64,000 bases of DNA from NCBI GenBank assembly GCA_963708295.1, contig CAVPSJ010000014.1:128001-192000 (forward strand), in the 5' to 3' direction. The translations under genes were made by a program, and so were the position numbers. The stretch is from an uncultured delta proteobacterium (lineage in GTDB: Bacteria; Desulfobacterota; BSN033; UBA1163). A model generated the notes under the pieces. It was not told where the DNA came from and searched no databases. It saw only the letters and a program-made list of their open reading frames with translations. Below, one piece after another: positions 1 to 64,000 of the stretch; positions within the stretch are counted from its first letter, which is position 1; every line of letters starts with the position of its first letter.

Positions 1-913
1 TGGAAGTCTCACCTGAGTAATGTTCGCCGAGTGCGCCCGGATTAGGCAGTACCGCTTTGAGGAATTGAAGAGGCACAATTTCTTTGCCTTCATACAGGAC
101 AGGTTTAATACTGGCCATTCCGATATTTTGAATCACACGCAAATGGGTTAAATATTCCTGTCCGAACGTCATCCAGAATCGAGCTCGTTTCAGGGTCGAA
201 AAATGTTTGACCAGTGATTCTAATTCTTCGTGGTAAATCAGATAAGACTCCCGGGGCCCGATATTCGGATAATTCAACGGCTTGTGGATTTCGTGGGGTT
301 CCGTCTCAATCCATTTTCCATTCTCCCAGTATTTCCCTTTTTGGGTGACTTCACGAATATTGATTTCCGGGTTGAAGTTGGTTGCAAAGGGTTTTCCGTG
401 GTCGCCTGCATTACAGTCAACGATATCCAGACAATGAATTTCGTCAAAATGATGTTTAGAGGCATAGGCGGTGAAAACTCCTGTCACCCCCGGATCGAAA
501 CCGCAGCCTAAAATCGCCGTGAGTCCTGCCTTTTTGAACCTGTCGTGGTAGGCCCATTGCCATTTATATTCGAATTTGGCGACATCGGGTGGCTCATAAT
601 TTGCGGTATCCAGATAACTCACTCCCGTTTCCAGGCAGGCATCCATGATCGTTAAGTCTTGATAAGGGAGCGCAACGTTGATAACCAGTTCCGGTTTGAA
701 ATTCTTAAACAATGTAACGAGCTGGCCGACGTTATCCGCATCCACCTGAGCGGTCTTAATCTTACCGGCGCCAATGGCCTTGGCAATGGCATCACACTTT
801 GATTTTGTGCGGCTTGCCAGCAGAATGTCCGTAAACACCTGCGGGACCTTCGCCACTTTATGGGCCACGACGGTCCCCACACCTCCTGCCCCGATCATCA
901 ATACTTTAGCCAT
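1..913 (-). CDS. Saccharopine dehydrogenase-family protein, probably carboxynorspermidine/carboxyspermidine dehydrogenase (runs off the window edge)
   Basis: Not in the ORF track; translated by hand from ATG at 913: MAKVLMIGAGGVGTVVAHK...VINVALPYQDLTIMDACLETGVSYLDTANYEP...GCGFDPGVT, which are motifs typical of this family. Confidence 0.85.
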   Translation of the reverse strand, partial: MAKVLMIGAGGVGTVVAHKVAKVPQVFTDILLASRTKSKCDAIAKAIGAGKIKTAQVDADNVGQLVTLFKNFKPELVINVALPYQDLTIMDACLETGVSYLDTANYEPPDVAKFEYKWQWAYHDRFKKAGLTAILGCGFDPGVTGVFTAYASKHHFDEIHCLDIVDCNAGDHGKPFATNFNPEINIREVTQKGKYWENGKWIETEPHEIHKPLNYPNIGPRESYLIYHEELESLVKHFSTLKRARFWMTFGQEYLTHLRVIQNIGMASIKPVLYEGKEIVPLQFLKAVLPNPGALGEHYSGETS

Positions 914-988
914 GGTCGATCACCGCCTGCTCCACTTCTCCGAGAGAACAGTATAAGAAGAATTTAGTTTAATAAAATAAACGAAAAA

Positions 989-1016
989 ATTATAACGCCC
1001 TTTTTTGCTTTGTCAA
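989..1016 (-). promoter_or_regulatory. Sigma70-type promoter for the gene at <1..913
   Basis: Minus strand TTGACA-N16-TATAAT. Confidence 0.65.
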
Positions 1017-1075
1017 GCACTTTTTGTGAAGCAATGTTTCGAGGGTGTTCCCCTCACTCTCTGTCGTTGCAAATT

Positions 1076-1231
1076 CCCATCCCCCTCCTAACCTCCCCCT
1101 TGAAGGGGGAGGAGAAAGTGTTTCGCCTTCCTTGTAGTGGGAAGAGAATAGCGATTTCCGTTCATTTCACGGGAAGGGAGTTTTTCTACCTCACCCTCCC
1201 CTTCAGGGGGAGGGAAAGGGTGGGGGTGGGG
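1076..1231. repeat. REP/MITE-like palindromic element, family A copy 1
   Basis: CCCATCCCCCTCCTAACCTCCCCCTTGAAGGGGGAGG...CCCTCCCCTTCAGGGGGAGGGAAAGGGTGGGGGTGGGG; similar copies at 4606 and 52098. Confidence 0.8.
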
Positions 1232-1381
1232 TGTGACAGAGCAATAATTGGGACACAGTTTCCCGGGCGGAGGGAGGACGGCTGCGGGCGCAAGCAAGGG
1301 AAGGGAATGAGGAGATGCAGGCTCCGGATCTTACGTCTTTACAGGGGGTTGCTTTTGAGTTAATTTTTCTGAGAGGGATTT

Positions 1382-4197
1382 ATGGAAAAGATCATCATTC
1401 GGGGCGCGAAGGTCCATAACTTAAAGAATATCGACGTGGAGATTCCCCGGAACTGTTTGGTGGTGATCACCGGGCTGAGCGGGTCCGGCAAGTCCACCCT
1501 CGCGTTTGATACCCTGTATGCCGAAGGACAAAGAAGGTATGTGGAGTCCCTCTCCGCCTATGCGCGGCAGTTTCTGGAGCAGATGGAGAGGGCCAACGTT
1601 GAGTCCATTGAAGGTCTTTCTCCTGCGATCGCTATCGATCAAAGGGGGATGTCAAGAAACCCGCGCTCGACGGTGGGTACGGTGACGGAGATCTATGATT
1701 ATCTCCGGCTCCTCTTTGCGAGGGTCGGAGAGCCTTTCTGCCCCCATTGCGGCTCTCCCATTTCGTCACAAACCCTTCAGCAGATGACGGAGACCCTTCT
1801 CCGCCTTCCCAAAGGGACATCCCTTACCATCCTTTCCCCCATCGTCAGGGATAAGAAAGGGGAATACCGGAAGGAGCTGGAGAATCTCCGCGGGGACGGT
1901 TTTGTAAGGGTGAGAATTGACGGGCAGATGAGAGACCTCAGCGAAGAAATCCGTTTGGATAAGAATAAGCGCCACGAGATCGACGTCGTGGTGGATCGTC
2001 TGGCGGTCAAGGAAGGGGCCGAAAAGAGAATCAACGATTCCCTGGAGATCGCTTCGCACCTTTCAGAAGGAATTGTAAAAGTGGAGCGGGAGGGATCCGC
2101 TCCCATCGTCTTCAGCCAGAAATTCTCCTGCATCCATTGCGGATTCAGTTTTCCCGAGATCACACCGCGGATGTTCTCTTTCAACAGTCCCCAGGGCGCC
2201 TGTTCCGGCTGCGGCGGATTGGGAACAAAGCGCTATTTTGACCCCGGGCTCATCGTTCCGAATCCCTCTCTCTCGTTGAACGAAGGTGCGATTCTTCCGT
2301 GGAAGGAGAGAGAAGAGGCTTTTCTAAGACCGATCCTGGAAGGATTGGCGAAACAGTATCGTTTCGACCCCGATGCTCCGTTTAATCGGTTGTCCAAATC
2401 CGTTCAGCATCTTCTCCTCTATGGGTCCGGAGGAGAAAAAATTTCCTTCAAGGTGAAGGGAAAGAAGAAGGCCCAACTCTTCCGGCAGGAGTTTGAGGGA
2501 GTGATTCCGGAAATGGAAAGGAGATCGAAAGAGCAGGAAGAGGACGATGAGGATTCCGAGGAATATAGGAATGTGGCCCCCTGTCCCGATTGCGGGGGGG
2601 CGCGACTGAAAAAGGAAGTGCTTTCCGTCAAGGTGGGTGGAAAGTCGATTGCCGAAGTCACCCATCTCTATGTTAAGGAGGCGTTGGATTTCTTAAAGCG
2701 TTTGGAGTTATCCCCGAGGTCTCAAAGAATTGCCCAAGGAATCCTGAAAGAGATCGAAGAGCGGTTGAGGTTTATGATGGAGGTCGGCCTGGATTATCTT
2801 ACCCTTGACCGGACGGCTGCCACCCTCTCCGGGGGCGAGTCTCAACGCATCCGTCTGGCGACCCAGATCGGGTCGAGTCTGGTGGGGGTGCTCTACATTC
2901 TGGATGAGCCCAGCATCGGGCTTCATCAAAGGGACCACCTGCGCCTTCTGGGGACGTTGAAACGATTAAGAGATCTGGGGAATACCGTTATCGTTGTCGA
3001 ACATGACGAGGAGACGATTCGATCCGCCGATTATATCATTGATATGGGACCCGGACCCGGGGAGAGGGGGGTGAAGTGGTCTTCACGGGATCTCCCGAGA
3101 CCCTGGTGAAGGCAGAGCATTCGTTGACCGGTCAATATCTTTCCGGGAAAAGATTCATCCCTCTCCCGACACAGAGAAGACCTGTGGCGGGGAAGTATCT
3201 CGTCCTCCATGGGGCCAACGCGAATAATCTGAAGAACATTGATGTGAAGATTCCCGTGGGGGTGTTCACCTGCGTCACGGGCGTTTCAGGGTCGGGTAAA
3301 TCCACCTTGATTATCGATACGCTCTATTGCCTGCTGGCACAGCAGCTTTATCGCCTTTCCCAGCGTTGTGTCTCCGTTCAGGGGATGGAAGGGCTGGAGC
3401 ACGTGGATAAGGTGATCCACGTGGATCAAATGCCGATCGGGAGAACCCCCCGATCCAACCCGGCAACCTATACCGGTGTGTTCCAGCCCATTCGGGAGCT
3501 CTTCGCCCAGCTTCCCGAATCGAGGATGAGAGGGTTTATGCCGGGTCGCTTCAGCTTTAACGTGTCCGGAGGACGGTGCGAAACGTGCCGCGGGGACGGC
3601 GTCTTGAAGGTAGAGATGCAATTCCTTCCGGATGTATACGTGACCTGTGAGGAATGTCATGGAAAACGGTACAACCGGGAGACGCTGGAGATCCGGTATA
3701 AAGGAAAAACCATTTCTGAAGTACTGGAGATGACGGCAGAAGAGGCGGATGATTTTTTCCAGGCAATCCCTGCGATCCGCCAAAAACTCCGGACCCTCTG
3801 CGATGTCGGCCTCGGATACCTCAAGTTAGGCCAGCCCGCCACAACACTCTCGGGCGGAGAGGCCCAGAGGATTAAGCTGGCAAGGGAATTGAGCAAAAGG
3901 GAGACGGGGAGGAGCGTCTACATTCTAGATGAACCCACGACGGGCCTCCATTTTGCGGATATTCAGAGATTGCTCGACGTCCTCAACCGGCTTACAGACC
4001 GGGGGAACACGGTCATTGTGATCGAACACAATATGGAAGTGATCAAGTCCGCCGATTATATTATTGACCTGGGCCCGGAAGGTGGCGAAAATGGGGGAGA
4101 GGTTATCGGAAGCGGAACGCCGGAGGAATTGATTCGAAATCCGCTCTCTTTTACGGGACAATATTTGAAAAAGAAAATGGCCAGAGATTTTACATAA
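1382..4197 (+). CDS. uvrA: Excinuclease ABC subunit A, split by a 1-nt frameshift in a G run near 3065-3071 (probably an assembly error)
   Basis: [22 protein letters not shown], Zn fingers, [16 protein letters not shown]; second ORF has [31 protein letters not shown]; one added G joins the frames as [13 protein letters not shown]. Confidence 0.95.
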
Positions 4198-4211
4198 GGG
4201 GGGAGGACGCC

Positions 4212-4538
4212 ATGGAAGAGAAAGGAAGATCAAGCACAGGACTCGACGAGAACGTCGCCGGGTTCTTCTGTTATCTCCTCGGATTCATCACGGGGATTGT
4301 CTTTTTGGTGGTGGAGAAGGAGAGCCGTTTCGTAAAGTTTCATGCGAAGCAATCGACCATCACATTCCTCGGTCTTTTCGTCGTGATGCTCATCTTCGGA
4401 TGGATTCCTGTCCTGAGCATCCTGGTCTTTATTTTCACCCTAATCCTGTGGCTTATCCTTATGGTCAAAGCCCTGCGGGGAGAGAAATACATGTTGCCCG
4501 TCGTTGGGAAGTTGGTCGAGGAAAAGACAGGGCAGTAA
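4212..4538 (+). CDS. DUF4870-type small membrane protein
   Basis: TGLDENVAG..CYLLG.ITGIVFL..EK..FVKFHAKQS pattern, three hydrophobic segments, GGAGG RBS. Confidence 0.8.
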   Translation: MEEKGRSSTGLDENVAGFFCYLLGFITGIVFLVVEKESRFVKFHAKQSTITFLGLFVVMLIFGWIPVLSILVFIFTLILWLILMVKALRGEKYMLPVVGKLVEEKTGQ

Positions 4539-4605
4539 ACCTGCATGTTGCATTGGAAAGGGCGGTTAGGTGTGCTTTCAGACCTTTACCAATTAACGCG
4601 CCCAG

Positions 4606-4723
4606 CCCATCCCCCTCCCAACCTCCCCCTTGAAGGAGGAGGGGAATAGAACTTCCCCCTTCAGGGGAGAGGAACATGACGATTTCCCTCCCTCTCAGGG
4701 GGAGGGATAGGGTGGGGGTGGGG
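4606..4723. repeat. REP/MITE-like palindromic element, family A copy 2
   Basis: CCCATCCCCCTCCCAACCTCCCCCTTGAAGGAGGAGG...GGGGGAGGGATAGGGTGGGGGTGGGG. Confidence 0.8.
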
Positions 4724-4794
4724 CAATCAGATGTTCATTCAATTGTGGAGTCATTGGTAGGTAAGGGCAGCAGAAGTCAAACAAGGATTCCCGC

Positions 4795-5439
4795 ATGAAG
4801 CGAAAGTCTCAGAAAAAAGGACAGAAAAAAAGTCGGAAGAAAGGCGGTGCAGGAAAGGCTCTGTTTTTTCTCATCGTCATCGGCCTCGCTTTATTTCTGG
4901 CGTACCAGTTTCGCAGGGAAATATTAAAATCGTTGGAACCTTTCCTGGAAAAAACACCGGAGAAAAGACTGGAGAGGAGGGCGGAGAAGGAACCGAAGAA
5001 AAAAACCGCCCGGCAGGAGAGAAAGATCGTCACCCTTTATTTTTCCGGAGAGGAAGAGGAATATCTGACGGGTGAAAGAAGGGAGATTTTAAACAAAGAG
5101 GATGCCCAGGAGGAAGCGAAGGAGGTCATCCACGAGCTGATCAAAGGACCGAAGGGGAAACTGATCCGAACCCTTCCCCCCCGAACAAAGTTGCTGGGCC
5201 TTCGAATCGATGAGAAGGGGTTGGCCAAGGTTAATTTCGACAAGGCTCTTTCCAGAGATCATCCCGGGGGAAGTTCGGCGGAGATCATGACGGTTTATTC
5301 GATTGTCAATTCCCTCGCCTTCAATTTTCCACAGATCAAAGAGGTTCAAATCCTCATCGAGGGGAGAGTTGAGGGTATCACTGGCCACCTTGTTTTGGAT
5401 CGTCCCATCTCTTCGAAGGCCGACCTGATTAAGAAATAG
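4795..5439 (+). CDS. GerMN domain membrane-anchored protein
   Basis: Basic N-terminus and TM helix; VTLYF, LIKGP, GGSSAEIMTVYSIVNSL, VQILIEG motifs. Confidence 0.85.
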   Translation: MKRKSQKKGQKKSRKKGGAGKALFFLIVIGLALFLAYQFRREILKSLEPFLEKTPEKRLERRAEKEPKKKTARQERKIVTLYFSGEEEEYLTGERREILNKEDAQEEAKEVIHELIKGPKGKLIRTLPPRTKLLGLRIDEKGLAKVNFDKALSRDHPGGSSAEIMTVYSIVNSLAFNFPQIKEVQILIEGRVEGITGHLVLDRPISSKADLIKK

Positions 5440-5707
5440 CAAAAGGAATAGGAATGGATACGTTCGACGGCGCCAACCCCGATTTTAGAATCCGGGTTTG
5501 GCGCCGCTTCCATCGACAAGCCTTTCGGCAGGCCTCTCGTCAAGCTCGAGGCCATGAGTGTATCGAGTGGCTCACCATCCCGAGCGGAGTCGAGGGACAG
5601 ACCGGTGTGTCGAATGGGTTGATTTAATAAGAGATTGATGATATTCTTAAGACGCTGGAATGTCGAAGGTTTTCATTCTTCTTAGCATTCCATGCGCTAG
5701 GGATCCT

Positions 5708-6988
5708 ATGCTTGAAGCTAAATATATTCGTGAACATCTCGACGAGGTCCGGGGAAGACTGGCCTTAAGAGGCCAAACGATCGATCTGGACCGGTTTGTG
5801 CTGATTGACGGGGAGCGGAGAAAAACAATCCAGGAGTGGGAAAGATTGAGGGCCCTCCAGAAGAAAGTCTCTGATGAGGTGAGCAGGAAGAAAAAGGAAG
5901 GCCAGGCCGCCTCTGGGTTAATTGAGGAAATGAAGAAGGTCTCCCAAGAATTGAAAGGGTTGGACTCAATTGTCGAAGAGAAGGAGAAAGCTCTGCAGGA
6001 TTTTCTCCTCGTTGTTCCGAACCTTCCCCATTCATCTGTTCCCGAAGGAAAGGATTCGTCGGACAATGTGGAGGTCAAACGATGGGGGGAGATCCCAAAA
6101 TTCGACTTTGAACCCAAACCGCACTGGGATTTAGGAGAGGAGCTGGGGATCCTTGATTTCAAGAACGGAGCGAAGATTACCGGAGCACGTTTCACTCTCT
6201 ACTGGGATCTCGGTGCAAAACTGGAAAGAGCGCTGATCAATTTTATGCTCGATCTCCACACGCGGGAGCATGGGTATCGTGAAGTGCTTCCTCCGTTTAT
6301 GGTCAACCGGACAACGATGACAGGCACCGGGCAGCTCCCGAAGTTTGAAGAAGAGCTTTTTAAGGTGGAGGGGACGGATTACTTTCTAATCCCGACTGCG
6401 GAAGTACCGGTGACGAACATCCATCAGGATGACGTTCTTGAAGAGAAGATGCTTCCTCTTTGCTATACCGCCTATACCCCTTGCTTCAGGAAAGAGGCCG
6501 GATCTTACGGAAAAGACACGCGGGGGCTGATTCGGCAGCACCAGTTCAACAAGGTAGAGCTGGTAAAGTTCACAACGCCCGAAAGCTCATACGGGGAACT
6601 GGAGAAATTGCTCTCCAATGCCGAAGAGGTTTTGAAAAGGTTGAAACTTGCCTACAGGGTTGTTAATCTTTGTACCGGGGATTTAGGGTTTTCGGCCGCG
6701 AAGACTTATGACATTGAAGTGTGGCTCCCTGGCCAGAATACATATAAGGAGATTTCCTCCTGCAGCAACTTTGAGGATTTTCAAGCCAGAAGGGCAAAGA
6801 TTCGATACCGTATTGCTGGAAAGAATAAAACAGAGTTCGTCCATACCCTCAACGGCTCCGGACTGGCCGTTGGGAGGACCCTGGTGGCAATTCTAGAAAA
6901 CTATCAGCAGGCGGATGGGAGCGTCATCATCCCTGAAGCTTTACGGCCTTATTTATACGGAGTGGAAAAGATAGAAAAAAAGAAATGA
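5708..6988 (+). CDS. serS: Seryl-tRNA synthetase
   Basis: [66 protein letters not shown]; ATG at 5708. Confidence 0.97.
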
Positions 6989-7039
6989 TTTTTAAAGCGC
7001 TCTGCTCCGAGCGCTATGCGCTTTGCGTTGAGTCGAAAC

Positions 7040-7126
7040 GGAGGGATGGCCGAGTGGTTTAAGGCGGCGGTCTTGAAAACCGCTTCTCTGAAAGGGACGT
7101 GGGTTCGAATCCTACTCCCTCCGCCA
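7040..7126 (+). tRNA. tRNA-Ser(UGA)
   Basis: GGAGGGATGGCCGAGTGG...GCGGTCTTGAAAACCGC...GTTCGAATCC...CCGCCA, with long variable arm. Confidence 0.95.
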
Positions 7127-7220
7127 TGTACTTTCGACCGAGCACATCCCTCTCTCTCGGCGGAAGCCGATCAGAGAGTGATATAGATATAGAGAGTGGA
7201 CAGATCAGGCAAGTCGGTGT

Positions 7221-7313
7221 GGAGAGATGCCCGAGAGGCCGAAGGGGCTCGCCTGCTAAGCGAGTATCCCCCTTAAAAGGGGATCGAGGGTTCGAATCCC
7301 TCTCTCTCCGCCA
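7221..7313 (+). tRNA. tRNA-Ser(GCU)
   Basis: GGAGAGATGCCCGAGAGG...CTCGCCTGCTAAGCGAG...GGTTCGAATCCCTCTCTCTCCGCCA. Confidence 0.95.
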
Positions 7314-7342
7314 TGGACTTTGCAATGTGAATAATTGGAATA

Positions 7343-7446
7343 AGGGATGAGAACCCTTCCCCGACCTCGGGAGGGGAATTGGTTCGGCGACCCGGAGGGG
7401 AGGCGGAAGGAGCGGAGCGGATGAGCACATCCCTCTCTCTCCGCCA
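7343..7446 (+). repeat. RtT-like tRNA-linked repeat ending in a copy of the tRNA-Ser(GCU) 3' end
   Basis: GGATGAGAA...GGTTCG..GACCCGGAGGG...GAGCACATCCCTCTCTCTCCGCCA; partial copies at ~7133-7162 and ~7528-7552. Confidence 0.6.
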
Positions 7447-7614
7447 TGCACCACGTGGGGTGCATGGCAGCCCTGAACTCCACGTAGTTCAGGGCGCCAT
7501 TGCTAAATACAGCAATATTTTTGGAAGAGGGGATGAGAACCTTCCGCGACCTTTGTCAACTTGTCGTGTCGTCTAAAATATTTTGGACTTGACGTGACAA
7601 CAAGGAAGAAATTT

Positions 7615-7947
7615 ATGAAAAGGCTAAAATATGGAATTGTGTTTTTTTCGCTTTTTGCGTTTTTGTTCGTTGTCAGCTTAGAGACTGCTTTCGCTCAACA
7701 GATGTCTACATTTGAGGGAAGCGTTGCCGGCATAACTACTAAATTTAAAAAAGGGATTATCAGCGTCAAAGGGAATAAGGGAGAGATTGTAAATTTTGCC
7801 GTTGGCATTCGGACTGTCTATGTTCCTTCGCGTTATCCCGGTGTCGGTGAAAGGGTGAAAATCACTTATTCCCTTGAGAGGGGTCAAAACGCAGCTTATA
7901 CGGTTGAAATCCTTGCTACGCCTGCAGCTCCCCCTCCAAAAAAGTAG
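7615..7947 (+). CDS. Small exported hypothetical protein (signal peptide, beta-rich/OB-fold-like)
   Basis: MKRLKYGIVFF...AFA signal peptide, AAGGA RBS, GERVKITY. Confidence 0.7.
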   Translation: MKRLKYGIVFFSLFAFLFVVSLETAFAQQMSTFEGSVAGITTKFKKGIISVKGNKGEIVNFAVGIRTVYVPSRYPGVGERVKITYSLERGQNAAYTVEILATPAAPPPKK

Positions 7948-7962
7948 ATGACAGTAAGGGAA

Positions 7963-8039
7963 GCGCCCATAGCTCAGATGGATAGAGCGTCGGACTACGA
8001 ATCCGCAGGTCGCCCGTTCGAGTCGGGCTGGGCGCGCCA
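7963..8039 (+). tRNA. tRNA-Arg(ACG)
   Basis: GCGCCCATAGCTCAGATGGATAGAGCGTCGGACTACGAATCCG...GTTCGAGTC...GGGCGCGCCA. Confidence 0.95.
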
Positions 8040-8048
8040 ATTAAGACA

Positions 8049-8082
8049 ATGGGTTAGGCAATGTAGCCTAACCCATTTTTTT
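8049..8082 (+). terminator. Intrinsic terminator after tRNA-Arg
   Basis: ATGGGTTAGGC-aatgta-GCCTAACCCAT followed by a T tract. Confidence 0.8.
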
Positions 8083-8519
8083 GTTGTTTATACCCTATTT
8101 ATACCCATTTCTACAATTTATCCCTGCTCGGATGGCTGGCAATAAACATGAGACGGCATTATCATCTTGCCCTGGATCCGGTGTCTTTGCCCAACTCTTT
8201 GCTGATTGCCCACGACCCGTCTACTTCACTTAATTTCTTCGAGTCGCAGTCATCTCCTAAAGCTGACGCATAAATTTTCCATGGGGAGAACCAGGGTTAG
8301 GATATAGAGCGGTTAGCGCGCCCTTAAACATAGTCCCTCTTTCCCGCTAGCTGTCATGGGGAGGAGTATTCTTCCGGCCTTCAGAGTTAACAGCGGATGG
8401 CTTCCGTTTCAATAGAGCTTATTGGAAACAGGGTTTTAATCGAGAATTAGGAACAGGATTGATAAGTTCCTTAATGAAAAAGTTGACAAAAAAGTCATTA
8501 AATTTTACAAATCGGCAAC

Positions 8520-9017
8520 TTGAATATCCTGGAGGCTCAATTGTCCAAGTTGAAAATAGATATTCCCGGTTGGGGGAGCGCTGATATCGAAAATATTGTC
8601 ATTGACCTTAACGGAACCCTTGCTACCGATGGAAAGATTCCCCTCGAACTAAGAGAAAAGATCGGCGCTCTCTCTGATCTAGCCAAAATTTATATTTTAA
8701 CAGCCGATCCTCAGAGGCCTGCCAATGAAGAAATCTTGGGTATGAAAGCAGAGTTGATAAAGGTACTGGGGGAGGACAGCAAACAAGGGAAACTTGATTT
8801 TTTAAGAACCCTCAACCCTGAAATGACGGTCGCCATAGGAAATGGGAGCAATGATCAACTCATCCTGAAAGAAGCCGCCTTGGGGATAGCAGTTTTAGGG
8901 GAGGAAGGGGTGTCGGTTTCAGCAATCAAGAGTGCGGACATCCTGGTAAAGGACATTCAGAATGCATTAGATCTCTTTTTAAAACCCAGGAGGCTCACCA
9001 CCACACTGGGAGAGTAA
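8520..9017 (+). CDS. HAD-superfamily soluble P-type-ATPase-like phosphatase
   Basis: IDIPG, DLNGTLATDG, ILTAD, AIGNGSND, EG.S..A...AD motifs. Confidence 0.8.
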   Translation: MNILEAQLSKLKIDIPGWGSADIENIVIDLNGTLATDGKIPLELREKIGALSDLAKIYILTADPQRPANEEILGMKAELIKVLGEDSKQGKLDFLRTLNPEMTVAIGNGSNDQLILKEAALGIAVLGEEGVSVSAIKSADILVKDIQNALDLFLKPRRLTTTLGE

Positions 9018-9037
9018 AAAGGATGCATGCCGCCGTC

Positions 9038-9428
9038 CTAAAGAGTCTCCACTTCCAAAAAATCCCCTTCCTTCACGGAGAGGGCTTCTTTGATATTCTG
9101 GGAGGCAATCAGCTCCATCTTATTCTCGGGGTAATCTTTGACCCTTGGAAAGACAATCGCCCCTTTTAATCGGCCATCGATGAGAACCGGATAGCATTGG
9201 GCACTGCAAAAGGAGGGGTCCTCCGGGGAAATCTCTACCCCAAGAGTTGATTTTAATTCTCGAAAGTTCTGGGAGTCTTTCGAATCGACGATTTCCAAAT
9301 TCAACGTCCCAGGACAGGGGTCGACGTTTAGTTTTTGGATAAACTGCTTCCTGACCCAGGGAACCCGAGTAAAGGTTGATCCGACCCGAAGTCCTTCGAC
9401 TATTCTTCCACGAATCCTAATTTCTCAA
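9038..9428 (-). CDS. CTP-dependent (archaeal-type) riboflavin kinase / DUF120; start region appears frameshifted
   Basis: Frame extends upstream of the track ORF: IRIRGRIVEGLRVGSTFTRVPWVRKQFIQKLNVDPCPGTLNLE...YPENKMELIASQNIKEALSVKEGD. Confidence 0.75.
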
Positions 9429-9468
9429 TCCTTTCTTTCTAAAGACCCTGTCCCATGAAGCGCCCCGT

Positions 9469-9756
9469 TCAGCGAGGATTACACGAAAGATCAGCGATCA
9501 TGCTTTTTAGCTTTGTTAGCACCCCATCCTCCTTCTTCAAGATTTTTTCTGAAGATTGAAGGATCTTTTCCAGAACATTATTGTAATCTTCGAGAAAGTC
9601 TCTTTTTACCTCTGCAGGAAGATTCCGATACATTTTCTCTATATTTCCTACCCAATTGGGCAGAGTAGAGATATCGGCATCTTTTCTTTCATGGAGATAT
9701 CCCTCGAGACAACCCACTTTCGCTGAAAAGTTAAAAAGGTCTCTATTCAAACCCAT
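9469..9756 (-). CDS. Hypothetical protein
   Basis: 95-aa ORF with GGGGAGG RBS, in operon between HAD and DUF120 genes. Confidence 0.7.
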   Translation of the reverse strand: MGLNRDLFNFSAKVGCLEGYLHERKDADISTLPNWVGNIEKMYRNLPAEVKRDFLEDYNNVLEKILQSSEKILKKEDGVLTKLKSMIADLSCNPR

Positions 9757-9777
9757 GTCCTTACCTCCCCAGCCCTT

Positions 9778-10488
9778 TCAAACCGAATCTCTCCCCATCC
9801 TTTCTTGCTCTTCCAAGAACAGGGTTAATTGAACAAGGTTCCTAAAAATTAGTTCTGGCTGCTCGCTCTCGGAAATGTCTAAATGATCTTCTCTCACTAA
9901 TATCGCCACAGGAATTCCTCCTGCTTTCCTGGCGGCAATCACATCATCCTCGGTGTCACCCACGATGAGGCACTTTTCAATCGGTACGTTCATCCTTTTG
10001 GCACACTCAACAATGGCGTCCGGGGCCGGTTTCCGGCTCGCAACCTCCCTCGATGTTACGATGGAATCGATAAACCTTTCAAGACCAAACCCTTTGAACC
10101 TATCCCACTCCTTCTCCGGCATGGATGTCCTTCCGGTGGCAATTCCGATTTTTATGCCTCTCTCTTTGAGATTGCCAAAAAGTTCGTTGATTCCTGGAAA
10201 AGGCTTTACCTCGCTCGCTTCAATCTTCAGGAAATGCTGCAATATCTCTCTTTTACACCTTTCGATCAGCGATTCATCGGTTGGAAGAGGGAAGAGCTTC
10301 CGGAGCAAATCCTCCAAATTTGCACCTTTCCTGAGAGATTGAATGAGAAATTGTTGCGAGACAGGTTGGAGGTCGAATTGGCTTATTCCCCTGTTAAAGG
10401 CGAAGGTAAATACAGGGAAAGTGTCGACCAGGGTGCCGTCAATATCAAATATCACCCCCTGGATCTGTTTTCCATTTACAAGAAGCAT
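9778..10488 (-). CDS. HAD-family hydrolase (phosphoglycolate-phosphatase-like)
   Basis: FDIDGTLVDT, IATG, KPAPD, VGDTEDD motifs. Confidence 0.9.
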   Translation of the reverse strand: MLLVNGKQIQGVIFDIDGTLVDTFPVFTFAFNRGISQFDLQPVSQQFLIQSLRKGANLEDLLRKLFPLPTDESLIERCKREILQHFLKIEASEVKPFPGINELFGNLKERGIKIGIATGRTSMPEKEWDRFKGFGLERFIDSIVTSREVASRKPAPDAIVECAKRMNVPIEKCLIVGDTEDDVIAARKAGGIPVAILVREDHLDISESEQPELIFRNLVQLTLFLEEQERMGRDSV

Positions 10489-10633
10489 ATGTGATCGGTC
10501 ACCTTTTCTCGGTGAACCTCAAGTAATGATCAGCCTTGTTCGTAGCACTCTTAGGACAAACAGAGCAGACGAAGTAAAATGAGTATAAAAAGGGACATCG
10601 TTTGTTTCGGGATCCCAACCCCGTCGCTCCGCC

Positions 10634-10679
10634 AAAACTTAGGAAGCCTGCCCAAGAAAAGCAGGCTTCCCAAGTTTTT
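10634..10679. terminator. Hairpin terminator downstream of the SDR gene (A/T tracts on both sides)
   Basis: AAAACTTAGGAAGCCTGC...GCAGGCTTCCCAAGTTTTT. Confidence 0.6.
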
Positions 10680-10719
10680 GAGAGGAACTTTGGCTTGATA
10701 AGATATCTTCAGTATTTCT

Positions 10720-11544
10720 TCATTTTAGGATCCCCCCTCTTCTGAGGGCGTCTACCATCGTTGCTCCCAGCGCGTCAACCACTGCAGTTCCAGCGTCGAT
10801 CACGAGGGCAGCTCCTGTCATGAATGAGGAATCATCGCTTGCCAGGAAAGTGCAAATTCCGCCAATCTCGGGCGGTTGTCCGAACCGTTGAAGTGGCAAA
10901 ACCTTTGATATCATGGCAAAGAAACTGTCGGTTTCCATGCCGAGCATTTTCCCGAGCTGACCAAACTCCTTCTCCGTCATTTCCGTTTTGATGCCGCCAG
11001 GGCAGATGGCATTGCAACGGATATTGTGACGGCCGTAATCGAGTGCGGCCTGCTGGGTGAGCATGATGAGGCCTGCCTTAGAGCTGCAGTAGGCCGGAAA
11101 ACCAGACAGACAGCGGAGTCCACCCACAGAAGCAATATTGATGATGGATCCCCCGCCCCCTTTGATCATATGCGGTATGGATGCTTTCATGAGGAGAAAG
11201 GGGCCGGTCAGGTTCACGTCGAACACCCTCTGCCACTCCTCGCGGGAGAGATCTGCGACGGGCACCTGCGAGGCGATCCCGGCGTTATTGACGAGCACGT
11301 CGAGCCTGCCTCCAAAGGAGACTGTCGTCTTCACCATGCGCGCCACATCGTCGTCCTTTGAGACATCTCCCGGACAAGTGGTAACGGTCCCCGAGGGGAG
11401 TGATCGGGCCACCTCGTCAAGCATTTCTTTGCGGCGGCCGGTGAGACAAACCTTTGCTCCCTCGGTGACAAATCGCTTAACGATCGCAGTGCCTATGCCT
11501 GTACCTCCTCCAGTGATCAGTGCTACCTTTCCGTTCAGTTTCAT
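10720..11544 (-). CDS. Short-chain dehydrogenase/reductase
   Basis: TGGGTGIG, NNAG, YCSSK. Confidence 0.92.
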   Translation of the reverse strand: MKLNGKVALITGGGTGIGTAIVKRFVTEGAKVCLTGRRKEMLDEVARSLPSGTVTTCPGDVSKDDDVARMVKTTVSFGGRLDVLVNNAGIASQVPVADLSREEWQRVFDVNLTGPFLLMKASIPHMIKGGGGSIINIASVGGLRCLSGFPAYCSSKAGLIMLTQQAALDYGRHNIRCNAICPGGIKTEMTEKEFGQLGKMLGMETDSFFAMISKVLPLQRFGQPPEIGGICTFLASDDSSFMTGAALVIDAGTAVVDALGATMVDALRRGGILK

Positions 11545-11603
11545 CGTCTTACCTCCTCAAAATAATTCTGTACCCATTCGCGGTCAGGGAGTCGCTCCTT
11601 CCA

Positions 11604-12896
11604 TCAGATGGTCTCCGTCCCAAAATAGTACCTTGCAAGCTCGGTTAAGCGGAGAATCGGTCCGCCCACGACGATTTGACCAATCTTAAGGTCTCTGAGA
11701 AGCTTTTCTATTTTTCCTTCCCGTGAATAACCATAGGAACCCATGAGCTCGACGCAACGGCTTACGACATCCCACCCCAACTCACCGACCATATTCTGGA
11801 CGGCACTCGCTGCCGCGAGATTTTTCTCGTCCCATGGGAAACCGTAAACATCGGGGTGATCCATGCGTGCAGCAGCGTAATAGAAGAATCCCTCAGCAGC
11901 CAGAATATTTTTGGCAATCTGCCCCAATTCATGGACGATCGCTCCGTGCTCTTTCATCGGCTTCCCCGCTATCTCCCTGTTGTCTACATAGTCCTTGAGA
12001 ACTTCATAGGCCCTTTTCATGATACCAAGGGGAAAAGCGGCGGAAATAAGGCGGCCTATGGTGATGCTTGCGATGACGGATTTCACCTCGTCTTCAGGGT
12101 TTGGCTGAGCACGGTTCTCTTTCGGAACCCTCACGTTTTCAAACCATACGTCCCCGTTTGTATCGATGGCAGCCCCCATTTTCCGGTATGGCTTGCTCGT
12201 CGACACCCCGGGGGCATCGGCCGGCACAAATATTTGAGCGATGTTTCTTGGAAAATCTTGCCCCTCCACAGCACAAAGGACTCGGAACATCTTCGCTTCC
12301 CTGTAGCCAGACGGCCACAGCTTATGGCCGTTGATCACCCATTCGTTACCTTCTAACCGGGCCCTCGTTTTGATTTGGGTGCCTTTCAGTCTTACGTCTT
12401 CCACCGATCCTCCCGCATGCGGTTCAGTGATGGCACTCGCAATGATGTAGACTTTGTTGCCGCAGAGGAGGGGCGCGATCTTCTTGAGGAGGGTCTCATT
12501 AAGTTTCGGAATGGTTATTCCTGCAACGGCCCAGGAGCTTATGAAGCCTGTACTGGCAAGGGCGTAATCACCGCGGGCAACTTCTTCAATCGTAACACCC
12601 ATCTCAACGGTTGAGGCTCCCCCCGACCCACCAAACTCTGGCGGTATAAAAGATTTTTGTAGTCCGAGATCAATCAGCAGCCTTTTCCAGATATTGTCAA
12701 CGAAAGTATGCTCCTTTCGTTCCGTCCAATCCCAATAGTCGTCGAACTCCTCCGCGTGGGGCAGGACCTCATTGTCGATGAATTTCCTCAGGGTCTTGCA
12801 ATACATCTTGGTTTCTTCTGAGATGAGATGTTCGGGTCTTAAAAAATCATCAATTCCTTTAGATTTTTCACTAGCGAATTTTGTTCCGTCTGCCAT
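11604..12896 (-). CDS. Acyl-CoA dehydrogenase-family flavoprotein (atypical)
   Basis: IPPEFGGSG, ITEPHAGG, WVINGHKLW, KMG, FENVRVP, MGSYGYSRE..IEKLLRD. Confidence 0.9.
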   Translation of the reverse strand: MADGTKFASEKSKGIDDFLRPEHLISEETKMYCKTLRKFIDNEVLPHAEEFDDYWDWTERKEHTFVDNIWKRLLIDLGLQKSFIPPEFGGSGGASTVEMGVTIEEVARGDYALASTGFISSWAVAGITIPKLNETLLKKIAPLLCGNKVYIIASAITEPHAGGSVEDVRLKGTQIKTRARLEGNEWVINGHKLWPSGYREAKMFRVLCAVEGQDFPRNIAQIFVPADAPGVSTSKPYRKMGAAIDTNGDVWFENVRVPKENRAQPNPEDEVKSVIASITIGRLISAAFPLGIMKRAYEVLKDYVDNREIAGKPMKEHGAIVHELGQIAKNILAAEGFFYYAAARMDHPDVYGFPWDEKNLAAASAVQNMVGELGWDVVSRCVELMGSYGYSREGKIEKLLRDLKIGQIVVGGPILRLTELARYYFGTETI

Positions 12897-13280
12897 CTTT
12901 AATACCTCCTTTAGAAACTATTTTTTATTCGGGACAGGTTCTTGCGATGTCGAACCGTCCAGTGATGAACTTATTCCTTTTCAATCAACTTCGTACAGGC
13001 AGCTATCATGCCCTGAGGGGAACATTTCGAGTCTTAGATCGTCCATAGATGGTTAACTGACTCAACCAAAAATTAGCGCGATTGTCAAGAAGAAAAAATT
13101 CAAAACCCAAAAGTCGTTTATCCATTTAGCCCTTTTCAACAAACGCTACGAATACCCTCTTCCCTTTCTATATCCAAAGAGTCATGAGAGCTATTTGGGT
13201 CGGAGCACAGCGTGCTTAATGCCCATCCGTGATCTGCTGAATAAGAGGCAGAGATGTCTTTACCCTTCGGGATTGCAGCC

Positions 13281-13309
13281 TTGACAAGGGTGTCTTAGTA
13301 TGATACTAA
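13281..13309 (+). promoter_or_regulatory. Putative promoter with overlapping palindromic operator
   Basis: TTGACA at 13281 and perfect inverted repeat TTAGTAT-G-ATACTAA at 13295-13309; -10 spacing ambiguous. Confidence 0.45.
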
Positions 13310-13683
13310 ACTCGAAAATCAAAGAAAAGACTATTGAATCCCGGTCCAGGAGTGAGCAAAGATTAGTGCGGCGGGGTTCTTTGTTTCGATTTAATCCCTC
13401 CTTATTGCAGCTAGCAGCAGAAGTATCTGAAAGAAAAAAGCCAAGATCCTTGCTTAATGAATCGAATGAACGTCTCTAATTTCTTTGGTGGGTGGAAATT
13501 TCCTCTGTTGAAACTGCACAAGCATCGGTTACCGGGAGAATCACCTCGGTGGCATCCATGATCCACTTCGAAAGAGGCAGCAAAACGTTCAAAGATATCG
13601 CGATGAGGGCTTGCCAACACACCTAACGTCTTTCCAGAGGAGTTTTACTCAACTCTCAAAGGGATTGTTCTCGGAGGTGCATC

Positions 13684-14710
13684 ATGCCAGAGAGATATAT
13701 ATTTTGGATTGAGGAGTTGGGGCAAGAGCATTGTGAGATTGTTGGGAAAAAGTGCGGCAACTTAGGTGAGATGGCGAAGATCGGATTACTGGTGCCCCCG
13801 GGGTTTGCACTCTCTGTGGAGGCCTATAAGGATTTTATGATTCAAACGAATGCCAGGAGGGAAATACAGAACTATCTGTCCCAGTTGAGTGGGGAGATCG
13901 AAACCATAGAACAATTCAATCAAGCCAGCAGGGATATCCGTCAGATTGTAGAATCGAAAGAGATGCCTGAGGCGATGAAGGATACGATTCTATCCTTTTA
14001 TGATGGTTTATGCCGTAGATGCGATTGTATCGTTGCGGTTTCGACGAGGTCTGCTGGGCCCGTCAGCCATCCTGGACAATATGAGACTTATCTCAATGTT
14101 AAGGGTAAAGCAGACTTATTGGAAAAGATTAAGAAGGTTTGGGCAAGCTCATTTAATCCCCGTTCTTTAGCCTTTCGGAAACGAAAAGCACTGCCCCTGG
14201 AGAACGATCCGATCGGTGTGGCCGTCCTGAAGATGGTCAATGCTCGTGCTGCCGGAGTTCTCTTCACAGCGGATCCCAATACGGGCGATACTTCTCGGAT
14301 GATCATCGAGGCAAACTGGGGGTTCGGGGAGAGTGTGGTCAGTGGTGAGTTGATGCCGGATGTCTATGTTTTGAACAAAGACACTTTAGAGATACTCGAA
14401 AAAAAACTGGGAAAGAAGTCGAAATATGTGACCTGTAAAGAATTAGGAGTAGCAGAGGAAGAGTGTCCCTGCCGATTTGAGTGCGTCCTTTTGTTTAAGA
14501 GACGAGGAAACAAAAGAGATAGGGAAATTGGGCATTTTGTTGGAGAATCACTTCGGTGTCCCGCAGGATGTAGAGTGGGCGATAGAGCGGGATTTAGAAT
14601 TACCCAAGAGCATTATACTGCTGCAGACTCGTCCGGCAGTCATCGCGCAGAAAAAGAGTCCCGTGGACCAAGTGGTTGATTTAATGCTGAACCTGTATTC
14701 AAAGGGGTGA
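13684..14710 (+). CDS. Stand-alone PEP-synthase N-terminal (PPDK_N, ATP-grasp) protein, phenylphosphate synthase beta-subunit-like; 1-nt frameshift near 14464
   Basis: VGKKCGNLGEM, VPPGFA, STRSAG..SHPGQYETYLNV, AGVLFTADPNTG, NWGFGESVVSG; continues in the 14477 frame as HFGVPQDVEWAI...LLQTRP. Confidence 0.85.
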
Positions 14711-14805
14711 TCACCGAGGATCCGGATACCATCGAGAAGGTAAAGGCGATTTTAGGTCGTGAATCCATACTCAACCCATCTCTAATATTAGAAAGGAGGG
14801 CCAAT

Positions 14806-16485
14806 ATGTTGAGGCCAGCTTATGACTTAAGTTTTTATGAATTTGACGAGGAAAACGACCCCAAGAACTATGGCGTCCTTTTGTGCGACCTGGTCCACGG
14901 CAAACCTCCGATGAAACCCCTCTACATCGGAGTCGGTTGGTATTGGTATTACCATGGCGTCCGCTATGGGGCGGAAACACTCTTTTTAACCACGACTCAT
15001 GGCTGGGATTCCAGGTTTATCAAGGGCTATCCTTATATCACCGCAATCAGAACCACGGAAACAGAGGCCAAGGCGCGTGAACCGCTCTTCAGGGAGAAGA
15101 TCAAGCCCTTTATCGAGAACTTTGATGGCGTATGGAATCCACTCAAGACCGAATTGCTGGAAATATATAAAAGAGCCAAGAATTCAAGGGGCCTTAAGGA
15201 ATGGGGAGACATAAAAAAACTGAATAACCAAGATCTCCTCTCTTTCTTTTTGGATTTTGTCTATGTCATTAATCGAAAAGAGGCCGAAACCCACTTCGTC
15301 ATGTTCATGGCTTCTTATTACATCAGTGGTTTGTTTCAACAGATGTGGCGTGACCTATTCGGAACAGAAGCTCCCATTGATCCGAATTTCAGCAAATTGA
15401 TGGCAGGATATGAAAGTCAGGACCACAGGGTCGTCAGGGAGTTGTGGCGACTTGGAAGACGCGCTGTGGAACTGGGTTTAAGAGATGTATTCGAGAACAA
15501 TGAGGAAGAGAAAGTGATTAAAGAATTAGAAAAGAGCAAAGCAGGAGCCCAATGGCTGGGTGAATACAATGGATTCTTAGTGGAACATGGCTGGAGATGT
15601 GAACGGATGCATGCCTATGATACTCCAGCCTGGATTGAAAAGCCCAGTCTGGGTGTTCGAAGAGTCAAAATACTGATGACGAAGGAAGCCTTCCCTCTCG
15701 ATGCAGAGCATGATCGGGTCGTCGCAGAGAGAAATAAGACGGAGAAGGAAGTCTTGACGAAGGTGCCGGAAGCGCAAAGAGAAGCTTTTAGAATCTTGAT
15801 GGGAGCAGCCCAGAAATCTGGCTATTGGAGCGAAGACCATACGTATTATTGCGACTTCTACATCGGTTCCATGGGGAGGTGGATTGTCACTGAATTTGGA
15901 CGCCGATTTGCTGAGGCAGGATGTATTGATCATCCGGAAGATATCCATTTTTTGCATCCGAACGAGATAAGAAAGGCTGCCATCCCCATGGGAAGAATCA
16001 ACCTTCGTCCTTATGTGGAGCCAAGAAAGAAGGCCTGGGAAGAGAATCTTACCATAGATCCACCGCCTTTTTACGGAGACATCAGCCAAGCCCAGGCCGT
16101 GTTAAGGAGCGATCCTACCCTGGCGGTATCCACCCAACTTCCCATCGTGAGAGAAGAGCTGAAGGCAGATCTCTATGGGGCCGCTGCTGCCCCCGGGCTT
16201 GTAGAAGGTGTTGCGCGCGTGATTATGAGCGCAGACCAGTTATCGGAAATCAAAGCGGGTGAGATTTTAGTAGCCCCCGGAACCTCTGCTGCCTGGACGG
16301 TGGCCTTTAGCATTATCAAGGGCCTCGTCACAGATGGCGGGGGAGCCCTCTCTCACCCTGTGATCATGGCTCGTGAGTATGGGATCCCCTGTGTTGCCGG
16401 TTGTTTCGAAGGCACTGCGAAGATCAAGACCGGCCAGAGAATAAGGGTGGATGGGAACCTGGGAGTTGTCTATATCCTGAAATAG
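14806..16485 (+). CDS. PEP-utilising enzyme with C-terminal phospho-His swivel domain, phenylphosphate synthase alpha-subunit / rifampin-phosphotransferase-like
   Basis: GEILVAPGT..AW, VTDGGGALSHPVIMAREYGIPCV, GQRIRVDG; large helical N-terminal domain; AGGAGG RBS before ATG 14806. Confidence 0.85.
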   Translation: MLRPAYDLSFYEFDEENDPKNYGVLLCDLVHGKPPMKPLYIGVGWYWYYHGVRYGAETLFLTTTHGWDSRFIKGYPYITAIRTTETEAKAREPLFREKIKPFIENFDGVWNPLKTELLEIYKRAKNSRGLKEWGDIKKLNNQDLLSFFLDFVYVINRKEAETHFVMFMASYYISGLFQQMWRDLFGTEAPIDPNFSKLMAGYESQDHRVVRELWRLGRRAVELGLRDVFENNEEEKVIKELEKSKAGAQWLGEYNGFLVEHGWRCERMHAYDTPAWIEKPSLGVRRVKILMTKEAFPLDAEHDRVVAERNKTEKEVLTKVPEAQREAFRILMGAAQKSGYWSEDHTYYCDFYIGSMGRWIVTEFGRRFAEAGCIDHPEDIHFLHPNEIRKAAIPMGRINLRPYVEPRKKAWEENLTIDPPPFYGDISQAQAVLRSDPTLAVSTQLPIVREELKADLYGAAAAPGLVEGVARVIMSADQLSEIKAGEILVAPGTSAAWTVAFSIIKGLVTDGGGALSHPVIMAREYGIPCVAGCFEGTAKIKTGQRIRVDGNLGVVYILK

Positions 16486-16555
16486 GAAAAGGGGGGCCGG
16501 GGCGGACTGGGGTGTTCTCAAGACTTTGGAGAAAACTTAATTTCTGTTACAGCAA

Positions 16556-17830
16556 ATGACGAAAAACGAGGAGAGAAGGGTGCACAAAAAATGCATCGTC
16601 GTTATCGGCACCTTGGACACCAAGGGCGAAGAGATCGGCTATTTAAAGGAACTCATCCTTAAGCGAGGGCACCGACCTTTTATCGTTGACATCGGCGCTG
16701 GAGGAAAGGCAAGACTGGAGGCAGACATACCTGCTACCGAAGTGGCCCGGGCAGCAGGCACAGAGATAGAACAGCTATGGGATTCCCGTGAAAGACAGAA
16801 CGTTACCGAGGTGATGATTAAGGGAGCAGTAAGCAAACTGGCTGCTCTTTGCCGGACGGGAGAAGTAGAAGGGGTGATTTCCATCGGTGGCATGACCAGC
16901 ACGGTGATGGCCTCCAGTATCATGCGAGAGATCCCCTATAACATTCCCAAACTCATTGTCTCCAGCGCTGCCTCCATGCCAGGCTCCAATCGCTATTTTG
17001 GTCCTACGGGGATAACTATGATGCATTCCCTGGTTGATGTCGGTGGCCTGAATAGCTTGCTTAGAGCTCAGCTAAATAGGGCAGCCGGCGCCATCTGCGG
17101 CATGGTGAATGATGAGATTTCTCAGTCCGGTCTTGAAGAACACAAGCCAATGGTCGCCATGTCTGTCTATGGATATGTGGAAAATTGTGCGCGGTACATC
17201 AACGAAGCGTTGACAGGGAAATACGAGCTTATCCGCTTCCACGCCACGGGTATGCCTGAGATCACCATGGAGAAACTCATCGAGGAAGGCGTCTTCAGCG
17301 GCGTCATCGACTTAGTGCCCTCGAGTATCACGAATGAGAAATTTAATGGCGCACGAATCTCCTGGAAAAGAAGGTTGGAGGTGGCCGGGGAAAAGGGGAT
17401 TCCTCAGGTCATCGCCCCAGCCGGAGTGAATACCATTTCCCGGGTCGGATTTACCGCTGACGAATTAGCTCCTGAGCTCAAGGTACGTAAACATTATTTT
17501 ATGGAAGAACTACGGGTAACCGTGTGGTTGAATGCGAAGGAATTAGAGAATATGGCCTCGATCTACGCTGAGAAGCTCAATAAGGCTGTGGGGCCGACGA
17601 AATTCCTCATCCCCAAACGAGGGTGGATCTCTATTGAAAAAGAAGGGGGCGATTTCTATGACCCGCAAAACATTCAGGTCTTTGTTGATAAGCTTAAGGA
17701 GAAGCTGAAGGCAGAGATTGAAGTCAGAGAGGTGGACGCCAATATTGATGACCCGATTTTTGCAAAAGCAATCGTAAATGCTTTTGAGGAAGTCATGAGT
17801 TCGAAACAAGATAGAAAAGGTAGAGAGTGA
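16556..17830 (+). CDS. Tm-1-like ATP-binding domain protein (UPF0261)
   Basis: IGTLDTKGEE, PKLIVSS, SLVDVGGLN, FHATG, IPQVIAPAG, P.RG.S, NIDDP.FA. Confidence 0.88.
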   Translation: MTKNEERRVHKKCIVVIGTLDTKGEEIGYLKELILKRGHRPFIVDIGAGGKARLEADIPATEVARAAGTEIEQLWDSRERQNVTEVMIKGAVSKLAALCRTGEVEGVISIGGMTSTVMASSIMREIPYNIPKLIVSSAASMPGSNRYFGPTGITMMHSLVDVGGLNSLLRAQLNRAAGAICGMVNDEISQSGLEEHKPMVAMSVYGYVENCARYINEALTGKYELIRFHATGMPEITMEKLIEEGVFSGVIDLVPSSITNEKFNGARISWKRRLEVAGEKGIPQVIAPAGVNTISRVGFTADELAPELKVRKHYFMEELRVTVWLNAKELENMASIYAEKLNKAVGPTKFLIPKRGWISIEKEGGDFYDPQNIQVFVDKLKEKLKAEIEVREVDANIDDPIFAKAIVNAFEEVMSSKQDRKGRE

Positions 17831-17886
17831 AGGTCGTTCCCTTAACGGGCTTTTGCCACCTGCTGGGAAGGGGCAAAGGAGATTGA

Positions 17887-18546
17887 ATGCCAAAAGATAA
17901 ACGTGGGCCTTCACGAAAGATCTCTCTTCAGACCCCTGACGACATCCTGAAGCGCGACCTAGAAACTCTCAAGCAAGAGGCTTTCGAACTGGGTGCTTCC
18001 ATGGCCGAAATTATTCCCGCCGAGTGGGTGGAGATAGACGAGAGAGTGAGGCTCAAATGTTCCGTTCCTCTGTGCCCGTATTACGACAAAAACCCTTACT
18101 GCCCGCCTCGGGGGCCTTCCTCGGACTTGATGCGAGAAGCCATTCGTCGATACACTTGGGCCCTTCTATTCGCACTCGACGTCATCCCTCCCGAGGAATT
18201 TGCTGATCACTCCATAGAACGCGAAGCCGTCATCAAATGGGGGAAAAAATGCCTTGAAATCACAAGCAGGGTTGAGACGCTCGCATTCGGCAGGGGCTAC
18301 TATCTTGCAATGGGATTGGGGCAAGCGAGTTGCTTGAAAATACTTTGTGGTCAGGAACGGTGCCTTGTTCTTGGGGGGGGTAAGTGCCCTTACCCGCTCC
18401 AGTCCCGTCCCTCGATGGAAGGTTCGGGAATCGATGTCTTTCGGCTCGTGACGAAGGTCGGATGGGAGATATATCCGATTTACAGGAGTGTTGACCCAAA
18501 AGCAGTGCCAAGGGCTTTATCTGTGGGGATCGTCTTTATCTCTTGA
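17887..18546 (+). CDS. DUF2284 Cys-rich predicted metal-binding protein
   Basis: RVRLKC...CPYY..NPYCPP, further Cys cluster, RPSMEGSGIDV. Confidence 0.8.
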   Translation: MPKDKRGPSRKISLQTPDDILKRDLETLKQEAFELGASMAEIIPAEWVEIDERVRLKCSVPLCPYYDKNPYCPPRGPSSDLMREAIRRYTWALLFALDVIPPEEFADHSIEREAVIKWGKKCLEITSRVETLAFGRGYYLAMGLGQASCLKILCGQERCLVLGGGKCPYPLQSRPSMEGSGIDVFRLVTKVGWEIYPIYRSVDPKAVPRALSVGIVFIS

Positions 18547-18623
18547 GGTACCTTTCCTACCGGTTCTTGGCAGGGAAGAAACGGATGCCTTGACAGGCTA
18601 GATACCCCAGATCGGGCGTTTCA

Positions 18624-19334
18624 ATGATTGATCAGCAAAGCCACATGATAACAGTTCAGGCCGAGCCACAGCCGATCCTTGTAGATCTTGCAAGAACAGC
18701 TTTGCTCGTCGTGGATATGCAGAATGCTTTTGCACACCCAGGAGGTTATTTCGATCTGGTGGGCTTAGACATAACCCCCATACGACGAATTATTGAACCT
18801 TGCAGAAAGATCATCGACGCTGCCCATACCCAAGGCATCAGGATCATTTATCTCCAGATGGGATGCAGTTTAGATCTCTCCGACAAGGGATCGCCTGATT
18901 CACCGAGTTCGATCAAATCCCGGGTGTTGTCTATGATGAAGGAGCACCCTGAATGGAAAGACAAGTTTTACATCTATGGCACCTGGGGGGCGGAGATCAT
19001 CGAAGAGCTGAAGCCTCTTGAAGGGGATATCGTCGTTAGAAAGCAAAAGCACGATGGGTTCATTGGAACAAACCTGGACATCATTCTAAGAACCCTCGGG
19101 GCCAAATACCTGTTCTTTGTCGGAGCAGCCACGAACATATGTGTTGAATCGACACTTAGGCATGCTTTTTCGCTGGACTATTTTCCCGTTCTTGTATCCG
19201 ACGCCGTGAGCCCAATGGGGTCAAACATCACCCAAGATGCGACCATTCTCAATGTTCAGTCGACCTTTGGATGGGTGGCGAATGCTGAAGATCTATTACG
19301 TGCAATACGCTCTATCGAGAAAGAAAGGAGGTGA
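18624..19334 (+). CDS. Isochorismatase-family cysteine amidohydrolase, RutB (ureidoacrylate amidohydrolase)-like
   Basis: VVDMQNAF..PGGYFDLVG.D, K..HDGF..T.LD.ILR, ATNICVESTLR, FGWV; closely follows the RutB pattern. Confidence 0.85.
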   Translation: MIDQQSHMITVQAEPQPILVDLARTALLVVDMQNAFAHPGGYFDLVGLDITPIRRIIEPCRKIIDAAHTQGIRIIYLQMGCSLDLSDKGSPDSPSSIKSRVLSMMKEHPEWKDKFYIYGTWGAEIIEELKPLEGDIVVRKQKHDGFIGTNLDIILRTLGAKYLFFVGAATNICVESTLRHAFSLDYFPVLVSDAVSPMGSNITQDATILNVQSTFGWVANAEDLLRAIRSIEKERR

Positions 19335-19451
19335 TCTATACGCTCGGGTGGGGGAGGTGCCGAATACATCATCGGCATCGTTCGTTTGAAAAGAAAGGAT
19401 TGCCAAACAGGAGTTCTTAAAAGGTTTTATCCTCTCGAAAGGAGGGAAAAA

Positions 19452-20675
19452 ATGAATCGCACTTTGAAATATTTTAGATTTATAGCTTGTTTAGCTTTAC
19501 TGATGGTGTTCATTCTCCCGTGTGTTGGTTATCCTCAGGCAAAGGACAAAATCCGTATCGGTAATGCCATCGCTCTCTCAGGTCCTTATGTGGCCGGGGC
19601 GGTAATGACGCAGGTAAACCCCTATGACATGTGGGTCAAGGAGGTCAATGCGAAAGGTGGAATCTTTGTTAAGGAGTATAACAAAAAATTGCCCGTGGAG
19701 ATGATCAGGTACGACGATAAAAGTGACGTCGGAACCGCCGTGAAGCTGGTCGAAAAGCTGATCTTGGATGACAAGGTTGACCTTCTGCTGCCCCCTTGGA
19801 GTACGGGGATGAACTTTGCCATCGCCCCCATTATCACCAAATACGAATACCCTGTACTCGGGGTCACGGTTGACTCCATGAAGATTAAGGAAATAGCGCC
19901 CACCATCCCCTACTTTTTTGTACACCTGAACCAGCCTCCGGTAAAGGCGGAAGCCATCGTGCCGCTGTGCAAGGAATTGGGAGTCAAGACCGCCGTGGTG
20001 ATCCATCACTCGGATTTGCACGGCATAGAGTTTGCCGGCTATGTGGCACCCCAGTTAAGCGTCAATGGAATCGACGTCGTCATGTACAAGACCTATCCAA
20101 TGGGTGCCAAGGATCTTTCCCCGCTGCTGAAAAAGATTAAGGCCGCAAAACCCGATGCGTTTTTTGCATTCTCCTACCCTGATGAAACCTTCCTTCTTGC
20201 CGGACAGTCCAAGGCGATTGGATTTAATCCAAAGCTCTTTTACACCAGTATTGGCACGGCCTTCGCAGCCTATCGGGATGCCTTTGGTGCCAAAACGGTG
20301 GAGGGTGTAATGGGCACGGGCGCCTGGAACCCGAAAGTGCCTTATCCCGGAGCGAAGGAATTCTGGGACAGGATGGTCCAGTTTGCCGGCGCAGGAAAGG
20401 TTGACTGGTACGGGAACGCCTTCTGTTACTCCTCGATGCAGGTCCTGGAGCAGGCGATAGAGAAGGCCGGGACACTTGACAGAAAGAAGATAAGGGATGT
20501 CATTGCCACCAGCACATTTCAGACAGTCATCGGCCCGGTAAGATACGAGAATCAGATTAACGTTCAATCACCCGGCGAGGTAGGACAGTGGCAGAATGGG
20601 GCATTCGAAATCGTAGCGGCTAAAGAAAAGCGGACCGCAAAACCTATCTATCCTAAACCCCCATGGCCAAAGTAG
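19452..20675 (+). CDS. LIV-type ABC transporter substrate-binding protein
   Basis: Signal peptide, IRIG..LSGPY, VNAKGGI, YDDKSD, DKVDLLLPPW. Confidence 0.9.
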   Translation: MNRTLKYFRFIACLALLMVFILPCVGYPQAKDKIRIGNAIALSGPYVAGAVMTQVNPYDMWVKEVNAKGGIFVKEYNKKLPVEMIRYDDKSDVGTAVKLVEKLILDDKVDLLLPPWSTGMNFAIAPIITKYEYPVLGVTVDSMKIKEIAPTIPYFFVHLNQPPVKAEAIVPLCKELGVKTAVVIHHSDLHGIEFAGYVAPQLSVNGIDVVMYKTYPMGAKDLSPLLKKIKAAKPDAFFAFSYPDETFLLAGQSKAIGFNPKLFYTSIGTAFAAYRDAFGAKTVEGVMGTGAWNPKVPYPGAKEFWDRMVQFAGAGKVDWYGNAFCYSSMQVLEQAIEKAGTLDRKKIRDVIATSTFQTVIGPVRYENQINVQSPGEVGQWQNGAFEIVAAKEKRTAKPIYPKPPWPK

Positions 20676-20684
20676 ACATTCCCC

Positions 20685-20727
20685 AATCCCCCCGACCCCC
20701 TTTGCTAAAAGGGGCGAGGGGGGATTT
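20685..20727. repeat. REP-like hairpin related to family A
   Basis: AATCCCCCCGACCCCCTTTGCTAAAAGGGGCGAGGGGGGATT. Confidence 0.55.
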
Positions 20728-20790
20728 ATGAGATTGTGTCTCTCCGGGCAGCCTGCAAAGTTTAGTTCCTGAAGTGAGAAAGGTATTCCT

Positions 20791-21660
20791 GTGTTTTCAA
20801 CCATCTTAGATGTAGTCATTGGCGGCCTAATCATGGGGGGCATCTACGCCCTGATCGCCGTGGGGCTCGGCCTTCAGTATGGTGTTGGACGAGTACTGAA
20901 CGTCTCTCATGGCGAGTTCATTATGATCGGTGCCTTTGCCACTTGGTCGTTATACACATTATTGGGGATTAGCCCTTTGCTCTCTCTTGTCATTTGCGGT
21001 CCTGTTCTGTTCATTATCGGTTTTTTAATTCACAGAACTCTCTTTCAATATTTGAGAGATCAATCGGAATCGATAGGCGCTTTTGCGGATAGCTCCCTCT
21101 TAGCCTCCTTTGGTCTCCTCTTCATTATTCAGAATGTGGCATTATTAATATGGAAGGCTGACATAAGAGGGTACTCCTATTTGGATTCCTCAATAAGTAT
21201 TTTTGATGCCATATTTGCGGTCAATCGCTTAGTCGCCCTTTTGTTTGCTGTCGTCATCAGCTCGGTCTTCTATATCTTTCTAACACGTACACGCCTGGGA
21301 AAAGCGATTAGGGCCGCCGCGGAAGACCCCGTGACAGCCCAGGTGATGGGGGTAAACATTCATCGAGTGTTGGCGATCTGCTTTGGTCTGGGGGCGTTGA
21401 TGGCTGGTTTTGCAGGTCCTCTGATCAGCATGATCTACGAGATTCAACCAACGATGGGCCTCGAGTATACCATCATTGCCATTATCGTTGTCGTCCTGGG
21501 CGGATTAGGAAGTATCACCGGCAGTTTAATCGGCGGTTTTATTCTGGGACTTATCGGCAGCATCGTGACCTATTTCGACGCAGGTTTATCGTTGGTTGCC
21601 TACTATGTTATCTTTATACTGCTGCTCCTGATCAGGCCAACAGGTATTTTGGGAAAATAG
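20791..21660 (+). CDS. LIV-type ABC permease (LivH-like)
   Basis: GGIYALIAVGL, N.SHGEF, TRLGKAIRA, VVLGGLGS, RPTGILG. Confidence 0.92.
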   Translation: MFSTILDVVIGGLIMGGIYALIAVGLGLQYGVGRVLNVSHGEFIMIGAFATWSLYTLLGISPLLSLVICGPVLFIIGFLIHRTLFQYLRDQSESIGAFADSSLLASFGLLFIIQNVALLIWKADIRGYSYLDSSISIFDAIFAVNRLVALLFAVVISSVFYIFLTRTRLGKAIRAAAEDPVTAQVMGVNIHRVLAICFGLGALMAGFAGPLISMIYEIQPTMGLEYTIIAIIVVVLGGLGSITGSLIGGFILGLIGSIVTYFDAGLSLVAYYVIFILLLLIRPTGILGK

Positions 21661-21664
21661 AGAA

Positions 21665-22615
21665 ATGGACCGTATCCGAGTGACCACTCAAAGACTCTTT
21701 CCCTTTGGAACAATTTTCTTAATCCTCATCCTATTAGCAACTCTCCCTCTTTATGTCCAGCCTTATCTTGTGATATTACTGACCACCATCCTCATGTATG
21801 TCATCATTACGGTAAGCTGGACAATCTTCTCCGGACCTACCCGCTACATTTCTCTCGCATCCGCCGCCTTCTTCGGGGTCGGCGTATATACCTCGGCTTT
21901 ACTAGGGAAAGCATTCCCCCTGCCTGTTGTTATTGTTGCAGGCAGTCTATTCAGTTTCATACTTGCCCTTTGTATTGGCCTTCTAACCTTGAGGCTAAGA
22001 GGCATGTATTTCATCATATTCACTTTCTCGATCACTGAGCTCATGAGACACTTCCTCCTATGGTGGGAGACGACCATGACGGGTACGGTTGGCAGGTGGG
22101 TTGTCATCGTGGACCACACGGTTGTCTATTACGTCATGCTCGTCATTTTCGTCTTGGTGCTGCTTGCTGCTCACCTCATTAGACGCTCCAGATTCGGGTT
22201 AGCCTTGAGAAGTATCGGGGAACAAGAGGAGGCGGCAACTCACATCGGTATCAATGCAACTTTAGTGAAGACGATCACCTTTGCCATCAGCGCCTTCTTC
22301 ATGGGAGCGACGGGGGCGATCATGGCGACAAAATGGAAGTACATTGACCCAAGAATTGCCTTTGATCCCCTTCTTTCTTTTATGCCTGTTCTTATGGCAA
22401 TCTTCGGAGGTACGGGGCAACTTTTTGGTCCTGTCTTCGGAGCCGCCGTTTTTGCCTACTTAGAAGAAGTACTGACAACGAAGTTCCCCTACTATTATAT
22501 GCTCCTTTTCGGCAGTATCTTGATCGTCGTTATCTTGTTCCTGCCTCATGGTATGGTAGGGTTGGTGCAAAAGTGGCGGAAAGGGGGTTTGAAGCGGCAG
22601 AATGCAAATCCTTGA
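21665..22615 (+). CDS. LIV-type ABC permease (LivM-like)
   Basis: SL..AAFFGVGVY, LRLRG.YF, SRFGLALRSI, FGGTG..FGP, FLPHG. Confidence 0.92.
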   Translation: MDRIRVTTQRLFPFGTIFLILILLATLPLYVQPYLVILLTTILMYVIITVSWTIFSGPTRYISLASAAFFGVGVYTSALLGKAFPLPVVIVAGSLFSFILALCIGLLTLRLRGMYFIIFTFSITELMRHFLLWWETTMTGTVGRWVVIVDHTVVYYVMLVIFVLVLLAAHLIRRSRFGLALRSIGEQEEAATHIGINATLVKTITFAISAFFMGATGAIMATKWKYIDPRIAFDPLLSFMPVLMAIFGGTGQLFGPVFGAAVFAYLEEVLTTKFPYYYMLLFGSILIVVILFLPHGMVGLVQKWRKGGLKRQNANP

Positions 22616-23321
22616 AGGGAAAAATGTCACGAAACACTTTGGCGGGCTGGCCGCTGTGCATCAGGTTGACTTCGACATCCAGCAAGGGGAGGTCGTAGGA
22701 CTGATCGGTCCGAACGGGGCAGGTAAAACAACCCTTTTCAATTTGATCTCCGGCTCTCTCCCGACAACAGGAGGAGAAATAAGATATAAAGGTAAGAAAA
22801 TAACCGGGCTGAAACCCCATCAAATCTGCAAAAAGGGAGTAGCCAGAACTTTTCAATCCGCTAAACTCTTCTCCGGAATGAGCGTTTTTGAAAATGCACT
22901 CGGAGCCTCCTTGTTCGGGACGAAAAGGGCCATCTCTGTCCCCGATGCCAGGAGGGAAGCGGCGGAATTACTGGAGTTTGTCGAGCTGTCAACGGTGAGA
23001 GAGATGCTCGCCAAAGACCTGCCGATCGCTGATCGAAAGCGTCTTGAAGTTGCTCGAGCATTGGCTACGAAGCCAGATCTACTGATGTTCGACGAGGTGA
23101 TGGCGGGGTTGAACCCTACCGAGATCGCTCAGGCGATGGAGCTGATCACAGAGATTCGGAAAAAGGGGATAACCATTTTCATGATCGAACATGTGATGAA
23201 GGCCATTATGAACGTTTGCGATCGAATCATCGTGCTCCATCATGGCAGTAAGATTGCGGAAGGAACGCCTGGGGAGATTGCTACCAGCCGGACAGTTATT
23301 GAAGTATATTTAGGGGAATAA
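22602..23321 (+). CDS. LIV-type ABC ATPase (LivG-like)
   Basis: GPNGAGKTT, ARTFQ, DEVMAGLN, IEH. Confidence 0.93.
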   Translation: MQILEGKNVTKHFGGLAAVHQVDFDIQQGEVVGLIGPNGAGKTTLFNLISGSLPTTGGEIRYKGKKITGLKPHQICKKGVARTFQSAKLFSGMSVFENALGASLFGTKRAISVPDARREAAELLEFVELSTVREMLAKDLPIADRKRLEVARALATKPDLLMFDEVMAGLNPTEIAQAMELITEIRKKGITIFMIEHVMKAIMNVCDRIIVLHHGSKIAEGTPGEIATSRTVIEVYLGE

Positions 23322-23322
23322 G

Positions 23323-23419
23323 CCCCGTTAGAAAAGACGGGACATTGACTCTGCCCTTTCGATGAATCATTGAAGTGTTGGCGATATTATCCTTGTATGA
23401 GTGCAACTTTCTAACGGGG
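23323..23419. mobile_element. MITE-like element, family B (TIR CCCCGTTAGAAA...TTTCTAACGGGG)
   Basis: Perfect 12-bp terminal inverted repeat between livG and livF; related element at 51465-51661. Confidence 0.7.
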
Positions 23420-23426
23420 TAAACCC

Positions 23427-24131
23427 ATGCTGGCAGTCAACCATATCGATGCTTTCTATGGAAGGGTTCAGGCCCTATGGGATGTTACCTTAAGAATCAA
23501 TGAAGGAGAAATCGTTGCCTTGGTGGGCGCCAATGGAGCCGGCAAAACGACATTACTCAATATCATATTCAGGCTCCATCGCCCGGCTTCAGGAACGGTG
23601 GAGTTTCTGGGGAGGCGGATAGATGGCCTGGCACCTCACCACATTGGGGAGCTGGGTATCTCTTATGTTCCGGAAGGCGGCAGGCCCTTTAGGGAAATGA
23701 CCGTACGTGAGAATCTGGAAATGGGTGCTTATGTTTATGAAGCCTGGAAACAGAAGGAAGAGACGCTCAGCCAGGTTTATAATATGTTTCCAAGGTTGAA
23801 AGAAAGACAGAGACAGTTAGTCGGGACACTGAGTGGTGGCGAACTTCAAATGGTAGCCATCGGGCGAGGGTTAATGTCAAGACCAAAGCTGTGCGTTTTT
23901 GATGAACCCTCCTATGGCTTGGCACCCCTCTTGGTAAAAGAAATCTTTCGTATCGTACAGGGGCTTCACGAACGGGGGATTGCCATCTTGCTGATTGAGC
24001 AGAATGTCCGCCAGACCCTGGAGATAGCGGACAGGGCTTACGTGCTCGAAAATGGCCGGATCGTCTCAGAAGGGAAAAGTGGAGAGCTTCTGCAAGACGA
24101 TCACATCAAGAAGGCCTATCTAGGTTTATAA
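23427..24131 (+). CDS. LIV-type ABC ATPase (LivF-like)
   Basis: GANGAGKTT, VPEG, LSGGE.QM, DEPS.GLAP, IEQN. Confidence 0.93.
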   Translation: MLAVNHIDAFYGRVQALWDVTLRINEGEIVALVGANGAGKTTLLNIIFRLHRPASGTVEFLGRRIDGLAPHHIGELGISYVPEGGRPFREMTVRENLEMGAYVYEAWKQKEETLSQVYNMFPRLKERQRQLVGTLSGGELQMVAIGRGLMSRPKLCVFDEPSYGLAPLLVKEIFRIVQGLHERGIAILLIEQNVRQTLEIADRAYVLENGRIVSEGKSGELLQDDHIKKAYLGL

Positions 24132-24301
24132 TGGCAGGCCGGTTAAGAATTCCCCTGGGGGGACCATCATAGGCAACGGGTGTTTCTTCTCCAATCTGGC
24201 CAACCAGAAGAAATTCGAGAAGGCTCTATTCTTGTTGAAAAGGAGCTTTCAGCTGTCCTATCATTGAAGAAATTGCATCCAATGATGTTCGGTGAGGACA
24301 A

Positions 24302-25036
24302 TTGGAGATTTATAGGCTTCTTGAGGCAGAAGGGATAACAAAACATTTTGGGGGATTATCTGTCCTTCAGGATGTCACCCTAAACATCGATCAAGGGGAA
24401 ATTGTTGGGCTCATCGGGCCAAACGGAGCAGGGAAAACTACCCTTTTCAATGTCATCACCGGCATTTTCCGTCCGAATGAAGGCATGATTCGGTTCAATG
24501 GGAAAAATTTGGTGGGCCTAAAGCCCCACCAAATTTGTCGAAGAGGCATTGCCAGAACCTTCCAACTGGTAAGGGTCTTTCCCGATATGACCGCCATTGA
24601 AAACGTCCTTGTGGGAGCCATCTATGGCAAGGGTGGCATAAAGAAGAGGCCGATGGAAGAGGCCATCGAATGTTTGAAGATATTGGACCTTCTGGAGAAA
24701 AAGGATATCATCTCAGCACACCTGACCTACTCTGACCGAAGATTAGTGGAAATTGCAAGGGCCTTGGCTGCCAAGCCAAAGCTGGCCCTTCTCGATGAAC
24801 CCTTGGCAGGACTCAATCCGACAGAAACCTCTAAAATGGCGTCTTTGATTCAGGAGATACGGGCATCCAGGGGAATTTCCGTCTTATGGATCGAACATAA
24901 AATGGATGCCATCTTCAGCATCTGTGATCGGATTGTGGTTCTTGACTATGGCAAGAAAATTGCTGAAGGCGCCCCTGGAGAAATTGCAACCAACGAAAAG
25001 GTGGTGGAGGCATATCTTGGCGAACCCCCTCAATGA
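24302..25036 (+). CDS. Second LivG-like ABC ATPase
   Basis: GPNGAGKTT, GIARTFQ, LDEPLAGLN, IEH. Confidence 0.92.
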   Translation: MEIYRLLEAEGITKHFGGLSVLQDVTLNIDQGEIVGLIGPNGAGKTTLFNVITGIFRPNEGMIRFNGKNLVGLKPHQICRRGIARTFQLVRVFPDMTAIENVLVGAIYGKGGIKKRPMEEAIECLKILDLLEKKDIISAHLTYSDRRLVEIARALAAKPKLALLDEPLAGLNPTETSKMASLIQEIRASRGISVLWIEHKMDAIFSICDRIVVLDYGKKIAEGAPGEIATNEKVVEAYLGEPPQ

Positions 25037-25756
25037 AAGACATCTTGCTTAAAGTAACCAACCTGGAGGTCTTCTACGGAGATGCCCAGGCCCTATGGGA
25101 TATCAGTTTCTATGTGAATCAGGAAGAAATCTTTTCCATTATAGGAGCAAACAGTGCAGGAAAATCAACTATTCTGAAGATCCATTTCCGGATTGATTCC
25201 TCCTTCTTCCGGTCAAGGAGAGTTCCTTGGATCACGCATTGATGGGGCCGAACCCGATGCCATTGTGGATCTCGGCATATCTCTTGTGCCAAGAGGGAAG
25301 AGGTCTTTTCTCAAAACTTACCGTCTTGGAGAACCTTGAGTTAGGTGCATTTACCAAACGAGCACGGCCTTTTATGAAAGAATCTCTGAAATGGGTGATG
25401 GAGATGTTTCCAATTCTCAAAGAACGAAAGGGCCAGCTTGCTGGAAGGATGAGTGGAGGAGAGCAACAGATGATCGCCATTGGAAGGGCCTTGATGTCCA
25501 GACCAAGACTTCTCATGTTGGATGAACCTTCTCTCGGGCTGGCTCCTCTTGTTGTAAAGTTGATCTTCGAACTCATCCAAACACTCAATGACCAGAAGGT
25601 CACCATTTTGCTTGTGGAGCAAAATATTCATCAGGCCTTAAAAATCGCCCATCGTGCCTTGTCCTCAAGACAGGGAGGGTGACGATGACGGGCAAAGGAG
25701 AGGAACTCTTGACGGACCCTGAGATTCAGAAGGCCTATATGGGTACGCTGAAGTAA
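25033..25756 (+). CDS. Second LivF-like ABC ATPase, three apparent frameshifts (~25179, ~25291, ~25660)
   Basis: GANSAGKST, then SISGLIPPSSG...GISLVP in a second frame, then EGRGLF..MSGGEQQM..DEPSLGLAP, ending IQKAYMGTLK*. Confidence 0.85.
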
Positions 25757-25819
25757 GGCCGTGTGTTCGGTGTGATTGAAAAGATAATTTCAGCAACACC
25801 AACCCAAAGGAGGTACAAC

Positions 25820-26599
25820 ATGTCCTATCCAAAACCGTTCAACCTGGGTGGAAAGGTAGCCCTTGTGACAGGAGCAGCAGGCGGCTTAGGAGTGAGCTTT
25901 GCCGAGGCAATGGCCGAAGCAGGAGCCGATGTGGTTTGTGCTGACATCAATGCGAAAGGCCTCCAAAAAACAGTGAAGAAAATTGAGAAAATCGGGAAGA
26001 AGGGTGTCGCCGTCATTTGTGATGTATCGAAAGAAGAAGATGTTAAAAGAATGATGGAAATCACGATAAACACTTTCGGCCGGTTAGACATCCTTTTTAA
26101 TAACGCCGGGATCGCCGAAGAAGTGCCCAAACCATTGCATGAATACACGACGGAGGAATGGAACCGCATCCTATCGGTCGATCTCCAAGGGGTCTTTTTC
26201 TGTGCGAGAGAAGCCCTTAAGATCATGTTGAAGCAAAAGAGTGGAAAGATTATTAATATCGCATCGATTTGGGGATTGGCAGGATCCTCCAGCATTATGC
26301 CCATACCGGCTTATAATGCGGCTAAAGGAGCGGTGGTCAATCTGACCCGTGAACTCGGACTTGAATATGCGGCCTTAGGTATCAATGTCAATGCAATCTG
26401 TCCGGGTTTCTACCGGACGAACTTGGGAGGCGGCTCAGACGATCCAAGTTTCGTTAAGGTGGTTAAGGAATTTGTTCCCATGGGGAAAATGGCAGAACCG
26501 GAGGATTTAAAAGGGACTGCAATTTATCTGGCCTCTGAGGCTTCTGATTATATGTGTGGTCAAACCATTGTAACCGATGGCGGTATTTTGGCAAAATAG
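25820..26599 (+). CDS. Short-chain dehydrogenase/reductase (gluconate 5-DH/KduD-like) within the ABC operon
   Basis: TGAAGGLG, NNAG, YNAAK; AGGAGG RBS. Confidence 0.92.
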   Translation: MSYPKPFNLGGKVALVTGAAGGLGVSFAEAMAEAGADVVCADINAKGLQKTVKKIEKIGKKGVAVICDVSKEEDVKRMMEITINTFGRLDILFNNAGIAEEVPKPLHEYTTEEWNRILSVDLQGVFFCAREALKIMLKQKSGKIINIASIWGLAGSSSIMPIPAYNAAKGAVVNLTRELGLEYAALGINVNAICPGFYRTNLGGGSDDPSFVKVVKEFVPMGKMAEPEDLKGTAIYLASEASDYMCGQTIVTDGGILAK

Positions 26600-26692
26600 T
26601 AGACTGGTAAAGCCGACTTACAGGTAAAATGACCTTTTGACCAACTCGCCAGACGCCCAGAAGACTTACAGGGGGACACAGGGGCAAAATTC

Positions 26693-28591
26693 ATGTTAGA
26701 TTACCTTTCTTTTAACCTCCTCGCGCAGCTTTCTATAAACGGCATCCTTTTCGGGACAATGTATGGTATAGCAGCCATTGGACTTAGCCTCATCTTTGGG
26801 ACGATGCAGATTATATTTCTCGCCCAGGGGACGATGATCATTTTGGCTGCCTTTTTTTGTTTTTGGATGTTTTCAATCTACTCCATAGATCCCTATCTCT
26901 CTCTCCTGATCATCATTCCTGCCTCTCTCGTCTTCGGCCGGGGATTTTATGAAGTTGTTTTTAGAAAAGTAGCAGGGTCTAAAATTACTTCTCTCTTGAT
27001 TGCCTTTGGGTTGATGGCCCTCTTAGAGCATCTCATGACGGTGTTGTGGACAGCCAATACCAGGGCGATTAGGACGAACTACACGGCTTATAGTATCACA
27101 GCATTTGGCCTTAAGATCTCCTTTACGCGGCTTATTGCATTTTTTATCGCTCTGCTTTCTGCTTTGGGGGTGACTCTCTTCCTAAAAAAGACGCTCATAG
27201 GAAAAGCCGTCAGGGCGGCTTCGGAGAATCTTGTGTCCTGTAGACTCGTAGGCATCATTCCTCATCAGGTAAACGGGATTACCTTTGCGATCGGCATTGG
27301 CCTCGCGGCAATTGCGGGAATCGCTACGGCAACCACTTACCCTTTCGATCCCTATTCCGGATTCATCTTCAGCCTGAAGGCCATGGTCGCACTCGCCCTG
27401 GGAGGTCTTGGCAGTGTTTGGGGAGCCTTTTTAGGGGGCGTGATCTTAGGTGTCTTGGAGAGCTGGGGATCCTTTTTTATAAGTGGTGGCTGGGCCGATG
27501 CAATATCCTATGCTGTGTTTTTAGGGATTTTGATGTTCAGACCCGAGGGTCTCTTTGGGCGATCATCCGATAAAGCGGGAGAGAGTGCAACATCCTTGGC
27601 GCCTGATGTTACACCGTCTCAAATCATGACCGGATATTGGAACATATCACCAAAAGTCCGCGGGGCCCTTCTATTTTGACGACTTCTGGCCTTTTGTGTT
27701 GTTCCTTTTATCTTTGATACGGAGAAGTCATACGTCATCTATTTCCTATTCCTTGCATTTATCTACATTGCCCTTAGCCAGGCATGGAACTTAATTGCCG
27801 GGTATACGGGACAGGTCTCCCTCGGGCATCATGCCTTCTTCGCAATTGGTGCCTATGTGACAGGGATGATATGGGTCCATAAATTGACGGGAACAGGATA
27901 TTATTTTGATCCGGTGACCATGTTTCTCAGCGGACTTGGATCAGCGATTTTTGCGGTGCTCATCGGCATTCCGCTTCTTTCAAAACTTCGAGGAGATTAC
28001 TTCGCTCTTGGAACCCTGGGACTGGGCGAAATCCTCAGAGTCCTCTTTATCAAGGGTGGAAGTTTCACAGGTGGAGCGGTGGGACTCATGCTCCCCTCAG
28101 GCATATACACATCTATGATGCCTTATTATTTTACCGGCCTGTTTTTGGCTTTATTAGCGACGGGAATTACGTATTCCATGGTCAGATCACGGATAGGTCT
28201 CGCTCTGAGGGCAATTCATCAAGATGAAATTGCTGCTGCAGCCAACGGCATCCATATCCTGAAGTATAAGGTTTTGGCCTTTGCCGTCGGTGCTTTTTTA
28301 GCGGGACTCTGCGGCAGTCTCCAAGGATATTACCTTTTTCATATTCACCCTGAAGGATTTTTAAACCTGAACTGGACACTTTATCCTATCCTCATGTGTG
28401 TATTAGGAGGGATTGGAACGATCGTAGGCCCTATCATAGGAGCTGTGTTCTTAACAGGCGTATTCTCTCTGGCAAACATCTATTTGCCTGAAATTCACCC
28501 CATTTTCTCGGGTGCTCTGATCATTGTCGTGATGCTGTTTTTGCCCAACGGGGTGGTTCGGCTCAGAATCCGAAAGAAACACCTTGGCTAA
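26693..28591 (+). CDS. Probable fused LivH-LivM permease interrupted by an in-frame TGA at 27677-27679
   Basis: LivH motifs to RPEGLFG; the same frame continues after TGA as RLLAFCVVPF...WNLIAGYTGQVSLGH into the 27857 ORF. Confidence 0.75.
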
Positions 28592-28792
28592 GGGTGTTGC
28601 AGATAAATCTTAGTGCGCGTGCAGCTTAATACATGACCCTTAAATCAAAATCATCTTGCAATATAGATGCATTTTTGTGCTACACCATTCAGGAGGAAAG
28701 GGGGTGACAGGTTTCAAGAGATGATGATAGAAGGTCGGTGTTTGAGGTTTTAAACAGAGTGATCAATATTAAGAAAGGAAGGAGGTTTTGAG

Positions 28793-30015
28793 ATGAGTAA
28801 AAAGAGGACATTGAGACATTTAGGGTTATGTGTTTTTATTCTTACTGCATGTCTTGTCTCATTTAATGGTGCTTCTGCCCAAGAGAGGAAAGAGATCCTC
28901 ATTGGTGCTCCCCTTTCACTGAGTGGGATCCTGGCCATGGATGGGATTGAACAGCAATGGGCTTATGAGCAGTCGGTCAATGATATCAACAAGACCGGCG
29001 GCATTTTCGTCAAGGAATTCAACAAAAAGCTCCCGATAAAGCTTGTGGTGGCAGACGATGAGAGTGACTCCGGGTAAAGCAGCGGCTGCAGTGGAAAAGC
29101 TCATCAAGATTAACAATGTTGACTTGCTTCTCTCAACACATTCTACTCCTTTGGTTCTCCCGACCTGTGTGACGGCCGAGAAATATAAAAAACTTTATCA
29201 TGCCACCACCATATGGCCCCCCTTATGGGCAGAACAAAAATTCAAATGGTCCACCGCGTTTTTCTTTACACCGATGCAGGGGAGCGAGGTTCCATTTCTA
29301 ATATTTAAATCCTTGCCTGAATCTGAGAGACCGAAGAACCTGGCCCTCTTGATGGAGGACTCCATTGACGGACAGGCTTTTGGTGGAACCTTCAGGGAGA
29401 ATGCAAAAAAATACGGGTACACGTATGCCCTAGATGAGCCCTGGGCCGTGGGCGCAAAGGACTATTCATCCCAGATCCTGAAAGCAAAGGCCAAGAAAGT
29501 CGATGCCATGTTCATTTTTGGGTCTCCTCAGGACAGTATTACGTTGGTGAGGCAGATAAAAGAAAATGGGCTGAATGTGAAATATATCCATGGATGGAAA
29601 GGGACCTGGACCTCGGAGTTCTGGAGCGCCCTGGGCAAGGATGCGCAATATGTCATGCTGGATGGATTCTGGTCGGAATCCTATCCCTACCCCGGCGCCA
29701 AGGAACTTGGAGAAAGATATACCAAGAAGTTTAATAAGCGGTCTGTCAGTACCGGACTCTATTATGCGCTTGCACAGATCCTTTGGCAGGCCATCGAGAA
29801 GGCTGGCTCACTCGATTCAGCCAAGGTCAGACAGGCGATTGCCGGAAGGGAGTTTAAGGGAACGGTCATGGGCAATGTGAAATACGATAAGGACTGGGTT
29901 AGCTCTTTGCGAAAGCACAGGTAATCAGTGGTGGGACGGGAAACAGATGTTAGTGTACCCCTTTGTCAAAGGCGCCTGGAAGGTTAGAATGGCACCGCCG
30001 TGGGACAAGAGGTAA
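28793..30015 (+). CDS. Second LIV-type ABC substrate-binding protein, frameshifts near 29069 and 29895
   Basis: Signal peptide, IGAPLSLSG, DDESD/PGKA junction; C-terminus continues as GLALCESTGNQWWDGKQMLVYP...PPWDKR*. Confidence 0.85.
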
Positions 30016-30116
30016 CTTTTTTAATGATTCGCTCAGCGGGGAGATAAGGCAAACCGATCTCCCCGCTGCGGACCTAAAGATGACGTTCAACGGCAGATCC
30101 GTAAGGAGGGATTATA

Positions 30117-30881
30117 ATGAAGTTAAAAAACAAAGTTGCCATTATTACAGGAGCTGGCCGGGGCATTGGGGCAGCCTTTGCTGTGGGTTTTGCAAAAGAA
30201 GGGGCGAAAATCGTCGTCGGTGACATCTTAGACGGGAAAGAGACTCTCGATGCTGTTGAGAAATCAGGCAGTAAGGCTATCTTTGTGAAGACCGACGTCA
30301 GCAAACAGGATCAATGCGATTTGTTAGCAAAGACAGCCTTGGATCACTTCGGTTCTATCGACATTTTAGTTAATAATGCAGGGTTGTTTGCCAATATCAT
30401 TCTAAGGCCTTTTACCGAAATATCGACGGAAGAGTGGATGCATGTGATGGAGGTAAACACTGCGGGTCCTTTCCACTGCACCAAGGCTGTTTTTCCTTAC
30501 ATGAAAGAAAAGGGAGGTAAGATCATCAACCTCTCCTCTGCATCTATTTTTGAAGGTGTTCCAGGGATGCCTCATTATGTCGCTTCAAAGGGAGCGATTA
30601 TGGCCTTTACCCGCTCCATGGCTCGGGAGTTGGGCCCTTACAACATTAATGTAAATTCGATCGCTCCCGGTTTTACACATTCTCCTGGCGGGGATCGGTT
30701 CGACAAGAACAAAGCTCTGCCCATCGGTCCTCTCGACGAAATACAACTCCCCCTGAGATGCCTCAAAAGAGCAGCTTATCCGGAAGACATTGTCGGAACC
30801 GCGATTTTTCTGGCTAGCGATGATAGTAACTTCATCACGGGACAGTTGATCGTACACGATGGTGGGATGTCCTTTCATTAA
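30117..30881 (+). CDS. Short-chain dehydrogenase/reductase (paralog of 36135-36896)
   Basis: TGAGRGIG, NNAG, HYVASKG. Confidence 0.93.
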   Translation: MKLKNKVAIITGAGRGIGAAFAVGFAKEGAKIVVGDILDGKETLDAVEKSGSKAIFVKTDVSKQDQCDLLAKTALDHFGSIDILVNNAGLFANIILRPFTEISTEEWMHVMEVNTAGPFHCTKAVFPYMKEKGGKIINLSSASIFEGVPGMPHYVASKGAIMAFTRSMARELGPYNINVNSIAPGFTHSPGGDRFDKNKALPIGPLDEIQLPLRCLKRAAYPEDIVGTAIFLASDDSNFITGQLIVHDGGMSFH

Positions 30882-30969
30882 ATGGACTGAACGTCTTTAA
30901 CGGAGCCGAGCATCATTGATTGGCAAGGGAGAATAAAAAAATAGGGTTTGAAAGGAGGATCATCATCAC

Positions 30970-32721
30970 GTGAGTCATAAGATCGAATTTGTCGATCAGA
31001 CCTTAAGAGATGCTCAACAGAGTCTGTGGGGTTTCACGATGAGAACCGATCACATGACCCCGATTGCGGAAATGATGGATAGAGTTGGTTACAGAGCCAT
31101 CGCGACCGTAGGAAGTCAGGCATTTACGGTGCAGGTACGCAATCTCAACGAGGATCCCTGGGAGAGGATCAGGATTCTTTCCAGGCTGATCACAAAAACC
31201 CCTCTTCGCGGGTCCTACCAGATCGGGAGTCTCTCCTCTTTCGATTTGAGTACGCCCCGTGATATCATCACCCTCTGGATAAAGCGGTCGGTTGCCAACG
31301 GGATAAAAAGCTTTTGGATTTGCGATTATCAGTATGAAATGGAGAAGTTTTGCCACTTCGCACGCATCGCCAAGGCTGAGGGAGCTGAAGTCGTACCGGC
31401 CCTGATGTATACCTCCAGCCCTGTCCATACGAAGGAACATTGGGCGCGAAAGACCAGGCGGATATTGGAGGCAAAGGATTATGTCGATCGGATCATGATC
31501 GAGGATGCATCAGGGGTGATTACGCCGGAAGGCACCCGGGAGCTGGTGTCCACCGTTCTAAAAAACTGCGACGGACTGCCCGTCGAGTTCCACTCCCACT
31601 GTAATTCGGGACTGGCTCCTCTGTGTTATCTGGAGGCGGTTCAATCCGGTGTCACGACCGTCCATACCGCGGTCGCACCTCTTGCCAACGGTACTTCCCT
31701 GCCTGCTACGGAGACGATCTTAAGAAATGCTCGCCGTCTGGGCTATTCCTCGGACCTGGATGAGGATGCGCTCGCCGCTGTGTCCGCCCATTTCAGGAAT
31801 ATTGCTGAAAAAGAAGGCCTGCCCATCGGTGTTCCCAGGGAATACGACCTCTTTCATTTTGAGCACCAAGTGCCCGGAGGAATGATGACCAATCTCACAC
31901 GACAGCTCAGGGAGGTGGGGATGGAGCACCGTCTGGACGAGATCCTGGAGGAGGTCGTGGTGGTCCGAAAGGAGTTTGGGTACCCTGTGATGGCAACACC
32001 CTATTCGCAGATTGTGGGAGCCCAGGCCGTAGAGAATGTCGTTTCGGGTGAGCGCTATAAACAGATAACGGATGAGGCCATCAAGTACGTTCTCGGGTAT
32101 TACGGAGAGCCAGTTGTCCCGGTGGACCAAAATGTCATGGACCGGATCATGGGCTTACCGAGGACCAAAGAATTTCTCAATTGGAAACCTGAAGGGTACC
32201 TGAAGTGCGTCGAAGAGCTGCGTCAAGAAATCGGCCCGGAACTTTCCGATGACGATCTTCTGCTGAGGATCCTGATACCGGGAAAACCTCTCAAGCGCGG
32301 TGAGCCCAAGGGACAGGTCAAAGCGCCTGTGGTCAAACCTATGGCGCCTGTTAGCCCATCCACGGACTTCCCGACGGAATTTACCGTTGATGTAGATGGT
32401 GACGTATTTAACGTTAAAATCTCGCCGGTGTGGGACGGGGCCGGAAAAACCGAAAGAACTATGGTGGGAGAGAGACCGGAGGCAACAAAGAGGCCGAAGG
32501 AACTCCCCTCGGGGGCGGTGCTTTGCGGGATGGCGGGGTTGGTACTTTCGTTCGAAGTGAAGGTGGGCGACAGTGTCAATGCGGGCGATCTGGTGGCATT
32601 GATCGAAGCAATGAAGATGAGGAGACATGTCAATTCACCCCGTAGCGGGGTGGTAAAAGAGATTTGGGCCCGTGAAGGTGAGATAGTCAGTCCTGAGGAT
32701 GTCTTGATGGTGGTGGAATGA
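30970..32721 (+). CDS. Pyruvate carboxylase subunit B / oxaloacetate decarboxylase alpha-like carboxyltransferase with biotinyl domain (atypical active site)
   Basis: DQTLRDAQQS, EDPWER, HSH, HQVPGGM, GYPVMATPYSQIVG, biotinylation motif EAMKM. Confidence 0.88.
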   Translation: MSHKIEFVDQTLRDAQQSLWGFTMRTDHMTPIAEMMDRVGYRAIATVGSQAFTVQVRNLNEDPWERIRILSRLITKTPLRGSYQIGSLSSFDLSTPRDIITLWIKRSVANGIKSFWICDYQYEMEKFCHFARIAKAEGAEVVPALMYTSSPVHTKEHWARKTRRILEAKDYVDRIMIEDASGVITPEGTRELVSTVLKNCDGLPVEFHSHCNSGLAPLCYLEAVQSGVTTVHTAVAPLANGTSLPATETILRNARRLGYSSDLDEDALAAVSAHFRNIAEKEGLPIGVPREYDLFHFEHQVPGGMMTNLTRQLREVGMEHRLDEILEEVVVVRKEFGYPVMATPYSQIVGAQAVENVVSGERYKQITDEAIKYVLGYYGEPVVPVDQNVMDRIMGLPRTKEFLNWKPEGYLKCVEELRQEIGPELSDDDLLLRILIPGKPLKRGEPKGQVKAPVVKPMAPVSPSTDFPTEFTVDVDGDVFNVKISPVWDGAGKTERTMVGERPEATKRPKELPSGAVLCGMAGLVLSFEVKVGDSVNAGDLVALIEAMKMRRHVNSPRSGVVKEIWAREGEIVSPEDVLMVVE

Positions 32722-32723
32722 AG

Positions 32724-32887
32724 TTCACCGCAGAGTCGCCGAGATCGCTGAGGATAAGATAAAAAGAGGATGATAGCTGGTATCTATCCAAGGCTTATTG
32801 TGAAAAGACAGAAGCCTTTTTATTTGGCGGCCTCTCACCGCCAAATAAAAACTGTTTCTCCGCGTTCTCTGCGCCTTTGCGGTGAAA
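32724..32887. repeat. Palindromic intergenic element TTCACCGCA...TGCGGTGAA with internal hairpin
   Basis: TTCACCGCAGAGTCGCCGAG...CTCTGCGCCTTTGCGGTGAA; inner TTTTATTTGGCGG...CCGCCAAATAAAA. Confidence 0.65.
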
Positions 32888-32903
32888 AACATTTTGGACA
32901 AGA

Positions 32904-34392
32904 GTGATGATTAAGAAGATTCTCATCGCCAATCGCGGTGAAATAGCTATTCGCGTCATGCGAGCGTGCCGGGAAATGGACATTGCCTCCGTCGCCGTCT
33001 ATTCCGAAGCGGACAGAGAGGCATTATTTGCCAAGTATGCTGATGAGGCCTATTGCATCGGGCCTCCACCGGCCACGGTGAGCTATCTCAACATCCAAAA
33101 AGTGATTGAGGCGGCAAAGGAAAGCGGGGCTGACGCAATCCATCCCGGTTACGGATTCCTTGCTGAGAATCCAAAATTTGCCCGTGCCTGTGAAGAAGAA
33201 GGCATCAAATTCATCGGACCATCGAGCCGAGTGCTCGAACTCATGGGCGATAAAGTAGCGGCTCGGCGTGAGATGGTCAAGGCGGGCGTCCCTGTGGTGC
33301 CGGGCACGGATGAGTGCGTGGCGGAGTTTGATCAAGCAAGGGATATCGCCAATGAGATCGGATATCCGGTGATCATCAAGCCCTCCGGTGGCGGAGGAGG
33401 GATCGGCATGACCATTGTCGCGAACGAAGGGGAACTGGCGAAGGCGCTCGAATCCACGCAGGCGATTGCGACGACCACCTTCGGTCTTTGTGATGTTTAC
33501 ATTGAAAAATACTTATCCAATCCCCGCCACATCGAGTTTCAGATATTGGGAGATTCAAAGGGGAATGCCATTCACCTGGGGGAACGGGAATGCTCTATCC
33601 AGCGGAGACATCAAAAGCTGATCGAGGAATCTCCTTCGGCGGCGGTGACTCCAGCCATGCGCGCCAAGATGGGGAAGTTGGCCGCGAAGGCCGCCAGATT
33701 TGTGGGCTATGAAGGAGCAGGAACGATGGAGTTCCTTTTCTCCGACGGAAAGTTCTACTTCCTGGAGGTGAACGCCCGGGTCCAGGTGGAGCACCCGGTG
33801 ACCGAGATGGTGACAGGGGTGGATATTGTCAAGGAGCAGATACGGATCGCCTCGGGACTCCCCCTCAGCATCAAACAAGAAGAGGTCCGGATGAATGGCA
33901 GCGCGATCGAATGCCGCATCAATGCCGAAGATCCTTTGAACGACTTTGTCCCCACACCGGGCAAGATCAAGAGCTATCATTCCCCGGGAGGAACTGGACA
34001 TTCGAGTGGATAGCGGCGTCTATACCTCGTACACCATACCTCCCTTCTACGACCCGATGATATCAAAGCTCATCGTCTGGGGCAGGGACCGGGATGAGGC
34101 GATCGCGAGAATGCGGCGGGCCCTCTTCGAATATATCATTGTCGGGATTAAGAGCAATATTCCATTCCACAAAGCGGTCATGGAAAACCCGCGCTTTATC
34201 AAGGGTGAACTGGGGACTCATTTTATCGATAGCGAAACCACCCTGATAGAAGATATGAAGCGAATGATGGAGCGGGAGAAACCGTTAGAGGAAAGGTTAC
34301 CCCATCCTTCGGAGGAAAAAAAGAGAATCGCCGCTATTGCTGCTGTGACTGCCCTCACCCAGATGGGTGGTCACGTACAGCCCAAGCAGTAA
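32904..34392 (+). CDS. Biotin carboxylase subunit (AccC/PycA-like), frameshift near 33995
   Basis: ANRGEIA, HPGYGFLAEN, GGGG.GM, ERECSIQRRHQK, EVNARVQVEHPVTE, RINAED; continues as IRVDSG..PPFYDPMISKLIV. Confidence 0.92.
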
Positions 34393-34466
34393 TGGTGGAG
34401 ACTGAGTTCCTCTTACCGAGGGTCTCATAACAGTCCGTACATTGGCGCTGTCGGCAGAGAGAATCA

Positions 34467-34572
34467 TAACCCCACCTAACCTTCCCTTACCTCAAGGGGA
34501 GGGGTAACCCCTCTTCATCCCCCCTTAACTTAAGGGGGGACAGAGGGGGGTTAAGAGGGGGCTGGGGAGTTA
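34467..34572. repeat. REP-like palindromic element related to family A
   Basis: TAACCCCACCTAACCTTCCCTT...CCCCCTTAACTTAAGGGGG...GGGGAGTTA. Confidence 0.65.
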
Positions 34573-34668
34573 CTTCTATTGGGTGCAAGTCTGAATTCCT
34601 TGCATGGTGTGTCCAGTCTGTTATGAGCCTGTTAAAAAGAAGAAAGAAATCAGACAGAGGAGGAAAAG

Positions 34669-35383
34669 ATGCCTGTCCATAAGATCTATGAGTCCTGTGA
34701 TCGAGCGGTCGCCGACATTTTTGACGGGGCAACGATCATGATCGGTGGGTTCGGTTCTTTTGGTGGATTACCCATTCACCTGCTTGTTGCCCTGGCAAAA
34801 CAAGGAGCAAAGAATCTAACCGTTATCGCCAATCAGGGTGGCGTGGGTTTTGAGTTAAGCAAGAGAATAAAACCCGGCGGATATCCGGACATCGGCGTTC
34901 TGGTCCAGAACGGACAGGTGAAGAAATTTATCGGATCCGTGCCCGCCTTAGGAGGGATGCCTCCCACTTCTCCCATCGAGACATTACCATCGTGAAGGAA
35001 AAATTGAAATAGAGCTGGTTCCTCAGGGGACTTTGGCGGAAAGAATACGGGCAGGGGCCGGGGGGCTCGGAGGGTTCTACACCCCGACCGGGGTAGGGAC
35101 TCCTGTTGAATTGGGGAAAGAGAGGAGAGTGATCAATGGTAGGGAGTATCTGTTGGAATTTCCGCTCACCGCAGATTTCGCCCTGATCAAGGCGCATAAA
35201 GCCGACACCTTGGGCAACCTGGTCTATCGGGGAACGGCAAGATGCTTCAACCCTCCAATGGCGATGGCTGCCAAGATGACGATTGTTGAGGTTGATCAGC
35301 TTGTTCAAGTGGGAGAACTGGATCCGGAAGCGGTCGTCACACCCCATCTCTTTGTGGGCCGCATTGTGGAGGTGCCAAGATGA
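34669..35383 (+). CDS. 3-oxoacid/acyl CoA-transferase family I subunit A, frameshift near 34985
   Basis: [13 protein letters not shown], then [38 protein letters not shown]. Confidence 0.9.
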
Positions 35384-36042
35384 AGATGCGATTGGACGAG
35401 GAAACGATCGCCCTGAGGGCGGCAAAGGAGTTTGAAGACGGGATGGTGGTGAATTTAGGGTATGGAATGCCTGGACTCTGTGCAAATTTCATCCCCGAAG
35501 GAAGAACGGTCTTCTTCCAGGCCGAAAACGGCATCCTGGGATACGGACCTCTGCTGACCGATGAAGAGAAGGATTATGAATTGATCAATGCCTCAGATCA
35601 ACCCGTTACCCGCATGCCAGGCATGTGTTTCTTTGACAGTGCCATATCGTTTGACATGATTCGAGGCGGGCACATTGACGTGGTCATCCTGGGGGCTTAT
35701 CAGGTATCTGAAAAGGGCGACCTGGCGAACTGGGGTCGGCCGGGTCGACCTGCAACGGGGATGGGAGGCGGCATGGACCTGGCTGTGGGAGGCAAAAAAC
35801 TGATGGTGATGATGCTGCATACCACCAAGGAGGGAGGCCCACGGATCGTCCGACAATGTACGTTTCCTCTCACGGCAAAAAATTGTGTCAAAAAGATATT
35901 TACCGACATTGCTGTTATCGATGTCACAAAACAGGGACTCGTTCTTCGGGAGGTTGCCCCCGCCTGGACTGCAGAAGAGGTACAAGCCCTTACCGAAGCA
36001 AAGCTCATCGTAGGCGAGGATTTAAAGGAAATTGAGCTGTAG
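35380..36042 (+). CDS. CoA-transferase family I subunit B
   Basis: [13 protein letters not shown] (catalytic Glu), [21 protein letters not shown]. Confidence 0.93.
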
Positions 36043-36134
36043 CTCTTTCCAAGTCATATTTGATCATTCCATTAAGACGGTTGCACATACGAAAGGGTGT
36101 GCGATCTCTTGATCGAAGAAGAAGGAGGGTTGAA

Positions 36135-36896
36135 ATGAGGCTGAAGGATAAGGTCGCAATCATCACAGGCGCAGCACGAGGCATTGGAGCGGCATTTGCC
36201 GTTGGGTTTGCAAAAGAAGGGGCGAAGATCGTCATCTGTAGTGACATCCTGGACGGAAAAGAGACGGTGGAAGCCGTCAAGAAAGCGGGGAGTCAGGCGA
36301 TCTTTGTGAAGACGGACGTTCGCAAACAGGATCAATGTGACGCTCTGGCTCGGGCAGCCATGGATCGCTTTGGGTCTATCGACATCCTGGTTAATAACGC
36401 GGCGGTTTTGGTTACGCTCAAGCCCTTCACGGAAGTCACGACGGAAGAATGGATGCATGTGATGGAAGTCAACACTGCAGGTCCCTTCCACTGCACCAAG
36501 GCTGTTTTCCCCTATATGAAAGAGAAGGGGGGGAAGATCATCAATATGTCTTCTGCTGTCATATTCGAAGGCGTCCCGGGGATGCCCCATTACGCCTCCT
36601 CAAAGGGGGCTATAGTGGCCTTTACGCGTTCCATGGCCCGGGAGTTGGGTGCTTACAACATCAATGTCAACACGATCGCTCCGGGGTTTACCCATTCTGC
36701 CGGCGGGGATGAATTCGACAGAAGGAAGACCTTTCCACCCGTTCCCCTTGACGAGATCCAACTCCCGCTCAAATGCCTGAAAAAACCCGCATACCCGGAA
36801 GATCTCGTTGGGACCGCAGTCTTCCTGGCCAGCGATGATAGTCGTTTTATTACAGGACAATTAATCTTGCACGACGGCGGGCTGTCTTTCCACTAA
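36135..36896 (+). CDS. Short-chain dehydrogenase/reductase (paralog of 30117-30881)
   Basis: TGAARGIG, NNAA, HYASSKG; long near-identical stretches shared with 30117. Confidence 0.93.
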   Translation: MRLKDKVAIITGAARGIGAAFAVGFAKEGAKIVICSDILDGKETVEAVKKAGSQAIFVKTDVRKQDQCDALARAAMDRFGSIDILVNNAAVLVTLKPFTEVTTEEWMHVMEVNTAGPFHCTKAVFPYMKEKGGKIINMSSAVIFEGVPGMPHYASSKGAIVAFTRSMARELGAYNINVNTIAPGFTHSAGGDEFDRRKTFPPVPLDEIQLPLKCLKKPAYPEDLVGTAVFLASDDSRFITGQLILHDGGLSFH

Positions 36897-37025
36897 ATGA
36901 GCCGGCCAAGGGCCCTTCCAGAGGGATGCGGCGATATGCCGCGATTCTAGGTTTTTTGAAGTCTGCCTGCCCTCTTGGGACCAAATGACTCGAATTCAAT
37001 TTTTTCAAACCTTCTGTAGGAGGAC

Positions 37026-37793
37026 GTGATGAACCGGGTTCTGGGCAAAGTAGGAATTGTGACGGGTGCCGGAGGCGCCATTGGGAGAGCCATAGCCCTT
37101 TCAATGGCAAGAGAAGGGGCAAAAGTCACGATAAGCGACACCCATGAGGTGAATGGAAGGAAAGTGGCAGAGGAGATAAAGAGGGGAGGGGGTGAGGCAA
37201 TCTTTGTGAAACATGATGTCACTCGTGAAGCCGACTGGGGAGAGGTCATGCGGACAACCGTGGACCGGTTCGGCAAGCTGGATATCCTCGTCAATAATGC
37301 GGGTGTGATGTTATGGAAGAACATTGAGAATACGTCGCTGGAGGAATGGCGCTGGCTGATGGGGGTCAATTTGGAGGGAGTGTTTTTGGGTACGAAATAT
37401 GCCATAGGAGCCATGAAGAAGAGTGGAGGAGGGTCAATCATCAATATATCTTCAGTCGCAGGTTTGGTCGGCACTCTCGATACCTCGGCCTACCACGCCA
37501 GCAAGGGGGGTGTGAGAATCTTTACCAAGGCCGCTGCCTTCGAGTGCTCGAAGGCGGGTTATGACTATAACATCCGGGTTAACTCCGTCCATCCGGGGGT
37601 CATTAAAACACCCATGGTGGAGGAGCTGTTCAAAGATGAAGAGAAGATGAGAACCGCATTGAGCTGGCACCTCGTCGGACGGTTTGGTGAGCCGGAAGAC
37701 GTTGCCTACGGCGTCCTTTACTTGGCCTCTGACGAATCCAAATTCGTTACCGGGGCTGAGCTGGTCATCGACGGTGGCTGGACAGCGCACTGA
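37026..37793 (+). CDS. Short-chain dehydrogenase/reductase (3-alpha,20-beta-HSD / cyclopentanol-DH-like)
   Basis: TGAGGAIG, HDVT.E.DW, NNAG, YHASKG, IRVNSVHPG. Confidence 0.92.
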   Translation: MMNRVLGKVGIVTGAGGAIGRAIALSMAREGAKVTISDTHEVNGRKVAEEIKRGGGEAIFVKHDVTREADWGEVMRTTVDRFGKLDILVNNAGVMLWKNIENTSLEEWRWLMGVNLEGVFLGTKYAIGAMKKSGGGSIINISSVAGLVGTLDTSAYHASKGGVRIFTKAAAFECSKAGYDYNIRVNSVHPGVIKTPMVEELFKDEEKMRTALSWHLVGRFGEPEDVAYGVLYLASDESKFVTGAELVIDGGWTAH

Positions 37794-37911
37794 GGTCAGC
37801 CCCAGGATCAGATGGACACATGAACGTAAATAGGCTTTGCAGGGTGAAAGGGGAGAATCAAAGGAGATCCCTTGTGGAGTATGAACTGGAAATGGAGGGA
37901 AGGAGCAAGAA

Positions 37912-37995
37912 ATGATTACCACAACAATCTTTCCGGGTCGCTCTATTCAGGGTCACGGAGCGATCAAAAGGCCGCAGATGATGACGGAAGGCTAA
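37912..37995 (+). pseudogene. N-terminal remnant of a glycerol dehydrogenase (GldA-like)
   Basis: RBS then MITTTIFPGRSIQGHGAIKRPQMMTEG*; first ~18 aa match the GldA N-terminus pattern MITTTIFPGRYVQG. Confidence 0.6.
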
Positions 37996-38046
37996 GGAAA
38001 CGAGACTGACGTCATTCCACAAAACAATTAAAGAAAGGAGTCGACT

Positions 38047-39921
38047 ATGTATTCAGGCGGGTATATGGGGAAGGTACTTCGGATCAACCTGACACGGAAG
38101 ACCTCGAAAGAAGAGAAACTGCCTCCAGAGGTGGCCAAGGATTTTATCGGAGGCGCTGGATTTGGAATCAAGTACCTATTTGACGAAGTGAGGTCTGGCA
38201 CGGACCCTCTCGGGCCTGATAACAAGCTGATCTTTGTTCCCGGTCCATTTACGGGGACGACCATTCCCTGTGCGAGCCGGATGGCCGTTGTCGGGAAATC
38301 TCCCTTGACGGGTGCGGTGGGCATGGCCCTTACAGGAGGACAGTTCCCCGCGGAGCTGAAGTTTGCCGGCTGGGATGTGGTCATTATCGAAGGGAAGGCT
38401 GAAAAGCCAACGTATGTCTCCATCAAAGACAGCGCCGTCCGATTTCATGACGCGCAGAGTGTGTGGGGGACCATGACCAGCGACTGTCAGCAGATCATCA
38501 AGGACGCTCTCCGGGATCAGAATACGCGGGTGATCTGTATCGGGCCTGCGGGTGAACATTTGAACAAGATTGCATGTATCATCAATGAGAGGAGAGCCCC
38601 GGGGCGGAAGGGACTCGGAGCCGTCATGGGATCGAAGAATTTGAAGGCCATCGCCGTCCGGGGAAGCGGGTCTGTCGTCATCGCTTCCCAAGAGAAGTAT
38701 AAGGCCGGCAGGTCCTCGATGTTGAAGGCGATGAAAGAAAGCCCCGTGCTCTATTCCCACTTCGCAGACGCAGGAACGCCCATGGTTCTTGACCTGACGG
38801 CTGCCATGGGAATCCTCTCGGCCAAGAACTGGTCGGCTACCGGCGAGTTTGCCCCGGTGGAAGGACTGGGGCTCGAAGCCCAGAACACCCGAAAAATCGG
38901 CAAGGAACATTGCTACGACTGCCCGGTGGGGTGCAGTCAGATGAAGCTCGCCAAGAGCGGGCCCTACTCCGGCATCCTGACCGAGGGTCCTGAGTTTGAG
39001 ACCCTTTACTCCTTTGGCAGCGGGACCGGGGTGGCGAACCTGGACGCTGTGATCGCAGCCGATCGGCTCTCTGATGAGTTGGGATTTGACACGATGTCGG
39101 CAGGCGTGACGGTTGCCTTTGCAATGGAACTCTTTGAAAGAGGGATTCTCACGCTCAAGGAGACAGGCGGGCTGGAATTGAAGTTCGGCAATGACCAGGC
39201 CATGATGACGGTGCTGCGTCAAATGGCGTATCGCGAGGGGATCGGCGACCTCCTTGCCGATGGCACGAGGGCAGCGGCTCAAAAGATCGGCAAAGGAGCG
39301 GAAAAGTATGCGATGCATATCAAGGGCCTCGAGCTGCCCGCCTATGATGTGCGGGGCGCCAAGGCTCATGGCTTAAACTATGCGACATCCTATACCGGCG
39401 CAGACCACAACCGGGGTTATGCCTTCCAGGAGATATTCGGAATTCCAGTTCCCTGGGCAGTGGATCGATTTGCCGTAGAAGGGAAAGGGAAACTGACCAA
39501 GTGGAATCAGGATGTGAGGGCGGCGACCTGCGACTGCCCGACCATGTGCGCCTTTATCCTGGATACTGCACTTCCCGGTACCGCTACCCAGAACACAGCT
39601 ACTCTCATGGAGGCTGTGACAGGACTTCCGTTTACCCCAGAAGAAGTCGAGAAGGTCGGTGAAAGAGTCAATAATCTGGCCAAGGCTTTCAACGTCAGGG
39701 AGGGCTTCACGCGGGCAGATGACACATTCCCGGAAAGGCTGATGACAGAGCCTTTGAAGGCCGGTGCCTCCAAGGGACAGCTGATCAGCAAAGAGGATCT
39801 CAACCTCATGTTGGATGAATACTATACCGTGAGAGGTTGGGATCTCAAAAAGGGCACTCCGACCAGGGCAAAGCTTATTGAACTTGGGCTGGGCTACGTT
39901 GCCGATGAGCTAGGGGTATAG
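38047..39921 (+). CDS. Aldehyde:ferredoxin oxidoreductase (tungsten AOR family)
   Basis: GYMGKVLRINL, KSPLTG, IGPAGE, GRKGLGAVMGSKNLKA, CYDCPVGC, EGPEFET, GFDTMS, KGLELPAYD.R, GADH, YY..RGWD. Confidence 0.93.
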   Translation: MYSGGYMGKVLRINLTRKTSKEEKLPPEVAKDFIGGAGFGIKYLFDEVRSGTDPLGPDNKLIFVPGPFTGTTIPCASRMAVVGKSPLTGAVGMALTGGQFPAELKFAGWDVVIIEGKAEKPTYVSIKDSAVRFHDAQSVWGTMTSDCQQIIKDALRDQNTRVICIGPAGEHLNKIACIINERRAPGRKGLGAVMGSKNLKAIAVRGSGSVVIASQEKYKAGRSSMLKAMKESPVLYSHFADAGTPMVLDLTAAMGILSAKNWSATGEFAPVEGLGLEAQNTRKIGKEHCYDCPVGCSQMKLAKSGPYSGILTEGPEFETLYSFGSGTGVANLDAVIAADRLSDELGFDTMSAGVTVAFAMELFERGILTLKETGGLELKFGNDQAMMTVLRQMAYREGIGDLLADGTRAAAQKIGKGAEKYAMHIKGLELPAYDVRGAKAHGLNYATSYTGADHNRGYAFQEIFGIPVPWAVDRFAVEGKGKLTKWNQDVRAATCDCPTMCAFILDTALPGTATQNTATLMEAVTGLPFTPEEVEKVGERVNNLAKAFNVREGFTRADDTFPERLMTEPLKAGASKGQLISKEDLNLMLDEYYTVRGWDLKKGTPTRAKLIELGLGYVADELGV

Positions 39922-39960
39922 GATCAATTTAGTGTTTTGAGATCCAATGGGATTAGACTC

Positions 39961-40142
39961 CTGGTCAATGATGCTTCCAAAGTTTTAGAATGCGGTCGTT
40001 TACAGGTTTCGGAATTGAAATGGAGTGAATGAGCAAGACGCTGGAGTGATGTTGAAGCCATCTGAACGATCCGATAAGAGGTATCCGCTCTAAAACTTTT
40101 GGAAGCTTTCGCTTCCCGTAAACGCCCAGCATCAACGACCAG
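39961..40142. other. Long nested inverted repeat (possible structured RNA or MITE)
   Basis: CTGGTCAATGATGCT/AGCATCAACGACCAG and GCTTCCAAAGTTTTAGA/TCTAAAACTTTTGGAAGC pairs. Confidence 0.5.
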
Positions 40143-40219
40143 CGCCTTGGGTGGGCGAGGTTTCAAGGCGCTGAAGTGTTACAGCATAAAGACGGAGAGG
40201 GTGGAAAAAGGAGGGAGAT

Positions 40220-41209
40220 ATGGCTGAGATTAAGAAGGAGACGCTTCTGGCGATGTATGATCGGATGCGCCTGATTCGGACTTTCGAAGATCGGGTAGCA
40301 GACCTTTTCGTTCGCGGAAAGATGCCAGGATTTGTCCACCTCTACGCGGGACAGGAAGCCATCGCTGCGGGGGTCATCGCCCATCTTACGGATCGCGACT
40401 GGATCACATCCACCCATCGAGGGCACGGTCACTGTATCGCGAAAGGGGTTGACATCAAAGGGATGATGGCAGAGCTCTATGCCAAAGCGACTGGATTATG
40501 CAAAGGCAGGGGGAGCTCCATGCACATTGCTGACATAGGAAAAGGAATGCTGGGGGCCAACGGGATTGTTGGGGCTGGGGGTCCGCTGGCCTGCGGTTCT
40601 GCTTTAACTGCCAAAGTCCTGGGGACGGATCAGGTGACGGTATGTTTTTTTGGAGACGGAGCAGCCGCGCAGGGGACGATCCATGAGTCGATGAACTTGG
40701 CGAGCATCTGGAAGCTCCCTGTCGTCTTTGTCTGTGAGAACAACCTGTATGCCGTATCCACCCCGAGCAGCTACCATTGTGCCGCCGGAGAGATCTGCGC
40801 GCGGGCAGCGGCTTACAACATTCCTGGCTTAGCATTGGATGGAACCGATGTGATGGCAGTCTACGAGGCATCTGGCGAGGCGATTGCCCGTGCGAGACGA
40901 GGCCAGGGCCCGAGTCTGATTGAAGCTCGTGCCTTCCGGTACTATGGACACTTTGTAGGGGACCCGCAAAAGTACAAAACGAAGGAAGAGATGGAGGGCT
41001 ATAAAGCCCGTGACCCGCTTGAAGTCTTCAAAAAACGGGTCGGCGAAGCGGGTTTGATTTCGGAAGCTGAATTGGCAAAGATAGATATCCGGGCGGTGGA
41101 GGCGGTAGAGGAAGCGGTCCGTTTTGCCGAAGAGAGTCCTTTTCCGGTTCCGGAGGAGTGCTTGAAGGATGTCTACGTGAGTTATCCAGCGGAGGGAGGG
41201 GATTTATGA
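40220..41209 (+). CDS. TPP-dependent dehydrogenase E1 alpha (AcoA/PdhA-like)
   Basis: GFVHLYAGQEA, STHRGHGH, SMH, GDGA...HESMN, ENN.Y, RYYGH. Confidence 0.93.
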   Translation: MAEIKKETLLAMYDRMRLIRTFEDRVADLFVRGKMPGFVHLYAGQEAIAAGVIAHLTDRDWITSTHRGHGHCIAKGVDIKGMMAELYAKATGLCKGRGSSMHIADIGKGMLGANGIVGAGGPLACGSALTAKVLGTDQVTVCFFGDGAAAQGTIHESMNLASIWKLPVVFVCENNLYAVSTPSSYHCAAGEICARAAAYNIPGLALDGTDVMAVYEASGEAIARARRGQGPSLIEARAFRYYGHFVGDPQKYKTKEEMEGYKARDPLEVFKKRVGEAGLISEAELAKIDIRAVEAVEEAVRFAEESPFPVPEECLKDVYVSYPAEGGDL

Positions 41210-42228
41210 CGATACGGACATTGACTTTTCGTGAAGCGATCAATGAAGCCATCCGTCTGGAAATGCGCAGGGACCCGACTGTGATCTTGTTGGGTGAGGA
41301 TGTGGCGGGTGGGGCCACGCTTCCCCATCTTGAAGCGACCGGGGGGAGTGAGTGGGGGGGCGCCCTGGGAGTCACCGTTGGGCTGGCAAAGGAATTTGGC
41401 CGGGGGCGAGTGTTGGATACGCCGATCAGTGAATCAGGCTTTATCGGCGCAGCCGTCGGGGCAGCCGTCACCGGGCTTCGGCCAATCGCCGAGCTGATGT
41501 TTGTCGATTTTTTTGGGGTGTGCATGGACCAGATTTATAACCAGGGAGGCAAATTCCGGTACATGTTTGGAGGCAAGGTCCAGGTGCCCCTTGTCATACG
41601 GACCACGATTGGAGCGGGCTTTCGCGCGGCAGCCCAGCATTCCGGCTGCCATTATTCTGTTTTTACGCACATGCCGGGCCTCAAAACAGTGGTTCCCTCT
41701 ACTCCTCACGATGCCAAAGGGCTCTTAATCACAGCGATTCGTGATCCCGATCCTGTCCTTTTCTTTGAGCATAAGCTTCTCTATGACATCAGCGGAGAGG
41801 TGCCGGAAGGTGAGTATGTGATTCCACTGGGCGTCGCTGAAATCAAACGCAGCGGAAAGCATGTGACCGTGGTGACCATCGGGCGCATGGTGCACACAGC
41901 CATGGAAGCAGCGGAGAAGCTTTCGAAGGACGGGATAGAGTTGGAAGTCATCGATCTTCGGTGCCTGTCGCCGATGGACAATAGAACAATCTTGCAGTCA
42001 GTCAAAAAGACGCACCGACTCCTCGTCATCGATGAAGATAATCCTAGATGCAGCATGGCATGCGACATCGTAGCTCTTGTGAGCACCCGGGCATTTGACG
42101 AGTTGGATGCCCCGCCTCGAATGGTGACAGCGCCTCACACCCCGGTACCCTTCAGTCCATCCCTCGAGGACTATTATATCCCCAGCGTGGAGAAGATCAT
42201 CTCCTCAGTAAGGACCTTGGTTTCATAG
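41206..42228 (+). CDS. E1 beta (AcoB/PdhB-like)
   Basis: GEDV, DTPISE, ELMFVDF, AAQHS, FEHK, PVPFSP.LE. Confidence 0.93.
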   Translation: MTIRTLTFREAINEAIRLEMRRDPTVILLGEDVAGGATLPHLEATGGSEWGGALGVTVGLAKEFGRGRVLDTPISESGFIGAAVGAAVTGLRPIAELMFVDFFGVCMDQIYNQGGKFRYMFGGKVQVPLVIRTTIGAGFRAAAQHSGCHYSVFTHMPGLKTVVPSTPHDAKGLLITAIRDPDPVLFFEHKLLYDISGEVPEGEYVIPLGVAEIKRSGKHVTVVTIGRMVHTAMEAAEKLSKDGIELEVIDLRCLSPMDNRTILQSVKKTHRLLVIDEDNPRCSMACDIVALVSTRAFDELDAPPRMVTAPHTPVPFSPSLEDYYIPSVEKIISSVRTLVS

Positions 42229-42277
42229 ACCGGTATAGCGTATTGCAACTGAAGTGGATTTTTTGGAGGTGAGAAGA

Positions 42278-43525
42278 ATGGTCTCTCAGATTGTGGCGCC
42301 CAAACTGGGCATGAGCATGAGCGATGTGACGATCGTTGAATGGAGGGTGAAAGAGGGAGAAAAGGTTGAGAAAGGGACTGCCGTACTCGTCATCGAGACA
42401 GAGAAGACCGAGTGGAATGTTGAAGCCGGAGCCTCGGGCTTTCTTCATATTTTGGTCGAGGAAGGGGAGAAGGCTAAGATCGGACAAGTGGTCGGTCTGA
42501 TTGCAGAAACCAAGGAGGAGTTTGAAAAACTCCAGAAAGAGCCTCCGCCTCAAGCATTGGCGGCGGAGGTCAAAGCGGTCTCCCCCGCTGAAGCCGTTGG
42601 AGGGAAGCCCGAAGCGGATGGGGTTACAACAGGTGAAGGAGAGCGCATCCGCATCTCCCCTATCGCTCGGAAGATGGCAGAAGAGCAGATGATCGACATC
42701 ACGCGCGTCAAAGGGACCGGCCCTGATGGGAGAATTGTAAAAGAGGATATTGAAAAGGCTTTAGAAGAGCAGAAGAAGGTGTCAGTTCTTCCGGAAGAAG
42801 TAACCCGTGCTCTTTACCAGGGCAGGAAGTTGAAAGAGACGATTCCCCTTAAAGGAATGAGGAGAGTCATCGCTGAGAGGATGCATGGCAGCCTATCCGG
42901 TTCCGCTCAGTTGAGCTTCCTGGGTAAATTCGACGCCACTGAACTCATCCAGTTTCGAAAAGCTTTATTGAATCGCGAGAAGGCCATTGGAGTTAATATC
43001 ACTTACACAGAAATCCTGGTCTATACGATTGCACGGGCGCTGAAAGATCATCCCGATATCAATGTCAGTTTGATTGAGAATGAGATCAAGGTTTGGGAGG
43101 ATATTAACATAGGGGTTGCGGTCGCCTTGGGGAAACAGGGTTTGCTTGTGCCAGTGGTAAAACAGGCGGACAAGAAATCGCTGATTGAGATTTCTCAGGA
43201 AGTAAAAAGGTTGGTGGAGAAGGCGCGAGGCGGAAAGATCTTACCCGAAGAGGTAACCGGTGGAACGTTTACGCTAACCAGCATAGGAGCGATTGGGGTG
43301 AGTGATTATCAGACACCAGTCATTAATCAACCGGAGTCAGCGATCTTAGGAACCGGACCGATCAGGGATGAAGCTGTCGTGAAGAATGGTCAGATCGTGA
43401 TCGCCTCTATGATGCCATACAGTCTGACCATTGATCACAGGGTGATCAATGGTTTTGGAGCAGAGCAGTTCCTTGCAAGCTTAAAGGAACTGGTGGAAAC
43501 CACGGGCTTGCTTTTACTCAAATAG
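42278..43525 (+). CDS. E2 dihydrolipoamide acyltransferase
   Basis: Lipoyl domain IETEK, peripheral-subunit-binding SP.AR..A...GTGPDGRI, catalytic DHRVING. Confidence 0.92.
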   Translation: MVSQIVAPKLGMSMSDVTIVEWRVKEGEKVEKGTAVLVIETEKTEWNVEAGASGFLHILVEEGEKAKIGQVVGLIAETKEEFEKLQKEPPPQALAAEVKAVSPAEAVGGKPEADGVTTGEGERIRISPIARKMAEEQMIDITRVKGTGPDGRIVKEDIEKALEEQKKVSVLPEEVTRALYQGRKLKETIPLKGMRRVIAERMHGSLSGSAQLSFLGKFDATELIQFRKALLNREKAIGVNITYTEILVYTIARALKDHPDINVSLIENEIKVWEDINIGVAVALGKQGLLVPVVKQADKKSLIEISQEVKRLVEKARGGKILPEEVTGGTFTLTSIGAIGVSDYQTPVINQPESAILGTGPIRDEAVVKNGQIVIASMMPYSLTIDHRVINGFGAEQFLASLKELVETTGLLLLK

Positions 43526-43583
43526 GCCGGGAAATTGCAGTGAAAAAGCCATCGGGTGTGCTAGGAAAAGAAGGAGGAAAGAC

Positions 43584-44954
43584 GTGGAGGATCGGGATGT
43601 TGTGATCATAGGCGGTGGACCGGCTGGGTATACGGCAGCGATCCGAGTGGCGCAGCTTGGAGCAAAGGCAACGATTGTTGAGAAGGAAACGATTGGGGGG
43701 ATCTGTGTAAATCATGGATGTATTCCAACAGTGGCCTTAGCAAGAGCTGTTGAATTGCTTGAGATGGGGAAGAGTGCGAAGGACTACGGAATCACTTACC
43801 AAGACGTGAAAATTGATTTTCGGAGGATGATGAGCAAGAAGGAAGCGGTTGTAAAGACTCTTGTATCCGGTGTGAAGCAGATGTTGGAGGCTTACGGGGT
43901 TGAAGTCGTAGAGGGGACAGGACGGCTCATTTCATCATCGTTGATAGAGGTACATCTTAAGGACGGAACAAAGAAAGAACTGAAGGCTCGAAAGATCATC
44001 CTCTCGACAGGTTCTCGATACCCGAAAGCCTATTTTTCTGGAGGAGCGGAGAAGGTCATCAATCCAATAGAGGCCCTCAGACTGAAGGAAATCCCAAAAT
44101 CTATATTGATTGTGGGGGGAGGGTTCATCGGGGCAGGATTCGTGACGATATTTTCGAAATTAGGGGTTAACGTGAGTATCGTGGAAGAGTCGTCCCGGAT
44201 GCTCCCTCAAGTGGATAAGGAGATTGTCTTTATTCTTGAAAAGGAGTTTAAAGATAACGATATCCAAATATACTTGAAATCCCGGGTCATGAATGTAGCG
44301 TCAGAGAAAGAAGATGGTCTGAATATTCTGATCAATGTTAAAGGAGAAGAAATAACAGCAGGAGCCCAGTATGTATTGATGACCGAACCGAGAGAGGCCA
44401 ATATCGATGGGCTTGGCCTAAGGGAAGTAGGAGTGGAGCTGAACAAGAAGGGGGGGATTTTAGTTAACGAGCGAATGGAGACGAGCATCCCAGGGATATT
44501 GGCTGTGGGCGATGTCACGATGGAACACATGTGGACCACGGTAGCCTATTTCGAAGGAATTGCGGCGGCGGAGAATGCGATGGGCCAACATTCAAAGATT
44601 GATTACAGAGCGATTCCCTTATGGACGCATTCTATTCCTGAAATCTCATGTGTGGGGATGACCGAAGAGGAGGCGGTAGCGAAGGGATATCCAGTAAGGG
44701 TTGGGAGGTTTCCCTTCGCCGGGAATGGGATGGCAGCCATTTTGGGCCAGAGGAGGGGGATGGTCAAGGTGATTAAAGAGGAGCGCTATGGGGAGGTCTT
44801 AGGGGTTCATATGATTGGGCCACGGACAGGGGATCTTATAGCCGAAGCAGCCCTTGCGATGAGGATGGAGGGGACTTCAGGAGAGATTGCCAAGACATTC
44901 CATGTCCATCCTTCTCTTTCCGAGGTCCTGTGGGAAGCGGCCAGAGGGACTTGA
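43584..44954 (+). CDS. lpdA: E3 dihydrolipoamide dehydrogenase
   Basis: GGGPAG, GGICVNHGCIP redox disulfide, HPSLSE. Confidence 0.9.
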   Translation: MEDRDVVIIGGGPAGYTAAIRVAQLGAKATIVEKETIGGICVNHGCIPTVALARAVELLEMGKSAKDYGITYQDVKIDFRRMMSKKEAVVKTLVSGVKQMLEAYGVEVVEGTGRLISSSLIEVHLKDGTKKELKARKIILSTGSRYPKAYFSGGAEKVINPIEALRLKEIPKSILIVGGGFIGAGFVTIFSKLGVNVSIVEESSRMLPQVDKEIVFILEKEFKDNDIQIYLKSRVMNVASEKEDGLNILINVKGEEITAGAQYVLMTEPREANIDGLGLREVGVELNKKGGILVNERMETSIPGILAVGDVTMEHMWTTVAYFEGIAAAENAMGQHSKIDYRAIPLWTHSIPEISCVGMTEEEAVAKGYPVRVGRFPFAGNGMAAILGQRRGMVKVIKEERYGEVLGVHMIGPRTGDLIAEAALAMRMEGTSGEIAKTFHVHPSLSEVLWEAARGT

Positions 44955-45013
44955 TCGAGATGTGAATAACCATTTCTCAACAAGAGCCGCGGCATTGAAA
45001 TGGTGTTTGGAAG

Positions 45014-45655
45014 ATGTGCGAGATTTGGGATCTTGGGATAGTGGAATATCGGGAGGCTTGGAAGCTGCAGAGAGAGCTTCATCAGCAGAGAGTCGAGGGG
45101 AGGATCCCCGACCTCCTGCTGCTCTTGGAACATCCTCCGACCATCACCATTGGCAGGTCCGGCAGCCTGGATAACGTTCTCATTTCCAGCAAGCAAATGG
45201 TCCAGGCCGGTATCCCTCTTTTCTTCATTGATAGAGGAGGCGATGTCACCTATCATGGTCTTGGCCAGCTCGTGGGCTACCCTATTCTTGACCTGAGAGA
45301 GCAAGGGGGAGACCTTCACCTCTATGTTCAGAAGCTTGAAGAGGTCATGATACGAACCTTGCGAGATTTTTCGATTGAAGCGGATTTGGATGAGCGTCAC
45401 CCCGGGGTTTGGGTCAAGGGAGAAGAGATTGGTGCCATCGGACTGGGCGTAAAGAAATGGGTAAGCATGCATGGATTTGCGCTGAACGTCAACACCGACT
45501 TAGACCATTTTGCCTTTATCAATCCCTGCGGGTTTTCCGATAAGCGAGCGACATCCATGTCCGAAGTGATCGGGCGAAAAATATCGACGGTAGAGGTGGC
45601 AAACCCTCTAAAGTCGCATTTTTGCGATATCTTTGGTTTTTCGAGGTGCATCTGA
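45014..45655 (+). CDS. lipB: Lipoyl(octanoyl) transferase
   Basis: LLEHPP.IT.GR, DRGGDVTYHG.GQLVGYPI, HGFALNV, INPCG. Confidence 0.92.
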   Translation: MCEIWDLGIVEYREAWKLQRELHQQRVEGRIPDLLLLLEHPPTITIGRSGSLDNVLISSKQMVQAGIPLFFIDRGGDVTYHGLGQLVGYPILDLREQGGDLHLYVQKLEEVMIRTLRDFSIEADLDERHPGVWVKGEEIGAIGLGVKKWVSMHGFALNVNTDLDHFAFINPCGFSDKRATSMSEVIGRKISTVEVANPLKSHFCDIFGFSRCI

Positions 45656-45680
45656 CCAGGAGGGAGTCCACCGAGGAGAA

Positions 45681-45787
45681 TGAAGCTGCCCGCCCGCAGG
45701 GCGGGGCTTCCCGGAGAGGAAGTTTCGTTGATATTGTGCCCCTTGACCCTGCCTACAAGGCGGGGTTTGCGGGGCACGTTCCGGCCA
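45681..45787. repeat. REP-like element, family C
   Basis: TGAAGCTGCCCGCCCGCAGGGCGGGGC...CGGGGTTTGCGGGGCACGTTCCGGCC; reverse-complement relative at 51481-51532. Confidence 0.6.
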
Positions 45788-45993
45788 CACCGACAGAGAT
45801 TAGGGCTTAGCCCGGGGTCGTAGGAGAGCTGAAGGCTGTTGTGTGATGACAGGATGGGAAGAAAAACGGGCGTGTCCTGAACTTAATTCGGGATCTGATG
45901 ATTCCGGGATTTCGGTCTCAGGGTTAAACACGTTGGGTTTTAAAGCCCCGTCCTGTGGACCGAGTTCTTTGTTAAACGAAAGGAGGAATTAAG

Positions 45994-46626
45994 ATGGATC
46001 TATCCGAGGCGATTCAAAGAAGGGTAACGATCAGAAGGTGGAAACCGACGCCGGTGGAAAAAGAGAAAATTGTAAGGGTGTTGGAGGCGGGCAGGCGGGC
46101 GCCGTCCTGGGGAAACGTTCAGCCATGGCGATATATTGTAGTCCAGGATAAGGTTAAAATAGGCGAACTGGCAAAGGTTGCAGGTGGACAGCCGCACATT
46201 AGTACTGCTCCGGTTGTTATTGTTTGTTGTGGCTTAACGGAAGCCTTCTCTCAGAAGATGCATCGAGAGTCTTTGAAGCAGCTTATAGAAGCGGGTGTGA
46301 TGGACTGGCCAGACGAAGTTCTGGATCATGTCGTCCTGGGAAGCGATTTATTTGCGCCCTACCGTCTTGGAGAACAGGTGATGACCATCAAAGCGGGTGA
46401 ACAGATTATGATTTCTCTGGCCTATATGACCCTAGAGGCTGCCAATCAGGGTCTGGGGTGTTGTTGGATGGGAGCGATATCACCCAAAAATGCTCACCAA
46501 GTCATGAACTTGCCGAAAGACTTATTTGTCCATGATTTTTTTCTTTTGGGATATCCTGACGAGGATCCCAAGCCTAGACCGAGAAAGGAGCTTGACGAAA
46601 TCGTTTTCTGGGAGAAATACGGATGA
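45994..46626 (+). CDS. Nitroreductase-family flavoprotein
   Basis: I..R.TIR, APSWGNVQPWRYIVV, GLGCCWMG, LGYP, RPRK. Confidence 0.9.
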   Translation: MDLSEAIQRRVTIRRWKPTPVEKEKIVRVLEAGRRAPSWGNVQPWRYIVVQDKVKIGELAKVAGGQPHISTAPVVIVCCGLTEAFSQKMHRESLKQLIEAGVMDWPDEVLDHVVLGSDLFAPYRLGEQVMTIKAGEQIMISLAYMTLEAANQGLGCCWMGAISPKNAHQVMNLPKDLFVHDFFLLGYPDEDPKPRPRKELDEIVFWEKYG

Positions 46627-46817
46627 TCTGAATCTTCGAACAACGTTCCTCCCCTTCCATTTCCATTCTGCCCACCAGCAGTCATAGAAATGAGTGCCGA
46701 TCATTTGCGGATGACTCTTGCGGACACTCTTTGTGAGGCTTGGAATTGCGAATGGGTGACACAAATTGACTTCCCGGCCCTTCCTTCAGCATCTCTAAAT
46801 TATTAAAAATCACACAA

Positions 46818-46863
46818 TATCAACAGCTTATGCTCATCTTTTAGATTTGGCATTAAACGTGCA
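46818..46863 (+). promoter_or_regulatory. Sigma54 (-24/-12) promoter with upstream IHF site
   Basis: TTGGCATTAAACGTGCA (GG-N10-GC) at 46847-46863; TATCAACAGCTTA at 46818-46830 matches WATCAANNNNTTR. Confidence 0.6.
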
Positions 46864-46903
46864 CTATCTCCCAATTAAAGAAAATCAATCAAAGGGGGAT
46901 ACC

Positions 46904-47050
46904 ATGGTTCAATATTTAGAGCTTGTTTTAAAGCGGGATTTAGCCTCTGTCTGGGGGCTGTTTTTTGGAAAAACATCGGGAATGGACAAAGAAGAGAAGA
47001 CTGAAAAGCCGGATTGGAAAGAGAAGGCTGGAAAGAATTGGTACTATTAA
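46904..47050 (+). CDS. Putative 48-aa small protein
   Basis: AAGGGGGA RBS, sigma54 promoter upstream; MVQYLELVLKRDLASVWGLFFG...KNWYY. Confidence 0.5.
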   Translation: MVQYLELVLKRDLASVWGLFFGKTSGMDKEEKTEKPDWKEKAGKNWYY

Positions 47051-47366
47051 ACCTGCCTGATAGGCTTAATCCCGCCATTTCGAATAAGAAACTACTTCTC
47101 TTCAATTAGCATCGAACTCCTCTGGAAATGCCAGGACACCTCTTTCTCCCTTCAGCTTGATATTGGGCGCCATTCCTTTATCACAGATGGGTTATCTTCG
47201 TCAGGAAAGATTAGCCAAGGCATCGCGTAACCCTCCCCCTGGATGAACCTGACCGGCCACGGTTCCTCCATCCATTGCTTGCTTCGTTTGCCCCTTGTCT
47301 TGTACAATTGTTGCTGGTGAACCAAGTTTGCTCACCCCCCTTCTCGGCTTGAAAAAGAGAATTATC

Positions 47367-47395
47367 TTGACAAGAAATTGTATACAGTATACATT
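47367..47395 (+). promoter_or_regulatory. Sigma70 promoter with GntR-like operator upstream of the Mo-enzyme operon
   Basis: TTGACA-N17-TACATT overlapped by TGTATACAGTATACA. Confidence 0.6.
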
Positions 47396-47529
47396 TTAAA
47401 GGTCCCTTTGATCTTAGATCTCTTGCATAATCCCTTTAAATCACTGTATATATTGCAAACCCTCAGTTTACATCCGAGAAAGTGTTCAACACATTGGAAG
47501 AGAAATAGAACCATAACCTGGAGGAACAC

Positions 47530-48501
47530 ATGAGGCTACCGCCGTTTCAGTATCTTGAACCTGCGAATGTGGAAGAAGCGCTGTCCATGATCAGTATCCA
47601 CAAAGAGACGGTAAAGATCATGGCAGGTGGAACGGATCTCTTGAATCGAATGAAGTTGAGGCTGATTGAGCCCGCCTTCGTCATGAATATCGGCAAGCTC
47701 AGGGAAATGGACGGGATAGTCATCGGCGACACCGAAACTGTCATTGGCGCTAACACGCGGCTGAAAGACATTGCCGGTGCGCCGCTCGTCAATAGAAGAT
47801 TCAGGGCGCTCGCGGAAGCCGCCTTCCAGGTGGCGTCACCGACGATCACCAACATGGCGACCATAGGCGGCAATCTCCTCCAAAACACACGATGCATGTA
47901 CTATGACCAGTCCGGAATGGTGCTCAACGGGCTCGAACGCTGTCACAAAAGGGGCGGAAGCGTATGTCTGGCCGTCAAAGGCAGTAAACGCTGCTTCAGT
48001 GTCTACCAGGGTGACGTGGCGCCGGCGCTCATCGCGTTCGATGCGCGGTGTGTCGTTGAAAAAAAAGGTTCAGCACGCACGGTCTCTATAACCGAGCTAT
48101 TTACCGGGAACGGAGCAACCCCCTTTGCCATGGGCGCCGATGAATTACTGACAAGGGTCATCATCCCTCAGCCCAAGGGCATTTACAGTTCTGCGTACCG
48201 GAAGTTGCGACTCCGGGGAAGCGTTGACTACCCGCTGGCGTCCGCGGCGGCTTTTGTCTCTGTCGCGAGCAACAGGAAGGTCACCACATGCCGCGTGGTT
48301 ATTGGCGCCGCTGGAGCTGCTCCGAAGGTGATTGACGGGGCGTCTTGCGAAGCCGATTTGGAGGGTATTGCTCAGAAGGCATACGATTATGCTGAAGGGG
48401 TTGATAATCTCAAAATGCCCGGTGCCTACCGGAGGAAGATGGCAAGCGTCCTGGCGAAACGGGCCATCAAGGCGGCCATCGACGATGTTCAGGGAAAATA
48501 A
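47530..48501 (+). CDS. Xanthine-oxidase-family FAD subunit with [4Fe-4S] insertion (HcrB-like)
   Basis: MRLPPFQY, AGGTDL, ATIGGNLLQ.TRC.YY.QS....C.K.GG..C......C, YRKLRLRGSVDYP. Confidence 0.88.
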   Translation: MRLPPFQYLEPANVEEALSMISIHKETVKIMAGGTDLLNRMKLRLIEPAFVMNIGKLREMDGIVIGDTETVIGANTRLKDIAGAPLVNRRFRALAEAAFQVASPTITNMATIGGNLLQNTRCMYYDQSGMVLNGLERCHKRGGSVCLAVKGSKRCFSVYQGDVAPALIAFDARCVVEKKGSARTVSITELFTGNGATPFAMGADELLTRVIIPQPKGIYSSAYRKLRLRGSVDYPLASAAAFVSVASNRKVTTCRVVIGAAGAAPKVIDGASCEADLEGIAQKAYDYAEGVDNLKMPGAYRRKMASVLAKRAIKAAIDDVQGK

Positions 48502-48507
48502 GTTATA

Positions 48508-48665
48508 GGGTTTATTGTGTTCATTGAGTTCTTTGGGTTAACGCAAGAAACACAATAAAGATGACAAACCCAACAAACTCAGAATCTGTTTTGGGTTTAT
48601 TGTGTCCGTTGGGTTTTTTTTGGTTAACACAACAAACACGACGAACTCAACAAACTCAATAAACT
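48508..48665. repeat. Two palindromic low-complexity units built from ~9-nt repeats
   Basis: GGGTTTATTGTGT..GGTTAAC..AAACACAATAAA / AACTCAACAAACTCAATAAAC. Confidence 0.6.
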
Positions 48666-48691
48666 TGTGTGATATACGGAGGGGATGTGAC

Positions 48692-49171
48692 ATGAACGAG
48701 ATGAAGAAAACAGCCATAACCCTGACTGTAAATAACGAAACCTACGATATGGTGGCCTATCCCAACCGGACACTCCTCGAGGTACTCCGCGACGATCTCC
48801 ACCTCACCGGAACGAAAGAGAGTTGTGGCGAAGGAGTATGCGGCTCCTGCACGGTACTTGTTGACGGCACGCCGGTTCGCTCCTGCCTTACCCTCGCCGT
48901 CGCCGTACAAGGCAAAGAAATCACGACCATTGAAGGCCTCAGTGCAGGTGAAAAACTCCATCCCGTCCAGGAGGCCTTTGTGAACCACCATGCGATCCAG
49001 TGCGGATTCTGCAGCCCCGGCATGATACTGACCTCTTACGCGCTCCTCAAAGAAAACCCAAGGCCCACGGAGACCGAGATACGCCGCGCGATTTCCGGGA
49101 ACGTGTGCCGCTGCACGGGCTATGCGAAAATCGTCGAAGCCGTAAAATCACTCGCTGAGGAGGGGAAATAG
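48692..49171 (+). CDS. Xanthine-oxidase-family 2x[2Fe-2S] subunit (HcrC-like)
   Basis: GTKESCGEGVCGSCTV, QCGFCSPG, GNVCRCTGY. Confidence 0.93.
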   Translation: MNEMKKTAITLTVNNETYDMVAYPNRTLLEVLRDDLHLTGTKESCGEGVCGSCTVLVDGTPVRSCLTLAVAVQGKEITTIEGLSAGEKLHPVQEAFVNHHAIQCGFCSPGMILTSYALLKENPRPTETEIRRAISGNVCRCTGYAKIVEAVKSLAEEGK

Positions 49172-49174
49172 GCC

Positions 49175-51454
49175 ATGGAAAAGTTCTCCTATATCGGAAA
49201 AGATACGAAACGGATCGACACGGCCTCCAAGGCAACGGGTGAAGCCCTCTTCGCGGCAGACCTTGCACTACCCCGGATGCTCGTCGGAAAGGTGCTCAGA
49301 TCCCCCCATGCCCACGCGCGGATCGTGGCGATCGATACCGCAAAGGCGGAAAAACTCCCCGGCGTCAAAGCCGCCATCACCGCGAAGGATACTTGCGGCG
49401 ACAAGTGGGGTGTTTTTAAATACACCCAGGACCAGCAGTTTCTTCCCACCGAGAAGGTCCGTTATGTGGGTGAAGAGGTCGCCGCGGTGGCCGCCGTTGA
49501 CGAAGACACAGCGCTGGAGGCGCTCTCGCTCATTGACGTTACCTACGAAGTACTCCCGGCGGTCTATACCATCGAGGATGCGCTGGCGCCCGGCGCCCCT
49601 CAGCTCCATGACGTCTATCCCAATAACATCAATGTCCACGTCGTCATTGACGTGGGAGACGTTGAAAAAGGTTTCACCGGCTCCTATCTCGTCAGGGAAG
49701 ATACCTTTACCGCCCCGGAAGATTCTTATTTCCAGGGGGAACCCTACGCGGTGGCGGCGCAGTTCGACCACGCGGGAAACCTTGAAATATGGATGCCTAA
49801 CGCCGGGCCCCATCTGAAGGCAAAACCCCTCTCGAATGTGCTCAAGATCCCTCTCAACAAGGTCAGGGTACGCAAAATCACCATCGGTGGCGCCTTCGGA
49901 GGCCGTTCTGAAATATCTCCTGCCGACGTGATCTGTGCGTTCCTCGCGAAGAAGGCCCAACGGCCGGTCAAGATCGTCTACACCCGGGAAGAAAACACAG
50001 TCTGCACGCGACAGGCGCACTCGATGATCACCAAGATAAAAACCGGCGTCGATAAAGAGGGCAGGGTTGTGGCCCGTGACATTACCTGTCACATGGACGG
50101 CGGCGCATACAGCTCCACGGGCCCCATCGCGACCTCCGTGCCGTTCCTCTGCATGGAACAGGCCTACCGGATGGAGAACGTCCGGTATAACGGCTACCGG
50201 ATCCTCACGAACAAGCCTATCCGGGGTATGTTCCGCACCCACGGCAGGGCCTTTGCCTGCGGCGTTGACGTCCAGCTCGACATGATCGGCGAAGCGATGG
50301 GAATCGACCCGCTGACGATGCGGCTTCGCAACGCCAGGCAGACCGGGGACACCACGCCGACGAAGTCCTATGTGGCAAGCTGTGGCCTGACGGAAACGAT
50401 TGAGAAAACGGGTAAGATGTCGCGGTGGACAGAGAAATTCGGGAAACTGCCGCCCTACCATGGCATTGGTATTGGCTGCAATTCAGTACAGACCGGTTTC
50501 CCCATGGGGATCAGGGGTGGGTCGCAGGCCTTTATTAAACTCAACGAAGACGGCGGCGTGACGGTGATTACCGGCATCGTCGATAATGGCCAGGGCAATG
50601 ACCACATGATCGTCCAGATCGCCGCGGAAGAACTGGGACTTACCCCCGATGACGTGCAGCTCATCACTGCCGATACGGAAGTGACCCCCAGCGACCCCGG
50701 CTCGTACTCGATGTGCGAGACCTTCATCGGAGGGAACGCGGTGCGCCTTGCCGCGCAGGATGTGAAGAAGAAACTTTTCAGGATCGCCGCTGGTGAGTTT
50801 GGTGTCAGCGAGGAGGAGCTGAGCGCGAGGAACCGGAAGATCTTTGTAACGAATAACCCCCAACAAACGATGAGCATCACAAAGGCGGTCCGGATCGCGC
50901 TTTCTCGCAACGAATCGATCAGCGGAGAAGGCTCCTACTGGCCCAACGTGGACGGGAAACGCGAATGGGTCAAGAACCCCTACGGCCAGCTCTCGGAGAC
51001 CTTCTCTTTCGGCACCGTCATCTGCGAGGTGAAGGTCGATCCCGAGACGGGCCAGGTGGAGGTATTGGAGGTGACGGCGTCACAGGACGTGGGCTACGCG
51101 CTCAACCCGAAGGTCATCGAAGGACAGTTTGAAGGTGGCGTCGCTATGGGAGGCCAAGGCGGAATGCTCACGGAATACCTCCAGTGGCATGAGGGCAGGG
51201 TGTTGACCCCTACGCAGCTCGGCTATCTCGTGCCCCTCGCCATCGATATGCCGAAGATCAATAATATCATCGTTGAGACCATCGACCCCAACGGCCCTTA
51301 CGGCGCGAAAGAGGCGGGCATGTCCGTCGCCATGAGCGCGGCGCAGGCCTACTGCGGCGCAATCTCCAATGCGGTGGGCGTCTCCTTCCACGAGTATCCC
51401 ATTACGCCGGATAAAATACTGAAGGCCATCGAAGAGAAAAAGAAGCGAGGATGA
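49175..51454 (+). CDS. Xanthine-oxidase-family molybdopterin subunit (HcrA-like)
   Basis: LRSPHAHARI, GGAFGGR, DGGAY, FRTHG, GQG, DVG.ALNP..IEGQ, GPYGAKEAG. Confidence 0.92.
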   Translation: MEKFSYIGKDTKRIDTASKATGEALFAADLALPRMLVGKVLRSPHAHARIVAIDTAKAEKLPGVKAAITAKDTCGDKWGVFKYTQDQQFLPTEKVRYVGEEVAAVAAVDEDTALEALSLIDVTYEVLPAVYTIEDALAPGAPQLHDVYPNNINVHVVIDVGDVEKGFTGSYLVREDTFTAPEDSYFQGEPYAVAAQFDHAGNLEIWMPNAGPHLKAKPLSNVLKIPLNKVRVRKITIGGAFGGRSEISPADVICAFLAKKAQRPVKIVYTREENTVCTRQAHSMITKIKTGVDKEGRVVARDITCHMDGGAYSSTGPIATSVPFLCMEQAYRMENVRYNGYRILTNKPIRGMFRTHGRAFACGVDVQLDMIGEAMGIDPLTMRLRNARQTGDTTPTKSYVASCGLTETIEKTGKMSRWTEKFGKLPPYHGIGIGCNSVQTGFPMGIRGGSQAFIKLNEDGGVTVITGIVDNGQGNDHMIVQIAAEELGLTPDDVQLITADTEVTPSDPGSYSMCETFIGGNAVRLAAQDVKKKLFRIAAGEFGVSEEELSARNRKIFVTNNPQQTMSITKAVRIALSRNESISGEGSYWPNVDGKREWVKNPYGQLSETFSFGTVICEVKVDPETGQVEVLEVTASQDVGYALNPKVIEGQFEGGVAMGGQGGMLTEYLQWHEGRVLTPTQLGYLVPLAIDMPKINNIIVETIDPNGPYGAKEAGMSVAMSAAQAYCGAISNAVGVSFHEYPITPDKILKAIEEKKKRG

Positions 51455-51464
51455 GAAGGGTGAA

Positions 51465-51661
51465 CCCCATCAGAAAGTCTTCGGCCGAAACGTGCCCCGC
51501 AAGCCCCGCCCTTATATGGGCGGGGAGCTTCACTTTCCAACGGGACGACTCACATGGGGCTTTGTACCACGTGTTGGCTCAGAAAGGAAGCTTATTTTCG
51601 TCCCCGCTACAAGCCCTGCACCGCATGGTGTACAGGGCAAGCAGCGGGCTTTCTAACGGGG
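51465..51661. mobile_element. MITE-like element, family B, flanked by a TGAA direct repeat and containing a family C repeat
   Basis: TGAA|CCCCATCAGAAA...TTTCTAACGGGG|TGAA. Confidence 0.65.
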
Positions 51662-51667
51662 TGAACC

Positions 51668-52090
51668 ATGAAAATAGAGAAGATCGATCATATCTGTTTC
51701 GCTGTGAAAGATCTTGAAAAAACGAAAAAGGCATACCAAGAAGATTTTGGGTTAATCCCAACCTATGAATATATTGCAGAATCAGAAAAGATCAAAGTCG
51801 CCAGGTATTCTATCGGTGAGGTTGCGGTGGAGTTTATGGAATCCACTGCGCCGGATGGAGAAGTTGCTAAATTCATCGAGAGCAGAGGTGAAGGTGCCTA
51901 CCTGATAGCCTATAAAGTAGATGATCTTTCAAAGGCAATGGAGGAACTCAAAGATAAAAATGTCAAACTCATCGATCGTCAGCCCAGGGAGCTCTTCGGG
52001 ACCCGATATGCCTTCGTACACCATCCCAATAAGCTTCACGGCGTGCTTACCGAACTTCTGGAAGGGGATTTCGATATAAACAAGCAATAA
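51668..52090 (+). CDS. VOC-family protein, methylmalonyl-CoA epimerase-like
   Basis: IDHICFAV.D, VEFME, KFIESRGEG, F.HP..LHGVLTEL. Confidence 0.85.
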   Translation: MKIEKIDHICFAVKDLEKTKKAYQEDFGLIPTYEYIAESEKIKVARYSIGEVAVEFMESTAPDGEVAKFIESRGEGAYLIAYKVDDLSKAMEELKDKNVKLIDRQPRELFGTRYAFVHHPNKLHGVLTELLEGDFDINKQ

Positions 52091-52097
52091 CACCATT

Positions 52098-52213
52098 CCG
52101 ATCCCCCTCCCAGCCTCCCCCTTGAAGGGGGAGGAAGATAGCGATTCCCCTCCCCGTCAGGGGGAGGGAAAGGGCACGCGGCGGAAGCGCCTGCGTTGCG
52201 CGTGGGGGTGGGG
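52098..52213. repeat. REP/MITE-like element, family A copy 3
   Basis: ATCCCCCTCCCAGCCTCCCCCTTGAAGGGGGAGG...GGGGGAGGGAAGGG...GTGGGGGTGGGG. Confidence 0.8.
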
Positions 52214-52266
52214 TTCATTAGATACCTATTCAATTGTGGACCGATGAGCAAAAGGAGGGAGTGAGA

Positions 52267-53409
52267 ATGAATGCGTTAGTTTTAGGCGGAACGGGGGGAA
52301 TGGGCCAGGGAGTCGCCCGGGACCTCATTAAGCAGGAGCAGATCAGGAAGGTCATTCTGGGTGATATCCTTACAGACCCCGGCAGGTTGCAAGAGAAGTT
52401 GCGGGCCAGTGAAAAGGTATCGCTCAGGAAAATCGATGTGAACGACCACAATGGCTTGGTCAGCTCGATCAGGGATGCCGATGTGGTCGTCAACTGCGCA
52501 GGGCCATTCTACAAGACGGCAGTGGCAGTCGCCAGGGCAGCGGTTGAAGCAAAGGTGAATTATATCGATATTTGCGATGACTATGAGGCGACTGAGATTC
52601 TTTTTGCATCGGATATCGATAGGGCCGCTCGGGAAGCGGGGATCACCGTCCTGACGGGAATGGGATCGGATCCGGGAACAAACAACGTCATCGTCAAGTG
52701 GTACGCCAATCGACTGGATCGGGTTGATGAGATCGCCTTATTCTGGGTCGTCAGTATCGCCGAGCTCGCGGGTGCAGCCTGGGATCATAGCCTCCATATG
52801 ACCTTAGGCAAAATCCCCCAGTACTTGGACGGTAAGCTGGAATATGTTGAAGGAGGGACCGGCCTAGAGACGGCTCAATTCCTTGAACCCCTTGGTACGT
52901 GTCAGGTTCGCTATGTGGGTCACCCTCAGCCACTCACCATCCCCCGCTATATTCAAGGGGTGAAAAGAGTGGTGATCAAAGGGGCGCTCATTCCTCCTTG
53001 GGTAGACGAACTCATCAAAGAACAGAAGGAGACAGGTTTTCTCAGTAAAGAGCCGATAGAGGTCAAAGGGACCAAAGTCGTCCCCTATGATCTGACTTTG
53101 CGGCTCTGGAATGCCATTCCCAATAACCGGGATAAAGGACCTTTCGCTTCCGGCTTGAAAGTGATCGTCAAGGGAGAGAGGGAAGGAAAACAGGTGACCT
53201 ACACGGCCGACATCGTGGGCAGGATGGCGCCGGGAACAGGACTTCCCGCCTCGATCGCAGCTCTGATGCTGGACGCCGGCGATGTCAAGGTCAAGGGAGT
53301 GGTTGCCCCGGAGGGCTGCATCGATCCGGAAAAGTTCCTTGCCGAATTACTCAAGAGGGGCGCCAGAATACATCAAACGGAAACGATCAAGTCCATGCTT
53401 GAAGTTTAG
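52267..53409 (+). CDS. Saccharopine dehydrogenase-family oxidoreductase
   Basis: LGGTGGMG, VNCAGPFY, YIDICDD, GMGSDPG..N, GV.APE. Confidence 0.88.
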   Translation: MNALVLGGTGGMGQGVARDLIKQEQIRKVILGDILTDPGRLQEKLRASEKVSLRKIDVNDHNGLVSSIRDADVVVNCAGPFYKTAVAVARAAVEAKVNYIDICDDYEATEILFASDIDRAAREAGITVLTGMGSDPGTNNVIVKWYANRLDRVDEIALFWVVSIAELAGAAWDHSLHMTLGKIPQYLDGKLEYVEGGTGLETAQFLEPLGTCQVRYVGHPQPLTIPRYIQGVKRVVIKGALIPPWVDELIKEQKETGFLSKEPIEVKGTKVVPYDLTLRLWNAIPNNRDKGPFASGLKVIVKGEREGKQVTYTADIVGRMAPGTGLPASIAALMLDAGDVKVKGVVAPEGCIDPEKFLAELLKRGARIHQTETIKSMLEV

Positions 53410-53412
53410 TAT

Positions 53413-53566
53413 CAGGCTGCTGAAAAACGCCCATCTGCTGCGTTTCCCGCTACGCCTCTGGCCGACTCACCAACTCGTCGGCGTGGCAAGATGTCGCTCT
53501 TTATTCGTCGCGACGCCACTCTCAGGGTTTCGGGGGCCTTGCATTTGGGCATTTTTGAGCAGCCTG
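53413..53566. mobile_element. MITE with IS-like ends CAGGCTGCTGAAAAA...TTTTTGAGCAGCCTG
   Basis: Imperfect ~21-bp terminal inverted repeats; no transposase inside. Confidence 0.65.
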
Positions 53567-53623
53567 GAAAGAGTTGCTTATTCAACAACCTGATGGCCCT
53601 GGAATGTGAGGAGGAGGAACTTT

Positions 53624-54886
53624 ATGTCTATGAAAGAGATTAAGAAACTAAACATAGCGAAAAGTCTGGAGCTTTTTGGAGAGGCCACGAAGATTATTCC
53701 CGGAGGAGTCCTGGGTGCCAGAAAACCCAGTGATTTTATCGAAGGAGAATATCCCATCTTTCTTGAATGTGGCAAGGGCTGCAGATTAACCGATGTTGAT
53801 GGAAATGAATATATCGACTTCCTCTGTGGCTATGGGCCGATCATCCTGGGCTATCGAGAAGAGGAAGTGGATGAAGCGGTGATCAGGCAAATCAGAGACA
53901 AGGGCTTCTGCTTCACGCTCACGCAGAGGTATCAGAATCAGCTCGCGAAGAAGCTGAGCGAACTCGTCCCCTCCTCCGAAATGAGCATTTTTTTAAAGAC
54001 CGGTTCCGATGCCACCACGGCAAGCATCCGTATTGCAAGGGCATACACAAATCGCATCAAGGTCGTGCGCTGCGGCTATCACGGATGGCATGACTGGTGC
54101 GTCGAAATGAAAGGGGGCATTCCTGAAAAGTTCTACGAAGATGTGTATGAATTTCGTTACAACAATCTCCATCAGCTCGAGGATTTGATGGTGAGATATG
54201 GCGATCAGACCGCTGCCATCATTATGACCCCATTTGGGCATCCCAACCATCAGAAAATGGAAGAACCTCAACCGGGTTTTCTTGAAGGAGTGAGAGAAAT
54301 CGCTACCCGGTACGGCGCAGTGCTCATCTTTGATGAAGTCCGCACCAATTTCAGGCTCAGCATGGGGGGCGCCCAAAAGCTGTATGGAGTCACGCCGGAC
54401 TTATCGGTCCTTGGAAAGAGTATGGCCAACGGATATGCGATCAGTGCCGTCAGCGGAAAAAATGAGGTCATGATGGCTGCAGAAAAGAAGCTTTTCATAT
54501 CGTCCACCTTCTTCCCGAACAGTGATGGTTATGTTGCCGCCCTCAAGACCATTGAAATCCTGGAACGTGAGAATGTGATTGACCACATATGGGAAAAGGG
54601 TAACCGCTTTCTGGAGAAAGTTCGGGATATCATCGGCAGGTATCCTGTGGGAGCGGAACTGACCGGTGTTGCACCGATGTTTTATATCACTTTCAAAAAG
54701 GATGCAGCGGAGACTCACAGAAAGAGACGGGATGATTTCTATACTCAACTTATCCGCAAGGGCATCTTTTTGCACCCACACCACCACGGATACATCAGCT
54801 ACAGACATACCGAACAGGATCTGGGCATGACTGTTCAAGCCATCGATGAAGCCCTGGCCTACGTAAAAGATAAACATCAAAAATAG
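53624..54886 (+). CDS. Class III PLP aminotransferase (glutamate-1-semialdehyde aminomutase-like)
   Basis: IPGG, DVDGNEYIDF, KTGSDAT, YHGWHDW, IFDEVRT.FR, PDL..LGKSMANG. Confidence 0.9.
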   Translation: MSMKEIKKLNIAKSLELFGEATKIIPGGVLGARKPSDFIEGEYPIFLECGKGCRLTDVDGNEYIDFLCGYGPIILGYREEEVDEAVIRQIRDKGFCFTLTQRYQNQLAKKLSELVPSSEMSIFLKTGSDATTASIRIARAYTNRIKVVRCGYHGWHDWCVEMKGGIPEKFYEDVYEFRYNNLHQLEDLMVRYGDQTAAIIMTPFGHPNHQKMEEPQPGFLEGVREIATRYGAVLIFDEVRTNFRLSMGGAQKLYGVTPDLSVLGKSMANGYAISAVSGKNEVMMAAEKKLFISSTFFPNSDGYVAALKTIEILERENVIDHIWEKGNRFLEKVRDIIGRYPVGAELTGVAPMFYITFKKDAAETHRKRRDDFYTQLIRKGIFLHPHHHGYISYRHTEQDLGMTVQAIDEALAYVKDKHQK

Positions 54887-54961
54887 CCTGTTCAATGAAA
54901 TAAAAAGCCATCATTTTCGCTACGAGGGACGGGAGGACCTTCTGAAGATATAAATTACCTA

Positions 54962-54990
54962 TTGACACATCAACCTAAGTGATGTATATT
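54962..54990 (+). promoter_or_regulatory. Promoter of the TA operon with autoregulatory inverted repeat; probably leaderless
   Basis: TTGACA-N17-TATATT; ACATCA-N7-TGATGT; ATG 8 nt after the -10 box with no SD. Confidence 0.7.
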
Positions 54991-54997
54991 TTTATAC

Positions 54998-55255
54998 ATG
55001 AAAAGCTTAAAGAAAAAACCCATTCAGATCTATATTGAGCCCCAGCAGGATTATGTTTTGGGGAACCTTGCCAAAAAGAGAGGAATATCCAAAGCGGAGA
55101 TCATCCGAAATAGTCTTGACAAGTTTCTAAGAGAGATCCCCTTGGAAGAAGATCCTGGAATGGGTTTGGTTGGACTTGGAAAATCTGGTCAGAGGGATCT
55201 CTCTGATCATCATGATAAATATCTTGCCAAATATGCGAGACCAAAGAAAAAGTGA
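54998..55255 (+). CDS. Ribbon-helix-helix (CopG-like) antitoxin
   Basis: IQIYI...LAKKRGISKAEIIR, DLS..HDKYL; overlaps the PIN gene. Confidence 0.85.
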   Translation: MKSLKKKPIQIYIEPQQDYVLGNLAKKRGISKAEIIRNSLDKFLREIPLEEDPGMGLVGLGKSGQRDLSDHHDKYLAKYARPKKK

Positions 55256-55668
55256 TGATGCTCGAGGATATATTTGTAGATAGTAGTGCTTGGATTGCCT
55301 TAGCCGATAAAGATGATTCACACCACAAGCAGGCCGCTTCAAGTTATCTCCCGATTTTTAAGGATCATAAAACTTTAATCACAAGCAATCTCGTCGTCGC
55401 CGAAACCTATATCGTCCTCCTAAAAGAACTGGGGCATAAGGCAGCCATCGAATTTCTTGAGAGAATAAAGGCAAGCCCAAGGATTTTGAAAATCTTTTCA
55501 AACGAGAACATTGAAGCGGAGGCTGAAGGGATATTAGTGAAGTATATCGATCAGGAGTTCAGTTATGTAGATGCTGTCAGTTTTGTGATCATGAAGAGGC
55601 AAAAGATTAAAAAGGCTTTTTGCTTTGATAAACATTTTGTGACAGCAGGTTTTATGAATGTCCCGTAA
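55252..55668 (+). CDS. vapC: PIN-domain VapC toxin
   Basis: FVDSSAWIAL, E..., SYVDAVSF, FD.HF..AGF. Confidence 0.88.
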   Translation: MMMLEDIFVDSSAWIALADKDDSHHKQAASSYLPIFKDHKTLITSNLVVAETYIVLLKELGHKAAIEFLERIKASPRILKIFSNENIEAEAEGILVKYIDQEFSYVDAVSFVIMKRQKIKKAFCFDKHFVTAGFMNVP

Positions 55669-56076
55669 ACTCCCTCAGTGCCTCAGAAAACAATTCTCAA
55701 AACTAAAAACGAGCAAGCCAAAACAGATCCCTATAGACGAGAATGGGTTTGGTAGAAAGAGAAAGCGCTTCCGTGGGACGGACAATTATAGAGAAGCCTC
55801 AGAGTTATCGGAAAGATTTGAGGGAAAAGAGGACTTCTACCCGAATTCAATAAAATGCCCCTCTTTGTTTTCAATGCAGATTTCAACCAGATATCTTCAG
55901 TTTTAGCAAAGTGTAGGAAGTGGCAAGATATATTCATCTTCCGATACCGCCAAAACCTGGGACCGTGGAGTATTTCCTGTAACTGTTGACTAACAGATTT
56001 TGACCATAATGCATGACTTTAATCGTTACCTACAATACTGGTCTAAAACCTTTGTCTATTTGGTGGCCTTTTTTTC

Positions 56077-56105
56077 TTGACATACAACCCCCTTTTTTAT
56101 ATGCT
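56077..56105 (+). promoter_or_regulatory. Sigma70 promoter of the Rid-domain gene
   Basis: TTGACA-N17-TATGCT. Confidence 0.6.
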
Positions 56106-56222
56106 CAACTCGCTTTAATGCAAGGCCCGACGGACGCCACAATTTCGATGCGATCTTGTGTGCAGATAGTGATCAGGAGGGGTGGTCGAGAAGCACATCA
56201 TTTCCTAAAAGGAGGCAGGAAG

Positions 56223-57512
56223 ATGGACTGGGAAGTGAAATATTATCCGGAATACTGGGATGGGAAGAAGCTGGCTTATCCCCATGTGCCAAAAGAATCG
56301 CCGAAGTTCGCCAGGAGTATGACCGTTGGTAACCTCATCTTCGTTTCTGGCTGCACCGGCCAGGATACGATTACCGGCAAACCCACAGCAGAAAAATTTG
56401 AGGACCAGATGATCATGGCCCTGACCAAGGTCAAAATGGCCATGGAAGAGGCGGGAAGCTCCATGGAGAACGTCGTCAAGACCGTTATGCTGGTCAAACG
56501 ACTGGCTGATTACCCCAAGATGCGCAAGACAGAGGTGGAGTTTTATCAGAAGCATGCACCCTATCTGGTAGAAAACCCTCCGGCAAGCACGTTCATCGCT
56601 CCCGCCTCTCTGGCAAAGCCCGAGTTCCTGATCGAGGTTGACGTGATTGGCGTCATCAACAGAAACGCACCTGACTGGAACGTCAAATATTATGCGGAAT
56701 ACTGGGGCGGCAAGAAGCTGGCTTATCCGCATGTGCCAAAAGAACACCCCAAGTTTGCCCGAACCGAGGTGGTTGGGAACCTGGTGATTGTCTCAGGCTG
56801 TGAGGCCCTAAATCATGACACGGTGAAGGTGGAAACGAGCGACTTCAAAGAACAGACAAGGATCTGTTTAGAGAAGATTAAAGTCGGTATGGCAGAAACG
56901 GGCGGTTCTATCGATAACCTGGTCAAGACTTACGTTCTGCTTAAAGATATAAAGGATTACCCTCGTATACCGAGAGGTGGAGCAGGAGTTTTTCAAGAAA
57001 CATGCCCCCAGATTTAGCCAAGAACCCGCCCGCCAGCACCGTCATTAATGTCAGCAGTCTGGCACTTCCTGAGTTTCTGGTGGAGGTTGAGGCTTTCGGA
57101 GTGATTGATCAAAAGACTCCCGGCTGGACGACGAAATACTATCCAGGAAGCAAAGAAGCTTCCAGCAGCGCTTCAGCGGGCAAGCTGCTTTTCCTTTCCG
57201 GTTGTGATGGATCGAATCCCAAAACCGGTAAGATGGAAACCGCAGTCATTGAACAGCAGATCAACATCGCTCTGGATAAGGTTAAAGCAGCCCTGGAACG
57301 AGCCGGGAGTTCAATGGAAAAGGTGGTGAAGACCTTTATGCTCCTGAAGCACCTGGAGGATTATCCCAAGATGCGCAAGGCAGAGGTGGAATATTATCAG
57401 AAGCATGCGCCGCACTTGGTTGATAACCCTCCGGTCAGCACCTTCATGCAACTGATCCAGCATGACAAATCCAGAGGCGCTGTTTGAGATAGACGTAACA
57501 GCCGTTCTTTAG
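56223..57512 (+). CDS. Protein with three tandem Rid/YjgF/UK114 domains; frameshifts near 56967, 57007 and 57454
   Basis: Three repeats of (V/A)G(N/K)L...SGC...Q...L.K.K......G.S....VKT...K...DYP...NPP.ST......E...E(V/I); AGGAGG RBS before ATG 56223. Confidence 0.85.
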
Positions 57513-57748
57513 GTTGAAGCAAGATGCAATTGATTTACGTTGGTTCGGGCCGAAGTCCGTATGGATTGATTTTACCATGTTTGAGAATTCTTTTTGGACG
57601 GTTTTTCTTGACCTATGACCCATAATCCCTTTTTTGTTTTATAGTTAGCCCATCATTTTGTTTATCCGTTGGAGTCGGCATATATTATATAATGATCACT
57701 GTACTCAGGAGGGTGAAGGTCTCTTAGCTCGAATTTAAGGAGGGATTG

Positions 57749-58690
57749 ATGGAATACCGGAATCTTGGCAATTCAGGGCTCAAGGTGTCAGTTCTGGGGC
57801 TGGGAGCGAACAATTTTGGCTGGTGGATAGACGAGCAGCGTTCAACGACAGTCATCAACCATGCCCTGGAACTCGGCATCAATTTTATTGACACCGCGGA
57901 CTGGTATGACAATGGTCGGTCGGAGGAATATATCGGTTCGACGCTTAAAGGGAGACGAACAGGGGTTCTTATCGCTACCAAATTCTCCCAACCCATGGGG
58001 GAAGGTCCCAATGATCGCGGCGGTTCGCGCTGGTATATTAAGAGGGCGGTGGAGGCCAGCTTGAAACGGCTCAACACCGACTATATTGACCTGTACCAGA
58101 TGCACCATCCTGACCCAACGACGCCCATTGAAGAAACGTTGCGCGCTCTTGATGACCTTGTGAAAGCCGGCAAGGTGCGCTACATCGGTTGCTCCAACTT
58201 CAACGGGTGGCAACTTTCCGAGGCGATGTGGACATCCCGAGTCAACAACTTGAATTCCTTTGTAACGGTGCAGCCTAGGTACAACCTCTTTGAGCGCCAG
58301 ATTGAGCAGGAGCTGGTGCCCTGCTGTAAGGCACACGGAGTTGGAGTCATACCTTGGGGTCCCCTAGCAGGGGGATTCCTGACCGGTAAGTACCGCCGTG
58401 GCGAACAACCCCCGCCCCCGGCTTCGGGTGCAAATCCCGCTAAGGCCTTCACCGAATTGTATAATGCTGTTATCACAGACGTGAACTGGGAGAGACTCGG
58501 GAAGCTTGACGCCTTTGCCAAAACCCGGGGGCACAAGGTGAGCGAGCTGGCTATTGCCTGGCTGCTTTCGCTTCCGTGGGTGTGTTCGGTCATTGCCGGC
58601 GCTACCACGCCGGAGCAACTTGATGCGAACTTAGCCGGGGCCCACTGGAAGTTGACCGCAGAGGAAGTTACCCGGATTGAGCAAATCTGA
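57749..58690 (+). CDS. Aldo/keto reductase
   Basis: YRNLGNSGLKVS, DTADWY, IATK, SLKRL.TDYIDLYQ.H, GKVRYIGCSN, PLAGG.LTGKY. Confidence 0.95.
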   Translation: MEYRNLGNSGLKVSVLGLGANNFGWWIDEQRSTTVINHALELGINFIDTADWYDNGRSEEYIGSTLKGRRTGVLIATKFSQPMGEGPNDRGGSRWYIKRAVEASLKRLNTDYIDLYQMHHPDPTTPIEETLRALDDLVKAGKVRYIGCSNFNGWQLSEAMWTSRVNNLNSFVTVQPRYNLFERQIEQELVPCCKAHGVGVIPWGPLAGGFLTGKYRRGEQPPPPASGANPAKAFTELYNAVITDVNWERLGKLDAFAKTRGHKVSELAIAWLLSLPWVCSVIAGATTPEQLDANLAGAHWKLTAEEVTRIEQI

Positions 58691-58780
58691 GCCTCCGCTG
58701 GGTTCGTTCATCTTCGGCGGGAAAGTACGATCACCAAAGACTACCCTTAACCCTGCTTCGTTAGATGTGCCCGCCCCGCA

Positions 58781-59548
58781 CTAACCGTGTCCACGTTCCC
58801 CTGCCCACGGCATAAAGATTCGCTCAGCAAGAACTACGGCGGCGAACAAAAGAATGCCAAGTACACTCAGTGCAACCAATGAGGCCCATGCCAGGGGGCT
58901 GTTGATCTGCGAGTTTGCAACCATCAACAGGTTACCAAGCCCCTCCGTCGATCCAACGAATTCCCCGATGACCCCGCCGATCACCGCCAACGTTACAGCC
59001 ACCTTGGCGCCTGAGAACACGAAGGGCAGCGCCGCCGGGAACTGAATCTTCCTGAAAATCTGGAACCTGGATGCACGAAGGGACCGGGCGAGATCGAGCA
59101 ATTCGGGAGGAGTCGACTGCAGGCCTGCGGCTGTATCCACCACAACCGGGAAGAAGGCCACCAAGAAAGCCACCGCGAGCTTGGATTCCAATCCGATTCC
59201 AAGCCACACCAGTATGATGGGTGCCACGGCCACCTTGGGGATAGACTGAGTGCCAACCAAGAGGGGGTAGAACGTCAGGCTCAGGATCCTTGAACTGGTC
59301 AGGGCCACGGCAATGGGGATGCCCAGCACCATCGCCAGCGCAAAACCGTAGAGGCATTCCTTGAAGGTAATCCAGCCTTCTGACAATAGCAGTGCGTGCT
59401 TGTCGACAATGGCACCGAGAACTAGGGTGGGCTTCGGCAGGACCACTGTTGATACGTTGAATTGGACTACATAAAATTGCCAGACGGCAACCACCAGCAT
59501 GATGCCTAAAACCGGGAAAAAAATCTTTGAGAGGGTTTGTGTGGTCAT
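58781..59548 (-). CDS. NitT/TauT-family ABC permease
   Basis: Q.IPKVAVAP, FFPVVV, P.ALP.VFSG.K, GEFVG...GLG. Confidence 0.92.
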   Translation of the reverse strand: MTTQTLSKIFFPVLGIMLVVAVWQFYVVQFNVSTVVLPKPTLVLGAIVDKHALLLSEGWITFKECLYGFALAMVLGIPIAVALTSSRILSLTFYPLLVGTQSIPKVAVAPIILVWLGIGLESKLAVAFLVAFFPVVVDTAAGLQSTPPELLDLARSLRASRFQIFRKIQFPAALPFVFSGAKVAVTLAVIGGVIGEFVGSTEGLGNLLMVANSQINSPLAWASLVALSVLGILLFAAVVLAERIFMPWAGERGHG

Positions 59549-60371
59549 CTTGTGACGCTGGTTGTTACGCCAGGGGTCATGCATGCCGTTTTTGTCACAC
59601 CTAAGGCAATACTCGCGTTCATCTGGAACTCGCAGAAGTGCTCTGTGTATCGGATTTCGGATGAGCGAGGATAAGGGAAATCGATCCTTAACCGGGTGGC
59701 AATTTGAGCCGGTCGCGTGGTAAAAACCAGCACCTGATCCGAGAGATAAATGGCTTCCGTGATGCTGTGAGTGACGAACACGACTGTCGCATTGGTTACT
59801 TTCCGGATGTCCAGCAGAATGTCGTTCATCTCCATCCTGGTGAGCTCATCCAACGCTCCAAACGGCTCATCCATCAGCAAAAAAGACGGTTTGTGGATGA
59901 TGGCCCTGCAGAGCGCGGCCCGTTGCTGCATGCCTCCTGAGAGTTGGTTCGGCCACACTTTTTCGAAGCCTCCCAGGCCGACGAGCTCAAGCAGCTCCAG
60001 CGCCCGCCGCCGGGCGTCCGAGTTCTTCTGCTTGAGGATCTCCATGGGAAACAGCACATTATCCAGCACGGTCCGCCAGGGCATTAGGTTAGGCGTTTGA
60101 AATACGAAGCCGAAATCGGGATGCGGACCAGTAACATCCTCTCCCCGAATTTGTACCGTTCCTTGCGATGCATTGGTTAGACCCGCAAATATTCGAAGTA
60201 AGGTTGTCTTCCCGCATCCACTCGGCCCAAGGAAAGAGACAAGTTCCCCTTCCTCGAACTCGCAGGATATCCCGTCAATAACAACCAGGGGCTCTTTGTC
60301 CCGCCGCTCAAAGACCTTTCGCACATTTTCTAAGCGGCCGAACGGCGTTTTAGTGTTTCTCTCCCCCCCAT
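59545..60371 (-). CDS. NitT/TauT-family ABC ATPase (true start probably ATG 60371 with a G-run frameshift; track start 60324)
   Basis: GPSGCGKTT, VFQ...LMPWRTV, LSGGMQQR, MDEPFGALD, VTH. Confidence 0.92.
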
Positions 60372-60416
60372 GGCTTCGGTCACGACTTGTCGCCTTTCCT
60401 GCCGTCCTGATGGTTG

Positions 60417-61439
60417 CTAAGGAAAAACTGGGGGCTCGGGCAGAAAGCCGGTTGCATAGAGATCTTCTGGTTTCGGCGGAGAACCCGTGACACTCAGATT
60501 TGTGAGTACGAACTCAAGGCTCGCCTTCATCTTGGCCGGAGCAAACCAGCCCAGACCGTTCTTCTGGGTATCGGGAACGATGGCGAGATTCTTGAGGACA
60601 CCAAGCTCAGCCACAATGGTGCTACGGTCGAGCCCCTTGGCATACTTGAGCTGGCGATCGGCGGCGTCTTCGGGATTCGACAGGGCGTCTTTCCAACCCC
60701 GCAGAGATGCTCGCACGAAAGCCTGCACGACCTTGGGATTCTTCTTCAGATACTCCTCCTTGGCCCCGATGCCGTTGGAATAGAGGACCAGTCCGTGGTC
60801 TCCCAAAAGGAAGGTCCTCAGTGTTGCCCCTTTGACTTCACGCTCGAGCGACGGTTTCGACATGAGAAAGAACTCAATCGATTTGAGCTGACCACTCAGC
60901 AACATCGTGGCCTTCGCAGCCGGCGCAACATTAACTACCTTTAGCGTATTGGGATCCAGGCCATGCATCTTCATGAAGCCTTTGATCACGTTGGGGACGA
61001 AACTCCCCGAACTGCTCCCCAACTCCAGTCCCTCTAGATCCTTTACTTTTGTGACGTTGGCGCCCGGATCGAGCGAGAAGATCGCAAAAGGGGGCTTCTG
61101 GTAGTTGACGGCGACCATTTTGATCGTAGAACCGCTCGCTCGACCGAGAACAATCCCGACGACGTCGACGAACCCAATCTCAGCCAGCCCCGATTCTACG
61201 GCCTGCATCACCTGAGCCGTCCCCTGGCCAGGTATGATTTTTACATTCAGGCCTTCTTCTTTGTAGTAGCCCTTATCAAGGGCTACGTACCATGGGGCGT
61301 GACGGCCCAAGACGATGAAATCCAGAGAAAAAGTGATGTCAATCGGACTGGCTGCAAATGAGGCCGAGCTTCCAACAACCCCCCAGACGAGAACGGTGGC
61401 AACAAAAACTGCAAAAAGGCAACCCATTTTTTTGCGCAT
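60417..61439 (-). CDS. NMT1/THI5-like ABC substrate-binding protein
   Basis: Signal peptide, H.PWYVA..KGYY..EGL.V, NP..V..FV.A..RGW. Confidence 0.88.
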   Translation of the reverse strand: MRKKMGCLFAVFVATVLVWGVVGSSASFAASPIDITFSLDFIVLGRHAPWYVALDKGYYKEEGLNVKIIPGQGTAQVMQAVESGLAEIGFVDVVGIVLGRASGSTIKMVAVNYQKPPFAIFSLDPGANVTKVKDLEGLELGSSSGSFVPNVIKGFMKMHGLDPNTLKVVNVAPAAKATMLLSGQLKSIEFFLMSKPSLEREVKGATLRTFLLGDHGLVLYSNGIGAKEEYLKKNPKVVQAFVRASLRGWKDALSNPEDAADRQLKYAKGLDRSTIVAELGVLKNLAIVPDTQKNGLGWFAPAKMKASLEFVLTNLSVTGSPPKPEDLYATGFLPEPPVFP

Positions 61440-61547
61440 AGAATCCCCCTTTCCTTCGGTTGAAGATAAGTTAATTTGGAAAACGATATCTCACCCTGCG
61501 GAAATCTTTTTAAAAAGTTTGTCAGGCCACTCCGCTTTGAATCGGAG

Positions 61548-62219
61548 CTATTCGAGCAGATAGGCGATGGCTCTTGCAGGCGCCCCGTCTCCCGCCTTCA
61601 TTCTTATCGGCAGGCAGATCAGGTAGATTCTTTTGTTCAGCAGGTGTTTGGCCTCGCTACTGATTTCTTCTATCAGTGGGATACCATTGCCCAGCAAAAG
61701 GTTATGTGCAGGGTTCGTTTTGTCTCCGTACTGATCGATGCTGAAGAAGTCGATGCCTACGGATTTGACTTTTTTCTGCACGAGCCATTCTGCTCCGCTC
61801 TTTTCCAGATACGTATACTTCGAGTTGATCCATGACTCCCCAAGATGGTTGGAACAGCCCGTGTAAAGAATGACGATGTCTTCAAGCCGGACCAAGTCCG
61901 AAAATTTCTTCAGATCATCCGCGCCAATACCGGAACCGATCTCTTTGAAGGAGAGGTCTAGAACGACGCCTTCACCCATGAACCGATTCAAGTCCAACTC
62001 TTCCAGAGGCTTACCCTCATTCGACAGATGACGGGGTGCATCCACGTGGGTTCCGTGGTGCGTGGCCATGGTGATCTTGTGAACATTGAATCCTCCCTGC
62101 TCGACGCTTGAGACCTGTTCGAGTTGCACTGGGAAACTTGCCGGATAGTAGGGCATCTTCTCCCAGACTGGATTAGAGAGGTCATAATACCTTCCTTTGA
62201 ATTTAGGAACCGGTTCCAT
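61548..62219 (-). CDS. Cyclase-family metal hydrolase (kynurenine formamidase / isatin hydrolase-like)
   Basis: HHGTHVDAPRH, VGID, H..LL, DGAPARA. Confidence 0.9.
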   Translation of the reverse strand: MEPVPKFKGRYYDLSNPVWEKMPYYPASFPVQLEQVSSVEQGGFNVHKITMATHHGTHVDAPRHLSNEGKPLEELDLNRFMGEGVVLDLSFKEIGSGIGADDLKKFSDLVRLEDIVILYTGCSNHLGESWINSKYTYLEKSGAEWLVQKKVKSVGIDFFSIDQYGDKTNPAHNLLLGNGIPLIEEISSEAKHLLNKRIYLICLPIRMKAGDGAPARAIAYLLE

Positions 62220-62318
62220 GCTTGAATCCTCCTCTGATTATAAGTTAACAGGCGGGACCCGTGTTTCTTCCAACCGAACGATAAAAGGGAAAGAAAAAAA
62301 TTCCCTTTGGGCGGATCA

Positions 62319-62348
62319 AATATACGAAAAAACGGAGCGGTCTGTCAA
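62319..62348 (-). promoter_or_regulatory. Putative sigma70 promoter of the cyclase-ABC operon
   Basis: Minus strand TTGACA-N18-TATATT. Confidence 0.45.
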
Positions 62349-62813
62349 GCAAAAATCGAAAAATGACCGCGAGCCGAAGAGACATCGACTCGAATGTTGT
62401 TATTGAGATAAGAACTTGCTTTGGACGAAGTGAATATGCAAAAGCAAGTCCTCACAGTTTGAGTAAACAGGATTGGGTACGACCGAGTCCGGATTAATCG
62501 ACATAGTAAAAGAGTCCCCCCATATGCTGAGACTTGGGTGAATACACCTCAGAGGGCAGTGATGTCACAATTTCCAACTCTGGCTGCTCTATGGCTGAAC
62601 CCATTGATTGGATAGTAGATCTGATTTCCTCTTGTCAGCAATGAGTTCAGTTAGGAATTCGCTCATTCTCTCTTTCATTCGGAAACCAATAAGTCTTAGT
62701 GCCGATCGATAGGCTGACTTTGTAGATGTTGTGCCTCCCCCCCCTTTGATAGACTCCCTGCGATAATCGTCATTTTCAAATCTTGCCAAACAATATAACG
62801 CCTTAAGTAATCA

Positions 62814-62924
62814 TTGACAATAAAGTTACCCATGCGAATAATGCGTCATGAAAAATAATGGATTGTATGGGATGCCTCTATCCATATAATTCATGTTGAC
62901 TTTCCCAAGCAGAATCATTAGGAT
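62814..62924 (+). promoter_or_regulatory. Two tandem putative sigma70 promoters upstream of the TatD-like gene
   Basis: TTGACA-N17-AATAAT at 62814 and TTGACT-N17-TAGGAT at 62896. Confidence 0.4.
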
Positions 62925-63011
62925 TTAATTGAAACATGAAGTTTTAGTAGGCTAAATTCAATACCATATAAAAATAATGGTTGTGATCTCCAAGTAGAAA
63001 GAGGGTTTACT

Positions 63012-63833
63012 ATGAGAATGATCGATACCCATTTCCACATCGGCGTTATCCCCCACGAATGGCAGCATATCCTCGGGCTCTGTGAATTGGACACGGTGAT
63101 CGTTCCCTCGGATCAGATGATTCCCGACTATTCTACCCTAGACATGGTGAAGGATCATTACGACCGAATCCTCACGGAAAAAACTGAAAATGCCCATGAC
63201 TTTGGGATTTTCAATGTCTTTTTGGCCGTCACATATCCCATGTGGGGGCTCCCATTGTCCCTGCTGGATAAAGGGATTGAGCTCTTGGAACAGTATATCG
63301 GGAAACCTCGCGTCGTAGGGGTCGGCGAGGCAGGAATGGATACGGTTACCGTTGAGCATGAGGAAGTCGTGTTCAAGGCAATGGTCGCTTTTGCGAAGGA
63401 ACACAAGGTGCCTATTATCATCCACACCCCGCCCCCGCGCCATTCCCCCTATCTTGGCCGTGAGAAAACGGATTATGACAAACGGAAGGTGATGGAACGG
63501 ATTATCAAAATTCTTGTCAATTCCGGAATCGATCCTAAAAAGGTGATCCTCGACCATATGAACAAGGAAACCCTTGAGATGGCCTGGGGCTATGAGTCCT
63601 GGCTGGGCCTGAGTTGCTGTTTGGACAAACTGAGCGGCCCTGAGATCGTCTCCTTTTACAGGGAGTACGGGCCAGATCGCTTTATCGTCAATAGTGAATG
63701 GGGATTCTCTGGAGGGGGTAACCGATCTGTCCCCAAGGTAGTTGTCGATATGAAGGCCGCGAATGCGCCTCTTGAAGATATCCAGAAGATGGTTTTCAAA
63801 AATGCAAAAACTTTCTTCAACCTGACGATCTGA
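63012..63833 (+). CDS. TatD-related metal-dependent hydrolase (amidohydrolase fold)
   Basis: IDTHFH, VGVGEAG, IIHTP, ILDH, VNSE, N...FF. Confidence 0.85.
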   Translation: MRMIDTHFHIGVIPHEWQHILGLCELDTVIVPSDQMIPDYSTLDMVKDHYDRILTEKTENAHDFGIFNVFLAVTYPMWGLPLSLLDKGIELLEQYIGKPRVVGVGEAGMDTVTVEHEEVVFKAMVAFAKEHKVPIIIHTPPPRHSPYLGREKTDYDKRKVMERIIKILVNSGIDPKKVILDHMNKETLEMAWGYESWLGLSCCLDKLSGPEIVSFYREYGPDRFIVNSEWGFSGGGNRSVPKVVVDMKAANAPLEDIQKMVFKNAKTFFNLTI

Positions 63834-64000
63834 TTTTTTTGCCAAATCGTCTATTCTCAAATTCTCACTCAAGAAGATTCCGAGACCTTAATCCCCTCAG
63901 TTGTGATCTATCCATTTGTGTTAACCTGACTGCTTTTTGTGTAATGCAGGAGAAAGAAATTTCTGCGAAATAAACCCAGATCAATGCTCTCCTTACTACA

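Follow-up and report, generated by a model that had tools for sequence, protein, structure and literature searches.

The window, a 64,000-nt stretch of a contig from an uncultured delta proteobacterium, carries at positions 13684-24131 a gene for a stand-alone ATP-grasp protein and one for a partner with a phospho-His swivel domain, followed by UPF0261, DUF2284 and RutB-like genes and a LIV-type ABC importer. The question is what kind of compound such a set may activate, and for which route. An earlier note proposed an undescribed pathway that phosphorylates an imported small molecule. Pfam confirmed all ten genes listed there at their positions; the inventory of partners was incomplete, as the biotin carboxylase genes (30970-34392) and the 3-oxoacid CoA-transferase genes (34669-36042) had been overlooked. 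Since a PYC-type biotin carboxylase is the conserved partner, the system is not of an undescribed kind, being a relative of the published Hpe/Acv/Xcc route (PMC9618137), and with a probability of roughly 0.6 the locus is a strict-anaerobe version of this phosphorylate-then-carboxylate catabolic route. Protein families were assigned to ORFs in the window region 1382-46626, and the features discussed below are the following.

9778-10488, minus strand: HAD-IA hydrolase, a possible pathway phosphatase (Pfam HAD_2, 3.3e-34)
10720-11544, minus strand: SDR oxidoreductase, divergent from the kinase operon (Pfam adh_short_C2)
11604-12896, minus strand: acyl-CoA dehydrogenase (four ACAD Pfam domains)
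13684-14710, plus strand: ATP-grasp (nucleotide-binding) dikinase subunit, frameshifted (PPDK_N, 2.4e-64; ORF listed as 13684-14679)
14806-16485, plus strand: substrate-binding and phospho-His swivel dikinase subunit, from its probable start (PEP-utilizers, 3e-21; ORF open from GTG 14707)
16556-17830, plus strand: UPF0261 protein (Tm-1/MarK family), a putative ADP-forming small-molecule kinase (Pfam N- and C-terminal domains)
17887-18546, plus strand: DUF2284 Cys-rich protein (Pfam, 1.4e-29)
18624-19334, plus strand: RutB-like cysteine amidohydrolase of the isochorismatase family (RutB 8bkd, E 5.5e-55)
19386-24131, plus strand: LIV/Urt-type ABC importer of five genes (Pfam, NCBIfam): SBP 19386-20675, permeases 20791-21660 and 21665-22615, ATPases 22602-23321 and 23427-24131
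24302-30881, plus strand: inserted segment with a second LIV ABC set in fragmentary form plus two SDR genes (not in L001)
30970-32721, plus strand: CT-BCCP, a carboxyltransferase fused to a biotin carrier (HMGL-like, PYC_OADA, Biotin_lipoyl)
32904-34392, plus strand: biotin carboxylase (BC), split by a frameshift (Pfam Biotin_carb_N, CPSase_L_D2)
34669-36042, plus strand: 3-oxoacid CoA-transferase, subunits A and B (B by TIGR02428; A by position, two adjacent ORFs)
36060-39921, plus strand: two SDR genes and an aldehyde:ferredoxin oxidoreductase (AFOR), weakly associated (Pfam)

According to the available part of PMC9618137, hydroxyphenyl ketones are phosphorylated and then carboxylated in this route, known as Hpe in Rhodococcus rhodochrous GD02 and as Acv in Sphingobium sp. 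SYK-6. It comprises a dikinase (HpeHI/AcvAB), a biotin carboxylase (HpeCBA/AcvCDE) and a phosphatase (HpeD/AcvF), and HpeHI, HpeCBA and HpeD have been demonstrated biochemically; the homologous XccBCA takes part in the anaerobic degradation of p-ethylphenol by Aromatoleum aromaticum EbN1, and the XccBCA genes cluster with hpeHI homologues in an anaerobic degrader. A kinase, a UPF0261 kinase and a biotin carboxylase of the PYC type together mark the Hpe/Acv/Xcc systems.

The first two genes encode a split dikinase of the PpsAB/RPH type, in agreement with the initial assignment. The separate ATP-grasp ORF (13684-14679) matches PPDK_N (Pfam, E 2.4e-64), and ORF 14707-16485, in which the previously quoted sequence SHPVIMAREYGIP is present, has a PEP-utilizers swivel domain at residues 516-586 and aligns over residues 260-591 to rifampin phosphotransferase (E 1.2e-24). 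TDGGGALSH of the swivel subunit matches T/SxxGGxxxH, the motif in which the catalytic His of HpeH is embedded. Relatives of this subunit among the matches listed span 94-96% of the 592-aa ORF with lengths of 559-583 aa, in most cases 559-560, so that the gene probably begins at ATG 14806. The swivel subunit is 24.7-27.5% identical to PpsA, CreH-like and Acv/Hpe-like references, and in the tree it lies outside the PpsA/CreH/HpeH-like clade, the separating branch being 1.63 substitutions per site; here the Acv/Hpe-like references are two loci (L023, L028) assigned by gene content only, in place of the characterised HpeH, HpeB, AcvA and XccC. HpeH, CreH and PpsA share about 45% mutual identity, according to the available part of PMC12167813. 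Given its position outside the reference clade, the substrate domain may bind something other than a phenol.

Conservation was assessed in 16 loci, the window included, with swivel subunits at least 65% identical, whose records are titled as Thermodesulfobacteriota, Chloroflexota, Dethiobacter, Bacillota and Syntrophus MAGs. Other genomes thus carry the gene association too, and what recurs is the dikinase with UPF0261 (ATP-grasp in 13/16 loci, UPF0261 in 12/16), together with the PYC-type carboxyltransferase (12/16), BC (8/16), CoA ligase (8/16) and thiolase (5/16). The other members of the originally proposed set, namely the RutB-like gene (7/16 at an identity of at least 48%), the ABC importer (5/16) and DUF2284 (4/16), are accessory. 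DUF2284, a protein with 8 Cys in 219 aa, is an occasional member of the cluster: homologues with 61-64% identity lie within it in three genomes of one genus (L063-L065), and in L001 it is reduced to a 22-residue remnant. In the same three genomes CT-BCCP, BC, UPF0261, the ATP-grasp and swivel subunits, CoA ligase and thiolase form one same-strand run. Neither BC nor BCCP was found beside the carboxyltransferase gene in L002, L005, L006 and L007.

In the window the inserted segment puts 6.8 kb between the ABC importer and the biotin carboxylase genes downstream. L001, the closest relative (94% identity of the swivel subunit), lacks this insertion, and there CT-BCCP and BC come immediately after the ABC genes; ORFs 25227-25682, 27857-28591 and 29043-29924 within the segment match their Pfam profiles only in part. 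The active site of CT-BCCP is non-canonical (RDAQQS, FWICD, IEDASG), with Gln for His in RDxHQS, Trp for Arg in FRxFD and Glu for Lys in KDMAG, the latter Lys being carbamylated in pyruvate carboxylases. The other PYC_OADA gene of the genome (C8:233505) has the canonical active site. All 18 kinase-linked carboxyltransferases, those of the acv/hpe-like clusters among them, fall into a single clade (SH-aLRT 96) that excludes OadA and the canonical paralog of the genome.

The UPF0261 protein is the second candidate kinase. According to the available part of PMC12624787, the first activity known in this family, shown in 2025, is that of MarK from Novosphingobium aromaticivorans (Saro_1862), a multiple aromatic kinase that forms ADP and whose gene heads a marK-acvCDEF operon. 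Gly195 and His219 of MarK bind the phenolic oxygen. The window protein belongs to the same two-domain family (E 1.4e-42 with the MarK structure 9MPY), neighbours the same kind of carboxylase, and retains the DTK motif of the ATP site and the equivalents of Gly195 and His219. Unlike in MarK, the pocket residues corresponding to His348, His304, Thr196 and Phe283 are replaced. The window protein is about equally far from MarK (149 bits) and plant Tm-1 (134 bits), and it accompanies a dikinase instead of replacing one. In all, 8 UPF0261 genes are present in the host genome.

The following scheme would be consistent with these features. The LIV-type ABC transporter would import the substrate, and the RutB-like hydrolase may first free an amide or ureide form. 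The substrate would then be phosphorylated either by the dikinase, from the ATP-grasp domain via the phospho-His swivel (ATP to AMP and Pi), or by the UPF0261 kinase (ATP to ADP), as suggested by homology and the motifs present. BC would charge the biotin of CT-BCCP, and the carboxyltransferase would carboxylate the phosphorylated ketone alpha to the carbonyl, as synteny and the active-site changes suggest. The phosphate would be removed by a phosphatase that is as yet unassigned: no conserved one was found in the 16 loci, with HAD present in 1/16 (the window itself) and LMW-PTP in 1/16. Finally, the beta-keto acid would be activated by the 3-oxoacid CoA-transferase (by CoA ligases in relatives) and cleaved thiolytically.

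The locus shares with Hpe/Acv/Xcc a two-component PEP-synthase/RPH-type dikinase encoded with a biotin carboxylase, a PYC/OadA-like non-canonical carboxyltransferase of the same clade, and a subsequent step of beta-keto-acid activation. It differs in the distant swivel subunit (25-27% identity to the references), in the fusion of CT and BCCP with Glu in place of the KDMAG Lys, in lacking a conserved HAD phosphatase, in having CoA-transferase in place of ligase and hydrolase, in the added RutB-like hydrolase, ABC importer and sometimes DUF2284, and in its hosts, which are from strict-anaerobe lineages. Most likely, this is a divergent, unstudied version of a route known since 2022 from lignin-degrading bacteria, by which a ketone-type compound is degraded through phosphorylation and then CO2 addition in an oxygen-avoiding wetland bacterium. 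The substrate is most likely an enolisable ketone of plant or peat origin, hydroxylated aryl or other, and probably not acetovanillone.

Whatever the pathway, the window copy may be defective, as three of its genes (ATP-grasp, BC and CoA-transferase A) are frameshifted in the assembly, the second ABC set is fragmentary, and a 6.6 kb insert breaks the cluster relative to L001. The frameshift hinted at previously in the ATP-grasp gene is real in the assembly: the PPDK_N match ends at profile position 255 of 328, and the C-terminus continues in the +1 frame to TGA 14708-14710. BC is split near 33950-34013, where BC of L011 aligns in two frames (32904-33998 and 33952-34380). Still, the ATP-grasp lesion is a single extra C in the CCC run 14467-14469 compared with L011, an error of the kind made in long-read assemblies; the 20 contigs of this genome, up to 1.17 Mb, fit such an assembly. 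Both public contigs bridging the site (2/2, from runs X1 and X8), which come from relatives about 92% identical and not from the same strain, are one base shorter there, and the coding sequence on either side of each break is conserved (80-87% identity to L011). A non-functional copy is a real but unlikely alternative.

The surroundings of the cluster look aliphatic in character, not aromatic. Just after BC lies subunit B of the 3-oxoacid CoA-transferase (35380-36042; TIGR02428, 280 bits vs the cut-off 243.55), with subunit A in two adjacent ORFs (34669-34995 and 35033-35383, split near 35000), assigned by position only, and five SDRs, AFOR and a 2-oxoacid/acetoin-type dehydrogenase complex are found nearby. 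The upstream SDR (10720-11544) is in the same position in L001 (96% identity), where the acyl-CoA dehydrogenase (11604-12896) is also kept (76%). L005, too, has an AFOR next to the cluster, and the SDRs and AFOR at 36060-39921 are possible downstream steps. Accordingly, one may suppose that a methyl ketone or secondary alcohol of the acetone, butanone or acetoin type is converted by the PEP-synthase-like dikinase to an enol phosphate, carboxylated by the biotin enzyme to a 3-oxoacid and passed to the CoA-transferase. The position of the swivel subunit outside the phenol-type kinase clade agrees with this, as does the nearest kinase-free carboxyltransferase, encoded on a Caballeronia plasmid with an annotated acetoacetate decarboxylase gene at a distance of 5 kb and a carbonic anhydrase gene at 4.4 kb. 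However, all characterised members of both kinase families covered in the available parts of PMC12167813 and PMC12624787 act on phenolic hydroxyls, PaaK-type aryl-CoA ligases are encoded in L002, L005 and L006, the UPF0261 protein retains the phenolic-oxygen-binding residues of MarK, and up to three ATP equivalents per carboxylation would be heavy for strict anaerobes. We consider an aliphatic substrate of this type improbable.

The compound class suggested in the earlier note, an N-heterocycle, lactam or ureide, would be imported and activated by phosphorylation, after which the RutB-like amidase would open or hydrolyse it, the carboxylase playing no part. The RutB-like protein closely matches RutB of E. 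coli (8bkd, E 5.5e-55), sharing the isochorismatase fold and the catalytic triad (equivalents of Asp24, Lys133 and Cys166), and its gene directly adjoins the kinase genes in L005, L007, L010 and L011. Moreover, urea-type models give the best scores for the permease and SBP, though far under the cut-offs, the best solved relatives of the SBP being urea-binding proteins (only E 4e-17), and the second RutB-like gene of the genome is likewise paired with a LIV ABC importer. On the other hand, RutB is the best NCBIfam match at 222.5 bits, below the equivalog cut-off of 377.95, and the residues aligned to RutB Tyr29, Asn72, Trp74 and Tyr136, which we take to be substrate-binding positions, differ. 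No other rut gene was found among the scanned ORFs (1382-46626), so the operon context of the E. coli ureidoacrylate amidohydrolase is missing. The dikinase, UPF0261 and carboxyltransferase genes occur without a RutB-like gene (at least 48% identity) or ABC importer in L003, L006 and L063-L065, and the conserved non-canonical carboxyltransferase would be left unexplained, which makes this reading a long shot. In the published Hpe/Acv/Xcc pathway, as presented in the available text, the RutB-like hydrolase has no role.

It is very unlikely that the phosphorylation-carboxylation reading mistakes for a partner a normal two-subunit pyruvate carboxylase standing by chance near functionally unrelated kinases. 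CT-BCCP exceeds the cut-off of NCBIfam NF006761 'pyruvate carboxylase subunit B' (455.6 over 402), among solved structures it is nearest to the beta subunit of a pyruvate carboxylase (E 4.9e-89), it has the same HMGL-like TIM barrel, PYC_OADA and BCCP domains with a separate BC subunit, as do pyruvate carboxylase and OadA, and 6.8 kb separate it from the kinase genes. But NF006761 is a domain-type model whose score is raised by the fused BCCP, the gap is the insertion missing from L001, and the three replaced residues, as well as the phylogenetic position, set this protein apart from OadA and from the canonical copy of the host. The synteny in 12/16 loci across phyla, contiguous operons included, argues against coincidence.

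That the pair is an ordinary PpsAB-type phenylphosphate synthase for anaerobic phenol degradation is extremely unlikely, as was anticipated: the two-gene architecture in an anaerobe and the UbiD-type carboxylases of the host genome recall the PpsABC and phenylphosphate carboxylase system of Thauera, Aromatoleum and Azoarcus, but the swivel subunit is 26% identical to PpsA of the Azoarcus pps-ppc cluster and outside its clade, no CBS protein was detected among the scanned ORFs (1382-46626), and UbiD lies beside 0/16 related loci. The absence of UbiD and PEP-hydrolase genes from the window holds, all genome-wide matches (UbiD at C14:67914 and C20:107417, PEP_hydrolase at C14:324827) being outside C14:128001-192000. 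The genome has a different PpsA-like pair at C14:58-78 kb, which adjoins UbiD, UbiX and aryl-CoA ligases and groups with PpsA in the tree.

Pfam and NCBIfam searches recovered all genes that the earlier note had listed at this locus of the host genome (4.95 Mb, 20 contigs, 91% complete). The kinase, UPF0261, RutB-like and ABC genes of its partner list are real, but a carboxyltransferase fused to a biotin carrier protein (CT-BCCP) and a biotin carboxylase (BC), at 30970-34392, had been overlooked. The combination of a two-component dikinase, a UPF0261 protein and a pyruvate carboxylase (PYC)-type biotin carboxylase is, given the Hpe and MarK precedents, the signature of a known pathway type, and the proposal of an undescribed pathway is therefore abandoned. 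Our preferred reading, with a probability of about 0.6, is that the locus encodes a divergent form of the Hpe/Acv/Xcc pathway in an anaerobe; in that pathway, hydroxyphenyl ketones are phosphorylated and then carboxylated. The genes are arranged as follows.

Genes of the locus (window positions)
9778-10488, strand opposite to the kinase operon: HAD-IA gene
13684-14679: stand-alone ATP-grasp gene (Pfam PPDK_N)
14707-16485: swivel ORF, 592 aa, with a C-terminal PEP-utilizers domain; contains SHPVIMAREYGIP, quoted in the earlier note
16556-17830: UPF0261 gene (Pfam N- and C-terminal domains)
17887-18546: DUF2284 gene, 8 Cys
18624-19334: isochorismatase-family gene (top NCBIfam match RutB, 222.5 bits, cut-off 377.95)
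19386-24131: LIV/Urt-type ABC importer (Pfam/NCBIfam)
24302-30881: inserted segment of 6.6 kb with a second, fragmentary LIV ABC set and two SDR genes
30970-32721: CT fused to BCCP
32904-34392: BC, split by a frameshift near 33950-34013
38047-39921: AFOR, just upstream of the 2-oxoacid dehydrogenase complex genes
40220-45655: 2-oxoacid (pyruvate/acetoin-type) dehydrogenase E1 alpha, E1 beta, E2 and E3, then lipoate-protein ligase

The 2022 report on the Hpe pathway (PMC9618137) describes three successive activities. HpeHI, a two-component dikinase, transfers phosphate to 4-hydroxyacetophenone and acetovanillone; only the phosphorylated ketone is then carboxylated by the biotin enzyme HpeCBA, and the HAD enzyme HpeD subsequently strips the phosphate. 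The denitrifier A. aromaticum EbN1 has a homologue, XccBCA, whose genes cluster with hpeHI homologues. As in Hpe/Acv/Xcc, the window encodes BC, BCCP and a PYC-type CT together with the kinase, and the CT clusters with acv/hpe-like CTs. The known pathway has a dedicated HAD phosphatase (HpeD/AcvF); among 16 related loci no phosphatase is conserved, a HAD-IA gene being present in 1/16, the window itself, and an LMW-PTP also in 1/16. Instead of the beta-keto-acid CoA ligase and beta-ketoacyl-CoA hydrolase/thiolase, the window has a 3-oxoacid CoA-transferase downstream of BC (subunit B scores above the cut-off; the assignment of subunit A, whose gene is broken near 35000, comes from position alone), both subunits of which fit a beta-keto-acid product. 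The RutB-like hydrolase, the ABC importer and DUF2284 are additions that the Hpe/Acv/Xcc reading leaves unexplained. A literature search for an anaerobe version of the cluster returned the Hpe/Acv/MarK papers and unrelated work only, and such clusters may already appear in the supplementary cluster figures and Datasets S2/S3 of the Hpe and MarK papers; a 2026 anaerobic-benzene paper (PMC13416013) has no bearing on the cluster.

The dikinase has the two-component architecture, with a separate PPDK_N gene adjoining the subunit that bears the PEP-utilizers domain (Pfam). A 2025 paper on HpeHI (PMC12167813) gives the catalytic-His motif as T/SxxGGxxxH and the identities as about 45% among HpeH, CreH and PpsA and about 20% to rifampin phosphotransferase. 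The swivel translation contains this motif near the C-terminus (TDGGGALSH), and its residues 260-591 align with rifampin phosphotransferase residues ~546-866 (E 1.2e-24), the first 260 residues being unmatched. The reference loci comprised the Azoarcus ppsABC-ppcBDAG cluster with the expected ppsABC-ppc layout (L020), two P450-containing cre-like clusters of Rhodococcus (L021, L022), a Rhizobium cluster with swivel, grasp, BCCP, BC, CT, HAD and acetoacetate-CoA ligase genes (L023) and a Rhodococcus locus with kinase and CT (L028). Identity of the window swivel subunit to the PpsA, CreH-like and Acv/Hpe-like references amounts to only 24.7-27.5%; these references are plasmid loci assigned by gene content and not the characterised HpeH/HpeB/AcvA/XccC sequences. 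In a careful maximum-likelihood tree the references and the second swivel gene of the host form one clade (support 100/99), separated from the clade of the window swivel by a branch of 1.63; the tree is flagged for long branches, notably the Thermomicrobium row. By the motif, the rifampin phosphotransferase alignment, the identities and the tree, the window pair is classed as a member of the two-component dikinase family that lies outside the characterised phenol-kinase clade. Its putative activity is the transfer of phosphate to a small molecule with conversion of ATP to AMP and Pi.

A PpsAB-like kinase that is not a phenol enzyme had been proposed in the earlier note, and the phylogeny upholds this. 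Phenylphosphate synthase is rejected as the identity of the window pair, which falls outside the PpsA clade and has no CBS subunit gene among the scanned window ORFs, with UbiD beside the dikinase in 0/16 of the related loci; moreover, the PpsA grouping and UbiD belong to a separate pair of the same contig, which argues that the window pair is not the phenol enzyme. That pair lies at 58-78 kb of the contig, ~50-70 kb upstream of the window (swivel 628 aa, grasp 363 aa), and its swivel subunit groups with PpsA (84/94, ML tree). The surrounding genes encode two UPF0261 proteins, UbiD, UbiX, two PaaK-type ligases, a TRAP transporter and a LysR regulator. Judging from this content, positions 58000-77999 likely hold a phenol-type phosphorylation and ring-carboxylation cluster. 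UPF0261 is coupled there to UbiD chemistry, not to biotin carboxylation.

The precedent for UPF0261 is the kinase MarK, which, as described in 2025 (PMC12624787), phosphorylates acetovanillone and related aromatics with conversion of ATP to ADP, is encoded by the first gene of an operon with acvCDEF, has the ATP-site motif Asp14-Thr15-Lys16, and binds the phenolic oxygen by Gly195 and His219 and the ketone oxygen by His348. The window UPF0261 protein matches MarK (9MPY) with E 1.4e-42 and 149 bits, compared with 134 bits for plant Tm-1. The DTK motif is kept (LDTKGEE in the window aligns with QDTKEEE of 9MPY), as are the equivalents of Gly195 and His219 in the HMMER alignment, while the rest of the acetovanillone pocket is replaced: Thr196 by Tyr, Phe283 by Thr, Ile285 by Val, His304 by Met and His348 by Ile (the alignment near 301-304 may shift by a few residues). 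From its Tm-1-like distance and the replacements of His348, His304, Thr196 and Phe283, the protein is classed as a family member with a different predicted pocket, not a MarK orthologue. The host genome has eight UPF0261 genes, three of which adjoin two-component dikinases, and only one PEP-hydrolase TIM-barrel gene, ~3 kb from one UPF0261 gene at 321-326 kb of the contig on which the window lies.

The closest solved relative of the CT is a pyruvate carboxylase beta subunit (E 4.9e-89), and the CT passes the domain-type model NF006761 (455.6, cut-off 402). Residues of the RDxHQS, FRxFD and KDMAG motifs take part in pyruvate binding in pyruvate carboxylase. The window CT has RDAQQS for RDxHQS, FWICD for FRxFD and IEDASG for IKDMAG, and with all three motifs altered an ordinary two-subunit pyruvate carboxylase active site is rejected; the canonical site is present in the other PYC_OADA gene of the host (at 233505 of contig C8) and in an annotated oadA. 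The His and Arg are absent from all kinase-linked CTs. A quick maximum-likelihood tree unites the 18 kinase-linked CTs in a single clade (SH-aLRT 96), to which a kinase-free Caballeronia CT is sister, with OadA and the host paralog outside. Within the clade, the fused CT-BCCPs form a subgroup (the window; L001, the locus with the closest swivel subunit, 94% identical; L010, L011 and L063-L065). In L002-L007 the CT is unfused and falls together with acv/hpe-like CTs (SH-aLRT 99).

The Caballeronia locus (sp. NK8 plasmid pNK84, L077) has a CT/accB/accC set, and none of the features annotated over 17 kb is a kinase gene. An annotated acetoacetate decarboxylase gene precedes the set by 5 kb, and a carbonic anhydrase gene follows it at 4.4 kb; the canonical Arg is missing from the CT of this locus. 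An alternative kinase-linked carboxylase layout was seen on plasmids of Rhodococcus oxybenzonivorans (pRB98, L024) and R. pyridinivorans (pA, L025), with a short PEP-utilizing protein, a hypothetical protein, an AMP-ligase, a PPDK-annotated protein, BCCP, BC, CT, an OB-fold protein, a thiolase and a tyrosine-type phosphatase. The Trp and Glu substitutions of the window CT are shared by the CTs of both plasmids.

For the neighbourhood comparison, 19 related loci were taken from species genomes and further loci from a survey of the phylum of the window. The close swivel relatives are 66-94% identical and come from MAGs labelled Thermodesulfobacteriota, Chloroflexota, Dethiobacter, Bacillota and Syntrophus. 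Co-occurrence was counted in the 16 loci, the window included, with a swivel subunit at least 65% identical.

Genes found beside the swivel gene
ATP-grasp gene: 13/16 loci
UPF0261: 12/16 loci
CT: 12/16 loci
BC: 8/16 loci
CoA ligase: 8/16 loci
Thiolase: 5/16 loci
Isochorismatase-family gene: 10/16 loci (7 at no less than 48% identity to that of the window, 3 at 29-30%)
LIV ABC importer: 5/16 loci
DUF2284: 4/16 loci

The gene association noticed in the window thus recurs in other genomes, above all for the grasp, UPF0261 and CT genes, the PYC/OadA-type CT frequently occurring with BC. A contiguous set on one strand is present in three genomes of one genus (L063-L065), in the order CT-BCCP, BC, UPF0261, grasp, swivel, CoA ligase, an ORF without assignment, thiolase, LMW phosphatase (detected in L063 only) and DUF2284. 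DUF2284 homologues with 61-64% identity occur in one other genus, and L001 keeps only a 22-residue remnant. Where partners are missing (L008, L009, L062), the contig is short or ends close to the swivel gene. The exception is L004, a Syntrophorhabdales MAG contig with two swivel genes beside molybdo-enzymes. These copies are 77% and 74% identical, with no grasp, UPF0261 or CT nearby, and are flanked by xanthine-dehydrogenase-family genes at one copy and DMSO-reductase-family genes at the other.

Swivel matches with E 1e-60 or better were found in 28/401 sampled genomes of the phylum, and matches of at least 66% identity in only 7/401, the host included; the match in the genome of the same genus is only 43% identical. 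This patchiness, together with the cross-phylum occurrence, suggests that the dikinase spread by horizontal transfer.

What has so far been characterised of the phosphorylate-then-carboxylate strategy comes from aerobic lignin degraders; one denitrifier is noted to carry homologous genes. If the Hpe-variant reading is right, the strategy would extend to strict anaerobes, as yet uncultured, that live in wetlands, peat and sediments, and could offer an anoxic breakdown route for plant-derived ketones. For the UPF0261 family, which is poorly understood, the locus adds a second physiological setting, and the dikinase clade, the remodelled CT site (with Trp replacing Arg and Glu replacing Lys) and the RutB-like hydrolase are targets in the search for new substrates and carboxylation biocatalysts.

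The RutB-like protein matches E. coli RutB closely (E 5.5e-55), with the Asp/Lys/Cys triad intact (VVDMQN, K at the Lys133 position, ATNICVEST) and several neighbouring residues different; its score of 222.5 bits with TIGR03614 is under the equivalog cut-off (377.95), and no further rut-type genes were found among the scanned window ORFs. The gene is rare in the phylum (6/401 sampled genomes at E 1e-40 or better), and copies at least 60% identical to it were found only beside the dikinase. The host has a second RutB-like gene, 50% identical, which adjoins another LIV-type importer (contig C4, 1127800-1130000; L079:6844-8975). This adjacency suggests that hydrolase and importer may form a recurring module independent of kinases; orthology of the two modules is rejected, because their substrate-binding proteins are only 27% identical. 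The hydrolase and importer could together feed the pathway with its substrate in an amide- or ureide-type form.

We consider a second reading of the locus unlikely. According to it, the substrate is not a phenol: the deep-branching dikinase and UPF0261 would turn a non-aromatic enolisable carbonyl into an enol or lactim phosphate, followed by carboxylation by the remodelled PYC-type enzyme. The carbonyl would come either from an aliphatic ketone or from an imported amide or ureide on which the RutB-like enzyme has acted. If true, this would be a new ATP-primed, biotin-dependent activation of small ketones or N-containing compounds in strict anaerobes, by a mechanism distinct both from the hydantoinase-type acetone/acetophenone carboxylases and from the Hpe pathway. 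Scans for regulatory elements give no hint at the ligand from a riboswitch, since the Rfam scan of 9000-36000 (E up to 1) had zero matches; the promoter and terminator consensus scan of 12800-24400 is uninformative because sites were fewer than in shuffled sequence.

The grasp gene is frameshifted in this assembly: its conserved C-terminus reads on in the +1 frame to the TGA at 14708-14710, which overlaps the GTG of the swivel ORF, and comparison with the frame reference L011 places the lesion at one extra C in the run 14467-14469. The true start of the swivel gene is probably the ATG at 14806, because the listed relatives of this subunit are 559-583 aa long and cover 94-96% of the 592-aa ORF. 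With the breaks at ~33950-34013 and ~35000, there are three single-base frameshifts within ~21 kb in genes otherwise well conserved, a pattern that suggests either recent decay or long-read assembly errors at homopolymers. Four public runs were aligned to the locus. Only two contigs spanned the grasp lesion (X3 and X5 had no cover there), and the extra base is absent from both, these contigs being ~92% identical relatives. In word sampling of public runs the best share was 0.38, no run having half of the sampled words. The kinase genes are covered at 90-100% identity by contigs of four wetland/peat runs from four different studies.

The inserted segment 24302-30881 is absent from L001, where CT-BCCP and BC come straight after the last ABC gene. 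The ATPase, permease and substrate-binding protein ORFs of its second LIV set match only parts of the profiles. A swivel sister subfamily, 31-42% identical by tblastn, was found at L067-L073, L075, L076 (partial), L014 and L016; no carboxylase was found in its module at these loci. In this uncharacterised module the swivel and grasp genes are accompanied by an SDR gene and by FAD amine-oxidase/phytoene-desaturase-like genes, one or two in number, often with an ARMT1-like phosphatase or AFOR. The SDR at 30117-30881 in the inserted segment is 43-47% identical to the SDRs adjoining these sister-subfamily dikinases.
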